Source: a virus (Duplodnaviria > Caudoviricetes). From it: DNA of 64,000 bases. Positions 1 through 64,000 of the stretch are shown one piece after another. Every line of letters begins with the position of its first letter. Positions within the stretch are counted from its first letter, which is position 1. The notes beneath the pieces are model-generated. The model was given only the letters and a program-made list of their open reading frames with translations. It searched no databases and was not told where the DNA came from. The stretch covers positions 1,060 to 65,059 of the IMG/VR virus record IMGVR_UViG_2880949579_000002; one strand, 5' to 3'. A program made the position numbers and the translations under genes.

Positions 1-2
1 CA

Positions 3-3000
3 AAAGAAAGTAACTCAATTGTTACAACAAACACACAAGAAATAAAAGAAGACTCTCCAGACGAAAAAAGAAAGAGTGAGAGTAAGAGTAATTCATTAGA
101 GATAAAAAATAGTGAAGATCTTACAAAGGGGTCTATTATAAACTCCTTTGAAACCGTCAAGGAATTGCCTAAGACATACTTTTATGAAAATAATGATATT
201 GAAATTGCTATAGAGCTAAAACAAAGAACACTGCAAGAAGAAGGTCAATTAATAGTTAAGGAGGTTGATTCAGAAAAAGATGATAAGCAATTAGAATTAC
301 AAAAAAGAATCACGAATATGATTACTGAAAAGCTTAATGAAAAGCAAAAGTTAAATAAAGCAAAAATTTATGACATTTACTTTATTAATAAAGACGGAGA
401 TAGAATTCATGATCTTGAAATTCTAAATATACGCTATGTCTTTAAAAAACCTGTTTTATTAGATGAGAAAAATGAACTCTCAATATTTTCACTGTTCAAC
501 AACGAGTTAATTGATTCTAAAAATGTAGAAATCAAAAGAAATGATAGAAATGAAATTGTAGAATTAAGTTTTAATGTTGATAAAATACAACAACTTATCT
601 TGATCAATACGGTAGAAAAAAACTTAAACCTTATAGAAGACTCTCAAAAGACTAATAAAGAAGAACAAGAAGATACGAAAATAGAAAACAAAGAAACTTT
701 AGATGAATTTATTCAGCTTGAAAAGAGTTTATCAGGTAATAAGAAAATTACTATTGAGGGGTTGAGAAAAGACTTTTCAGAATTAGAAGGTGAAATACAG
801 CTTGAGGTAAAAGAACTTAATCCAAACAATGGGAAAGATAAAGAGCAAATTGAAATTAACGAGACAGAGATGGAAAAATTTATTCCTGAAAAAAGTGATT
901 CCATTAAGATCAATTGGCATCATTATGATATAAGCATCTTGTTAGATGGGGAGGAAATTGAACCTGTTAATAAGTTAAGGGTGTCCTTCTCAGGTTTTGA
1001 TACTACTGATCTTGATGATGCTACAAAGGAAGTAAAGGTCCTTCATCTGAATGAATTAACAAATGAGGTAGAAGATAAGGAAATTGAAATTGGGGAAAAC
1101 GGAGTTGTAGAAGCTGAATTTGATAGCTTCTCTCCTGTGACAGTTGTTGAAGTAATAGCAGATCATCCCTCTACTCTTAAGGCAACAGACTTTGTTAATG
1201 ATGTTAAGCACTATATGGAATATGCTCCCGGTTCTCTTGGAAAAGCAGTAATAGACTCTTCTCAAATACTGAATCCAGGTCGTACTTCCGATGCCTTTGG
1301 TAATATAGTTCTTGAACATGGCCAAGTTATAACAAAGAAAACAGCAACACCTGTTAAGGGAAAGGTTAATACTTGGGATATTACTGTTCGTGTAGAAGGT
1401 AGGGACAACATATCTGATACTACAGATGTTGTTCTAGTTCTTGATAATTCATATAGTATGTATGAAAAGAAAAACGAACTAGCTGATGGACGAACTCGTT
1501 TTCAAGCAGTACAAGAGGCTGCTAAGAAATTTGTTGATATAGCATTGAATGAAAATCCTAACTTAAGGATTGCTATAGTAGTTTATAATGGGGAGGTAAC
1601 GATAAATTCTGGGAATATTAATCAACCATTTTCACAAGACAAACAAGCACTATATTCAGAAATTGATGCGATTAAAGAACCACCTTCATTAGACCCAGAG
1701 AAGAAAGGGGGAACTTTTACTCAAGCAGCTATTAAACAGGCTGGTGAAATTTTAAAAGGTTCTTCAGCAGATAATAAGCACATGGTGCTTATGGCTGATG
1801 GTTTTCCGACTTTTAGTTACGACTTAGATTCTTCATCTTGGGATGAGAAAATAGAACAAACAGAATTATTTTACAAGCCAGGTGCTCCTTTTAATATAAA
1901 GGATCTTTATGAAAAGACTAAATACTACAGACTACCTGCAGATGAAAGTCAGATTCAATTTAATTACGATAATAGGGTAGGTTTGGGAGCTGAAGAAAGA
2001 TCGTCAGTAGCATATAAGACTCTGAAAATTAATAAGGATATAGAAGATGTTTATAGGTATATCTATGGAGAATATATAACAGGTACTAAAGATCCGAATA
2101 ATATAGACCTAACTGTACAAGCTCATCGTTATCATGTGGACGGTGAGGACTTTGCAAGAGAATACAGATATGCACATCAAAAATCAACTGTTTTAGAAGC
2201 TAAAAGATTAAGAGAAGACCCAAACATAGGTTTGGATACTTTGTATTCTGTAGGTGTTGGCTTTGAAACCTATACTGGACAAGCATTGGAAATTGCTGTT
2301 AGAACGCTAAGCAGAATTGCTGATTCTGGAAAGTTTTATGATGTTAGAAATGCGGAGCGATTGACAGCTACCTTTGAAGAAATAGCAAAAACTATTAGTA
2401 TCAAAAGTGCTATGCGTGACTTCAAAATCGTTGACATCATGGGTAAAGGCTTTACGGTAACAGATGAGTCAAAAATAAAAGTAAGTGAAGGGAAAACAAG
2501 TTTTGACCGAAATTCAGAAACAATAAATTGGGATATAGAAACTGTAACTAAGTGTGTGGCTACAAAAAGTGACGTAAGATATGCAGAATTAACTTATAGA
2601 ATTGAAATCAACGATGATATTCTAACTCTACCAGGTTCAAAGACTAATCAACACGAGAAGTTTATTACCAATGCCGTAACTGATTTGACTTATACAGATA
2701 ATCTTAAGGATGAGAAGAAGACCTTATCAATTGATTCTCCAAAGGTAGATCCAGTTCTTTTGAAGGTTAAAAAGGTCTTATTAGATAGTAATGGAAAATT
2801 ATTAAATGAAGATATAACATTTACAATAAATGTTACTAATGATTTGAAGACCTACGACGAAAGGCATGAATTAAGTCCAAAAGAAGACTATAAATGGCGT
2901 ACTACTTTGAGAGATGAGGGAACCTACTTGGTTGACGAAATAGCTGTATCTGGAACTCCAGAAAAAAACTATATTACGACTATTAAGATTGATGGAGAAG

Positions 3001-3206
3001 AAACTAGTGAGTTCTTGGTAAATCATGACGGTGATATTCCGAGAGGCGATGTTAATATTGAGGTTACAAATCAGGAATTAGGAGGTTATGAACTGCCAAC
3101 AACCGGTGGATTAGGAACTATACTCTTTAGATTGATAGGAGTCTTTGTATTGACTTTCGCTTTAGTAATTCCTTATAGAATGAGACGAGTTAAATGCGAA
3201 AGGTAA
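3..3206 (+). CDS. Pilus tip/ancillary adhesin with von Willebrand A domain and LPXTG anchor (5' partial)
   Basis: Frame is open from base 3, so the start is upstream; MIDAS-like DVVLVLDNSYS, GGTFTQ, MADG; C-terminal YELPTTGG followed by a hydrophobic stretch and basic tail. Confidence 0.85.
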   Translation, partial: KESNSIVTTNTQEIKEDSPDEKRKSESKSNSLEIKNSEDLTKGSIINSFETVKELPKTYFYENNDIEIAIELKQRTLQEEGQLIVKEVDSEKDDKQLELQKRITNMITEKLNEKQKLNKAKIYDIYFINKDGDRIHDLEILNIRYVFKKPVLLDEKNELSIFSLFNNELIDSKNVEIKRNDRNEIVELSFNVDKIQQLILINTVEKNLNLIEDSQKTNKEEQEDTKIENKETLDEFIQLEKSLSGNKKITIEGLRKDFSELEGEIQLEVKELNPNNGKDKEQIEINETEMEKFIPEKSDSIKINWHHYDISILLDGEEIEPVNKLRVSFSGFDTTDLDDATKEVKVLHLNELTNEVEDKEIEIGENGVVEAEFDSFSPVTVVEVIADHPSTLKATDFVNDVKHYMEYAPGSLGKAVIDSSQILNPGRTSDAFGNIVLEHGQVITKKTATPVKGKVNTWDITVRVEGRDNISDTTDVVLVLDNSYSMYEKKNELADGRTRFQAVQEAAKKFVDIALNENPNLRIAIVVYNGEVTINSGNINQPFSQDKQALYSEIDAIKEPPSLDPEKKGGTFTQAAIKQAGEILKGSSADNKHMVLMADGFPTFSYDLDSSSWDEKIEQTELFYKPGAPFNIKDLYEKTKYYRLPADESQIQFNYDNRVGLGAEERSSVAYKTLKINKDIEDVYRYIYGEYITGTKDPNNIDLTVQAHRYHVDGEDFAREYRYAHQKSTVLEAKRLREDPNIGLDTLYSVGVGFETYTGQALEIAVRTLSRIADSGKFYDVRNAERLTATFEEIAKTISIKSAMRDFKIVDIMGKGFTVTDESKIKVSEGKTSFDRNSETINWDIETVTKCVATKSDVRYAELTYRIEINDDILTLPGSKTNQHEKFITNAVTDLTYTDNLKDEKKTLSIDSPKVDPVLLKVKKVLLDSNGKLLNEDITFTINVTNDLKTYDERHELSPKEDYKWRTTLRDEGTYLVDEIAVSGTPEKNYITTIKIDGEETSEFLVNHDGDIPRGDVNIEVTNQELGGYELPTTGGLGTILFRLIGVFVLTFALVIPYRMRRVKCER

Positions 3207-3796
3207 ATAAGTTTTTCTTATTTGGTACGCTTTGCATTTTGTTTGGACTCTTACTTTTTTCTAAAAACTTATGGGAAGATTATCAGGTTGGAAAAGAAAC
3301 TGAGTTAATCAAAGAAAGGCTTGAAGAAAAGAAGGTCATAGAAATTGAAAAACCAATTGATGATAGACCTGATTATGTTAAAAACCCGTATATGGAAATG
3401 CCAAAGGTTACAATTGACGGCAATGACTATATAGGATATGTAATTATACCGAGCTTAGAGCTGGAACTTCCGATTCTAAGCTCTTGGTCATATCCAAAGC
3501 TTAAGATTGCACCTGCAAGATATGAAGGTTCTGTATACTTAAACAATATGATCCTGTTAGCTCATAACTATACAGTCCATTTTGGCAAGCTTTATCGATT
3601 AAATATTGGAGATGTTATTCAATTTAAAGATATGAATGACAATCTTTTCGATTTTACTGTAGAAAAGAAAGAAGAGTTAGATGAAATACAAGTTGAAGAG
3701 ATGGTTTCTGGGGATTGGGACTTAACATTATTCACTTGCACTCTAGGTGGTGAAGCAAGAACAACTATACGATGTAAAAGAATAGAAAATAGGTGA
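3194..3796 (+). CDS. Sortase
   Basis: N-terminal TM helix, LAHNY catalytic His, LTLFTC catalytic Cys, downstream Arg; overlaps the LPXTG gene. Confidence 0.9.
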   Translation: MRKVNKFFLFGTLCILFGLLLFSKNLWEDYQVGKETELIKERLEEKKVIEIEKPIDDRPDYVKNPYMEMPKVTIDGNDYIGYVIIPSLELELPILSSWSYPKLKIAPARYEGSVYLNNMILLAHNYTVHFGKLYRLNIGDVIQFKDMNDNLFDFTVEKKEELDEIQVEEMVSGDWDLTLFTCTLGGEARTTIRCKRIENR

Positions 3797-3871
3797 TATT
3801 TTGTCAATATAGCATTGTAGAAATAAAATTTAAGAGAGGTTATATTATGAAAAAAGAAAATTTTTGTAGAT

Positions 3872-4705
3872 ATGACATCAAATAAAAAAGAAAAAATAAA
3901 TAAAAAAGAAAAACTTGTAGGGAAAAGATTTGGAAAACTAAAAGTACTATCTGTTTATAAAAAAGGCAAGTACAAAAAATGTAAATGTATTTGTGATTGT
4001 GGAAACACTACTGATGTATACTATAGCAATCTTGTTTCAGGAAGAACAATAAGTTGCGGTTGTCGAGGGGGAGAGATTGCTAATAGGTATAAAAACATAG
4101 TAGGGGAAATATATCATGATCTTATAGTTGAAGAGAAGACTGAAAAACGTGAAGATGGCTTAATAGTTTGGAAATGTAGGTGTCTTAAATGTGGAAAATA
4201 TATTGAAGTCACTAAAAAACAGCTAGATAGAGGATATGTCAAAGACTGTGGAAACCATAAATACGAAGACTTATTGGGACAAAAAATTGGAGAGCTTACA
4301 ATTATCTCATTTGATAAAAATAGAGAAAAATATCTTTGCCAATGTTCTTGTGGTAAGTCTACATATGTATCCAGATCTAATTTAATCAGCAGTCATACCC
4401 TTAGTTGTGGTCATCTAAAGGACAACCGCAAATATAAGTATGTAGATGGAGCTTTACCATACCTATTAACAGGAAAAATTCCATCAAATAATACAAGTGG
4501 TGTAAAAGGTGTTAGTCAAACTAAAAGTGGGAAATGGGTTTCCTATATTACCTTAAGAAAAAAAAGATATACACTGGGAACATTTAAGAAAAAAGAAGAT
4601 GCTATTAGAGCTAGAAAAAAAGCGGAAATAGATTTCTTTTTACCAATAATAGAAAAAGATCAAATGAGGAAACAAAAAACGAAGCATCGTAAAGAGAGGG
4701 TATAA
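3872..4705 (+). CDS. AP2-domain DNA-binding protein with repeated Cys-rich modules
   Basis: Repeats of the type GKRFGKL..CxCDCG..SCG; C-terminal NNTSGVKGVS..KWVSYI..LGTF..EDAIRARKKAE typical of bacterial/phage AP2 domains. Confidence 0.75.
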   Translation: MTSNKKEKINKKEKLVGKRFGKLKVLSVYKKGKYKKCKCICDCGNTTDVYYSNLVSGRTISCGCRGGEIANRYKNIVGEIYHDLIVEEKTEKREDGLIVWKCRCLKCGKYIEVTKKQLDRGYVKDCGNHKYEDLLGQKIGELTIISFDKNREKYLCQCSCGKSTYVSRSNLISSHTLSCGHLKDNRKYKYVDGALPYLLTGKIPSNNTSGVKGVSQTKSGKWVSYITLRKKRYTLGTFKKKEDAIRARKKAEIDFFLPIIEKDQMRKQKTKHRKERV

Positions 4706-4849
4706 ACTCTGAATACTAGGTTACAGGTCTTTATTTTATAGGTGGAAATAAAGAAAGAGGTTTATTTGTCCATAACTCGTTTGAACAGAAATGGACTATT
4801 CTATTATAAATTGATTTTTATAGCATTATTTAGGAAAGGGAGGAAATAA

Positions 4850-6544
4850 TTGAGAACAAAAAAGATATTTAATTATTTAATAAAAGGTATATTGGCATTT
4901 GTTATTTTTGTGAGTATTTCTCCAGCAAAGTCAGCTCTTGCATGTAGCCATAATTGTAATAATTACAACAATTACAATTATAGTTATAAAGAAACAATCT
5001 GTGTGTATAAATCATGGTCGGGTCAACCTTTGAAATACGGTGAAAAGCGCCCAGATGTTTATTTTCAACTACTTAAAGATGGAAGGCCTGTGGGAGAGCC
5101 TAAGAAAGCAGTAAATAATATAGCAAGCTTTATAATACCAAGTTCTAGAAATATCTATAGATATACGATAAAAGAAGTTAATGTAGATGGAAGTGACTGG
5201 TCTGCTGAAGGCTATAGAGCAGGTTCAGTTCGTAGAGATTCATGTAATCCTTGTGTATTTTATATAACAAATACCAAAGAAAGAACAGAAACAATTTGCG
5301 TGTATAAAACATGGTCGGGTCAACCTTTGAAATACGGTGAAAAGCGCCCAGATGTTTATTTTCAACTACTTAAAGATGGAAGGCCTGTGGGAGAGCCTAA
5401 GAAAGCAGTAAATAATATAGCAAGCTTTATAATACCAAGTTCTAGAAATATCTATAGATATACGATAAAAGAAGTTAATGTAGATGGAAGTGACTGGTCT
5501 GCTGAAGGCTATAGAGCGGGAATAGTATATAGATCGTCATATAACCCTTGTGTATTTTGTGTAACGAACAATAAGGAGAAAATGCCAGCACCAGGTGAAG
5601 TTACTGTTGATAAGATCTGGACTGGTGTCGACTTAGAATTAGGACAAAATTATCCCGATGTATATTTCCAATTACTTAAGGATGGTCATGCAGTTGGTTC
5701 ACCTGTTTTATATGAAGGGCATACAGTAACTTTTAAGATTGACAACAAGGATGAAATCAGCAAATACGTAGTAAAAGAAGTTAATGCAGATGGAAGCGAC
5801 TGGTCTGCTGAAGGTTATGTGCCTGGAACAATTGAAGGCAGTGATGGAGTATTTACTGTAGAAAATAGAAAACTTGGGCCAAAACCTGCAAGTGCAAGTA
5901 TTGTTCTAAGAAAAACAATGTTAGGAAGACCAATTAAAGATGGGGAATTTTCTTTCCAATTAATAAATGATCAAGGTGTGGTCATTGAAACGATTACTAA
6001 TCTTGGTAATGATATTTGTTTTTCGGAAATAGAATATACGAAAGCAGGAACTTACAGATATACAGTAGTAGAGCAAGAAGGAGATAATAAAAATATTATC
6101 TATGATGCAAAAGTTATTGAAGTTATAGTAGAAGTCAAAGATGTAGAAGGCCAGCTAGTTGCTGAAGTAAGCTATAGTCCTGGTAATGAATTTAATAATC
6201 AATTAAAAGAAAAGCACGTAAAAGTTATCAAAATAGATGAGAATTATGATTATTTAGTTGGTGCTGCTCTTCAAATGACTTCAGATAATGGCTATAACGA
6301 GGTATGGGTAACCAATGGGAAGGGGAGAACTTTTGAGTTGACAGAAGGAAGATATACTATCACTGAGTTGTCAACTCCGAATGAGGAATATGAGTTGGCT
6401 TCACCAGTTGTGTTTGATATTGTTTATAACGAAGCTAAAGAAGAACTAGAATTTGTTATTGTTGATGAAGGCGAAGGCAATATCATTAATGAGGTTGAAA
6501 ATATCATTTATATGTTAGACAAATATAAAATTATAATTAATTAA
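4850..6544 (+). CDS. Secreted Cna-B/pilin-like repeat protein
   Basis: Signal peptide; three K.W..PDVYFQLLKDG..Y.xKE repeats; FctA-like GEFSFQL..YTKAGTYRYTVVE domain; SpaA-like final domain; no LPXTG. Confidence 0.75.
   Translation: MRTKKIFNYLIKGILAFVIFVSISPAKSALACSHNCNNYNNYNYSYKETICVYKSWSGQPLKYGEKRPDVYFQLLKDGRPVGEPKKAVNNIASFIIPSSRNIYRYTIKEVNVDGSDWSAEGYRAGSVRRDSCNPCVFYITNTKERTETICVYKTWSGQPLKYGEKRPDVYFQLLKDGRPVGEPKKAVNNIASFIIPSSRNIYRYTIKEVNVDGSDWSAEGYRAGIVYRSSYNPCVFCVTNNKEKMPAPGEVTVDKIWTGVDLELGQNYPDVYFQLLKDGHAVGSPVLYEGHTVTFKIDNKDEISKYVVKEVNADGSDWSAEGYVPGTIEGSDGVFTVENRKLGPKPASASIVLRKTMLGRPIKDGEFSFQLINDQGVVIETITNLGNDICFSEIEYTKAGTYRYTVVEQEGDNKNIIYDAKVIEVIVEVKDVEGQLVAEVSYSPGNEFNNQLKEKHVKVIKIDENYDYLVGAALQMTSDNGYNEVWVTNGKGRTFELTEGRYTITELSTPNEEYELASPVVFDIVYNEAKEELEFVIVDEGEGNIINEVENIIYMLDKYKIIIN
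5013..5517 (+). repeat. Intragenic direct repeat, 208 bp identical core with 297 bp period (5013-5220 and 5310-5517)
   Basis: Read directly; encodes a duplicated 99-aa domain. Confidence 0.9.
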
Positions 6545-6737
6545 AGATTTTTCTAGAAAAGATTTGCAAAAGGGGCAAAGTATTGAGATGGAGAAATACA
6601 TAAACTGCTAACAGCATAGTTCTAATGAATATTTCTTGAATATAAAAAAATACACGGCAGTAAGCCTAAGATAATATTGTTATTTGGCTTAGCCTCTTTC
6701 TTGTATAGTAAGAAAGAATAAAGTAATGAAACTCATG

Positions 6738-6773
6738 AAAGTCAGCTGGCCTAGAGGGATCAGCTGACTTTTT
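6738..6773 (+). terminator. Intrinsic terminator
   Basis: AAAGTCAGCTG...CAGCTGACTTTTT stem-loop. Confidence 0.75.
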
Positions 6774-7770
6774 ATAAAAGGGTGATAGGATTAAAAAATC
6801 AAGAAGATTGATTTACAGTACTCTTATATTTCTATCCTTTGGATTGTTATATACGGAATGGAATAAAAGATAAGATATTAACAAAAAAATACTTAAATAA
6901 GTAGTTGATATAGAAACTAAAAAGAACATTAAAAACATGACTACTGAGATTGACGGAGAGAAATTATCAGAAGAATATATTTCAAGAGAAACTCATAAAC
7001 AAAGGGAAATTAACAGTTTAAGAGAGATAAATCCAGATATCTTTCTATATATCGATGATATGAAAGACCATTATCAGATAATAGGTTCTATGATTTTAAA
7101 TCTCTATACAGAAGATGAAATATTTAATTTTAATTAATATGTCAATTTTGATGATTACTATGGAGCAAGAGATTATTTCCATGACATTAGGTAAGGAAGC
7201 GAACGATTTACTAGTCGATCAAGTAAGGAAAGATACAAAGATCTGAACTCTTTCTATCTGTAGTTTTGAAACAAATGATGCTAGATTTGTTATTTTTGCA
7301 ATGAAAGTAAGGACAGGGTGTGAACATCAAAAATAAAAATAAACAACTAGTTATCGAAAATAAAATCAAAAGAAAAGAAGGCAACTATCATGAGGTTATC
7401 TATGAAACAACTCTATACAAATAAGGGACAAAGGAGGCCACTTTTGCAAGACGATAATGTGAAGCCTGTAAAAGATGGAAAAATGTCCCGTTATCAAGAA
7501 GAACTTGATAAAACCAATAACAGACCAATGAACAACACTTCGGGTTATCCCTGTAGTAAGAAAGAGAGTGGCGATAAAAATCATATAATTTACATTTGTT
7601 AAATAACAACTAAATAAGAAACAATAATTAAACCATTTTGAGAGATGAAGTAACTTATATCACTTTCTTTCAATAAATATGAAATTGGCTTTGTTTGAAG
7701 GATAGTCCAAGGTTTTTTGGGATAAATGATTATTTATTTAAGCTGTTTTCGTAAGGGATTAACTATAAGG

Positions 7771-7800
7771 ATAGCCACGAGTAAAATCGTGGCTATTTTT
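7771..7800 (+). terminator. Intrinsic terminator/attenuator upstream of the ICE sigma-like gene
   Basis: ATAGCCACGA-GTAAAA-TCGTGGCTAT-TTTT perfect 10-bp stem. Confidence 0.8.
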
Positions 7801-7900
7801 GTACCCAAAAGTAGGTGAGTTACATGACTATTATTGTACGAGCACGTGCTCCACCTGTCCTCCCTAAATTTCAGAACTAGAGATTTAAGGGGGATTTTTC

Positions 7901-8317
7901 ATGACAAAGAAAGATTATTTTATTTTTATTGATAAAGAAAAGGTAATGGTTAGTAAGGAAGTTTATCTGGCTTATTGGAAGCAGACGAATAGGGAAAAAT
8001 ATTTAGAACGACTTGATCGTAAAAATAGATTGCTCTATATTTCTCAATTTGATCAAGATGGTAACTTTCAGGATATAATAGAAGATAAAAGTGTAGATGT
8101 AGAAAAATTAGTTGAAACAAAAGAGGCAATAGTGAACTTGCGAAAAGCTATTTCTAAACTCAGTGATGAAGAAAGAGAGATTATTAATGCTTTGTATTTT
8201 AGGGAAGAGACTATACGAGATGTCGCACAGAATATAGGGACGCATAAGACATCTATTATAAGAAAAAGAGATAGGATTCTAGAAAAGTTAAAAATGATTT
8301 TAGAAAAAAATAAATAA
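7901..8317 (+). CDS. Sigma-70 region 4 (Tn916 Orf7-like) transcriptional regulator
   Basis: LRKAISKLSDEEREIINALYF..TIRDVAQ HTH; V.KEVY.AY N-terminus typical of ICE sigma-like proteins. Confidence 0.85.
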   Translation: MTKKDYFIFIDKEKVMVSKEVYLAYWKQTNREKYLERLDRKNRLLYISQFDQDGNFQDIIEDKSVDVEKLVETKEAIVNLRKAISKLSDEEREIINALYFREETIRDVAQNIGTHKTSIIRKRDRILEKLKMILEKNK

Positions 8318-8429
8318 AAGTGTGTCCAAGAGGGTCAAATTTTCACTCATATAAGTGAGGGGGATTTGACCTTTGTTTTTTAAAACAAACAACTTATAAA
8401 TAACCTCTCTTATTTGATATAAACATTGA

Positions 8430-8710
8430 ACCTTAACAATTGAATAGACCAAGACGAGACATTAATCATTTTTGGAGCGTAATAACCTATCCGCCAAGAT
8501 CTTTCTGCTGAATAATTCGGTAAAACAAGTACTGCTAAGCTAAAAACAAGGGAAGAAGAAAGGGAGCGATAAGTAAGAGTTTGAATATAGGGAGGGATAC
8601 CCTATTCGCTATGAAGAAAATGAGGATAATGATACTTCTAAGGTTGAAGCCGGCTCATCCTGAATAGAGGCGGAGGTGAGATTCCTATGTTGCTAATCCA
8701 AGGCACTTGT
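8430..8710 (+). ncRNA. Candidate structured RNA between the sigma-like gene and the recombinase operon
   Basis: No sizeable ORF; long-range TCCGCC(8490)/GGCGGA(8669) pairing, ATAGGG/CCCTAT hairpin, AGG-TGAGATT-CCT T-loop-like hairpin. Confidence 0.4.
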
Positions 8711-8747
8711 CAATGTCAAAAAACTTAAATTTACATAGGAGGTTATT

Positions 8748-8897
8748 ATGAAAGCAATAAAAGTTTATAGCATGAGAGTTGCTATGTTATGTAGACTTTA
8801 TGATCTTAAATTAATTAATGATAAAGAATTCACCAAAATAAAGACTAGAATAGAAAAAGATTACAAGAAAATTGATAGAAAACAATTAATTTTATGA
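8748..8897 (+). CDS. 49-aa SHOCT-like protein, candidate recombination directionality factor (not in the ORF track)
   Basis: AGGAGG RBS; MKAIKVYSMRVAMLCRLYDLKLINDKEFTKIKTRIEKDY...; directly upstream of the recombinase. Confidence 0.7.
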   Translation: MKAIKVYSMRVAMLCRLYDLKLINDKEFTKIKTRIEKDYKKIDRKQLIL

Positions 8898-8940
8898 TAA
8901 AATAATACTGTAGAAAGACACAAAATGGGAAGGAGGTAAA

Positions 8941-18833: not shown

Positions 18834-20390
18834 TTATGGGGCATGAAGTTTCCTCCGGCTCGTGAGACAACCTCACGGAGGAACAAACAAAGGAGGAAAT
18901 TTCATGCTTAATCAAATTATTAATGAAGTGCAACAAGATCTTGCAACAATTTTGGATGATGCCCAAATGGCTATGTTATCTAAAGTACTAAAAAAACGTC
19001 TAACAGAAGTGGTTGGTGATAAACAATTAGAAAAAGAGGATAAACAGAATAATCTTCTTCCGTTATTTATTTCAGCCAAACGTGTGGAAGGGTGTTCAAG
19101 CAAAACTTTACGTTATTATGAATCAACGATTCGAAATTTACTGGAGGATATTAACAAATCGGAATGTCATATAACAACGGAAGATTTACGGGATTACCTT
19201 GATTCATATCAGCAACGAGGTAATGTTAGTAAAGTTACGTTGGATAATGTAAGGAGAATTTTTTCTACCTTCTTTGCTTGGCTAGAGGATGAGGATTACA
19301 TTGTAAAGAGTCCGGTTAGAAGGATTCGAAAAGTTAAGACTGGTAAAACAGTGAAAGAAACGTATTCGGATGAGTCAATGGAGCTGATGCGTGATCACTG
19401 TGACAATATGCGTGATCTTTCTATGATTGACCTTCTAGCTTCAACAGGCATTCGGGTAGGAGAATTAGTCAAGCTTAATATCAGGGATGTGGACTTTGAA
19501 AATAGAGAGTGTGTTGTGATAGGAAAAGGTAATAGGCAACGAAAAGTATACTTTGATGCTAGAACTAAAATACATCTTCAGAGATATCTATCAGAGCGTG
19601 AAGATAATAATGAAGCACTATTTGTATCATTATTAAAACCTTATGATCGATTGCAGATTAGCGGAGTTGAGATTCGTTTAAGAAAAATAGGACGAGAACT
19701 AAACTTTTCTAAGGTGCACCCACATAAGTTTCGCAGAACGCTGGCAACACTGGCAATAGACAAAGGAATGCCGATTGAGCAGGTTCAACAGCTTCTTGGC
19801 CATCAAAGTATAGATACTACTCTTCAGTATGCAATGGTGAATCAGGAAAATGTTAAAAACTCCTTTAAAAAGTTCATTGGTTAATTTCAAATCTCAATTT
19901 ATCGAGATGTTTGGCAATCCAAATAAGATAACCAACTCATCTCGTTTAGAAGAAGCATTTGAAATTAGAAATGATTTAAGGAAACCTTTGAATGATGCTG
20001 TTCGCTCAAAAATGCATACAGGAGAGTTGTATCCATACTACGGTGCGAATGGCCAGGTGGATAGTATAAATGAGTATCTAATGGACTGCACAGCACTTTG
20101 TTTAGCAGAAGATTGCGGAGCATACGGTGCAGGAGAGTCAACCTCTTATATCATTAAGGGAAAATCTTGGGTAAACAACCATGCACATGTATTAATACCG
20201 CTTGACTGTTGTGATATAGAATTTGCTAATACATATTTCAAAATACTAGATATGACAAAATTTGTGACTGGAACGACACGGCTGAAACTGACTCAAGGTA
20301 AGATGAAGGAAATACCGTTTTTGCTGCCACCATTAAGTGATCAGAAGAAATTTGCAGCCTTTGTCCGACAGAGCGATAAATCAAAATTTG
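18267..20390 (+). repeat. 499-bp direct duplication of TRD2b (18267-18765 = 19892-20390) flanking the recombinase
   Basis: Identical translation and nucleotide match at offset 1625. Confidence 0.9.
18904..19884 (+). CDS. Tyrosine recombinase (XerC/D-like) embedded in the hsdS array
   Basis: TGIR, GKG, HKFRR, LLGH, TTLQY catalytic residues; N-terminal SAM-like domain. Confidence 0.93.
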   Translation: MLNQIINEVQQDLATILDDAQMAMLSKVLKKRLTEVVGDKQLEKEDKQNNLLPLFISAKRVEGCSSKTLRYYESTIRNLLEDINKSECHITTEDLRDYLDSYQQRGNVSKVTLDNVRRIFSTFFAWLEDEDYIVKSPVRRIRKVKTGKTVKETYSDESMELMRDHCDNMRDLSMIDLLASTGIRVGELVKLNIRDVDFENRECVVIGKGNRQRKVYFDARTKIHLQRYLSEREDNNEALFVSLLKPYDRLQISGVEIRLRKIGRELNFSKVHPHKFRRTLATLAIDKGMPIEQVQQLLGHQSIDTTLQYAMVNQENVKNSFKKFIG

Positions 20391-20476
20391 TAAGTGATAC
20401 AGAGGTACGAGATTTTAGACTCTTGAGCAACTTGATTCGCAATTATAACAATATGAATGTCAAAGATGGAAATTAA
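19886..20476 (+). pseudogene. hsdS: Silent hsdS half-gene (TRD2 cassette without TRD1 or credible start)
   Basis: Begins at R1 immediately after the integrase stop; duplicate of TRD2b with a different tail. Confidence 0.8.
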
Positions 20477-20500
20477 ACTTAATGATAGGAGGGAATATTT

Positions 20501-23410
20501 ATGTTTAACGAAGACAATACAATTGAAAAAATGGTGATCTCAACACTAACCAAAAACGGGTGGAATTTTATCTCAGCTGATGATTTACCACGGGACTTTT
20601 CGGATGTGATGGTGGAACCGATGGTTAAAGAAGCGCTAATTCGTTTGAATCCTGAAATAGCGGAAGAACCATCTCGTGCTGATGAAGTCATTTATAAATT
20701 ACGTGCAATTATACTTTCAGTGCAGCATCATAACCTAATAACTCAAAACGAACTTTTTCAAAGAATGATTTTTGAAGAAAATTCATATCCTTTTGGCAAA
20801 AATGGTCGAATGATACCGATCCGTTTTTTTGGCACAATGAAAAAAGAAGATTTAGTGCTTAATGAATATGTCGTTACTAATCAATGGATTTATCCTCAGG
20901 CCGAAGGTGGAAAGAGACTTGATATTGTTTTGCTGGTTAATGGTTTCCCAATTTCAATCGGAGAATTAAAGACCCCGGTGCGCAATGCTATAACCTGGTT
21001 AGACGCTGCGAGTGATATTTCATCGTATGAAAAGAGTATTCCTCAGATGTTTGTAACTAATGTATTTAATTTTGCTACTGAGGGTAGATGCTATCGCTAT
21101 GGTTCGGTTGGCATGCCAGTTAATATGTGGGGCCCATGGCATACTCCTGACCATAAGTCAGAGGGTAGCCTCGCTGATGTTAAAGTTAGCATAGCTGATA
21201 TGATTACTCCTGAGAAGGTTATGGATATTTTTCAGTTTTTCACTCTCTTTGCTACAGATAAGAAACATGTTAAATACAAAATAATTTGCCGTTACCAGCA
21301 GTATGAAGGTGCTAACCTTATTGTACAACGTGTTATTGCGGGCTATCCAAAGCAAGGTCTTATCTGGCACTTTCAGGGTTCTGGTAAATCGTTGCTAATG
21401 GTATTTGCAGCACAAAAAATTCGCATGATCCCCGAACTTAAGAATCCTACTGTAGTAATAGTTGATGATCGACTTGATCTTGAAACTCAGATAACTGCAA
21501 CATTTAATGCTTCGGATATTCCAAATCTAGTATCACTTGCAACTAAGGAAGAGGTTGAAAACTTTTTTAAGCAAGATATTCGTAAAATTGCAATAACGAC
21601 CATTTTCCGATTTGGTGATGTCGAAGATGTTCTTAATCATAGAGATAACGTAATCATCATGGTTGATGAAGCACATAGAACTCAAGAAGGTGACCTCGGT
21701 GAAAGGATGCGTGCAGCACTTCCAAATGCTTTCTTCTTTGGACTTACCGGCACTCCAATTAATCGTATTGATAAGAATACTTTCCGTACATTTGGTGCAA
21801 CGGAAGATAAGAGTGGATATTTGAGTCGATATACTTTCTCGGATTCCATCAGAGACAATGCAACTCTACCCTTGAACTTTGAGCCAGTTCCAGTTGAGCT
21901 TCATGTTGATAAGGATAAAATAGATACAGAATTTGATGCTTTAACTGAGACGCTCTCAGATGCAGATCGAGCTGAGCTTTCAAAACGTGTAAACATGAAA
22001 GCCATCATGTATGATCCAAAACGTATACGAAAGGTTTGCGAACACATTGTAAAACATTATAAAGAAAAAATAGAGCCTAACGGGTATAAAGGACAGATTG
22101 TTGTATACGACCGTGAATGCTGTCTTAAGTACAAGGAAGAGCTAGATAAGCTACTCCCTCCTGAAGCAACAACGATCGTAATGGATACCAATAACGATAA
22201 GGAAGATCGATATAGAAAATTTCGTCGCAGTCGTGATGAAGAAGCAAGAGTTCTTGATCAGTTCCGTGATAAGAGTAACCCTCTTAAGTTAGTTATTGTT
22301 ACATCAAAGCTATTAACGGGTTTTGACGCTCCAATTCTTCAAGCAATGTATTTAGATAAGCCAATGAAGGACCATAACCTTCTGCAAGCCATCTGCCGTA
22401 CCAACCGTACTTTTGATGAAGGTAAAACCCATGGATTAATTGTAGACTACATTGGTATTTTTGATAATGTAGCTAAGGCGTTGGACTTTGATGAAGCTAG
22501 CATGAAAAAAGTTATCACAAATATTGAAGAAGTCAAGAAGCAGGTTCCTGCACTTCTCAGAAAATGCCTAAGTTACTTTATGGGCGTTGACCGTACCGTA
22601 GTAGGTTGGGAAGGTTTACTTGCAGCTCAGGAGTGTATTCCAACAAATAAAGATAAAGATGCATTTGCTGCAGATTATCATGTTCTAAATAGAGCATGGG
22701 ATGCTCTGTCCCCTGATCCATTTCTTGATAAGTACAAGTTTGACTATGTATGGCTAACAAAAGTCTACGAGTCAGTGAAACCCACGGATAATCGCGGTGC
22801 TCTCGTTTGGGCTGCTCTTGGCGCCAAAACAATGGAATTAGTTCACTCTAATATCGAAGTTGGCAGGGTTCATGATGATATGGATATTTTAACGCTTGAT
22901 GCGGATCTAATTGACGAATTTATTCGTAAGCAGAAAGATGTTAAAAAGACAACTATGAAGGTAGAAATAGACTTAGTTGCCAAAATTCGCGAACATTCTA
23001 ACGATCCAAAGTTTATTAAGCTGGGAGAGAAGCTCGAAGAGCTTCGTGAACGTCACGAACAAGGGTTAATTAATAGTATTGAGTTCTTGAAGCTCCTACT
23101 TGAACTTGCAAAAGAAGCTGCTCAAGCAGAAAAGGAAGTTGTCCCGGAAGAAGAAATTGATCGTGGGAAAGCAGCACTCACAGAACTCTTTAAAGGTGCT
23201 AAGAACGACAAAACACCCATCATTGTTGAACGCATTGTTGCTGATATTGATGACATTGTAAAGATTGTACGATTCGATGGATGGCAAAGAACAACTACTG
23301 GAAAAAATGAAGTGAAAAAGGCACTTCGTAGTGTTATCTGGATTAAATACAAGATTAAAGACAAAGAAGTTTTCGATAAAGCTTATAGCTACATCGAGCA
23401 ATATTATTAG
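20501..23410 (+). CDS. hsdR: Type I restriction subunit R
   Basis: RLDIVLLVNG..ELK nuclease motif, WHFQGSGKS, DEAHR, LTGTP, TGFDAP, QAICRTNR. Confidence 0.95.
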   Translation: MFNEDNTIEKMVISTLTKNGWNFISADDLPRDFSDVMVEPMVKEALIRLNPEIAEEPSRADEVIYKLRAIILSVQHHNLITQNELFQRMIFEENSYPFGKNGRMIPIRFFGTMKKEDLVLNEYVVTNQWIYPQAEGGKRLDIVLLVNGFPISIGELKTPVRNAITWLDAASDISSYEKSIPQMFVTNVFNFATEGRCYRYGSVGMPVNMWGPWHTPDHKSEGSLADVKVSIADMITPEKVMDIFQFFTLFATDKKHVKYKIICRYQQYEGANLIVQRVIAGYPKQGLIWHFQGSGKSLLMVFAAQKIRMIPELKNPTVVIVDDRLDLETQITATFNASDIPNLVSLATKEEVENFFKQDIRKIAITTIFRFGDVEDVLNHRDNVIIMVDEAHRTQEGDLGERMRAALPNAFFFGLTGTPINRIDKNTFRTFGATEDKSGYLSRYTFSDSIRDNATLPLNFEPVPVELHVDKDKIDTEFDALTETLSDADRAELSKRVNMKAIMYDPKRIRKVCEHIVKHYKEKIEPNGYKGQIVVYDRECCLKYKEELDKLLPPEATTIVMDTNNDKEDRYRKFRRSRDEEARVLDQFRDKSNPLKLVIVTSKLLTGFDAPILQAMYLDKPMKDHNLLQAICRTNRTFDEGKTHGLIVDYIGIFDNVAKALDFDEASMKKVITNIEEVKKQVPALLRKCLSYFMGVDRTVVGWEGLLAAQECIPTNKDKDAFAADYHVLNRAWDALSPDPFLDKYKFDYVWLTKVYESVKPTDNRGALVWAALGAKTMELVHSNIEVGRVHDDMDILTLDADLIDEFIRKQKDVKKTTMKVEIDLVAKIREHSNDPKFIKLGEKLEELRERHEQGLINSIEFLKLLLELAKEAAQAEKEVVPEEEIDRGKAALTELFKGAKNDKTPIIVERIVADIDDIVKIVRFDGWQRTTTGKNEVKKALRSVIWIKYKIKDKEVFDKAYSYIEQYY

Positions 23411-23424
23411 TAGGAGGTCTGCCT

Positions 23425-25338
23425 ATGAAACAATATGCATCGTTTGAAAAGTATCTTGAAGACAAATATTATAATGATATTCACCGCGCTATCACCGGCC
23501 TCATATTTAAAAGAGGCCGGAATAACGGGTTTTATTCTTATACAGTTTTAGATCCTTCTTACTTTCAGGTAGAGGATATACATATAAAAACTGTCTCTTT
23601 CCACTCTACAGATGGAAGCAGGATTATTTTCAATGCAGCAGTTGAGGCAGATGTTATCCTAAAAGGAATGGGAAAGAGAGATTATGATGCTGATATAAAA
23701 AACCCTTGGTACACGGTCTCTTTTACTGGTTATTTAAGTGATGGTCTTAATATGGTTACCATTACGGATGTTGATGACTATTTCGCCGATAAGTTTGATA
23801 AGAATACAACATTATCAAAATATTTGATTCCTTACCTTTATTCAGAGGACTTAGAACAGGAAGCGGAAAAATTCCTTTACAAATACTGTAGACAAGCGCT
23901 AAATGAACCTATGCCTATTCCCCTCGATGAACTCATGTTTAATATGGGACTAGTGCTTTATGAGGCCCCGCTCCCAGATAATATATTTGGCAAAACTTAT
24001 TTTGCAGAATCAACAGTTGATATATTCAACGAGGAATATGAAGTAGTAAAACAGACCGTTGAGCCAGGAACAATCCTTTTAAATCCGAACATTTTCTTCA
24101 TGCGGAATATAGGATCTCGTAATAATACAGTTGTACATGAATGTGTGCATTGGGACCGTCATGATAAGTTTTTTGAAATGCAGAAGTTGTTAAATAGTGA
24201 TCTGACTTCTTTAACATGTGAGATTACTGAGCAAAGAGGGCTTAAGAATAATGGGATTGAAGGTGCGCTTCAGTGGATGGAATGGCAAGCTAATGCTTTG
24301 ACTCCTCGCATTCTACTACCTGCAAACACGACAAGACAAAAACTAAAAGAAATATTGCTACGTCTACATATTGAAAATTCAGAGAGATCTGATTCAGATA
24401 TTATGGAAGAGGCAATCGAAGAGTTGGCAGATTTTTTTGCAGTTTCAAAGTTTGCAGCAAAACTCCGCGCCATCGAACTTGGCTTTTCGCAGGCACAAGG
24501 GGTTTGGAATTATCTAAACGGCACCTATTTACCTAGTTTTTCATTTAAGGCAACTGCTCTCAATAAGGATGAAAGTTATATCATCGATATAAGAAATGCC
24601 TGTTATGAGGCAAGTTTTGATGTCAGCTTTAAAGCTAACCTTGAGAAAGGCGACTTTATTTATGTTGACTATATGTACTGTATCAATGATGAAAAATACG
24701 TAGAAAAATCTGCAGATGGGAAATGCACCCTAACATCTTATGCTAGACAGCATGTCGATGAATGTTGTATTAAATTTAAGCAAAAATTTAAAATAACAAA
24801 AACACAAGGCGATGCCTATTATACCCAATGTTCCCTTTGCAGAGATATAGATGCATCTTCTTATTGTGAATGTACTTACATTGAAGATGAAGATAATCAA
24901 GACGTAGTACAGCGTGCAATAGAATTGAAAAAACTAAAAGAAGAAGGAGAACGCATTACAGGAATATTACGATCACTACCGATGTCTTTTTCAGGGACTC
25001 TGGATGCCCATATGAAGCGTCTTAAAAAAGAAGATGGTACAAAGATGACTAATCTTGAGTTAGCGCTTAGAACAGGATTAAGTGATCGATATATTCAAGA
25101 CCTTCGCAAAGAAGAAAAAAATGTAAGTTATGAAACTGTCTGTGCCATTTGTATTGGGCTTCACCTACATCCCAAATTCAGTAACGATCTCATTAAGAAA
25201 TCACGCAATGATTATCCATTAACAGAAGAAGGTTACTTTGGTCAATTTCTCATCGAACATCACTATATGGAAACACTAGATTTATGTAATGAAAAGTTAA
25301 GAGAAATGGGCTATAAAACGTGGGGCAAGGATTTATAA
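23425..25338 (+). CDS. ImmA/IrrE-family metallopeptidase fused to a C-terminal XRE-like HTH (candidate prophage master regulator)
   Basis: RNNTVVHECVHW (HExxH), MEWQAN; TNLELALRTGLSDRYIQDL HTH. Confidence 0.75.
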   Translation: MKQYASFEKYLEDKYYNDIHRAITGLIFKRGRNNGFYSYTVLDPSYFQVEDIHIKTVSFHSTDGSRIIFNAAVEADVILKGMGKRDYDADIKNPWYTVSFTGYLSDGLNMVTITDVDDYFADKFDKNTTLSKYLIPYLYSEDLEQEAEKFLYKYCRQALNEPMPIPLDELMFNMGLVLYEAPLPDNIFGKTYFAESTVDIFNEEYEVVKQTVEPGTILLNPNIFFMRNIGSRNNTVVHECVHWDRHDKFFEMQKLLNSDLTSLTCEITEQRGLKNNGIEGALQWMEWQANALTPRILLPANTTRQKLKEILLRLHIENSERSDSDIMEEAIEELADFFAVSKFAAKLRAIELGFSQAQGVWNYLNGTYLPSFSFKATALNKDESYIIDIRNACYEASFDVSFKANLEKGDFIYVDYMYCINDEKYVEKSADGKCTLTSYARQHVDECCIKFKQKFKITKTQGDAYYTQCSLCRDIDASSYCECTYIEDEDNQDVVQRAIELKKLKEEGERITGILRSLPMSFSGTLDAHMKRLKKEDGTKMTNLELALRTGLSDRYIQDLRKEEKNVSYETVCAICIGLHLHPKFSNDLIKKSRNDYPLTEEGYFGQFLIEHHYMETLDLCNEKLREMGYKTWGKDL

Positions 25339-25359
25339 AATAGTAAAAAATAATTAGAC

Positions 25360-25470
25360 CAAAACCGGAACTCTTACTTCTGGTTTTGATTACGTAATTG
25401 CAAGGCTTTATGACCAGTAATGGTTGTAAAGCCTTTTTTTTACGCTCAAAAACCGGAACTCGCAGTTCTG
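25360..25470. promoter_or_regulatory. Two operator-like sites AAAACCGGAACTC-NN-A-N-TTCTG (25361, 25449)
   Basis: The first is a near-perfect palindrome CAAAACCGGAA-N7-TTCTGGTTTTG; the second lies just upstream of a TATGAT -10 at 25493. Confidence 0.65.
25402..25441 (+). terminator. Intrinsic terminator ending the R-M/regulator operon
   Basis: AAGGCTTTATGACCA-GTAA-TGGTTGTAAAGCCTT-TTTTT. Confidence 0.85.
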
Positions 25471-25547
25471 CGAAGGAAATCTTGTTTCAAATTATGATGT
25501 TAATAGAAGCTGAAAACTTCTAATAAACCAGTCTCAAAGTCCGAGAT

Positions 25548-25734
25548 GCGCATTAGGACGGCGGGATGCATAGAGAGTTCAGAACACAGTGATAGAGACT
25601 GTGTTTGGAATGAAGATGCACCCACCGTAATTTCGTGCGCTCTTTTTTAGGACAAACGAGGTTTGTGGTCATCTTACCCGCAGGCTCTTTTGCATTCCGC
25701 CACCCATTACTGGGACGGAAAGGAATGCAAAATG
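25548..25734 (+). promoter_or_regulatory. Structured 5' leader with alternative pairings upstream of the phage sigma-like gene
   Basis: Long hairpin 25548-25640 with U tract; RBS-occluding stem 25688-25698/25722-25732; competing helix 25560-25570/25691-25701. Confidence 0.65.
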
Positions 25735-26274
25735 AAAATACGAGTTTTATATGAAGACAACATCAAAAATGGTCACAAGAACTACACCACGATTGAAATT
25801 CCAGATGGAGATTACAGCGTCATGCTGGATATCGACTATGAGCAACGTCTTGCAGAAGCAAAACCTGAAAAGAAGGAAGAAGTGAAACGCTGTGAGACTG
25901 TCCAGGAAATGTTCGACCTCATGAACAACAAGGAATACAACCATTGGCGTCGCTACCATAGGCATCTTGGTAATCCTAAGACACCTTATCGAAAAGATGA
26001 TGAAGTTGAAATAGATGTCATGGATACTTTCGCTGATAACTCTCAGGAGATTGAACGCAATCACCAAGATGAGTATGAGTCTGTCTGCTCATGGATACGC
26101 ACTGCTCTTGGTAAAAAGAAGGATTGGGCAGATATGTTCATTGCAGTACGCATTGACGGTATGTCGATTCGAGAATATGCCAGCTCCATCGGAGTTAATG
26201 AAAACAACATTACTCAGAAATTAAAGCGGGCCACAAAGAAATTAGAACAAGAATATAAAAACCGTCAGATTTGA
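25732..26274 (+). CDS. Phage sigma-70 region 4-like transcription factor
   Basis: C-terminal DGMSIREYASSIGVNENNITQKLKRA HTH; AAGGA RBS before ATG 25732. Confidence 0.75.
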   Translation: MKIRVLYEDNIKNGHKNYTTIEIPDGDYSVMLDIDYEQRLAEAKPEKKEEVKRCETVQEMFDLMNNKEYNHWRRYHRHLGNPKTPYRKDDEVEIDVMDTFADNSQEIERNHQDEYESVCSWIRTALGKKKDWADMFIAVRIDGMSIREYASSIGVNENNITQKLKRATKKLEQEYKNRQI

Positions 26275-26298
26275 CCTTCTCCCAAGGCTACTAGGTAG
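26265..26298 (+). promoter_or_regulatory. Bipartite motif copy 1 TCAGATT-N14-GGCTACTAGGTAG
   Basis: Repeated with identical spacing at 55840 and 60133. Confidence 0.75.
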
Positions 26299-26338
26299 GA
26301 GGTCAAGACCTCCAAAAAAACACAAGGAGGTAATTCGA

Positions 26339-27121
26339 ATGGAATTACAAGTTTACAAAAATGCAGAGTTTGGCTCTGTACGTACTACAACGATTGGCGG
26401 GCAACCATATTTTGTTGGCAAGGATGTAGCAAGCATTCTTGGTTATGCAAATACTCGCAAAGCTTTAATTGACCACATTGATGAAGAGGACAAGGATGAC
26501 GTAACGATTCGTGACGCCATCGGAAGAAATCAAACGATGACTGCTATCAACGAGTCTGGTCTGTACAGTCTCATCCTCTCAAGCAAGATGCCAAATGCTA
26601 AAAAGTTCAAACGCTGGGTCACCAATGAAGTCCTTCCTGCTATTCGCAAACACGGACTTTATGCAACAGATGATTTAATCGCAAATCCAGACCTTGCCAT
26701 TGCAGCTTTTACTGCACTGAAAGAGGAACGAGAAAAGAATAAGGAGCTGATGGCGGCCGTTGCGATTGGTCAGCAGCAGATTGCTGAGATGAAACCCAAG
26801 GCTACTTATTATGATGTGGTTCTTAAATGCAGGGATGCAGTAAACATTTCTGTGATTGCCAAAGATTACGGCTGGAGTGCCATGCGCATGAACGACTACC
26901 TTCATGAAAAAGGCATTCAGTTTAAGCAAGGTGATATTTGGCTTCTCTATCAAAAGTATGCTCCCAATGGATATACAAAAACCAACACTCACATTTATGA
27001 AGATAGCAAAGGTATAAAGCATACGAAAGTGCATACCAAGTGGACACAAAAAGGCAGACTCTTTATCTATGAACAGCTAAAGGCGGATGGTATTTATCCG
27101 CAGATTGAGATGGAGGTGTGA
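26339..27121 (+). CDS. BRO-N/KilAC (ANT) phage antirepressor
   Basis: FGSVR..PYFVGKDVA..INESGLYSLI..AKKFKRWVTNEVLP; KPKATYYD..WTQKGRLF. Confidence 0.9.
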   Translation: MELQVYKNAEFGSVRTTTIGGQPYFVGKDVASILGYANTRKALIDHIDEEDKDDVTIRDAIGRNQTMTAINESGLYSLILSSKMPNAKKFKRWVTNEVLPAIRKHGLYATDDLIANPDLAIAAFTALKEEREKNKELMAAVAIGQQQIAEMKPKATYYDVVLKCRDAVNISVIAKDYGWSAMRMNDYLHEKGIQFKQGDIWLLYQKYAPNGYTKTNTHIYEDSKGIKHTKVHTKWTQKGRLFIYEQLKADGIYPQIEMEV

Positions 27122-27122
27122 T

Positions 27123-27557
27123 ATGGGAATCAATAAATTCAATGCAGAGGGGTATCATGACCCAACTCCCCATAAAGCACTTAGCAATATCACTCGTGAG
27201 GAAAAGGCAGCAGCAAAAGCTGCCTTTAAGCCCCTTGTCTATATTTGCTCTCCATTTAGTGGCGATATTGAAAACAACAATAAGCGCACACGAGCATTTT
27301 GCCGTTTTGCTTTAGATAAGGGCAATATCCCGCTTGCTCCTCACCTTCTATTTCCACAGTTCATGGATGATAACAATGAACAGGAACGTGATCTCGCTAT
27401 TTTCATGGATATTATCCTGATGGGCAAATGTCAAGAGGTCTGGGTTCTAGGTGATGTGATTTCAAGAGGTATGAGTATTGAAATTGAAAAAGCAAAGAAG
27501 CGCAGACAGCCGGTTAGATACTTTAATAAAGATTTTGAGGAGGTAGAGTCTCTATGA
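27123..27557 (+). CDS. DUF4406/nucleoside deoxyribosyltransferase-like phage protein
   Basis: VYICSPFSG..PLAPHL..CQEVWV..SRGM..EIE. Confidence 0.7.
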   Translation: MGINKFNAEGYHDPTPHKALSNITREEKAAAKAAFKPLVYICSPFSGDIENNNKRTRAFCRFALDKGNIPLAPHLLFPQFMDDNNEQERDLAIFMDIILMGKCQEVWVLGDVISRGMSIEIEKAKKRRQPVRYFNKDFEEVESL

Positions 27558-29911
27558 AGATAGCATACGGTAACAGCCGAATGGATAAGAAATGGAAAAA
27601 CACAGACATCAGCTGGGAGGACTTCTGCTCCCGAGTTAAGACCACGCAGCGTACCACTGAAACCGTAGAAGAATATCGAAAAATGAGAAAAGGTGGTCAG
27701 GATTCCATTAAAGATGTCGGGGGTTTTGTCGGCGGTCACTTAAAAGATGGTAGACGCAAAAAAGGGAATGTTCTATCACGCTCCATGCTCACCCTTGATA
27801 TGGATTATGGCACAAGTACTATCTGGGAAGAAATCTCTACCTTCTTCCCTTATCAGTGTTGTATCTATTCTACTCATAAGCATACTCCAGAAAATCCAAG
27901 ACTAAGGCTGATCATTCCTCTCTTCCGTGATGTGGGTGAGGAAGAGTATGCAGCCGTAAGTCGTATGGTCGCAAAAGAAATCGGCATCGACCTTTTTGAT
28001 GATACGACCTATGAACCTGAACGATTAATGTATTGGCCGTCTACTTCTAGAAATGGCATTTTTGTGTATGAGGAAAAAGATGGTTCTCTCCTTGATCCTG
28101 ATGTATTTCTAAATAAATACGATGATTGGCGAGACACCAGTACTTGGCCGGTATCCTCTAGGCAATCAGAAGTCATTGATCGCTCATTAAAAGAACAAGC
28201 CGATCCGCTTTCTAAGGAAGGCGTCATCGGTACTTTTTGCCGCACCTACTCAGTAAGCAGTGCAATCGATATGTTCTTAAAGGATATATACGAGCCTTCA
28301 GCAATGACTGGTCGTTATGATTATATTCCTGCAGATTCCAGTGCCGGGGTCATCCTCTATGATGATAAGTTTGCCTATTCCCACCACGCAACAGATCCTG
28401 CAAGTGGGAGACTTCTTAATGCTTTCGATCTTGTTCGTATTCATAAGTTTGGTCATTTAGATGATCGAGCGACAGAAAACACACCTCCAAGCAAACTACC
28501 ATCCTTTATCAACATGTGTGAATTTGCTATTCAAGATGATGAAGTAAAGGCACAGTTTACGAAAGAGCGGATGGAGCAGGCCACAATTGATTTTACGGAG
28601 GACAACTGGCAGACAGCGCTTGAACTGGATAAGCAAGGAAAGATTAAGGACACCTTGGATAATATCGTTCTCATCATCCGTAACGATTCAGAACTAGAAT
28701 CTATTGCTTTTAATAAGCACCGTGATGGAATCGATGCAAGAGACGGACTACCTTGGGAGCAAATGAAGGGCGGCTGGAATGATTCAGATAATGCAGCCCT
28801 TAAAGTTTATCTGTCTAATAAATATGGCATCTACTCCCCAACCAAAACAAAGGATGCCATATTAGCAGTCGCAGCAGAGCGATCCTATCATCCTATAAAA
28901 GAATACCTGGATCATCTACCAGAGTGGGATGGAACCGATCGCGTTGAGACCTTACTGATTGATTATTTTAATGCAACAGATAATTCCTATACCAGAGCCG
29001 TTACTAGAAAAATGATGGTGGCAGCAGTCGCTAGAATTGTTCATCCTGGTACGAAATTCGACAGCGTTTTAATTCTGAATGGACCACAAGGCATCGGTAA
29101 GTCTACCTTCTTTGCAAAACTTGCAGGTGATTGGTTTTCCGATAGTTTAACCCTCACCGATATGAAAGACAAAGCAGGCCCTGAAAAACTTCAAGGATAC
29201 TGGATCTTAGAACTGGGCGAACTAGCTGGCATGCGAAAAACCGATGTGGAGGTTGTGAAATCCTTTATTTCAAGATCCGATGATAAATACCGTGCCAGTT
29301 ATGGGGTGAATGTTGAAAGCCATCCTCGTCAATGTATCATTGTCGGATCTACCAATGCAGAGAGTGGATTTTTGCGAGATATCACGGGTAACCGAAGATT
29401 CTGGCCAGTGCGTATTAGTGGTGACGGTAAAAGAAAAGCATGGCAGATGTCCGTATACGATGTAGAGCAGATTTGGGCAGAAACTTTGGTGCTTTATGCC
29501 AAAGGTGAAAAGCTCTATTTAGAGGGCAGTGATGTAGAGTTGGCAACGAATGAGCAGGCAGATGCCATGGAGAGTGATGAGCGAGAAGGGCTTGTTCGCA
29601 CTTACCTCGATACACTTTTACCCGACGACTGGAATGCCCTGTCCTTATACGAGCGAAGAAACTACCTAAACGGTAGTGAATTTGGTGGGGAATCCCGTGT
29701 TGGCACGGTAGAACGCACCCTTGTTTGTAATATGGAAATTTGGTGTGAATGCTTTGGGAGGGATGCCTCCGCCATGAAACCTGCAGACTCCTATGCCATT
29801 GCAGGCATTATGAAAAAGATTAATGGGTGGAACAAGTACCAAGGGAACAAGAACGGAACAAGTAATTTTCCCATTTACGGTAGACAACGTTGTTACGAGA
29901 AAAATGAGTAA
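27554..29911 (+). CDS. Primase-helicase (VapE/VirE family)
   Basis: N-terminal LTLDMD, YSTHKH primase-polymerase-like motifs; GPQGIGKS Walker A; TGNRRFWP. Confidence 0.88.
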   Translation: MKIAYGNSRMDKKWKNTDISWEDFCSRVKTTQRTTETVEEYRKMRKGGQDSIKDVGGFVGGHLKDGRRKKGNVLSRSMLTLDMDYGTSTIWEEISTFFPYQCCIYSTHKHTPENPRLRLIIPLFRDVGEEEYAAVSRMVAKEIGIDLFDDTTYEPERLMYWPSTSRNGIFVYEEKDGSLLDPDVFLNKYDDWRDTSTWPVSSRQSEVIDRSLKEQADPLSKEGVIGTFCRTYSVSSAIDMFLKDIYEPSAMTGRYDYIPADSSAGVILYDDKFAYSHHATDPASGRLLNAFDLVRIHKFGHLDDRATENTPPSKLPSFINMCEFAIQDDEVKAQFTKERMEQATIDFTEDNWQTALELDKQGKIKDTLDNIVLIIRNDSELESIAFNKHRDGIDARDGLPWEQMKGGWNDSDNAALKVYLSNKYGIYSPTKTKDAILAVAAERSYHPIKEYLDHLPEWDGTDRVETLLIDYFNATDNSYTRAVTRKMMVAAVARIVHPGTKFDSVLILNGPQGIGKSTFFAKLAGDWFSDSLTLTDMKDKAGPEKLQGYWILELGELAGMRKTDVEVVKSFISRSDDKYRASYGVNVESHPRQCIIVGSTNAESGFLRDITGNRRFWPVRISGDGKRKAWQMSVYDVEQIWAETLVLYAKGEKLYLEGSDVELATNEQADAMESDEREGLVRTYLDTLLPDDWNALSLYERRNYLNGSEFGGESRVGTVERTLVCNMEIWCECFGRDASAMKPADSYAIAGIMKKINGWNKYQGNKNGTSNFPIYGRQRCYEKNE

Positions 29912-30112
29912 GGTCGTTCCTTGTTCTTTAGTTGTTCCTTACGCTTGTTCTCTTAAAAACCCAGTCATTACCGATGTTTAGGCTTTACTGGAATGAGTGG
30001 AACAAGAGTTTTACTACTTAGTAATAAATTAATAAATAGTAGTAGTAAAGCATCGTGAGCGTGTGTATGCGCGCGTATAGGAAAAAACGTTAAAAGTTGT
30101 GCTTGTTGTTCC
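29829..30112. repeat. Iteron-like GGAACAA(G)/(C)TTGTTC repeats around an AT-rich palindrome (candidate replication origin)
   Basis: Forward copies 29829, 29844, 29855, 29999; reverse copies 29920, 29932, 29944, 30106. Confidence 0.55.
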
Positions 30113-30135
30113 TGATGAATTGTTGGAGGTCATTT

Positions 30136-30417
30136 ATGCAAGAAAAATATATAGAACAAAAACTGGTAGCGACAGTAAAAAGCATGGGAGGTATGGCTCC
30201 GAAATTTGTAAGTCCTGGAATAGATGGAATGCCTGACCGCATTGTGTTACTTCCCATGGGTAGAATCGCCTTTGTTGAATGTAAGGCAACAGGGAAAAAG
30301 ATGCGTCCTTTACAGAAAAAAAGAAAGAAACAACTAGAGGCATTAGGCTTTCTGGTTTATTGCCTGGATGATGTAAAACAGATTGGAGGGATACTTAGTG
30401 AAATACAAGCCACATGA
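30136..30417 (+). CDS. VRR-NUC domain nuclease
   Basis: EK.IE..GMPDRIVL..FVECK..RPLQ. Confidence 0.88.
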   Translation: MQEKYIEQKLVATVKSMGGMAPKFVSPGIDGMPDRIVLLPMGRIAFVECKATGKKMRPLQKKRKKQLEALGFLVYCLDDVKQIGGILSEIQAT

Positions 30418-31750
30418 ATACCAAAGCTATGCCACTGAATTCATTTTATCCCATCCCATATCTGCAGTATTTCTTGAAATGGGTTTAGGTAAAAGTGTGA
30501 TTACCTTATCCGCCATATTTGATCTGTGTTTGGATAGTTTCCTCGTTTGCAAGGTGTTAGTGATTGCGCCTTTAAGAGTAGCAAGAGACACATGGCCAGC
30601 AGAAATCAATAAGTGGGATCATTTAAAAGGACTCTCTTACTCGGTGGCAGTGGGAACGGAAAAAGAAAGAATCGATGCTCTCAAAAAACAATCCACACTA
30701 TATATCATCAACCGTGAGAACGTGGATTGGTTGGTTCACAAAAGTGGTATTCCCTTTCAATTTGATATGGTGGTCATTGATGAATTGTCATCCTTTAAGT
30801 CTTATGGAGCAAAACGGTTTAAAAGTCTACTCAAAGTAAGACCCTCTGTAAAAAGAATAGTCGGTCTTACCGGAACTCCTTCTAGTAATGGATTGATGGA
30901 TTTATGGGCAGAGTTTCGCATTCTTGATTTGGGTCAAAGGCTTGGACGCTACATTAGCCATTACCGAAATACCTACTTTACACCAGATAAGAGAAATGCC
31001 CAGATTATATTTTCTTATAAACCACTACCCGGCGCTGAAGAGGAAATCTACAAACAAATATCAGACATCACCATTTCTATGAAATCTACCGATTATCTCA
31101 CCATGCCTGAATATGTCAGCAATGAAGTTTTTGTCACTTTAAGTGAAAAAGAATGGAAAGTCTATTCAGATTTCAAGGAAGACATGGTGGCTAACTTAGG
31201 TGATGAAGAAATTGATGCGGTTAATGCGGCAGTTCTTTCTGGAAAACTGCTACAGATGGCAAATGGTGCAGTATACGATAGCGAGAATAAGGCTCATGTG
31301 ATTCATGACAAAAAGCTAGATGCCTTGGAAGATTTAATCGAAGGAGCAAATGGAAAACCGGTCCTTGTTGCTTATTGGTATAAGCATGATTTAGAGCGGA
31401 TTAAAGAGCGATTTCCGGTAAGGCAAATTCAGTCATCAAAGGATATTGAGGATTGGAATGATGGAAAGATACCCATTGCTGTTATTCATCCAGCCAGTGC
31501 AGGTCATGGTCTTAATCTTCAAAGCGGTGGTTCAACGCTTATCTGGTTTGGTCTGACCTGGTCACTAGAGCTGTATCAACAAACTAATGCAAGACTTTAT
31601 AGGCAGGGTCAAAAGGATACAGTTATTGTTCACCACATCATCACCAAAAACACCATCGATGAAGACGTACTGCTTGCACTCACAAAAAAGGAGAAAACTC
31701 AAGATACCTTAATTGATGCGGTAAAGGCGAATTTAGAGGTGATGCGATGA
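30398..31750 (+). CDS. SNF2-family helicase
   Basis: MGLGKS, VIDELS, LTGTP, GHGLNLQ, QTNARLYRQGQ. Confidence 0.9.
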   Translation: MKYKPHEYQSYATEFILSHPISAVFLEMGLGKSVITLSAIFDLCLDSFLVCKVLVIAPLRVARDTWPAEINKWDHLKGLSYSVAVGTEKERIDALKKQSTLYIINRENVDWLVHKSGIPFQFDMVVIDELSSFKSYGAKRFKSLLKVRPSVKRIVGLTGTPSSNGLMDLWAEFRILDLGQRLGRYISHYRNTYFTPDKRNAQIIFSYKPLPGAEEEIYKQISDITISMKSTDYLTMPEYVSNEVFVTLSEKEWKVYSDFKEDMVANLGDEEIDAVNAAVLSGKLLQMANGAVYDSENKAHVIHDKKLDALEDLIEGANGKPVLVAYWYKHDLERIKERFPVRQIQSSKDIEDWNDGKIPIAVIHPASAGHGLNLQSGGSTLIWFGLTWSLELYQQTNARLYRQGQKDTVIVHHIITKNTIDEDVLLALTKKEKTQDTLIDAVKANLEVMR

Positions 31751-31968
31751 CAGAACCTTATCAAGATTTAGCCAATGCCATTATTTTGATGGCTGTTAAG
31801 GATTATAGAGATGCCTTAAAGAAACTAAAAAAACGGCCTAAATATGGACCGGCACAAGATATAAAAAACGAGGTGGAGAGGTTCTTCCGCTCTGATTGGT
31901 ATAGAGAACTTACCTCTGTTGATGGGAATGTCCTAATCAAAAAGCTACAAGCGGAGGTGAGCGAGTAA
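31747..31968 (+). CDS. Conserved phage hypothetical protein
   Basis: Translationally coupled; LANAII..AVKDY..ERFFRSDW. Confidence 0.7.
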   Translation: MTEPYQDLANAIILMAVKDYRDALKKLKKRPKYGPAQDIKNEVERFFRSDWYRELTSVDGNVLIKKLQAEVSE

Positions 31969-32420
31969 TGAAAGCAAAAGAATATTTACATCAAGCCTAT
32001 AGGCTAGATAAACGAATCCAATCCAACATTGAGGAAATGGAAAGGCTAAGGGAGCTATCGACCAGTGTTTCCTCCCCTAGTTGGGGTGAGAGAATACAAA
32101 AGGGGCGGCATACCGATGCTTTGTTTGTCAGATACCTAGAGCGAATTGAAGAACTTCAAATCAAGATTAATGATGAGGTAGATCATCTTGTAGCACTGAA
32201 AGCAGAGATTCGAGATGTGATTAATAAAGTAACGGATATCGATGAACGCATGGTGTTACGTTACCGTTATGTTCATAACTTTACTTGGGAGCAAATCGGT
32301 GATGAGCTGAACGCTGATAAGAGTACCATTCGCAGATGGCATGGCAATGCCTTAAATCATGTGGTCGTACCTGAAAATCCAATTGTTATTCAAATGTTGA
32401 ACAGCAATGAGCACTTTTGA
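31968..32420 (+). CDS. RinA/ArpU-like late transcriptional activator
   Basis: AKEYL..; ERMVLRYRYV..TWEQIGDEL..TIRRWH; last gene before the packaging module. Confidence 0.8.
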   Translation: MKAKEYLHQAYRLDKRIQSNIEEMERLRELSTSVSSPSWGERIQKGRHTDALFVRYLERIEELQIKINDEVDHLVALKAEIRDVINKVTDIDERMVLRYRYVHNFTWEQIGDELNADKSTIRRWHGNALNHVVVPENPIVIQMLNSNEHF

Positions 32421-32458
32421 GCAGAGATAAGCACCTCATCTTTATGTTACATTATAAT
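32408..32458 (+). promoter_or_regulatory. Candidate late promoter with 10-bp-phased T(G/A)AGCA repeats
   Basis: Repeats at 32408, 32418, 32428; TATAAT at 32453. Confidence 0.55.
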
Positions 32459-32538
32459 CAGCAAGATAGAATACTTACCAAGCCTTGTGGGATGCGCCCT
32501 GCAGGGCTTTTTCTATGCCCAGAAAGCGAGGTGATATG

Positions 32539-32898
32539 ATGCCAAGAAAACCAAAACGACCATGCAGTACACCAGGCTGTCCCAACTTAACCGATGGCCA
32601 GTACTGTGAAGACCATCGAGTAGAAGAGCGTAGGCGCTATGACAAATACCAACGGTCAAGCGATGTTAATAAGAAATACGGCAGAGCCTGGAAAAGAATC
32701 CGTGACCGCTATGTACGAGAACATCCCCTGTGTGAAATGTGTAAAGAGGACGGAAGACTAACTCCCACCGATGAAGTGCATCACGTCCTCCCTGTATCTC
32801 ATGGTGGTACACACGATAGAAGTAATTTGATGTCCTTGTGTAAATCCTGTCACAACAAGATTCATTTAGAAATCGGTGATCGACAGATTCGCAACTGA
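32539..32898 (+). CDS. Terminase-associated HNH endonuclease
   Basis: HPLCEMC..EVHH..NLMSLCKSCHNKIH. Confidence 0.9.
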   Translation: MPRKPKRPCSTPGCPNLTDGQYCEDHRVEERRRYDKYQRSSDVNKKYGRAWKRIRDRYVREHPLCEMCKEDGRLTPTDEVHHVLPVSHGGTHDRSNLMSLCKSCHNKIHLEIGDRQIRN

Positions 32899-33017
32899 GC
32901 CAAGGGGGAGGTCAAATCTCTAGACCTCTTATGGCGGACAACGGCCTGGGGCTTCGCGTGTAAAAATCAGAAATCAAAGGGGGTATTAAAGACTTTTAGG
33001 AAAGTGGGGTGAAAAAC
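32899..33017. other. Probable cos region
   Basis: GC-rich intergenic stretch between HNH and terS, the usual cos position in HK97-like phages; cut site not determinable. Confidence 0.45.
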
Positions 33018-33557
33018 ATGGCGAAAGACGGTACAGCAAGAGGCGGTCAGCGTGTTGGCGCAGGAAGAAAATCAAAGGCTCTAACCGACAAAATTACTGA
33101 CGGCAGATTAAATGGAGCCATGATACTGCCAGAGCCAACAGAAATAGAAGGTGCAGATGTGCCGGCTGTAAAGGATTATTTAAAGGCTACTCAGAAAAAT
33201 GGCAAAGATCTCTGTGCAGAAGATATTTATATCGAAACTTACAAGTGGCTGAAAGATCGTGGCTGCGAAATGTTAGTAAACAACCAGCTAATCGAGCAGT
33301 ATGCCATGAGTGTTTCTCGTTGGATTCAGTGTGAAGAGTGTATTTCAGAATATGGCTTTCTAGCCAAGCATCCAACCACTTCAGCTGCCATCGCATCACC
33401 TTATGTTGCGATGAGTCGTGAATACATGAAACAGGTCAATCAATGTTGGTATCAGATTTACCAAATTGTAAAAGAAAACTGCTCTGTGGAGTTCGGTGGC
33501 AGAAGTCCACAAGACGATTTGATGGAGTGGTTATTATCTGCTCGGAAAGGAAAATAA
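33018..33557 (+). CDS. terS: Terminase small subunit (P27 family)
   Basis: GTARGGQRVGAGRK N-terminus; position. Confidence 0.75.
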   Translation: MAKDGTARGGQRVGAGRKSKALTDKITDGRLNGAMILPEPTEIEGADVPAVKDYLKATQKNGKDLCAEDIYIETYKWLKDRGCEMLVNNQLIEQYAMSVSRWIQCEECISEYGFLAKHPTTSAAIASPYVAMSREYMKQVNQCWYQIYQIVKENCSVEFGGRSPQDDLMEWLLSARKGK

Positions 33558-33558
33558 A

Positions 33559-34722
33559 ATGAAAAAATATAGAACGTGTGAAAGTGTATGTAAAGGTCAT
33601 CCCGATAAATTATGTGACCTAATTTCAGATAGCATTTTAGATGCGTGTTTAAGAAAAGATAAATCCTCTCGTGTTGCTTGCGAGGTGATGGCAACCAAAG
33701 GACACATCATTGTTGCCGGTGAGATTACCTGCTCAAAGAGAATTGATATCAGAGGTGTTGTCCGCCGTGTTCTGACGGATGTTGGTTACAATCCCAGAAA
33801 GTTTTTAGTCTTTGTCTACGTCCATCAGCAAAGTAAAGATATCGCAGGTGGTGTGGATAGGGCCTTGGAATCTCGTGAGGGTGATACGTCATGGTATTCC
33901 ATGTTAGGGGCGGGTGACCAAGGCACCGTTTATGGCTATGCCACCAATGAAACCAGTGAAAAACTACCTCTCCCCTTAGTCTTATCCCACGCCATTTGCG
34001 AAAAGCTAGATAAGGTGATGAAAAATGGTGTCATTAAAGATATTGGCCCAGATGGTAAGGCTCAAGTGACCGTTGAATATGAAGGTGACAAACCAAAACG
34101 AATTAAGACCATCGTTGTCTCCGTTCAACACAGTGCAGATAAAGATTTAGATGTTTTAAGAAATGAAGTCATTGCTCAGGTGCTGTGGCCTGTCTTTGAA
34201 AAATATCCATTTGACGATGAAACTGAGATCCTTATTAATCCAAGTGGACGATTTGTTGAAGGAGGACCAGCAGCAGATACAGGGCTTACGGGAAGAAAAA
34301 TCATGGTTGATACCTATGGTGGACTCGCCGCTCATGGTGGCGGTGCGTTTTCAGGCAAAGACCCGACAAAAGTGGACCGCAGTGGTGCTTATATGGCTAG
34401 GGCGATTGCAAAGAATATTGTTCGATGTGGCTTTGCTAAGCGATGTCAGGTTGCGATTTCCTATGCTATTGGAAAAGCAGATCCGGTTGCTCTTGAGATT
34501 GATACCTTTGGAACAGGCACGGTGGAAGAAAGGATCCTTTGTCGTGCAGTGCTAGATGTATTCAATCTAAGACCTGCAGCCATTATCGAAAAGCTAAAGC
34601 TGACGGATGTTATTTATGAAGATACAGCTACTTACGGTCATTTCAGATATGGCTTAAGCACGTGGGAATTTTTGGATTGCTATACAGAACTAAGGGAGGC
34701 GGTAAACAAATATGTTGATTGA
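33559..34722 (+). CDS. metK: S-adenosylmethionine synthetase
   Basis: ESV..GHPDK, GAGDQG, PDGKAQV, GGGAFSGKDPTKVDRS signatures. Confidence 0.95.
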   Translation: MKKYRTCESVCKGHPDKLCDLISDSILDACLRKDKSSRVACEVMATKGHIIVAGEITCSKRIDIRGVVRRVLTDVGYNPRKFLVFVYVHQQSKDIAGGVDRALESREGDTSWYSMLGAGDQGTVYGYATNETSEKLPLPLVLSHAICEKLDKVMKNGVIKDIGPDGKAQVTVEYEGDKPKRIKTIVVSVQHSADKDLDVLRNEVIAQVLWPVFEKYPFDDETEILINPSGRFVEGGPAADTGLTGRKIMVDTYGGLAAHGGGAFSGKDPTKVDRSGAYMARAIAKNIVRCGFAKRCQVAISYAIGKADPVALEIDTFGTGTVEERILCRAVLDVFNLRPAAIIEKLKLTDVIYEDTATYGHFRYGLSTWEFLDCYTELREAVNKYVD

Positions 34723-35950
34723 AAAGAAGAACACAAAAGACCTCATCCCTGCAACATACAATCCTCGTAAAGATTTGAAACCAGGAGATGCAGAATATGA
34801 TAAATTAAAACGCTCCATTGAACAATTTGGTTATGTAGAGCCGGTTATCTGGAATAAGGTGACCGGCCATGTTGTTGGTGGGCATCAAAGACTGAAGGTT
34901 CTCATCGATATGGGCATCACAGAAGTTGAATGTGTCATCATCGAGATGGACGAAGAGAAAGAAAAAGCACTTAACATCGCACTCAATAAAATCAGCGGTG
35001 ATTGGGACAAGGATAAATTGGCTCTTCTAATTTCAGATTTACAAGGTGTAGATTTTGATGTTTCCCTAACTGGATTTGACCCTAAAGAACTGGATGACTT
35101 ATTTAAAGACACGCTGAAAGAGGGGATCCACGATGATGACTTTGATGTGGAGACAGAACTAAAAAAGCCTGCCATCAGCAAGCTTGGTGACATCTGGACA
35201 CTTGGCAGACACAGGCTTATCTGTGGTGACTCCACCAAAAAAGAAACCTATGATGTGCTGATGAATAAAAAGAAGGCAAACTTGTGTGTAACAGATCCTC
35301 CCTACAATGTGAATTATGAAGGTGCTGCAGGGAAAATCAAAAATGACCATATGGCAAATGATGCCTTCTACCAGTTCCTCTTAGATGCTTTTATCAACAT
35401 CGAAGAAGTTCTAGCAGACGATGCTTCCATTTATGTATTCCATGCCGACACCGAAGGGTTTAACTTTAGAAAAGCCTTCTCGGATGCCGGTTTTTATTTG
35501 TCTGGCTGTTGCATATGGAAAAAGGACTCCCTTGTACTGGGGCGTTCTCCGTATCAATGGCAGCACGAACCTGTGCTGTTTGGCTGGAAAAAGAAAGGCA
35601 AGCATCAGTGGTATACGGGCAGGAAAGAAACCACCATCTGGGAATTTGATAAGCCGAAGAGAAATGGCGACCATCCTACGATGAAACCTATCCCTCTGCT
35701 CGCCTATCCGATTTTGAACTCCTCGATGACTAACACCATTGTGCTAGATCCTTTTGGCGGCAGTGGTAGTACCCTAATTGCCTGTGAGCAATCAGAACGC
35801 ATCTGCTACACCGCGGAACTAGATGAGAAGTTTTGTGATGTCATTATTAAACGCTACATTGAGCAGGTTGGAACTTCCAAAGAAGTCAGTGTTCAAAGAG
35901 ACGGGTTTAGCTATGGTTTTGATGAGTTGGAATTAGCTGCGGATGAGTAG
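34712..35950 (+). CDS. ParB-like domain plus N6A/N4C DNA methyltransferase
   Basis: YNPR..FGYVEP..GGHQR; TDPPYN, HPTMKP, DPFGGSGST. Confidence 0.92.
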   Translation: MLIEKKNTKDLIPATYNPRKDLKPGDAEYDKLKRSIEQFGYVEPVIWNKVTGHVVGGHQRLKVLIDMGITEVECVIIEMDEEKEKALNIALNKISGDWDKDKLALLISDLQGVDFDVSLTGFDPKELDDLFKDTLKEGIHDDDFDVETELKKPAISKLGDIWTLGRHRLICGDSTKKETYDVLMNKKKANLCVTDPPYNVNYEGAAGKIKNDHMANDAFYQFLLDAFINIEEVLADDASIYVFHADTEGFNFRKAFSDAGFYLSGCCIWKKDSLVLGRSPYQWQHEPVLFGWKKKGKHQWYTGRKETTIWEFDKPKRNGDHPTMKPIPLLAYPILNSSMTNTIVLDPFGGSGSTLIACEQSERICYTAELDEKFCDVIIKRYIEQVGTSKEVSVQRDGFSYGFDELELAADE

Positions 35951-36019
35951 TCGGCACTGTTTAGTTAACACAATTAGAGGGTAATACTTAGGACTTCTTT
36001 CTACACTAAATAATCGAGA

Positions 36020-36058
36020 AAAAGCTTGCTATATCAGTACTTTAGAGTGATATATGTA
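36020..36058 (+). promoter_or_regulatory. Promoter-like motif AAAAGCTTGCTAT-N8-TTTAGAGTGAT-N-TATGTA, copy A
   Basis: Second copy at 60395-60433. Confidence 0.65.
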
Positions 36059-36085
36059 CATACCAAAACAAAGGAGGTTTTGTAC

Positions 36086-36778
36086 ATGGTCATTAAATAT
36101 AACGTAACAGGAACAGACCGAAAAAGGCTAGTCACAGCACTGAGCAAGCTTACAGGTGTGAAAGCAAAGTATCTAGGAATGCCTAGCATGGCTTATGAGG
36201 TGGGGGATTTTATCATCGACAAGAATGGAACACTTGAACTGACTGGCAAGGCAGAAGGCGAAGAAATCGAAAGTGTGGCCGAGCATTTATTAAGTGAGGG
36301 CTTTACCCCAATGGAAGAAACTAAGGCCACAGAGGGCGCACAAACGGCGGATAGCGGAACATTTGGTCTTTGTATCTCCATGCCAAGAAATAGCTTTACT
36401 GATACAGCATTAGAAAACGTAAAAGCAATCATTCAGGTAAAAGGCGAACTGATTCGTCACGCTTTGCGGCTAGACGATTTACCAATTAAGATTTCAGAAG
36501 AGGAAGTCTCATTTCCTTGGTTTGAAGAAATGCCTACACCAGAAGAGGTACAAGCGTATACCCACTTTATTTCAGCTCTTTGTGAGATGGCAAGGAATCA
36601 AAAACGCATCACGGTAAAAGAAAAGGAAACTCCGAATGAGAAATATGCATTCCGATGCTTTTTACTGCGTCTGGGCTTTATTGGAAAAGAATATAAGGAA
36701 GAACGAAAAATACTGCTTAGAAACCTAACAGGTTCATCGGCATTTAAAGGAGGAGCTAAAAATGAGGATAATCAGTAA
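36086..36778 (+). CDS. Conserved phage protein (often annotated virulence-related protein)
   Basis: AGGAGG RBS; NEKYAFRCFLLRLGFIG..RKILLRNL.G. Confidence 0.7.
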   Translation: MVIKYNVTGTDRKRLVTALSKLTGVKAKYLGMPSMAYEVGDFIIDKNGTLELTGKAEGEEIESVAEHLLSEGFTPMEETKATEGAQTADSGTFGLCISMPRNSFTDTALENVKAIIQVKGELIRHALRLDDLPIKISEEEVSFPWFEEMPTPEEVQAYTHFISALCEMARNQKRITVKEKETPNEKYAFRCFLLRLGFIGKEYKEERKILLRNLTGSSAFKGGAKNEDNQ

Positions 36779-36992
36779 AGAAAGACTACATCATCTTCGT
36801 AAAAAGTATCCTGTTGGATGCCGTGTAGAACTATTAAGGATGGATGATATACAAGCACCAGTGATTGGAACAAAAGGAACAGTAATAGGTGTAGATGATA
36901 TCGGTTCAATCATGGTGTCTTGGGACACCGGGTCTAGTTTATCCGTTGTTTACGGAGAAGACCTTTGCAGGAGGATTGACGATGACAAGTAA
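36762..36992 (+). CDS. DUF4314-like protein
   Basis: YPVGCRVEL..GTKGTV..VDD.G.I.V.WD.GS.L. Confidence 0.75.
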   Translation: MRIISKERLHHLRKKYPVGCRVELLRMDDIQAPVIGTKGTVIGVDDIGSIMVSWDTGSSLSVVYGEDLCRRIDDDK

Positions 36993-37161
36993 GATAAAAG
37001 AGCAGATTATTGCCATTCGAGATACAGGCCTTACTAATATGTTTGATGTGAACGCAGTCCAAAGAATCGCAGATGAAATGGAATTTTATGAGCTGGTCAT
37101 TTTTCTTGAAGAAGAAAAAGCCAAGTATGTGAAGTTCATTTTATACGGTAATGGAGAATGA
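36982..37161 (+). CDS. DUF5049-like protein
   Basis: IRDTGLTNMFDV..VQ. Confidence 0.7.
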   Translation: MTSKIKEQIIAIRDTGLTNMFDVNAVQRIADEMEFYELVIFLEEEKAKYVKFILYGNGE

Positions 37162-37164
37162 AAC

Positions 37165-37389
37165 ATGTGGAAAAAGGGTAGCATCAAAGTTCAGGACAGC
37201 ATCATCCGCTATTGGATAAAATGCTATGAAAGAGGTTCAAAATTCGGAATTAACGAAGGCCGCATCTCTAAGCTCATGCTTAAGTGTGACGGTGAGATTG
37301 TCGCAAATTATGACCGAGGGTGGGACATGAAACCCGCTGATGAAGAGACAAAATTTGCACTTAGCTTACTGCTAAAAGAATATAACTAA
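37165..37389 (+). CDS. Conserved phage hypothetical protein
   Basis: S.FGINEGRISKL..NYDRGWD. Confidence 0.7.
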   Translation: MWKKGSIKVQDSIIRYWIKCYERGSKFGINEGRISKLMLKCDGEIVANYDRGWDMKPADEETKFALSLLLKEYN

Positions 37390-37493
37390 CGATTACTAGA
37401 GGACAGTGCCATAATTGGCTCTGTTTCTCGTAGGAAATAGAGTAATGAGACTTGTTTAATACAGGTCTATTTTTATGCTCATTTTGAAGGGAG

Positions 37494-39104
37494 GTGACCG
37501 CAATTAGAAAGCTGAAGAAATATAAACCGACACCTTTTATGGCAAAGGACTCTATCTACGATAAAGATGCTGCAGATTATGCGGTCAACTTTATTGAGTG
37601 TTTAAGTCATACCAAGGGGAAATGGTCTGGAAAACCATTTGAACTGATTGATTGGCAAGAACAAATTATCAGAGATCTCTTTGGAACACTGAAACCAGAT
37701 GGCTATCGGCAGTTTAATACAGCCTATATTGAGATTCCTAAGAAAATGGGGAAATCTGAATTAGCGGCAGCTGTCGCATTACTGCTTACCTGTGGTGATG
37801 GCGAAGAAAGAGCCGAGGTTTATGGATGCGCTGCAGACAGGCAACAGGCATCCATTGTTTTTGAGGTGGCTGCTGATATGGTACGTATGAGTCCGGCTCT
37901 AAGTAAACGAGTCAAAATCTTATCGGCAACAAAACGAATCGTTTTTCAACCGACTAATAGTTTTTATCAAGTGCTTTCAGCAGAGGCCTATTCAAAGCAT
38001 GGCTTTAATATTCATGGTGTTGTTTTTGATGAGTTGCATACGCAGCCCAACAGAAAACTCTTTGATGTCATGACCAAAGGTTCTGGTGATGCCAGAACAC
38101 AGCCCCTATATTTTCTTATCACCACGGCAGGATCTGATACAAAATCAATCTGCTATGAAACCCATCAGAAAGCCAAAGACCTCATGGAGAAAAGAAAAAT
38201 TGACCCTACTTTTTATCCGGTTATTTATGGAGCAGATGAGTCCGATGATTGGACAGATCCGAAGGTGTGGAAAAAAGCTAATCCAAGCCTTGGCATAACG
38301 GTAGGGATCGATAAGGTAAAAGCCGCTTGTGAATCAGCCAAGCAAAACCCTGCAGAAGAGAATGCCTTTAGACAGTTACGACTTAATCAGTGGGTCAAAC
38401 AAGCTGTTCGATGGATGCCAATGGATAGATGGGATAAATGCGCCTTTGCTGTAAATGAAGAGGATTTGCTTGGCAGAGTATGTTATGGCGGACTAGACCT
38501 TTCTAGTTCCATTGATATTACTGCCTTTGTATTGGTTTTTCCTCCTGTTGATGAAGATGATAAATACATCATTCTTCCCTACTTTTGGTTACCAGAAGAA
38601 ACGCTCAGTAGCAGGGTCAATCGTGACCATGTTCCCTATGATGTCTGGGAAAAGCAAGGACAGCTTAAAACAACGGAAGGCAATGTGGTCCATTATGGTT
38701 TTATTGAGAAGTTCATCGAAGAACTTGGCGAAAAGTACAATATTCGTGAGATTGCCTTTGACCGTTGGGGAGCCGTACAAATGGTTCAAAACCTCGAAGG
38801 TATGGGTTTTACTGTTGTTCCCTTTGGTCAGGGCTTTAAGGATATGAGTCCACCGACCAAGGAACTGATGAAACTCACGCTAGAAGAAAAGGTCGCTCAT
38901 GGCGGGCATCCGGTACTTCGTTGGATGATGGATAACATTTTTGTTCGAACGGACCCGGCAGGCAACATCAAGCCGGACAAGGAAAAATCATCAGAAAAGA
39001 TTGATGGTGCAGTGGCAACGATTATGGCTCTTGATCGAGCGATTCGTTGTGGAAATGATACGAGTGCTTCGGTTTATGACAACCGAGGCATTCTCTTTAT
39101 ATGA
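37494..39104 (+). CDS. terL: Terminase large subunit
   Basis: IPKKMGKS Walker A, VFDELH, ITTAG, GGLDLS, KIDG nuclease motif. Confidence 0.95.
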   Translation: MTAIRKLKKYKPTPFMAKDSIYDKDAADYAVNFIECLSHTKGKWSGKPFELIDWQEQIIRDLFGTLKPDGYRQFNTAYIEIPKKMGKSELAAAVALLLTCGDGEERAEVYGCAADRQQASIVFEVAADMVRMSPALSKRVKILSATKRIVFQPTNSFYQVLSAEAYSKHGFNIHGVVFDELHTQPNRKLFDVMTKGSGDARTQPLYFLITTAGSDTKSICYETHQKAKDLMEKRKIDPTFYPVIYGADESDDWTDPKVWKKANPSLGITVGIDKVKAACESAKQNPAEENAFRQLRLNQWVKQAVRWMPMDRWDKCAFAVNEEDLLGRVCYGGLDLSSSIDITAFVLVFPPVDEDDKYIILPYFWLPEETLSSRVNRDHVPYDVWEKQGQLKTTEGNVVHYGFIEKFIEELGEKYNIREIAFDRWGAVQMVQNLEGMGFTVVPFGQGFKDMSPPTKELMKLTLEEKVAHGGHPVLRWMMDNIFVRTDPAGNIKPDKEKSSEKIDGAVATIMALDRAIRCGNDTSASVYDNRGILFI

Positions 39105-39113
39105 GGGAGGTGA

Positions 39114-40442
39114 TTGGTTTTGGGATTTTTATCATCCATTTTTAAAGCAAGAGATAAGCCTACTGACAGAGCTGTGAGTTCAAACTATACATTTTTAATG
39201 GGTTCAACCACAGCAGGTAAAACAGTGACCGAACGGTCGGCACTTCAAATGACGGCTGTATACTCTTGTGTTCGAATTTTAGCTGAAGCAGTAGCAGGGC
39301 TTCCTCTGCACCTTTATCGTTATACAGATGATGGTGGCAAGGAAAAAGCAATTGATCACTCCTTGTATCGACTTTTGCACGATGAACCAAATGCTGAGAT
39401 GAGTTCTTTTGTGTTTAGAGAAACACTGATGACTCATCTTTTATTATGGGGGAATTGTTATGCGCAGATTATTCGTAATGGAAAAGGCGAAGTTGTCGCG
39501 CTCTACCCGTTGATGCCAAATAGGATGTCAGTCCATCGAGACGAGAGTGGGCAGCTCTATTACTTATATACCAGAGGTGCAGATGATGTGAACAGTACAA
39601 AGGGTATGACAGTAAAACTTAGTACCTCCGATGTACTTCATATTCCTGGACTCGGGTTTGATGGACTGGTTGGCTACTCCCCGATTGCGATGGCTAAAAA
39701 TGCGATTGGTCTTGCCATAGCAACAGAGGAATATGGAGCTAAGTTCTTTGCTAACGGTGCGGCTCCAAGTGGTGTCCTTGAACATCCAGGAACGATTAAA
39801 GAACCTGGGAAAGTCAGAGAGGCTTGGCAGTCACAATTTGGTGGCAGTTCCAATTCCAATAAAATAGCCGTGCTTGAAGAAGGGATGAAATATACACCGA
39901 TTTCTATCTCACCAGAACAAGCACAATTCCTTGAAACAAGGAAATTTCAAATCAATGAAATTGCTCGAATTTTTAGAGTCCCTCCCCACATGGTAGGTGA
40001 CCTTGAAAAATCGAGCTTTTCTAATATTGAGCAACAATCCCTTGAGTTTGTGAAATACACATTAGACCCGTGGGTAGTGCGTTGGGAGCAAACCCTAGCC
40101 CGCACCCTTTTTACACCGGAGGAAAAGAAAAAATACTTCTTTAGATTCAATGTAGAAGGCCTACTGAGAGGGGATTATGTCAGTCGTATGAGCGGATATG
40201 CCACAGCAAGGCAGAACGGTTGGATGAGTGCAAATGATATTAGGGAACTTGAAAACCTAGACCGTATCCCTTCAGAGGATGGCGGTGACATGTACCTTGT
40301 AAACGGCAATATGCTCCCTCTTACAAAGGCAGGTGCATTCGCAAATATAAACGAGGATGGAAAGGAGGAAGACTTGGATGAAGAACAAGATATTTTGGCG
40401 ATGGAAGAACCAAGCAAGCGAACAAGAAGAACGAGTTCTTGA
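39114..40442 (+). CDS. HK97-family portal protein
   Basis: AVYSCVRILAE, GYSPI, EIARIFRVPP, NIEQQ. Confidence 0.93.
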   Translation: MVLGFLSSIFKARDKPTDRAVSSNYTFLMGSTTAGKTVTERSALQMTAVYSCVRILAEAVAGLPLHLYRYTDDGGKEKAIDHSLYRLLHDEPNAEMSSFVFRETLMTHLLLWGNCYAQIIRNGKGEVVALYPLMPNRMSVHRDESGQLYYLYTRGADDVNSTKGMTVKLSTSDVLHIPGLGFDGLVGYSPIAMAKNAIGLAIATEEYGAKFFANGAAPSGVLEHPGTIKEPGKVREAWQSQFGGSSNSNKIAVLEEGMKYTPISISPEQAQFLETRKFQINEIARIFRVPPHMVGDLEKSSFSNIEQQSLEFVKYTLDPWVVRWEQTLARTLFTPEEKKKYFFRFNVEGLLRGDYVSRMSGYATARQNGWMSANDIRELENLDRIPSEDGGDMYLVNGNMLPLTKAGAFANINEDGKEEDLDEEQDILAMEEPSKRTRRTSS

Positions 40443-41109
40443 GCTTTACGGAACAATAGCCGAAGAAAGCTGGTTTGATGATGATGTGACCCCGCAGATG
40501 TTTAGAAATGAACTCTTTAGCGGGAAAGGACCCATTACCTTATGGATTAACTCACCGGGTGGAGATTGCATTGCCGCAAGTCAGATTTATACCATGTTGA
40601 TGGATTATCCAGATGAGGTAACCGTCAAGATTGATGGGATTGCAGCATCAGCCGCTTCTGTCATTGCCATGGCAGGAACAAAGGTACTGATGGCGCCTAC
40701 AGCACTCATGATGATTCATAACCCGGCAACCATCACGATGGGTGATCATGAAGACATGAAACGAGCGATTGAGATGTTAGATGAGGTGAAAGAAAGCATT
40801 ATTAATGCCTATGAGATTAAGACTGGAGTATCTCGCATCAAACTATCTCATCTGATGGACGCTGAAACCTGGATGAATGCTAATAAAGCCATAGAACTTG
40901 GCTTTGCAGATGATGTGCTAAAGGATGAAAAACAATCTGAAGCCACTTTTTCTGCCTATGCTTTTTCCAGAAAAGCAGTAGCAACTAATCTACTTAACAA
41001 AATGGCAGAAAAGAATAAACCAATTCAGGCAGAGGAGTCTGCCAAATCCCAAGGACGCTCGGTTGATGAACTAAAAGAGCGTCTTTTTAATCTAAAAAAA
41101 TATATGTAA
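40378..41109 (+). CDS. ClpP-type prohead protease
   Basis: INSPGG, AASAAS, MIHNP, ETWM. Confidence 0.92.
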   Translation: MKNKIFWRWKNQASEQEERVLELYGTIAEESWFDDDVTPQMFRNELFSGKGPITLWINSPGGDCIAASQIYTMLMDYPDEVTVKIDGIAASAASVIAMAGTKVLMAPTALMMIHNPATITMGDHEDMKRAIEMLDEVKESIINAYEIKTGVSRIKLSHLMDAETWMNANKAIELGFADDVLKDEKQSEATFSAYAFSRKAVATNLLNKMAEKNKPIQAEESAKSQGRSVDELKERLFNLKKYM

Positions 41110-41125
41110 ATGGAGGAATTTAACG

Positions 41126-42322
41126 ATGACGATTACAGAAATGCGTAATAAACGCAAAAAGCTTATTGAAACGATGGATGGGTTCTTGGACACTCATAAA
41201 ACCAAGAATGGCACATTATCCGCAGAAGATGATAAAACCTACAAAACCATGGAAGATGAGATCACTGAACTTACCAATGAAATCCATCGTATGGAAAGAC
41301 GTGAGGAGATTGAGGCGGAACTTGAAAAGCCTGTCAGCAAACCAATCATTGAGAAACCGATGAATGGTCGCATGGATAACGGCGAGGTTAAAACAGGTCG
41401 TGCCGCAGACTCCTATAAGAAAGCCATGCTCTCAGCACTTCGCTCAAACTTCCGTAATGTATCAAATGTTCTACAAGAAGGGGTAGACGCAGATGGTGGC
41501 TATCTCGTACCTGAAGAGTACGACAGCAGACTGATTGATGGTCTGGAAGAAGAGAACATCATTCGTAAGCTGGGTCACAGAATTACCACATCAGGTGAGC
41601 GAAAAATCAATATTGCAGCTACAAAACCTGCAGCTGCATGGATTGATGAAGGTGAAGCACTGACCTTTAGCGATGCTACATTCTCTCAGATTAATCTGGA
41701 TGCTCATAAACTTCATGTGGCAGTCAAGGTGACTGAAGAGCTGCTTTATGACAATGCCTTCCAGCTTGAGAATTACATTATTAAGGAGTTTTATAAGGCT
41801 CTGGCTAATGCGGAAGAAGATGCCTTTATCAATGGTGATGGCACAGGAAAACCTCTAGGCATTCTTGCTGCTAGTGGTGGTGCTGAAGTCGGTGTGACCA
41901 CAGCATCTGCAACGGCGATTACTGCTGACGAAGTGATTAATTTAGTGTATTCACTGAAACGTCCATACCGTAAGAATGCAGTATTTATTTTAAATGACCA
42001 GACCATTGCGGCACTTAGAAAACTCAAGGATGGAAACGGAGCCTATATGTGGCAAGCAGCTCTTGTTGCGGGTGAACCAGATAAACTACTTGGCTATCCT
42101 GTTTATACATCTGCTTATATGCCCACCATTGAGGCAGGTGCTAAGACCATTATCTTTGGAGATTTGTCTTACTACAACATTGGAGATCGTGGTTCTCGCT
42201 CCTTTGCAGAACTTCGTGAACTGTTTGCTGGTAATGGCATGGTCGGTTTTGTTGCGAAAGAACGTGTGGATGGCAAGTTAGTACTACCTGAAGCAATCAA
42301 GGTTCTTCAGCAGAAAGCCTAA
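41126..42322 (+). CDS. HK97-fold major capsid protein
   Basis: GGYLVPEE, GDGTGKPLGI, LLGYPV, ERVDG. Confidence 0.93.
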   Translation: MTITEMRNKRKKLIETMDGFLDTHKTKNGTLSAEDDKTYKTMEDEITELTNEIHRMERREEIEAELEKPVSKPIIEKPMNGRMDNGEVKTGRAADSYKKAMLSALRSNFRNVSNVLQEGVDADGGYLVPEEYDSRLIDGLEEENIIRKLGHRITTSGERKINIAATKPAAAWIDEGEALTFSDATFSQINLDAHKLHVAVKVTEELLYDNAFQLENYIIKEFYKALANAEEDAFINGDGTGKPLGILAASGGAEVGVTTASATAITADEVINLVYSLKRPYRKNAVFILNDQTIAALRKLKDGNGAYMWQAALVAGEPDKLLGYPVYTSAYMPTIEAGAKTIIFGDLSYYNIGDRGSRSFAELRELFAGNGMVGFVAKERVDGKLVLPEAIKVLQQKA

Positions 42323-42334
42323 CGGAGGTGCGAT

Positions 42335-42559
42335 ATGGATTACAACACAAAAAACTACACCGAACAAGGCGGTGACAAAACCGTTATCGGTGGAACGCTA
42401 GAGATTAAGGAGGGAGCAACCGTAACCGGTCTCCCTTCTTCTTTTACTCCTGCAGAAAACCAAGCACCTAGTACGGCAGAAGATATTACGAGTTTAGTTG
42501 CTGATTTTAATGCCTTGCTTTTAAAGCTAAAAACAGCCGGACTCATGGAAACTGATTAA
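42335..42559 (+). CDS. Head decoration/fiber-like protein
   Basis: DFNALLLKLKTAGLM C-terminus; follows the capsid gene. Confidence 0.65.
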   Translation: MDYNTKNYTEQGGDKTVIGGTLEIKEGATVTGLPSSFTPAENQAPSTAEDITSLVADFNALLLKLKTAGLMETD

Positions 42560-42580
42560 AAAAGAAAGGATGGTAGCGGT

Positions 42581-42889
42581 ATGACACTGATTCAAAAGGT
42601 AAAGGCAAACTTGATTTTAGAGCATGACACTGATGACGAACTCTTAGAGGTGTTCATCACCGCTGCTGTCAGTTATGCCGAGAGTTATCAGCATGTACCA
42701 GAAAATTTCTATAGCGACAATCCTATGCCACCGACTACAGAGCAAGCCATTATTATGCTCTCTTCTCATTTTTATGAAAGTCGAGATGGCAGTACCGGTG
42801 GATTTTTTGCTGACAATGTGCAAGCCGGTCAGCAAGTTTGGAATACGGTCAATCTTCTTTTGCGACTTGATCGGGATTGGAAGGTGTAA
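42581..42889 (+). CDS. Head-tail connector (gp6-like)
   Basis: VKANL..DDELL..AA..QAIIML..HFYE.R. Confidence 0.85.
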   Translation: MTLIQKVKANLILEHDTDDELLEVFITAAVSYAESYQHVPENFYSDNPMPPTTEQAIIMLSSHFYESRDGSTGGFFADNVQAGQQVWNTVNLLLRLDRDWKV

Positions 42890-42892
42890 GAG

Positions 42893-43234
42893 ATGAGTTT
42901 TGGAAAAATGAATAAATTTGCTGATATCAAGGAAATCACAAAAACAAAAGACAGTGAAGGCTTTGCGACAACATCAGAAACCGTGATTGCTTCGATTCGG
43001 GTTTACCGAGAAGGGCGTCATGGCAGTGAACGCTGGGCTAATTTAGCTACTTTTTCAGAAGCTACGGATTTATTCAGGTTTCGTGCCATTCCAGGAGTTG
43101 AGGTCAGTACAGAACACTTTATTGAGTGTGATGGAGAGCGTTTTGATATTACCTCGGTAGAAAACGTAAAAGGTCGAGGTATGTATACAGAAGTTTTGGC
43201 AAAGAAGGTGGTGAGTAGCGTTGGCAAAAGTTGA
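42893..43234 (+). CDS. Head closure/head-tail adaptor
   Basis: Size, position, RFDITSV. Confidence 0.75.
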   Translation: MSFGKMNKFADIKEITKTKDSEGFATTSETVIASIRVYREGRHGSERWANLATFSEATDLFRFRAIPGVEVSTEHFIECDGERFDITSVENVKGRGMYTEVLAKKVVSSVGKS

Positions 43235-43652
43235 TATTAAAATGCCCGATGAATTTCTACTTAAGGTTTCAAAGCTTGGCTCTGACTTTGACCCTGTTGC
43301 AGAAAAGGTGCTAAAAGCAGGTGGTGAAGTCGTCTTTAAGAGAACGAAAAGTAATCTATCTGCAGTGATTGGTAAAGGTACAAAGCATAAATCACGCTCA
43401 ACGGGTGAATTAGAAAAGGCACTCGGTGTCACTTCAGTACGATTAGATAGGAACGGAAACCACAATATAAAAATTGGATTTTCTGAACCAAGGCCTGATG
43501 GTGAGAGTAACGCAAAAATAGCAAACATCCTTGAGTATGGCAAACACGGTCAACCTGCAAAGCCTTTTTTGAAACCCGCTAGGAGTGCTTCCAAATCAGA
43601 GTGTATCTCAGTTATAAAAAGCACTTTTGAAGAGGAGGTCAAAAAGCTATGA
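43221..43652 (+). CDS. HK97 gp10-like neck protein
   Basis: TGEL..LEYG..QPAKPFLKPA. Confidence 0.82.
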   Translation: MAKVDIKMPDEFLLKVSKLGSDFDPVAEKVLKAGGEVVFKRTKSNLSAVIGKGTKHKSRSTGELEKALGVTSVRLDRNGNHNIKIGFSEPRPDGESNAKIANILEYGKHGQPAKPFLKPARSASKSECISVIKSTFEEEVKKL

Positions 43653-43993
43653 GTATTTTAGAGGACTTACAAGTAGTTTTAGAAACACTAGACGTTCCGA
43701 TTGAAACAGGAGTGTTTTCAGATGTGGCTCCTGGTAAGTACATGGTGATTGTTCCGATGAGCGATAGCTTTGACCTTCATTCGGATAATCTACCATGCAT
43801 GGATGTTCAAGAGGCACGGATTTCAATTTATAGCAAAGGCAGTTATACAGCTCTAAAAAATCAAGTGGTGCAGTTATTGTTGGATTCCAGTTTCACCATA
43901 ACCGCACGGAGCTACATCGGCTTTGAAGATGATACGGGCTATTACCACTACAACGTGGATGTAGCCAAACATTATGAAATAGGAGGTAATTAA
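43649..43993 (+). CDS. Tail completion/terminator-like protein
   Basis: Position before major tail; EDDTGYYH. Confidence 0.65.
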   Translation: MSILEDLQVVLETLDVPIETGVFSDVAPGKYMVIVPMSDSFDLHSDNLPCMDVQEARISIYSKGSYTALKNQVVQLLLDSSFTITARSYIGFEDDTGYYHYNVDVAKHYEIGGN

Positions 43994-43995
43994 AA

Positions 43996-44580
43996 ATGGC
44001 AACAATTGGTCTGGATAAACTTTATTATGCGACCATCACAGACGATGAAAATGGCGAAGAAATCTATGGCACACCCACTCAGCTGGCAAAAGCAATCTCA
44101 GCAGAGCTATCTGTTGAACTGGCAGAGGCAACGCTCTATGCAGATGATGGTGCGGCAGAAATCGTTAAAGAATTTAAAAATGGCACCATCTCTCTTGGAG
44201 TAGATGATATTGGCTCGACTACTGCAGCCGCCTTAACCGGTGTCACGGTTGATAAGAACAACGTTGTGGTTTCTAACAGTGAAGATGGCGGGGATCCTGT
44301 GGCTGTTGGTTTTAGAGCAAAGAAATCCAATGGCAAGTATAAATACTACTGGCTCTACCGAGTGAAATTCGGTATTCCTGCCACCAACCTAGCGACTAAA
44401 GGTGACAGTATTACATTCTCAACACCAACAATAGAAGGTACGGTTCTTCGAAGAAACAAACCGGATACAAGCGGGAAACATCCATGGAAAGCGGAAGTGA
44501 CCGAAGGTGATAAGGATGTACCGGCAGCGGTTATCAGCGGTTGGTATACAGAAGTCTATGAACCGGATTACACAGTATAA
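43996..44580 (+). CDS. Major tail protein (phi13 family)
   Basis: IGLDKLYYA, LYADDG, VAVGFRAKKSNG.Y.Y.WLY. Confidence 0.88.
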   Translation: MATIGLDKLYYATITDDENGEEIYGTPTQLAKAISAELSVELAEATLYADDGAAEIVKEFKNGTISLGVDDIGSTTAAALTGVTVDKNNVVVSNSEDGGDPVAVGFRAKKSNGKYKYYWLYRVKFGIPATNLATKGDSITFSTPTIEGTVLRRNKPDTSGKHPWKAEVTEGDKDVPAAVISGWYTEVYEPDYTV

Positions 44581-44593
44581 GGAGGGATAATTC

Positions 44594-45165
44594 ATGGATA
44601 ACGAACGAACAGCAAGTATTCGTATTGGTGGCGATGAATATGTGCTACTACTTACTACAAAGGCAACAAAGGAAATCGCAGGACGATATGGTGGTCTTGA
44701 AAACCTAGGCGATAAGCTAATGAAGTCTAAGAATGTTGAGATGGCACTTTCCGAGATTGTGTGGCTGATTACCTTACTGGCCAATCAAAGTACCCTTGTC
44801 TATAACATCAAGCACAAGGATGCACCGAAGGAATTACTCACAGAAGATGAAGTGGAAATTCTCACAAGCCCGATTGATTTGGCAGAGTACAAAGAGGCAA
44901 TAATGAATGCCCTTTACAAGGGTGCAAAAAGAAATGTACTCAGTGAGGAAAGCCCAAAAAACGCAGTAGCCCCGTAAGTGACGAAGAGTTATTTACGAGG
45001 CTTTTATATTACGGCATCAGTCTATTACATCTGACCATGGATGAATTTTGGCTGATGCCGTTTGGTTTGCTACTAGACTTGTGGGAGTGCCACAAACAGT
45101 ATCAGGGGCTGGCAAAACCAAAAAGAGAGATATTTATCGATGACATTATCCCTGATGGAATCTGA
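44594..45165 (+). CDS. Tail assembly chaperone G (44594-44977) with -1 frameshift extension GT to 45165
   Basis: Slippery C-CCA-AAA-AAC at 44953-44962 in correct phase; -1 frame open (..DEFWLMPFGLLLDLWECH..). Confidence 0.8.
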
Positions 45166-45182
45166 CAAAGGAGGTGGAAAGC

Positions 45183-47789
45183 ATGGCAGATAATTTTGGC
45201 TTAAAAATCGGTCTTGAAGGCGAGAAAGAATTTAAAAAGGCATTAACCGATATCAATCGTTCCTTTAAAGTACTTGGCTCTGAAATGAAACTGGTAGCCT
45301 CAGAATTTGATAAAAACGATAAGTCTGTCCAGGCTCTTTCCGCCAGAAATTCAGTCCTCAACAAAGAGATTGAAACCCAAAAAAGCAAAATTGATACCTT
45401 GAGATCGGCTCTAGAAAATGCAGCGACCTCCTTTGGAGAAACTGATAGAAGAACACAGAACTGGCAGATTCAGCTAAACAATGCTGAGGCGGCACTCAAC
45501 AATATGGAGCGAGAGTTAAGTAGCAATAATGCTGCTCTTGAAGAAGCTAACTCCAATTATGATGATGCCGAAGATGCCCTCGATGACATGAACCGTGAAA
45601 TGAACGATGTCACCGATAGTGCCGATGATATGGGAAAAGAGATTGATGAGGCGGCTGACTCTGCTGAAAAGTCTGAATCTAAGTTTAAAGGCTTAGGTAC
45701 AACTCTAAAATCTATTGGCATTGCCATGGGAGCTGTTGCTGTTGCAGCAGGAGCGGCGGCTGTCAAACTGGGTAAAGAAGTCATTTCCGCTTATGCCGAT
45801 TACGAGCAATTAGTCGGTGGTGTGGATACGCTTTTTAAAGAGAACTCTCAGCAGTTACAAGACTATGCATCGAATGCCTATAAGACGGCAGGTCTTTCTG
45901 CCAATGACTACATGGAAACCGTCACTTCGTTTTCTGCAAGCCTTATTTCTTCTCTTGGAGGAGATACTGAAAAAGCCGTTAAATATGCGGATATGGCAAT
46001 TACTGATATGTCTGACAATGCCAATAAAATGGGTACAGACATGGAGTCCATTCAAAATGCCTATCAGGGTTTTGCCAAGCAAAATTACACCATGCTGGAT
46101 AACCTTAAACTAGGCTATGGTGGTACAAAAAGTGAAATGGAGCGGCTCCTTGCCGATGCCAAGGCTATCTCTGGTATTGAGTATGATGTTTCTTCTTATG
46201 CCGATGTAGTTTCTGCCATCCATGTCATTCAAGAAAGCATGGGTATTGCTGGTACGACTGCTCTTGAAGCTGAGGAAACTATTTCAGGGTCCTTGAATGC
46301 TTTTGAATCTGCTTTACAAAATCTCTTAGTTGGTTTTGGAAATGCTGATGCGGATATGGAACAACTCAGTAAAAACATGGTGGATGCCTTTCAGTCTGTG
46401 GTAAAAAACATTACTCCAGTGATTGAAAATATCGTAAAGGCTTTACCTATAGCAATTGAAGCATTATTGGATGCGATTTCTGATTTGTTACCGACACTCC
46501 TTGCTACGGTGACAGATTTATTTACTCAGGTACTTAACGCACTGATGAACCTACTACCTACCTTAATACCGGTAGCAGTTGATTCCATTCTCACGATTGT
46601 GAATGCGTTGATTGAAAACTTACCACTGCTAGTGGATGCGGCCGTTCAGTTAATTGCAGCTTTAGTGGATGGTCTTGGGCAGGCTCTCCCAGAACTTATT
46701 CCTGCGGCAGTTAATGCAATTACTACGATTGTACAAGGTTTGGTTGATAATCTACCCATGCTGCTCGATGCAGCACTGCAGTTAATACTTGGTTTGGCTC
46801 AGGGGCTACTCGAAGCGATCCCGCAACTAATTGAGGCTCTTCCTACGATTATCTTGGCAATCGTTGATTTTATTATTAGCGCAATTCCTCAGATTATAGA
46901 TGCAGGTATTCAGTTACTAACATCGCTGGTTGCCGCGTTGCCTGAAATTATTACGGCAATTGTTGAGGCGATTCCACAGATTATTGATGGAATACTAAAT
47001 GGGATTTTAAGTTCGATTCCACAACTCATTCAAGCAGGTGTCGACTTACTTGTTGCACTGGTTCAAAATCTACCGACCATTATTACCACCATTGTGGCAG
47101 CGATACCTCAAATCATTTCAAGTATCGTAAATGCCTTAATGGGAAACATCGACAAAGTCATTATGGCAGGGGTTCAGCTATTTGTAGCACTCATTCAAAA
47201 CTTACCAACCATTGTGGTAGAAATCGTAAAAGCAGTGCCCCAGATTATTGGCGGCATCGTCAGAGCATTTACAAACTCCATGGGTTCAATCGTGACGGTG
47301 GGTGGCAACATTGTAAAAGGGTTATGGCAGGGTATTCAATCCCTTGCTTCTTGGTTATGGAATAAAGTGAGTGGTTGGATTAGTGGCATTTGGACTGGCA
47401 TCAAGGATTTCTTCGGTATCAAATCACCATCGAAACAGATGGGGTGGGTTGGTGAAATGCTTGTGAAAGGTCTTGCAGGTTCTATCCAAGATAACGGTGA
47501 TGAGGCTGTGAAAGCGGCTGAGATGATGAGCGAGGATATCAACGATGTGATGACTAGTCTTGCCAGCGATATGAGTACATCCTTGCCTACAGACTTTTCA
47601 GTGGATACTTCGGTAGGCGGTGTGATTTCAAATGCAGCGACCTCTTCCCTAGGTGGTGTCAGTGGGTCGCTAGTTACTGTACAGCAGATGATTGTACGAA
47701 GTGAAGATGATATCAGAAGGGTATCTCAGGAACTTTATAACTTAATTCAAACAGGCTCTCGTGCTCAAGGTCGATTTTCTACAACATAA
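45183..47789 (+). CDS. Tape measure protein
   Basis: N-terminal coiled coil, amphipathic ..LP.LI repeats, GIKSPS C-terminal motif. Confidence 0.92.
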   Translation: MADNFGLKIGLEGEKEFKKALTDINRSFKVLGSEMKLVASEFDKNDKSVQALSARNSVLNKEIETQKSKIDTLRSALENAATSFGETDRRTQNWQIQLNNAEAALNNMERELSSNNAALEEANSNYDDAEDALDDMNREMNDVTDSADDMGKEIDEAADSAEKSESKFKGLGTTLKSIGIAMGAVAVAAGAAAVKLGKEVISAYADYEQLVGGVDTLFKENSQQLQDYASNAYKTAGLSANDYMETVTSFSASLISSLGGDTEKAVKYADMAITDMSDNANKMGTDMESIQNAYQGFAKQNYTMLDNLKLGYGGTKSEMERLLADAKAISGIEYDVSSYADVVSAIHVIQESMGIAGTTALEAEETISGSLNAFESALQNLLVGFGNADADMEQLSKNMVDAFQSVVKNITPVIENIVKALPIAIEALLDAISDLLPTLLATVTDLFTQVLNALMNLLPTLIPVAVDSILTIVNALIENLPLLVDAAVQLIAALVDGLGQALPELIPAAVNAITTIVQGLVDNLPMLLDAALQLILGLAQGLLEAIPQLIEALPTIILAIVDFIISAIPQIIDAGIQLLTSLVAALPEIITAIVEAIPQIIDGILNGILSSIPQLIQAGVDLLVALVQNLPTIITTIVAAIPQIISSIVNALMGNIDKVIMAGVQLFVALIQNLPTIVVEIVKAVPQIIGGIVRAFTNSMGSIVTVGGNIVKGLWQGIQSLASWLWNKVSGWISGIWTGIKDFFGIKSPSKQMGWVGEMLVKGLAGSIQDNGDEAVKAAEMMSEDINDVMTSLASDMSTSLPTDFSVDTSVGGVISNAATSSLGGVSGSLVTVQQMIVRSEDDIRRVSQELYNLIQTGSRAQGRFSTT

Positions 47790-47801
47790 GGAGGTGTGCC
47801 G

Positions 47802-48578
47802 ATGGGTTTTTCATATAACGATATTTCTTCAAAAAGCATGGGACTAAAAGCCAGGCTCACTTCCTGGCAAGTCTGTGGAGGAATGCGTAATTTTACCACC
47901 ACCGTACCTGGAAAGTATGGGGTGACAGACTTTGGGGCTGATTTTGATTACCGAGAAATCAATGTAGCTTGTAATATCTATCCCAAGCATAGCTTTTCTG
48001 CTCTGGTGAGTACGCTTGATGAACTTTCAACATGGCTTGATCCCATGCAAGGATTAAAAGAACTTGTTTTTGACGATGTACCTGACAGGTATTTCATGGC
48101 AAGGCTGAATGAAAAAGTGGATTGTGAACGACTCATTCGTTTTGCAGGAAGTTTTAACTTGAAGTTTTTCTGCCCTGACCCATTTGCTTATGCCATTACG
48201 GATGAAAATTATTTAATAGAAAGCGAAGGAAGTCACACGATTACAAGACAGACCGGCAATGTTGAATCCAATCCTATGTATCGCTTGAAGGGAATCATCA
48301 CATCGGGTGTGAACAATTTTATTTCTGTTACAACCAATGGATTGGAAATGAAAATAGTGAATGCGGTACTTTTGGCAGAAGAAACCCTTGTCATTGATAC
48401 AGCTAATATGACGGCTTATGTGGAAGACGAAAACGGGATAATCTTAAGAAACGCTTTGCCTTACCTAGAGGAGATACAGTTTCCAAGTCTTCATGTGGGC
48501 ACGAATACCCTAGCAATAACAACAAATAATGCTGTGTTTACAGCGCTTGAAATAAAGGCTCGCAGTAGATGGAGGTGA
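47802..48578 (+). CDS. Distal tail (Dit) protein
   Basis: VPGKYG, LVFDDVPDRYF, F.CPDPFAY. Confidence 0.85.
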   Translation: MGFSYNDISSKSMGLKARLTSWQVCGGMRNFTTTVPGKYGVTDFGADFDYREINVACNIYPKHSFSALVSTLDELSTWLDPMQGLKELVFDDVPDRYFMARLNEKVDCERLIRFAGSFNLKFFCPDPFAYAITDENYLIESEGSHTITRQTGNVESNPMYRLKGIITSGVNNFISVTTNGLEMKIVNAVLLAEETLVIDTANMTAYVEDENGIILRNALPYLEEIQFPSLHVGTNTLAITTNNAVFTALEIKARSRWR

Positions 48579-48582
48579 TCCA

Positions 48583-51108
48583 GTGGCATTAAAAACAATA
48601 TTAAATAAACAGACAGATTTTACGGGAGAGTTCCCGGTTGAGCATGCAAAATCTGGACTATGGCGATTTAATGATGTATCGGTAGATGAATATGGTTATC
48701 TTGCAGACTCTTCTGGATTAGACAGAAAAATAGAGCTTGTCAATTATCTAGGAACAACTGCAAGCCTTCAAAGCGGCCAAAAAGGGAGACAAATCCGAAT
48801 CAACATCAACAATCCCGCTACAGAAAAAACCTACCTTAAAGTGGCCAATGATGGTACTTTCTTTTCGGAGATGGGAGAGCGAATCCTTGTTGGCGGTTGG
48901 ATGATACCGACTACTTATTCGGTGGGAAATACCTATTGCCCCATATTAAATACTCGCTATGGTCCTGGTCAGCCTATCTTTTACCTGTCGCTCTTTGCAG
49001 GCAGACCTAGAATCATGCTTTATAACGCTAGTGGTTCTCTTATACTCGACCAAACAACCACACCGCCTTTTTCACTTATCAATGGTGGTGTGTATTTTAT
49101 TTGCATGGTCATAGAGCCAAACAATAAAAATGCATGGATTGTACTAGGAGATAGGACGAATGGAACGAGCTGGGTATCCCCGACCTATTCTTTTACAGGC
49201 TCACTAAATCCTTCTTGTACAGCCGACATCATTATGGGTATGCATGCAGATACTTACTGGTATGCTGGAAGATTTGATGACTGGTTTTTTGATATGGATT
49301 CAAGTCTTACAACGGATGATTTGATTGATTATTTCAATGGGTCTCTTTTGACTAACGGTGGTGATATGGGCGGTGCTGTTGATGCCCTTAGCGTACCGGG
49401 AGTCGTGAGTTTAAGGGAAACAGAAGGTGTCTATCCAACGGAAGGAACACTATATACGGCTCCGGCAACGTGCAATCTGTCTGGCACAGGTCGGGTCTCC
49501 GTTACCAGTGAATATATTTCTGGGGTAACTGCAGTTGGGCCGATAGAAACCTCAACAAGCGATGACCTTGTTCAATGGAGTGATTGGGCAGCCATCGCAC
49601 TTGATGGAAAACTTGTATCTCCAAATAAGGCATACATTCGTTTTAGGGTCACACTTAATACTGTAGATACGAGTAAGACCCCTCGAATCATTGATATCAG
49701 GCTTTATGATATTCCAAAATCCCCTTATGAGAGGATTGGTTTTGCAAGACCGGTCGTACTGGATTCGAATGGAGCATGGGAGGCTGTGTTAGAAAATGCC
49801 TATAACATTGTGGTAACAAGTGAAATTAATGGTGAAGATACGCTCTCCTTTATGATCCCCTACCGTGATACCAAGCGGGGATTTATTGATAGTGAAAAGA
49901 AAATTCAGATTGTTGATGACATCTATAAAGTAAGGACTTTAACAGATACAAAAGACAGTGAAGGAAATCTAGCGACTGAAGTGTATGCTGAGGCAGAGTT
50001 TTACGACCTGACTTTTTCAGTGCGAAAAGAAGAACATAAATTTGATGCAGAAACTGCTGAAGTCTCCATGGCTTATGCCTTAGAAGGAACAGAGTGGAGT
50101 GTAGGCACAGTCAATGTACGAACCAAAAGAACCTGGACGAGTACAGAAAAGAATGCACTATCCATCCTTCGTACGGTTGCAGACTTACATGGTGGAGACC
50201 TTGTCTTTGATTGTCCCAATCGGCTGGTCCATCTCTTAACGGTCTATGGTACGGATAGCGGTGCATTGTTTGCCTATAAGAAAAATATGAAGAGCATTAA
50301 AAGAGTCGTTGATACCAGAAGTCTTGTAACAAGGCTCTATGCCATTGGTAACGATGGTCTTACTTTTGCAGACATCAATGGAGGAAAGGCATATGTGGAG
50401 GACTATACTTATTCGTCTGATATTCGAATATCAACACTTGATTGTTCTTCCTTTACCAATCCCTATCAGATGAAAGAATATACCGAGATGAGGCTTGCTC
50501 AGTATGCAAAGCCAAACATCTCTTATGTTTTAAATGCAATGGATTTATCAGTATTAACGGGTTATGAGCATGAAGCATGGTCACTTGGCGATTACGTTCA
50601 TGTAGAAGATAAGGATTTAGGGCTGTCGGTAACCACTCGAGTCATACGAAGAGAATATAACTTACAAGAACCATGGAATACGGTACTCGAACTATCCACT
50701 ACCCTTAAAAATCTGGGCAGTTCTGCAAGCCAGTGGGACAATGTAGCAGATTCTCTTGAAGGCACAAGTATGGTTACAAACAATGATATCCGTGAAATGG
50801 TGCCATTTAATTTATTGCGAAATTCTCGTGGTGATGATGCGATGGCTTATTGGGTTAACTCAGGCTTTGAAGTAGATGGTGATAACGGTGTGAGCGGTAC
50901 TGCATCGTTTAAAGCAATGGGTGTAGAAAATATGACAAAGAGCATGGCTCAGACCATCTATCCAGCGAATCGTTCTAGCTACACGCTCTCGGCACAAATC
51001 GCATCTGAAAACCTTGAAAAGCTGAGTAGCGACTCACAGGTTGGCATTGAAGTGGTTATTGAATATGAAGATGGAACAACAGAAACAAGATTTATTGATT
51101 TGTATTAA
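48583..51108 (+). CDS. Tal-like tail/baseplate protein with N-terminal lectin-like domain
   Basis: EINGEDTLSF, KNMKSIKR..VTRLY, SLGDYV prophage-endopeptidase-type motifs. Confidence 0.8.
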   Translation: MALKTILNKQTDFTGEFPVEHAKSGLWRFNDVSVDEYGYLADSSGLDRKIELVNYLGTTASLQSGQKGRQIRININNPATEKTYLKVANDGTFFSEMGERILVGGWMIPTTYSVGNTYCPILNTRYGPGQPIFYLSLFAGRPRIMLYNASGSLILDQTTTPPFSLINGGVYFICMVIEPNNKNAWIVLGDRTNGTSWVSPTYSFTGSLNPSCTADIIMGMHADTYWYAGRFDDWFFDMDSSLTTDDLIDYFNGSLLTNGGDMGGAVDALSVPGVVSLRETEGVYPTEGTLYTAPATCNLSGTGRVSVTSEYISGVTAVGPIETSTSDDLVQWSDWAAIALDGKLVSPNKAYIRFRVTLNTVDTSKTPRIIDIRLYDIPKSPYERIGFARPVVLDSNGAWEAVLENAYNIVVTSEINGEDTLSFMIPYRDTKRGFIDSEKKIQIVDDIYKVRTLTDTKDSEGNLATEVYAEAEFYDLTFSVRKEEHKFDAETAEVSMAYALEGTEWSVGTVNVRTKRTWTSTEKNALSILRTVADLHGGDLVFDCPNRLVHLLTVYGTDSGALFAYKKNMKSIKRVVDTRSLVTRLYAIGNDGLTFADINGGKAYVEDYTYSSDIRISTLDCSSFTNPYQMKEYTEMRLAQYAKPNISYVLNAMDLSVLTGYEHEAWSLGDYVHVEDKDLGLSVTTRVIRREYNLQEPWNTVLELSTTLKNLGSSASQWDNVADSLEGTSMVTNNDIREMVPFNLLRNSRGDDAMAYWVNSGFEVDGDNGVSGTASFKAMGVENMTKSMAQTIYPANRSSYTLSAQIASENLEKLSSDSQVGIEVVIEYEDGTTETRFIDLY

Positions 51109-51120
51109 GGAGGTGGATTC

Positions 51121-51318
51121 ATGGCCTATTTTTCAAGAACATCAGAAAAGATACTTCCAGAAAGCTATTCCTCAAAAGTAAAATCCATCACCATCCGTGT
51201 CTGTGTCACAAATTGCACAGGCACTTTTTATATTACGGATCTCTTTTTACAGGCAGGCTCAGTGGTCACGGGATGGGTAGGTCATCCCTGTGAAATAAGG
51301 TGGACGTTAGATGGCTAA
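51121..51318 (+). CDS. Small tail-associated protein
   Basis: AGGAGG RBS; in frame with the upstream gene across one TAA. Confidence 0.65.
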   Translation: MAYFSRTSEKILPESYSSKVKSITIRVCVTNCTGTFYITDLFLQAGSVVTGWVGHPCEIRWTLDG

Positions 51319-51895
51319 GGTTAAATTTATAAGGTTAGCGGAAGTCATAAATAAAAAACAAGATAAGCGTGTCATGAGTGTAAGCATAAAACCTACCCTC
51401 TATGATTGCACTGGCATGATTTGGTTTACGGACATCCAATTACAAGAAGGACCTGTTCTAAATGGTTATGTGCCTCATACAGAAAGCAGGTTAGAAAAAC
51501 TAAAGGAAGATGGCAGTATCAAGAATCCTGTTTGGTTTAACGGTGTGGTCCGTTCAGAGGAAACCATTATTTTATTTAATGTCGGTGAAACCTCCGCAGG
51601 ACTTGATGTTCATATCTATCCAAAGCTTTCTATGTCTGCTGGAACAGTGAAACTAAGCCAAGGTATAGGAGGGCAACAGGTCTCCTTCCCTAGAGAAATT
51701 GAAAAAGATGCTGATTTGGCACTCTTAGCATCCACGCGAACTTGTACCAAAAACGGAGCAAGCGAACCCAAAGAGGGGTTCTATCAATACAGTGCTGCCT
51801 GGGACTCAAAGCATAAAGTGACCCTTGAAAAAGGGAAATCTGCAAGGGTGCTGTTTACCATGCAGGAAATGCAAGACGGAGGTGAACCATTCTAA
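51311..51895 (+). CDS. Tail-associated protein
   Basis: Coupled ORF; N-terminus similar to the 51121 ORF. Confidence 0.7.
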   Translation: MAKVKFIRLAEVINKKQDKRVMSVSIKPTLYDCTGMIWFTDIQLQEGPVLNGYVPHTESRLEKLKEDGSIKNPVWFNGVVRSEETIILFNVGETSAGLDVHIYPKLSMSAGTVKLSQGIGGQQVSFPREIEKDADLALLASTRTCTKNGASEPKEGFYQYSAAWDSKHKVTLEKGKSARVLFTMQEMQDGGEPF

Positions 51896-54363
51896 TGGAA
51901 CGACTAAAAGGCAAGAAAATCATGGTGTGGACTTTTATGGGAAATGCACGAATGTATGAAGCTTTAGAGAAATATGGAGACCGGATTGATACCATCGGTC
52001 TTTTTTCTTTTAAAGTACGAGCTACCGGGGAGATTGTTGAGAGTGGTGTCACCATCAGCAGTATGCTCCCCTACATCAACCGTTATCGTCACATCAAATG
52101 GCTACTGACCATTGCCAATGATGGTGCAAATAGTATTTTCAGAGCATTGAGAGATAACACGAATGGCGCTCAGGAACTGTTTCTATCCGAGCTTATTCGT
52201 ATTATGAAAAAGTATCCGTGGTGTGATGGCATTGATATTGACCTAGAAAGAGGCGATGACTATTCCACTCATGCTGAGTCAACCGCCATGTTTAAAAATA
52301 TTTACAACACCATCAAAGCCTATGATTCAAGTAAACTGATGAACATTTGCCTTCCAGGTATGACCAGTGTCAATGGTTCAGTAGGTGGTGAGAACTGGTG
52401 TGTTTACGGAGACTTAGACCCTTATTGCGATACCGCATCAATTATGAGTTATGGTATGGCTTGGTCAGGTTCTGCACCGGGACCTGTATCTCCAAGGAGC
52501 TGGCTTGAAGGGATTTATGATTATGCCGTTACAGTGATGAATCCCGATAAGATTTTCTTTGGGATGCCTGCTTATGGCTGGAACTGGCAAATCTTTGATA
52601 CACCAGAAAACCTAGGAAAAGTCTACCGAGGAACGTCCCATACCTACTATGCGGCAAAATACTGGATGACAGGAGTCTATAATTTCACAGACGATGCGCC
52701 TCCTCAACCGTTTATTCCCATCGTGGCTTATTGGGATGATGAGAATAAAGTGCCTTGGGCATTGCCTCATGTCTACGATTATATGGAAGGAAGAGATGCC
52801 ACTCGCTATAGCTATCCACTCTTATCTGCAAGCTACAATGGCAGACAATATCTGACGGCCTATGGCAAACAACAAAAGACAGCCTTTGGCACTGTTTATG
52901 TGGATCATGATGCCATGCCGGATAGTTATTCTGGTGTTGTTTCTGTTTCTAATAGCGTCACAACACTGGGGGATGAAGGTGCGGCAACCTATCATTTTAC
53001 GCTTGCTCAGGCAGGTACTTATGATGTAGCAGTAGAGCTAGGCTTTCCCTTTTGGGATAAGAATAGTATTCATATCTCCCTTGATGGAAATGAAGTAGAT
53101 TTTTCTGAAAACAGACTGTGGTGGCCTTATTGGAGAACGACTTTCTGGACGGTACTGAAAAAAGGAGTGAACCTTTCTGCAGGAACACATACCATCACTA
53201 TTTCGCTTGGGGTAAAGGGCGTACAGTTTTATGGATTTAGAGTCTGTTCTTCATTTTTTGAGGGGCCAACAGTTGGTGAAGCAGAATATACCCTTGCTCC
53301 TAGACATTTCAAAGATATAAACGGAGATATGGTCGGGCCTGCAACAGGTTTTAAGTTGACATTCGAGATGCTTAGAAGAAAAGCAGATTCAGCCCTTGTG
53401 TGGTATGAGGATTTTAGAGATGAGAACCCTCTTCCCCAAAGCTACTGGACAACCTTATCGGGTGAATGGAGTGTTTGGCAAGATACAAGCAGTTCGATGA
53501 ATAGACCCTATTCCCAACTGGAGGGTAAGGGACAGTTAGCATGGAACTACAACAATTTTTCAGATATCCACTTAAGGGCGCAGATTATTTTTCCTGAAAC
53601 CTTTAGTGGCAAGGCAGGTGTTTTTATTGGAACGATTTATTGTTGCTTTAATTATGATAACCAGCGCATTGAACTGTATGAAAGTTCTACTTTAAAAGGT
53701 AGTTATGCCACCAGCTTTTCAAAAACATCGGCCGCAAACATTCGATCGAATCCAAGCTTTTATACTCTAGAAATTCGAAAGCGTGGCAATCAAGTGCGGG
53801 TCTATTCCTCTGCATCCAATACACTGCGCTTTACAGCCACTTGCTCGGATGTGACAGGGTATGCAGGTATTCGTTCGGATAATAAAGTCCATTGCCAGTT
53901 GCTTCGCTTAGGCGATGCCTGGACCTATGAGCCTTATGAACGCTTTGACGTGCTTATGCCAGATGGAACATTTAAAACTTATGGTCGGCTATCAAGAAGT
54001 AACTGTTCTTGGGATGATGAGTTTCAAGTGTTTACTTTAACAGCAGACATTGAAGAATCAGCCACAAGAAGTGAAAGCATCTCCCTTGATTATGACTTCT
54101 TTCATTCAGATATGATGCCATCCATTCAGTGTGGAAATGACTATAGTGTCACCATTATTCCGAGGGATATTAACATCTGGATATCTCGTCTTTTCTTAGG
54201 TGATGGAGATGGATTTTCCATTCTCTATTATCAGGATGTGGATAGCCTTGTGTACTGGGCAAATGAAGCAGCTTATCGGTGGAAACTTCGAGGCATGTGT
54301 ATGTGGTCACTAGGGCAAGAGGATTTAAGACTCTGGGAGTGGCTACCAAAACAAATAGAGTAA
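51895..54363 (+). CDS. Tail-associated glycoside hydrolase family 18 protein
   Basis: DGIDIDLE (DxxDxDxE), IMSY, GMPAYG, C-terminal WSLGQED. Confidence 0.85.
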   Translation: MERLKGKKIMVWTFMGNARMYEALEKYGDRIDTIGLFSFKVRATGEIVESGVTISSMLPYINRYRHIKWLLTIANDGANSIFRALRDNTNGAQELFLSELIRIMKKYPWCDGIDIDLERGDDYSTHAESTAMFKNIYNTIKAYDSSKLMNICLPGMTSVNGSVGGENWCVYGDLDPYCDTASIMSYGMAWSGSAPGPVSPRSWLEGIYDYAVTVMNPDKIFFGMPAYGWNWQIFDTPENLGKVYRGTSHTYYAAKYWMTGVYNFTDDAPPQPFIPIVAYWDDENKVPWALPHVYDYMEGRDATRYSYPLLSASYNGRQYLTAYGKQQKTAFGTVYVDHDAMPDSYSGVVSVSNSVTTLGDEGAATYHFTLAQAGTYDVAVELGFPFWDKNSIHISLDGNEVDFSENRLWWPYWRTTFWTVLKKGVNLSAGTHTITISLGVKGVQFYGFRVCSSFFEGPTVGEAEYTLAPRHFKDINGDMVGPATGFKLTFEMLRRKADSALVWYEDFRDENPLPQSYWTTLSGEWSVWQDTSSSMNRPYSQLEGKGQLAWNYNNFSDIHLRAQIIFPETFSGKAGVFIGTIYCCFNYDNQRIELYESSTLKGSYATSFSKTSAANIRSNPSFYTLEIRKRGNQVRVYSSASNTLRFTATCSDVTGYAGIRSDNKVHCQLLRLGDAWTYEPYERFDVLMPDGTFKTYGRLSRSNCSWDDEFQVFTLTADIEESATRSESISLDYDFFHSDMMPSIQCGNDYSVTIIPRDINIWISRLFLGDGDGFSILYYQDVDSLVYWANEAAYRWKLRGMCMWSLGQEDLRLWEWLPKQIE

Positions 54364-54367
54364 TCAA

Positions 54368-54398
54368 AGGAACATCTGCAAAAGTAGGTGTTCTTTTT
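54368..54398 (+). terminator. Intrinsic terminator
   Basis: GGAACATCTGC-AAAA-GTAGGTGTTCT-TTTT. Confidence 0.7.
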
Positions 54399-54423
54399 AT
54401 TTCAACAAAAGGAGGAATTTTAA

Positions 54424-54834
54424 ATGAAAGAAATATGGAACTGGATCCAAATTGTGATAACAGCAATCGGTGGATTCTTCGGATGGTTTTTAGGAGGGGC
54501 AGACGGTTTCCTATATGCACTACTAGTCTTTGTAGTCATCGACTATCTAACAGGTGTCTTATGTGCAATCGCTGATAAGACCCTATCAAGTGAAGTGGGA
54601 TTTATCGGAATCAGCCGTAAAGTGCTGATTTTTGTTTTAGTGGGTGTGGCCAATATTTTAGATGTCTATGTGATTGGTGATGGGAGCGTACTAAGAACAG
54701 CGATTGTTTTCTTCTATCTATCAAATGAGGGAATTTCGCTGTTAGAAAATTCAGCTCATCTTGGACTACCTATCCCAGAAAAATTAAAAGATGTATTAGA
54801 ACAGCTCCATAACAAGAGCGACAAGGAGGAATAA
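54424..54834 (+). CDS. Holin (phage holin 4/TcdE-like)
   Basis: TM segments, IDYLTG, NEGISLLEN, GLPIP. Confidence 0.9.
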   Translation: MKEIWNWIQIVITAIGGFFGWFLGGADGFLYALLVFVVIDYLTGVLCAIADKTLSSEVGFIGISRKVLIFVLVGVANILDVYVIGDGSVLRTAIVFFYLSNEGISLLENSAHLGLPIPEKLKDVLEQLHNKSDKEE

Positions 54835-54836
54835 TC

Positions 54837-55775
54837 ATGAGAACTAAAGGAATCGATATCAGCACGTGGCAAAAACCAAGTCAGATTAACTATGACCAGC
54901 TTGCAAAAGAGGTTGATTTTGTCATCCTCCGAGCAGGATATACGGGCCACGGTACAGGAGTAAGTTTGCACAAGGATGATGCCTTTGAACAATACTACAA
55001 AGCCTTTCACGAGAGAGGTATTCCTATCGGTGTTTACTGGTACAGCTGTGCCAATACCAAAACCAAGGGCATAGCAGAAGCGAAGAAATGCCTAGAAATT
55101 ATCAAAGGCAAGACCATCTCTTATCCCGTATTTATTGATACAGAGGATAATTATCATCAACGACCAAGTGGCAAGAAAGCCATTACCGATGCGTTGGTAG
55201 GCTTTTGTGAAACCGTAGAAAGTGCTGGATATTACGCCGGTATCTATGCATCTAGTTCTTGGTTTCAAGATTTAACAGAACTGGATCGGCTAGCACCTTA
55301 TGATTTCTGGGTTGCACAGTGGTCCAGTAAAGAACCGACTCTTCGTCATGGTATCTGGCAGTATACAAGCAAAGGTAAATTGAATGGTTACTCAGGTAAT
55401 TTGGATATGAACTATGCTTTTAAAGATTACAAAGCGATTATCCGAAGTGCAGGGCTTAATCATCTTGGCATAGAAGAAAACGTACCTGCTCCTACAGAAA
55501 AGAAATCGGTTGAGACGCTGGCCAAGGAAGTCATTCAAGGGTTATGGGGTAATGGTGAAGAACGAAAGAAACGTTTAACAGATTCAGGCTATGATTATGC
55601 GGCGGTGCAGTCAAAGGTCAATGATCTGCTATCTAGTAAGAAGTCGATCGATACCATCGCAAAGGAAGTCATTCGTGGCGATTGGGGTAACGGACAAGAA
55701 AGAAAAAACAAACTTACCAAAGCCGGTTATGACTACATTTCGGTACAAAAAAGGGTCAATGAACTCTTGAAATAA
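54837..55775 (+). CDS. Endolysin: GH25 muramidase with two Cpl-7 (CW_7) cell-wall-binding repeats
   Basis: GIDISTWQ, IDTED, WQYTS; twice AKEVI.G.WGNG.ERK..L...GYDY..VQ. Confidence 0.92.
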   Translation: MRTKGIDISTWQKPSQINYDQLAKEVDFVILRAGYTGHGTGVSLHKDDAFEQYYKAFHERGIPIGVYWYSCANTKTKGIAEAKKCLEIIKGKTISYPVFIDTEDNYHQRPSGKKAITDALVGFCETVESAGYYAGIYASSSWFQDLTELDRLAPYDFWVAQWSSKEPTLRHGIWQYTSKGKLNGYSGNLDMNYAFKDYKAIIRSAGLNHLGIEENVPAPTEKKSVETLAKEVIQGLWGNGEERKKRLTDSGYDYAAVQSKVNDLLSSKKSIDTIAKEVIRGDWGNGQERKNKLTKAGYDYISVQKRVNELLK

Positions 55776-55782
55776 CAGTAAT

Positions 55783-55831
55783 CAAGAAAGCCTATCAAGG
55801 AGTGTTTCTCTTTGGTAGGCTTTCTTTTTTT
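55783..55831 (+). terminator. Intrinsic terminator after the lysin
   Basis: AAGAAAGCCTATCAA...TTGGTAGGCTTTCTT-TTTT. Confidence 0.8.
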
Positions 55832-55839
55832 CTAAACCG

Positions 55840-55873
55840 TCAGATTCTATCACCTCCCGTGGCTACTAGGTAG
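55840..55873 (+). promoter_or_regulatory. Bipartite motif copy 2
   Basis: TCAGATT-CTATCACCTCCCGT-GGCTACTAGGTAG directly after the terminator. Confidence 0.75.
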
Positions 55874-55914
55874 AGGGCAAGAAATAAATCGCCCTTTGGA
55901 AAGAGGTGATGGAT

Positions 55915-56133
55915 ATGAAACACAATCTAAAAATCAGTGTTTCTAAGAAACCACAGACAGGCGGACTTGTTACCTACCGTAATGTGTCCGTAAGGGAACG
56001 AATTCTTCGCTTTCTTTTAGGGAGTAAACAGCGTGTAACGATTGTGATTCCTGGAGATAGCATCGAGGAACTCTCTATCTGTGAAATGACGAAAGGAGGA
56101 ACTGACCTTGAGCAAAATAAAGTTACTGCTTGA
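55915..56133 (+). CDS. Phage hypothetical protein
   Basis: GAGGTG RBS; first gene of the polymerase module. Confidence 0.65.
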   Translation: MKHNLKISVSKKPQTGGLVTYRNVSVRERILRFLLGSKQRVTIVIPGDSIEELSICEMTKGGTDLEQNKVTA

Positions 56134-56425
56134 AGTGGTCAATGATATGCGAAGTCTTGCTGACAGCATACAGGCGGTTTGCGATGTAATGACAGAAGGA
56201 AGTCCTGCTCCAAGTGCAAAAGCTGCAACTGAACAAGAACCAGTAAAAGAGCCAGATATCCCACTTGAAAAAGTGCGTATGGTACTTGCTGAAAAGAGCC
56301 AACTTGGATTTACCGCCGAAGTGCGAGGACTCATTCAGAAGTATGGTGCAGACAAGTTAAGTGCTGTTGATAAGACTTATTATGCTGACATCTTGAAAGA
56401 TGCGGAGGGTCTTGGAAATGGGTAA
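56108..56425 (+). CDS. Phage replication-module hypothetical protein
   Basis: AGGAGG RBS; LEKVR..KYGADKLS. Confidence 0.7.
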   Translation: MSKIKLLLEVVNDMRSLADSIQAVCDVMTEGSPAPSAKAATEQEPVKEPDIPLEKVRMVLAEKSQLGFTAEVRGLIQKYGADKLSAVDKTYYADILKDAEGLGNG

Positions 56426-57554
56426 TCATGCAATATTATCTGCATCTTCATCCCACAGGTGGCTTAACTGCCTACCCTCTGCAAGACTTGAACTGGAGTT
56501 TGAAGACCAAAGTGGTGAGGCAGCAAAAGAAGGCACAGCGGCTCATGACCTGTGTGAACACAAACTAAAAAAGGCACTTCATATGAGAAGTCAGCGACCT
56601 ATCTCTGAGTATAACTCTGATGAGATGGAGGAATATACAGATGCTTACGTGGACTTTGTTATGGAGCAGGTGGAACTTGCAAAAACAAAATGCAAGGATC
56701 CAATCGTTCTTATCGAACAGCATCTTGATTTTTCATGCTATGTGCCAGACGGCTTTGGAACAGGAGATTGTGTGATTATCGCGGATGACAGACTTCACAT
56801 CGTAGACTTTAAGTATGGGCTGGGTGTGCTAGTTGATGCAGTGGACAATCCACAGATGAAGCTCTATGCCCTAGGAGCACTTGGGATCTATGATCACCTG
56901 TACGACATTAAAGAAGTGTCTATGACGATCTTTCAGCCTAGAAGAGAGAATGTCAGCACCTGGACAATACCGGTGGAAGAACTAAAAGACTGGGCTGAAG
57001 AGGAACTAAAGCCTAGAGCTGACAAGGCCTTCAACGGTGAGGGTGAATACATCCCCGGTCCATGGTGTACTTTCTGTAAAGCGGCAAACAAATGTAGGGC
57101 CAGAGCCGAAGAAAAGCTAAAACTTGCAGAGAAAGAATTCAAGATGCCGCCACTACTAACGGACACAGAAATAGAAGAAATCTTACTTATTCTTCCCGAC
57201 CTTAGCAAATGGGCAAATGAAATAACTGCCTATGCCACTGATGCAGCAGTCAATCACGGTAAAGAGTGGAATGGTTTTAAAGTTGTGGAAGGTCGCTCGG
57301 TTCGTAAGTATAAAGATGAAGAAGCCATCGCAGAAAAAGCCGTGGCAGGTGGATATAAAGACATTTATAGAAAGAGCCTTATTCCACTGACAGAGATGCA
57401 AAAACTAATGGGCAAATCCAAGTTTGAGGAACTCCTCGGTGACCTCATTTACAAACCACCGGGTAAGCCGACTCTTGTTCAAAACTCAGATAAAAGACCG
57501 GCTATGAATGTAGCGGATGCTAAAAACGAATTTAACGAAATTATGGAGGATTAA
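56418..57554 (+). CDS. DUF2800 PD-(D/E)XK (Cas4-like) exonuclease
   Basis: HAILSASSSHRWLNC, EGTAAH, FGTGD, DFKYG, Q..LYALG, C.FC...C. Confidence 0.85.
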   Translation: MGNHAILSASSSHRWLNCLPSARLELEFEDQSGEAAKEGTAAHDLCEHKLKKALHMRSQRPISEYNSDEMEEYTDAYVDFVMEQVELAKTKCKDPIVLIEQHLDFSCYVPDGFGTGDCVIIADDRLHIVDFKYGLGVLVDAVDNPQMKLYALGALGIYDHLYDIKEVSMTIFQPRRENVSTWTIPVEELKDWAEEELKPRADKAFNGEGEYIPGPWCTFCKAANKCRARAEEKLKLAEKEFKMPPLLTDTEIEEILLILPDLSKWANEITAYATDAAVNHGKEWNGFKVVEGRSVRKYKDEEAIAEKAVAGGYKDIYRKSLIPLTEMQKLMGKSKFEELLGDLIYKPPGKPTLVQNSDKRPAMNVADAKNEFNEIMED

Positions 57555-57559
57555 ATATT

Positions 57560-58111
57560 ATGGCAAATATGCAAAACAAAACAAAAGTTATCACAGGTGT
57601 AAACTCAAGATTTTCTTACTTCCACGGTTGGGAGCCTGTATCTATTAATGGTGGTGCAGAAAAATACAGTGTATCTGTCCTTATTCCAAAGGATGATAAG
57701 GAAACTATTAATGCCATCCATGCAGCGGTTGATGCTGCCATTGAGGAAGGTATCGCAAAGTTTGGTGGTAAGAAACCCAATAAGGCAGCCATTAAACTAC
57801 CGTTGCGTGATGGAGATGTAGAGCGTGATGACGAGGCTTATAAAGGCCATTACTTCATCAATGCGAATAGCAAAACAGCACCGCAGATTGTAGACAAAAG
57901 TGTTAAGCCGATACTGGATCGTAGTGAGGTGTACAGCGGTTGTTACGGCAGGGTTTCACTCAACTTCTATGCCTTCAACTCAAATGGTAATAAAGGTGTA
58001 GCTTGTGGTCTTGGTAACATTCAAAAAATTAGAGACGGAGAACCTCTAGGTGGTAAGTCTTCTGCAGTAGATGATTTTACGACTCTTGTCGATGATGACT
58101 TCCTTGCCTAA
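57560..58111 (+). CDS. DUF2815 single-stranded DNA-binding protein (T7 gp2.5-like)
   Basis: KYSV..LIPK, PLRDGD, YSGCY, GL.NIQ, acidic DDDFL tail. Confidence 0.88.
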   Translation: MANMQNKTKVITGVNSRFSYFHGWEPVSINGGAEKYSVSVLIPKDDKETINAIHAAVDAAIEEGIAKFGGKKPNKAAIKLPLRDGDVERDDEAYKGHYFINANSKTAPQIVDKSVKPILDRSEVYSGCYGRVSLNFYAFNSNGNKGVACGLGNIQKIRDGEPLGGKSSAVDDFTTLVDDDFLA

Positions 58112-58130
58112 AAGGAATAGTAAACTTGAC

Positions 58131-58163
58131 GGTGGTGGAGGTCTTCCCTCTGCCACCTTTTTT
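58131..58163 (+). terminator. Terminator/attenuator between the SSB and polymerase genes
   Basis: GGTGGTGGAGG...CCTCTGCCACC-TTTTTT. Confidence 0.7.
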
Positions 58164-58183
58164 CATTTAGGAAGGAGACCACT

Positions 58184-60124
58184 ATGAAGAACTTAGAAAT
58201 TGATATCGAAACCTATTCATCTACTAATCTACAAAAAAGTGGTGTTTATCGTTACGTAGAAGCAGATGATTTTGAGGTGATGCTGTTTGCTTATGCGGTT
58301 GACGGTGGTGAGGTTAAGGTCATCGATTTGATGAATGGAGAAAAGATTCCAAAAGAAATCCTAGATGCCTTAACCGATGAAACCATTACGAAGTGGGCAT
58401 TTAATGCTCAGTTTGAGCGAGTCTGCCTTTCACGTTATTTGGGCTATCCCACTGAGACTTATCTAAATCCTTCCTCATGGAAATGTTCCATGGTTTGGTC
58501 TGCCTATATGGGGCTTCCTCTTTCTTTAGAAGGTGTAGGTGCAGTGCTAGGACTTGAAAAGCAAAAGCTGACGGAGGGTAAAGACCTGATACGATACTTT
58601 TGTGTTCCATGTACTCCAACAAAAATAAATGGTGGTAGAACCCGTAACCTACCCACTGATGAAATCGATAAATGGCAGCAGTTTAAAGCATATAACAAGC
58701 GTGATGTGGAGGCAGAAATACAGATACAACAAAGATTGATTAAGTTTCCAGTACCAGAGGACATCTGGGAGGAGTATCATCTCGATCAAGAAGTCAACGA
58801 CCGTGGTATAAAGGTGGATATGGATTTTGTTAAGCAGGCCATTGCCATGGATGACATATCTCATGAAAAACTACTAACTGCCATGCAGCAGATAACAAAT
58901 CTCGATAACCCAAACTCTGTACAACAGATGAAAGGCTGGCTTTCTGAAAACGGTCTAGAGATGGAGACTCTCGGTAAAAAAGCTGTCGCTGAGAAACTTA
59001 AGGAAACCGATGGTGAACTAAATGAAGTTCTTTCACTTCGTCAGCAACTGGCAAAATCCTCGGTAAAGAAATATACAGCAATGGAAAATGCGGTCTGTAG
59101 TGATTCAAGAGCTAGAGGTATGTTTCAGTTTTATGGAGCTAACAGAACAGGACGTTTTGCCGGAAGGCTTGTGCAATTACAAAACCTCCCTCAAAACCAT
59201 ATGCCAGATTTAAAAGAGGCGCGAAATATTGTTAGAAATGGTGATGTTGAAACACTAGAACTGCTCTATGAAGATATACCTGATACCCTCTCACAACTGA
59301 TTCGTACAGCCTTTGTACCTAGAGTTGGTCATAAGTTTATTGTGTCTGACTTCTCAGCCATTGAGGCTCGTGTGCTTTCATGGCTCGCAGGCGAAACATG
59401 GCGAACAAAGGTATTTGCTAGTGGTGGTGATATCTACTGCGCATCTGCCTCTCAGATGTTTAACGTTCCCGTTGAAAAGCATGGTGTGAACGGTCATTTG
59501 AGACAGAAGGGTAAAATCGCTGAATTGGCACTCGGCTATGGCGGATCTGTCGGTGCATTAAAAGCGATGGGAGCACTAGAGATGGGGCTTGAAGAGGAAG
59601 AATTAAAACCGCTTGTGAATGCTTGGAGAATGTCTAATCCCAACATCACACAGTTCTGGTGGGATGTAGATCGGGCGGCTAAACAATGTGTAAAAGAAAA
59701 CAAATCACAGGAAACCCGTGGCATCGAGTTTCATTGTTTTAGTGGCATGCTTTTTATCGTTCTTCCTTCCGGCAGAAGGCTTGCCTATGTAAAACCTCGA
59801 ATTGGTGAGAATCAGTTTGGTGGTGAGTCTGTTACCTATGAAGGAGTAGGTGGAACAAAGAAATGGGAGCGTCTTGAAAGTTACGGTCCTAAGTTTGTAG
59901 AGAATATTGTTCAAGCCATCTCCCGTGATATTTTGATGTATTCAATGAAGATGCTTAGTACTTATCGTATTGTGGCTCATGTCCATGATGAAGTCATTAT
60001 TGAAGCCGATCCTCAAATATCGGTTACTGAAGTATGTAAACAGATGAGTCAAGTGCCACCTTGGGCAAAAGGGCTGCTCCTTGACGCCGATGGCTATGAA
60101 TGCGACTTTTATCAAAAAGATTAA
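58184..60124 (+). CDS. Family A DNA polymerase
   Basis: DIET exonuclease I, TGRFAG..QLQN, DFSAIEAR motif A, RQKGK..L..GYG motif B, HVHDE motif C. Confidence 0.93.
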   Translation: MKNLEIDIETYSSTNLQKSGVYRYVEADDFEVMLFAYAVDGGEVKVIDLMNGEKIPKEILDALTDETITKWAFNAQFERVCLSRYLGYPTETYLNPSSWKCSMVWSAYMGLPLSLEGVGAVLGLEKQKLTEGKDLIRYFCVPCTPTKINGGRTRNLPTDEIDKWQQFKAYNKRDVEAEIQIQQRLIKFPVPEDIWEEYHLDQEVNDRGIKVDMDFVKQAIAMDDISHEKLLTAMQQITNLDNPNSVQQMKGWLSENGLEMETLGKKAVAEKLKETDGELNEVLSLRQQLAKSSVKKYTAMENAVCSDSRARGMFQFYGANRTGRFAGRLVQLQNLPQNHMPDLKEARNIVRNGDVETLELLYEDIPDTLSQLIRTAFVPRVGHKFIVSDFSAIEARVLSWLAGETWRTKVFASGGDIYCASASQMFNVPVEKHGVNGHLRQKGKIAELALGYGGSVGALKAMGALEMGLEEEELKPLVNAWRMSNPNITQFWWDVDRAAKQCVKENKSQETRGIEFHCFSGMLFIVLPSGRRLAYVKPRIGENQFGGESVTYEGVGGTKKWERLESYGPKFVENIVQAISRDILMYSMKMLSTYRIVAHVHDEVIIEADPQISVTEVCKQMSQVPPWAKGLLLDADGYECDFYQKD

Positions 60125-60132
60125 AGAAATCA

Positions 60133-60166
60133 TCAGATTTCACCTCCTGCCGTGGCTACTAGGTAG
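60133..60166 (+). promoter_or_regulatory. Bipartite motif copy 3
   Basis: TCAGATT-TCACCTCCTGCCGT-GGCTACTAGGTAG. Confidence 0.75.
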
Positions 60167-60179
60167 GAGGTGTTTTTCT

Positions 60180-60395
60180 ATGAACATTTTTGAAGTAAAA
60201 GATGGCTGTCCGTTAAAGGGCAAGACCGATCAGATGACAGAGGAAGAATTACAAAAGGAATATGACTTTCACATAGCCGAGAGCATTGTCGCAAACCTAT
60301 ATAAAGAAGGCAAAATCACAGTGGATGAATTACACAAAATATCAGCCTTGAACAGGCAGAAATTCTCTCCCCGTTTAGCCGAGATTATGTCCTAA
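60180..60395 (+). CDS. SHOCT-like small protein, candidate recombination directionality factor
   Basis: AGGAGG RBS; LYKEGKITVDELHKI; precedes the recombinases. Confidence 0.7.
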   Translation: MNIFEVKDGCPLKGKTDQMTEEELQKEYDFHIAESIVANLYKEGKITVDELHKISALNRQKFSPRLAEIMS

Positions 60396-60433
60396 AAAGC
60401 TTGCTATTAATAGCTTTTAGAGTGATGTATGTA
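60395..60433 (+). promoter_or_regulatory. Promoter-like motif copy B upstream of the recombinases
   Basis: Matches 36020-36058. Confidence 0.65.
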
Positions 60434-60453
60434 ATGGGCGAAAGCGAGGTGAG

Positions 60454-62019
60454 ATGATGAAAAAGATAACAAAAATAGATGAACTGACCCAGGGACAACT
60501 ACCTACTACGAAACTTAGGGTTGCCGCCTATGCTAGAGTCTCAACCGATAGTGATGAACAACTTGAAAGCCTTAAAGCACAGCGTGAACACTATGAGCGC
60601 TATATTAAGTCTAATCCTGAATGGGAGTTTGCTGGTCTTTATTATGACGAAGGGATCTCCGGCACCAAGATGGAGAAACGGACTGAACTGCTCCGCATGA
60701 TACGAGATTGTAAGCAAGGTCGGATAGATTTTATTATCACCAAATCAATCAGCCGCTTTGCTCGTAATACAGTAGATTGCCTAGAGTTAGTAAGAAAGCT
60801 GATTGATATCGGTGTTTACATTTATTTTGAAAAAGAGAATCTAAATACGGGTGATATGGAAAGTGAGCTGATGCTTTCTATCCTTTCTGGATTTGCTGCA
60901 GAAGAGTCTGCATCTATTTCACAAAACTCAACATGGTCCATTCAAAAGAGATTTCAAAACGGCAGTTATGTAGGTACTCCACCCTATGGATATACCAATA
61001 TAGATGGTGAAATGGTAATCGTCCCAGAAGAAGCAGAAATCATCAAACGTATTTTTGCAGAGTGCCTTTCAGGGAAAGGTGGAGGTACTATAGCAAGAGG
61101 TTTGAACAAAGACAAAATCCCTGCAAGACGAGGTAATCACTGGAGTGCAGGCACGGTGATAGACATGCTTCGAAACGAAAAATATATGGGTGATGTCCTA
61201 CTACAAAAGACTTACACAGATAGTAACTACAATCGCCATCCAAATACAGGCGAAAAAGACCAGTACTATTACAAGGACAATCATGAAGCGATTATTAGTA
61301 GAGAAGACTTTGCTAAGACACAAGATCTCATTGATGAAAGAGCCAAGATGAAGTGTAAGGGCATGAAAAAGAACGTTTATCTTAATCGATATGCTTTAAG
61401 TGGCAAGATTGTCTGTGGAGAGTGTGGTCGCAATTTTAGGAGAAAGACAAACTACTCAGCTGGTAGGAGTTACATTGCTTGGAGTTGCATCGGTCATATC
61501 GAAGACAAAGAGAGTTGCTCCATGTTGTTCTTGCGAGATGGGGAAATCAAAGCCACATTTACAACCATGATGAATAAGCTTGCTTTCAGTAACAAGCTAA
61601 TCCTAGAGCCACTTTTCAAATCAATTAGCCAAATCGATGAAGAAAGCGACCGTGAAAGAATGGATGCTATTGATAAGCGAATGGAGCAACTCATGGAAGA
61701 ACGCAACACCCTTATTACACTGATGGCCAAAGGTTTCCTTGAGCCAGCTCTTTTTAATCAGGAACGAAATGTTTTAGATAGTGAGATGAAAAATCTTTCA
61801 ACTGAAAAAACAAACCTTGTATCAAATTCCGCGAGTGGGATTTTGCGAGCAAACGAGATAAAGGACCTCATTGATTACGTGTCAGCAAATAATTTTAATG
61901 GTGACTACACGGAAGAATTATTTGAAGAATTTGTAGAGAACATCATTGTAAATTCCAGGGATGAGCTGACATTCAATTTGAAATGCGGTCTTTCCCTGAA
62001 AGAAAAGGTGGTGAGATAA
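60454..62019 (+). CDS. Large serine recombinase 1
   Basis: [25 protein letters not shown] Zn ribbon. Confidence 0.93.
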   Translation: MMKKITKIDELTQGQLPTTKLRVAAYARVSTDSDEQLESLKAQREHYERYIKSNPEWEFAGLYYDEGISGTKMEKRTELLRMIRDCKQGRIDFIITKSISRFARNTVDCLELVRKLIDIGVYIYFEKENLNTGDMESELMLSILSGFAAEESASISQNSTWSIQKRFQNGSYVGTPPYGYTNIDGEMVIVPEEAEIIKRIFAECLSGKGGGTIARGLNKDKIPARRGNHWSAGTVIDMLRNEKYMGDVLLQKTYTDSNYNRHPNTGEKDQYYYKDNHEAIISREDFAKTQDLIDERAKMKCKGMKKNVYLNRYALSGKIVCGECGRNFRRKTNYSAGRSYIAWSCIGHIEDKESCSMLFLRDGEIKATFTTMMNKLAFSNKLILEPLFKSISQIDEESDRERMDAIDKRMEQLMEERNTLITLMAKGFLEPALFNQERNVLDSEMKNLSTEKTNLVSNSASGILRANEIKDLIDYVSANNFNGDYTEELFEEFVENIIVNSRDELTFNLKCGLSLKEKVVR

Positions 62020-62436
62020 ATGGCATATATTCCATATGGATACAGAATTCAAGACGGAGTTGTTACTGTCGATGAAAAGGCAGCAGGTCAAGTAAAGGTA
62101 TTCTTTGAGAAATACATATCAGGACTATCCCTTACAGTGGCTGGCGAACAAGCAGGTATTGATAAGACACACTCTGTGATGGGACGCATTTTGAAAAACG
62201 TCAACTACCTTGGAAATGATACGTATCCAGCAATCATTGATAAAGAGATATTTGATAAAGCTGAAGAAGTTAGAGATAAGCGTGCAAAGGATTTAGGACG
62301 AGTGGTAGAGCTTGCCGCTTTCACCTCTCCCCCTCCCAAAGAACGATTTAAAATGAGAAAGGCAGATAATAAGATGCCAGTTGATCCTTTTGAACGAGCA
62401 GAATACTTATACAGTCTGATAGAAAGCGAGGAATAA
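62020..62436 (+). CDS. Short recombinase-domain protein without catalytic domain
   Basis: PYGY..IL.N..YLG...YPAII..E.F. Confidence 0.8.
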
Positions 62437-62437
62437 A

Positions 62438-64000
62438 GTGACAGAGAAAAATATAATGGTTATTCCTGCTCGTAAAAGAGTAGGAAGTACAGCCGCAAAA
62501 GAAAAGATAAAGAAACTTCGTGTTGCTGCCTATTGCCGTGTTTCTACAGAAACAGAAGAACAAAATTCTAGCTATGAGGTTCAGGTCGCACACTATACAG
62601 AGTTTATAAAGAAAAATACTGAGTGGGAGTTTGCTGGCATCTTTGCAGATGATGGTATCTCCGGGACGAACACCAAAAAGCGTGACGAATTTAATCGTAT
62701 GATTGCAGAGTGCATGGACGGTAACATCGATATGGTTATTACAAAATCCATCAGCCGATTTGCACGTAACACCCTAGACTGCCTTCAATATATTAGACAG
62801 CTCAAGGATAAAAACATATCCGTCTATTTTGAGAAAGAGAACATCAACACCACGGATGCCAAAGGTGAGGTTTTGCTGACTATTATGGCATCTCTAGCAC
62901 AACAGGAAAGCCAGAGCCTTTCTCAAAACGTTAAGCTTGGTCTACAGTACCGATACCAACAAGGAAAGGTGCAGGTCAACCATAAACGATTTATGGGCTA
63001 CACGAAAGATGAAGATGGAAATTTAATTATTGTCTCCGAAGAAGCTGAGATTATCAAACGCATCTACCGAGAATACCTTGAAGGTCAGAGTCTAGTGGGC
63101 ATTGGTCGAGCCCTTGAAAAGGATGGTATTTTAACAGCAGCGGGAAAACCAAGATGGCGACCAGAATCAGTTAAGAAGATACTTCAAAACGAAAAATACA
63201 TCGGAGATGCCCTTCTGCAAAAGACTGTTACTGTAGATTTTCTAACCAAGAAACGAGTTAAGAATGAAGGTCATCTTCCCCAGTATTATGTTGAAAATAG
63301 CCATGAGGCGATTATTCCTAAAGAGTTATTTTTGCAGGTGCAGGAAGAGGTTCATCGAAGAAGCAATATCTACACAGGAGAAGGCAAGAACAAACGAATT
63401 TATAGTAGCAAGTATGCTTTAAGTGCCATCACCTTCTGTGGAGATTGTGGCGATATTTATAGGAGAACCTATTGGAATATTCATGGTAGAAAAGAATTTG
63501 TCTGGCGATGCGTGACTAGAATCGAGCAAGGTCCTGAGGTCTGTAAGAACCGAACCGTAAAAGAAGATGAACTCTATGGTGCGGTAATGACAGCGATTAA
63601 TAAGCTACTTGCAGGTGGCAATAACATGATAAAAACCCTGGAAGAGAACATTCATGCTGTGATTGGCGAAACCACAGAGTATCAAATTGCAGAGATTAAT
63701 AATTTACTAGAAGAAAAACAAAAAGACCTCATCAAGCTGGCCAATAAGAGTCAAGATTATGAACATCTAGCAGATGAGATTGATGAGCTGAGAGACAAGC
63801 GACAGCTCCTTTTAGTAGAAGATGCCTCCCTCAGTGGCGAGAACGAGCGAATCAATGAGCTGATTGAATTTATCCGCAAGAACAAATTCCGTACCTTAGA
63901 GTACGATGATAAGCTTGTAAGGAAGATAATCCAGAGCGTTACAGTCTATGAAGAACACTTCGTCATAGCCTTTAAATCTGGCATCGAAATGGAAATATGA
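62438..64000 (+). CDS. Large serine recombinase 2
   Basis: [25 protein letters not shown]; stop codon at the window end. Confidence 0.93.

Follow-up and report, generated by a model that had tools for sequence, protein, structure and literature searches.

A conserved prophage leader RNA with two mutually exclusive, covarying folds upstream of the first gene of an early operon

The locus lies in a window of 64,000 nt (the whole stretch of viral DNA that was analysed), where a non-coding gap (25339-25731) separates two open reading frames (ORFs) on the + strand. The ORF on its 5' side (23425-25338, +) codes for a 637-aa protein matching phrog_4031 (unknown function). An HExxH motif is visible in its translation, and a weak HTH_3 match is found around residues 540-580; the protein may combine a protease with a DNA-binding regulator in one chain. 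The ORF on the 3' side (25732-26274, +) codes for a 180-aa protein with a C-terminal helix-turn-helix resembling sigma-70 region 4, as indicated by Pfam and phrog matches. Its start codon, ATG at 25732, was settled by alignment of homologues. In the first-pass annotation this gene had been called sigma-like, which is correct insofar as there is a weak similarity to sigma-70 region 4: the match to Pfam PF08281 has 24.2 bits, just below the cutoff of 25.7 bits. A Pfam-based test for membership in the sigma-70 family gave no match to region 2 and the sub-cutoff match to region 4 alone. Among phrogs, the protein matches phrog_11138 (unknown function; 2.5e-33) and phrog_1740 (sigma factor; 4.9e-6).

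On the same strand, the 180-aa gene is followed by genes for a Bro-N/KilAC antirepressor, a DUF7768 protein, a VapE-type primase, and an SNF2 helicase, then by a DUF1492 regulator, HNH, and terminase, and still farther downstream by DUF2800, an Enc34-type ssDNA-binding protein, a family A polymerase, and serine recombinases. On the 5' side of the gap are cargo genes, with a type I restriction-modification system, and all upstream genes are co-directional. This gene order places the 3' part of the gap, referred to as the leader below, at the entry to the prophage early operon, and the 180-aa sigma-like gene is the first gene of this operon, with antirepressor, primase, and helicase behind it.

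The restriction-modification cargo (11168-23410) comprises five hsdS-like ORFs, two hsdM, and hsdR. One hsdM (12802-15219) carries a fused ADP-ribosylglycohydrolase domain, and the hsdS copies have a tyrosine recombinase (18862-19884) among them; this cargo looks like an invertible specificity system. At the left end of the window, 3-6544 (+) codes for a VWA-domain surface protein, a sortase, and an isopeptide-domain pilin-like protein, after which a small sigma-r4/HTH protein is encoded (7901-8317). These left-end genes are probably part of another mobile element, located left of the prophage. The right end of the prophage carries two further large serine recombinase genes in tandem (60454-64000, +), after the genes for DUF2800, the ssDNA-binding protein, and polymerase A.

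Homologous loci were collected from genome contigs with a protein query (58 loci) and from viral contigs with a protein-alignment query (80 loci). Matches to the leader were obtained with nhmmer at 127 places (122 of them full length, comprising 96 unique sequences), from which a set of 70 with <98.5% identity was retained. The MAFFT alignment of these 70 distinct leaders (A2) is fitted to neither of the two folds described below. Two covariance models, R1 for the OFF fold and R2 for the ON fold, each re-aligned 78-79 matches, and the resulting alignments contain 78 distinct leaders (A4, fitted to R1) and 77 distinct leaders (A5, fitted to R2). The 77-78 distinct leaders stem from prophages of many Firmicutes; hosts of this prophage family are Streptococcus, Erysipelothrix, Enterococcus, many Clostridia, and Negativicutes. 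When 150 other genomes were sampled evenly from the phylum, the OFF model matched in 3 of them (4/151 counting the genome from which the window originates). Two phage records, Streptococcus phage Javan630 and Erysipelothrix phage phi1605, also contain matches to the leader DNA, and in both the corresponding stretch is unannotated or labelled hypothetical.

At the loci examined, the leader and the sigma-like gene always occur together, while the genes 5' of the leader vary. The leader is more conserved than the protein encoded behind it and precedes at least three N-terminal types of sigma-region-4-like proteins (164-180 aa). No second copy was detected within the 64-kb window by the covariance model. 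A divergent second copy is present in the same genome ca. 22 kb past the window end (G000:C1:260672-260879, - strand, corresponding to L142:1501-1708, - strand; 49.8 bits with the OFF model), where it precedes a gene for a 179-aa Cys-rich sigma-region-4-like protein and a Bro-N antirepressor. Locus L043 carries tandem leaders (2218-2425 and 2792-3012), and the upstream one precedes a 22-codon ORF. The start of this ORF resembles the N-terminus of the L143-type protein.

The whole conserved leader RNA extends from 25531 to 25743 (+), beginning with the conserved block and ending 12 nt inside the coding region, in agreement with the covariance-model matches. It scores 230.3 bits with the OFF model (R1) and 235.3 bits with the ON model (R2); on the opposite strand of the window the best covariance-model match has only 14.1 bits. 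Conservation sets in sharply at 25531, and the sequence further 5' varies among homologues. Just 5' of the conserved block a small hairpin (P0, 25505-25521, +) was read by eye; homologues have a hairpin of other sequence at this position, also judged by eye and without a formal count. Several further features were seen on the 5' side. A 13-base direct repeat (ca. 25362-25374 and 25449-25461, +) lies between the 637-aa gene and the leader, and its motif is also found 5' of the leaders of loci L121 and L122 despite otherwise different upstream sequence. A separate hairpin, absent from the window, is located 60-100 nt 5' of the leader in L001, L005, L033, L044, L107, and others; it has a conserved 20-nt loop on a 9-bp stem in which both strands differ between loci, and occurs at many, but not all, related loci.

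Rfam 15 does not provide a family for the leader. A scan of the whole window at gathering thresholds gave a single match, none at the leader. This match is the pemK RNA motif (RF02913) at 8626-8690 (+; 55.6 bits vs. a threshold of 34.8), which is located 5' of a large serine recombinase gene (8941-10695). A permissive scan of 24800-26800 returned 6 matches, all with E >= 0.85 and with 12.7-20.2 bits against thresholds of 40-80. Rfam holds an isrK family; neither isrK nor c4 gave an Rfam match for the leader.

In the OFF fold, the leader forms three domains. The first is the long irregular hairpin P2 (25548-25640, +; G25548 to C25640), which is part of the predicted minimum free energy (MFE) structure. 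It was found exactly as described in the first-pass annotation and is directly followed by TCTTTTTT (25641-25648). This U-run (UCUUUUUU) is a possible intrinsic terminator tail. Within P2, segment A (GGCGGGAUGCA, 25560-25570) pairs with segment B (GAAGAUGCACCCACCG, 25612-25627) below an apical stem (25578-25609). A conserved, purine-rich, symmetric internal loop is formed by AGAGAG (25572-25577) facing 25612-25615 (GAAG). The second domain is the hairpin P3 (25660-25686), in which segment E (25665-25675; end of the 5' strand and loop) and segment F (25678-25686; 3' strand) form the pairing E:F. The third is the hairpin P4, the outer stem of which pairs segment C (25688-25701) with segment D (25722-25732). 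This is the perfect 11-bp stem that had been claimed, between TTTTGCATTCC (25688-25698) and GGAATGCAAAA (25722-25732), with 25732 being the A of the ATG; its pair probabilities in the ensemble are 0.46-1.0. The Shine-Dalgarno sequence (SD) GAAAGGA is at 25718-25724 and the start codon at 25732-25734, so that the 3' strand of the stem overlaps both.

The ON fold reuses the same segments, keeping the apical stem of P2. Segment A (GGCGGGATGCA, 25560-25570) pairs with the 3' part of segment C (TGCATTCCGCC, 25691-25701), forming 11 bp (10 Watson-Crick pairs and one G.U) as had been proposed. The suggested extension is also present: AGAGAG (25572-25577) pairs with CTCTTT (25685-25690), with T25571 bulged. 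Segment F is freed or becomes joined to this extension. Once A:C was enforced, RNAfold itself produced an additional helix, B:E, in which 25613-25618 and 25622-25625 contact the loop and stem of P3 (25665-25675). Of the two strands of the P2 internal loop, AGAGAG is complementary to the linker preceding C, and GAAG to the loop of P3. A smaller element behaves similarly: GUCC (25539-25542) has the OFF partner GGAC at 25650-25653 (P1) and the ON partner GGAC at 25556-25559 (P1'). P1 is 89.8-93.0% and P1' 95.4-96.4% paired in the alignments; the support for both is weak because they show little variation.

Shuffling controls speak against chance. For 25540-25745 the predicted MFE is -77.4 kcal/mol (z = -5.98), a value reached by 0/200 dinucleotide shuffles. 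Gapless helices of at least 11 bp with at most one G.U pair arose in 17/1000 shuffles of the 213-nt leader; the real leader has two, and these share one strand. A search for a trans-acting copy of the key segments found none: in the entire 64-kb window, segment A (with up to 1 mismatch) has a sole other match, which is segment C on the minus strand, and segment B (with up to 2 mismatches) has no second match.

A lack of conservation of the alternative helix had been named as a result that would refute the switch; both folds were compared across the alignments. On the unfitted alignment A2, 85.8% of the cells are paired for the OFF fold and 87.3% for the ON fold, with changes on both sides in 32/65 and 32/60 pairs, respectively. 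For either fold, 0/500 shuffles of A2 matched the observed number of paired cells or the covariation score, in a control that ignores the relatedness of the sequences. When the partners were slid by 1-3 columns, pairing dropped to 32-51%. Because model-fitted alignments favour their own model, each fold was tested on the alignment fitted to the other one. All counts are made over related sequences and overstate the number of independent events.

The A:C helix is 96.6% paired on A2 (5/11 pairs compensatory, 26 cells) and 93.8% paired on A4, which is fitted to the OFF model (6/11 pairs, 36 cells); the alternative helix is thus kept, with compensatory changes. The helices that extend A:C are 90.2-99.3% paired, and in their inner part 3/4 pairs have compensatory changes. 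B:E is 91.7-92.5% paired across the alignments, with compensatory changes in 5/6 pairs on A5 (91.7% paired) and in 2/6 on A2. On A5, which is fitted to the ON model, the OFF fold has 84.1% paired cells (39/65 pairs compensatory) and the ON fold 87.0% (39/59). For the OFF helices, A:B is 91.6% paired on A5 (90.3-92.2% across alignments), with changes on both sides in 2/13 (A2), 8/12 (A4), and 6/12 (A5) pairs. P3 is 96.3% paired on A5 with 5/9 compensatory pairs (96.3-98.2% and 5-6/9 across alignments), and C:D is 75.5% paired with 4/9 compensatory pairs (75.5-84.1% and 4-7/9 across alignments). The apical stem, common to both folds, has compensatory changes in 10-12/13 pairs. Inspection by eye indicates that divergent copies (L052, L085, L120, L142, L146) change segments A, B, C, D, and E in concert. 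In the most divergent group (L111, L112, L113, L118), A:C is reduced to about 6 bp (by eye) and the ON model scores below the OFF model, e.g., 25.9 vs. 40.9 bits for L112.

Judged from the alignments, compensatory evolution has maintained both helix sets, which use the same nucleotides. The central claim of the first-pass annotation, two mutually exclusive folds of which one sequesters the SD and the start codon, is borne out in this respect. Covariation cannot separate pairing in cis from pairing in trans. As to the strand, G.U pairs are frequent (54/70 and 46/70 at two A:C positions, 52/70 in P3), and thus the + strand RNA is the strand that folds; model matches on the reverse strand reach at most 26.1 bits, compared to up to 245.6 bits on the forward strand.

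The relative stability of the two folds was assessed by nearest-neighbour predictions, which lack tertiary terms. For the window sequence, the predicted energies are -85.3 kcal/mol for OFF and -72.7 kcal/mol for the forced ON fold. ON is thus predicted to be 12.2-12.6 kcal/mol less stable, which is near the OFF-stable end of the family, and in this sequence it may rarely form without help. Among 78 homologues, the predicted median difference (ON minus OFF) is +6.4 kcal/mol, and several members are within 2 kcal/mol; forced-fold energies are unreliable for the second copy of L043 and for L107-L109, where the C:D columns are misaligned. At full length, the predicted MFE structure is OFF in 66/78 homologues and ON in 3/78.

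Folding the window sequence length by length gives a different picture for incomplete transcripts. A:B is predicted from end position 25624 onwards and P3 from 25684, ON prevails for ends at 25702-25714, and OFF returns once D is present. For ends 1-13 nt past segment C, ON is the predicted MFE structure in 53/78 homologues and not in the other 25/78.

The U-run is a conserved feature, as 73/78 aligned rows have a run of at least 4 T within 12 nt past P2. A simple terminator scan made no call on the P2 hairpin, as an irregular hairpin of 93 nt falls outside its criteria for loop and stem. From its sequence, the U-run probably also terminates part of the transcripts, leaving a short RNA. We considered whether the ON helix might act as an antiterminator. 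This is ruled out by the order of synthesis, in which the 3' strand of the helix (25691-25701) follows the U-run by ca. 45 nt; length-by-length folding gave no competitor to the long hairpin before 25702, which is already past the U-run. The switch reading of the first-pass annotation thus holds in part, namely with respect to the two-fold RNA and its setting.

Upstream of the conserved block, a -10-like hexamer ending 22-42 nt 5' of it occurs in 15/33 upstream types; in five equally wide control windows the counts are 10, 6, 3, 2, and 1. This sequence pattern hints at a promoter; the candidate in the window itself has no convincing -35 element. An antisense RNA had also been suggested as a controlling factor, but no antisense promoter-like site was found over the leader; the sole minus-strand promoter-like site (25290-25262) is 5' of the leader and directed away from it. 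Four RNA-library runs, available as assembled contigs, contain fragments of relatives. The high-depth RNA contigs of X12 and X13 cover the 637-aa gene and end at 25319 and 25409, leaving the leader uncovered. Contigs can show neither starts, ends, and levels of transcripts nor their absence, and these were given no weight as evidence.

Based on sequence comparison and predicted energies, we consider it likely (with a probability of roughly 0.7) that 25531-25743 is a cis-regulatory, bistable leader RNA on the + strand which gates translation initiation of the first early gene. It would then represent a real, and apparently undescribed, riboregulator family. The gene order suggests that such a gate would act on prophage induction. 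In the OFF state, the 11-bp C:D stem of P4 would mask the first base of the start codon and some of the SD. In the ON state, A:C and B:E would dissolve all three OFF domains and leave the SD and the AUG single-stranded. During synthesis, P2 and P3 would be expected to fold first. With C out and D not yet made, ON would be the more stable fold, and it may nucleate on the purine-rich internal loop of P2, where each of the invading strands could gain a foothold through these pairings. After the synthesis of D, OFF would be the equilibrium fold.

The fraction of translatable message would then be set by a race between refolding and the synthesis of D, or by a factor which stabilises ON. The most economical such factor would be the 5' domain of the leader itself, if termination at the U-run frees it as a short RNA that pairs in trans via A:C and B:E. 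There are thus three candidates for setting the balance: the transcription race, the terminated 5' domain acting in trans, and a ligand or protein that stabilises ON. We rank the race and the trans-acting short RNA jointly above a ligand or protein, because they need no unseen partner and make use of the conserved U-run.

It is conceivable, though we would not expect it, that the leader is a new class of sensor RNA which decides on the exit from lysogeny of a temperate phage with broad host range. It would then be either a riboswitch for a universal cellular signal, with ON as the aptamer, or a self-targeting small/messenger RNA resembling IsrK from Salmonella. In the latter version, the origin in Firmicutes phages would apparently be independent, because there is no detectable homology to IsrK. 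The terminated 5' domain would then have to build up before read-through messages become translatable, and the leader would be a threshold filter against leaky early transcription.

A metabolite or ion riboswitch would have ON as the ligand-bound aptamer, with A:C closing a three-way junction that contains the apical stem and B:E, so that the ligand frees the SD. The layout fits a translational ON switch, in which the closing stem lends its 3' strand to the pairing with the SD, and an expression platform with mutually exclusive helices over the SD (C:D vs. A:C) is present. The predicted energies of the two folds are close in many members, and hosts from several Firmicutes classes would fit a universal ligand. 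That the leader is conserved more than its downstream protein also agrees with an aptamer, but the need to satisfy two folds at once can alone explain high conservation. Moreover, the downstream genes (regulators and replication proteins) suggest no ligand, and no riboswitch family of Rfam 15 matches. We thus regard a riboswitch as rather unlikely.

We give the same low weight to a switch controlled by a phage or host RNA-binding protein, which would tip the balance by binding to the purine-rich loop or another conserved single-stranded part; the downstream product might regulate its own synthesis in this way, or a lysogeny factor might exert the control. The conserved symmetric internal loop of P2 would be a plausible binding site, but the ON pairing already explains both of its strands. 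The strict association of leader and sigma-like gene would fit protein control, but three N-terminal protein types are found behind similar leaders, which argues against specific recognition by the product; in addition, the upstream genes are variable.

Still less probable is a single functional fold, with OFF as a constitutive insulator (terminator plus weak ribosome binding site, RBS) against read-through into the early operon, and with A:C and B:E being incidental. Insulation would be useful behind co-directional cargo genes, and OFF is the predicted full-length MFE structure in most homologues (see above). However, on alignments not fitted to them, A:C and B:E have stayed paired in several lineages although both strands changed, and the unbiased alignment A2 supports ON as well as OFF. 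If only A:B and C:D were selected, correlated changes in A and C would have no cause.

We attach hardly any weight to a DNA-level element (origin, packaging, or recombination site), for which the position at the boundary of variable cargo and conserved phage backbone might speak but whose frequent G.U pairs would be A.C mismatches on the other strand, with model scores on the reverse strand being about 1/10 of the forward ones, or to an erm-type leader-peptide attenuator, as an AUG is present in segment B in 69/77 distinct sequences but the small ORF starting there is not conserved. For this reason, a leader peptide encoded by segment B (in the window, M-H-P-P and a stop) was rejected: among the 77 distinct sequences, the ORF has 4 codons in 31, has 11-41 codons or is open in 38, and lacks an AUG in 8, and indels shift its frame.

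Returning to the bistable leader as a gate on translation, its family and its exchange of three helices for two appear to be undescribed. Full-text literature searches turned up no description of the element, although supplementary tables, which are outside of such a search, might list an unnamed candidate; the genome paper of phi1207.3 does not mention sigma, repressor, promoter, or terminator. If the leader gates translation of the early gene, it contributes to whether these phages remain dormant or become active. According to listings and abstracts of papers, this family includes phages with relatives that carry drug-resistance cargo. Furthermore, the leader would be a compact natural switch which refolds whole domains, with covariation behind both states and with a predicted built-in toehold, in that each strand of one internal loop can pair with one of the two invading strands.

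The kind of device, a leader which sequesters the SD and has an anti-sequestering alternative, is already well known. In the adenine (add) riboswitch, the 3' strand of the closing helix competes with the SD-sequestering helix, and aptamer strands re-pair in the OFF state. The leader shares this competition between closing helix and SD helix, but has no match to a riboswitch family and undergoes a much larger rearrangement, involving three domains.

Phages P1 and P7 have the immunity RNA c4, which is derived from the leader of the operon that it controls. For the CI immunity RNA of P4, the mechanism summarised in a passage of PMC4825925 likewise involves an RNA from the leader of the controlled operon. 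Both RNAs resemble the terminated 5' domain proposed here in being complementary to later parts of their own leader and in controlling antirepressor or replication genes. They differ in that their pairings shut off expression (by RBS block or premature termination) and need processing, whereas the pairing in the leader is predicted to open the RBS.

Kinetic control of translation has been described for the leader of the MS2 maturation gene, where covariation supports the inhibitory fold (excerpts of PMC4615214). According to these excerpts for MS2, and by prediction for the leader, a conserved structure sequesters the SD at equilibrium, so that translation would be possible only before the final fold is reached. 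In MS2, however, the SD is sequestered by long-distance pairing to an upstream region, whereas here sequestration is local and the long-distance pairing would open the SD. The leader is also part of a DNA phage mRNA made by host RNA polymerase, and its transient ON window is a prediction.

A further parallel is IsrK from the Salmonella prophage Gifsy-1, for which two alternative structures of about -85.7 and -84.2 kcal/mol are given in the relevant passages of PMC4825925. As described there, the read-through mRNA is translationally silent, with the RBS of the first ORF in a hairpin; the terminated short form activates this mRNA in trans, the switching opens the RBS, and an antirepressor gene is located downstream (PMC4825925). 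To the extent covered by these passages, both systems consist of a prophage leader with a terminator (putative in the leader described here), two alternative structures with closed or open RBS, and an antirepressor gene downstream. They differ in that the inactive fold of IsrK contains the long-range helix, whereas in the leader described here the long-range helix belongs to the predicted active fold. Furthermore, the short RNA of IsrK acts in trans, while for the leader a short form and its action in trans are proposed, and the host phyla differ.
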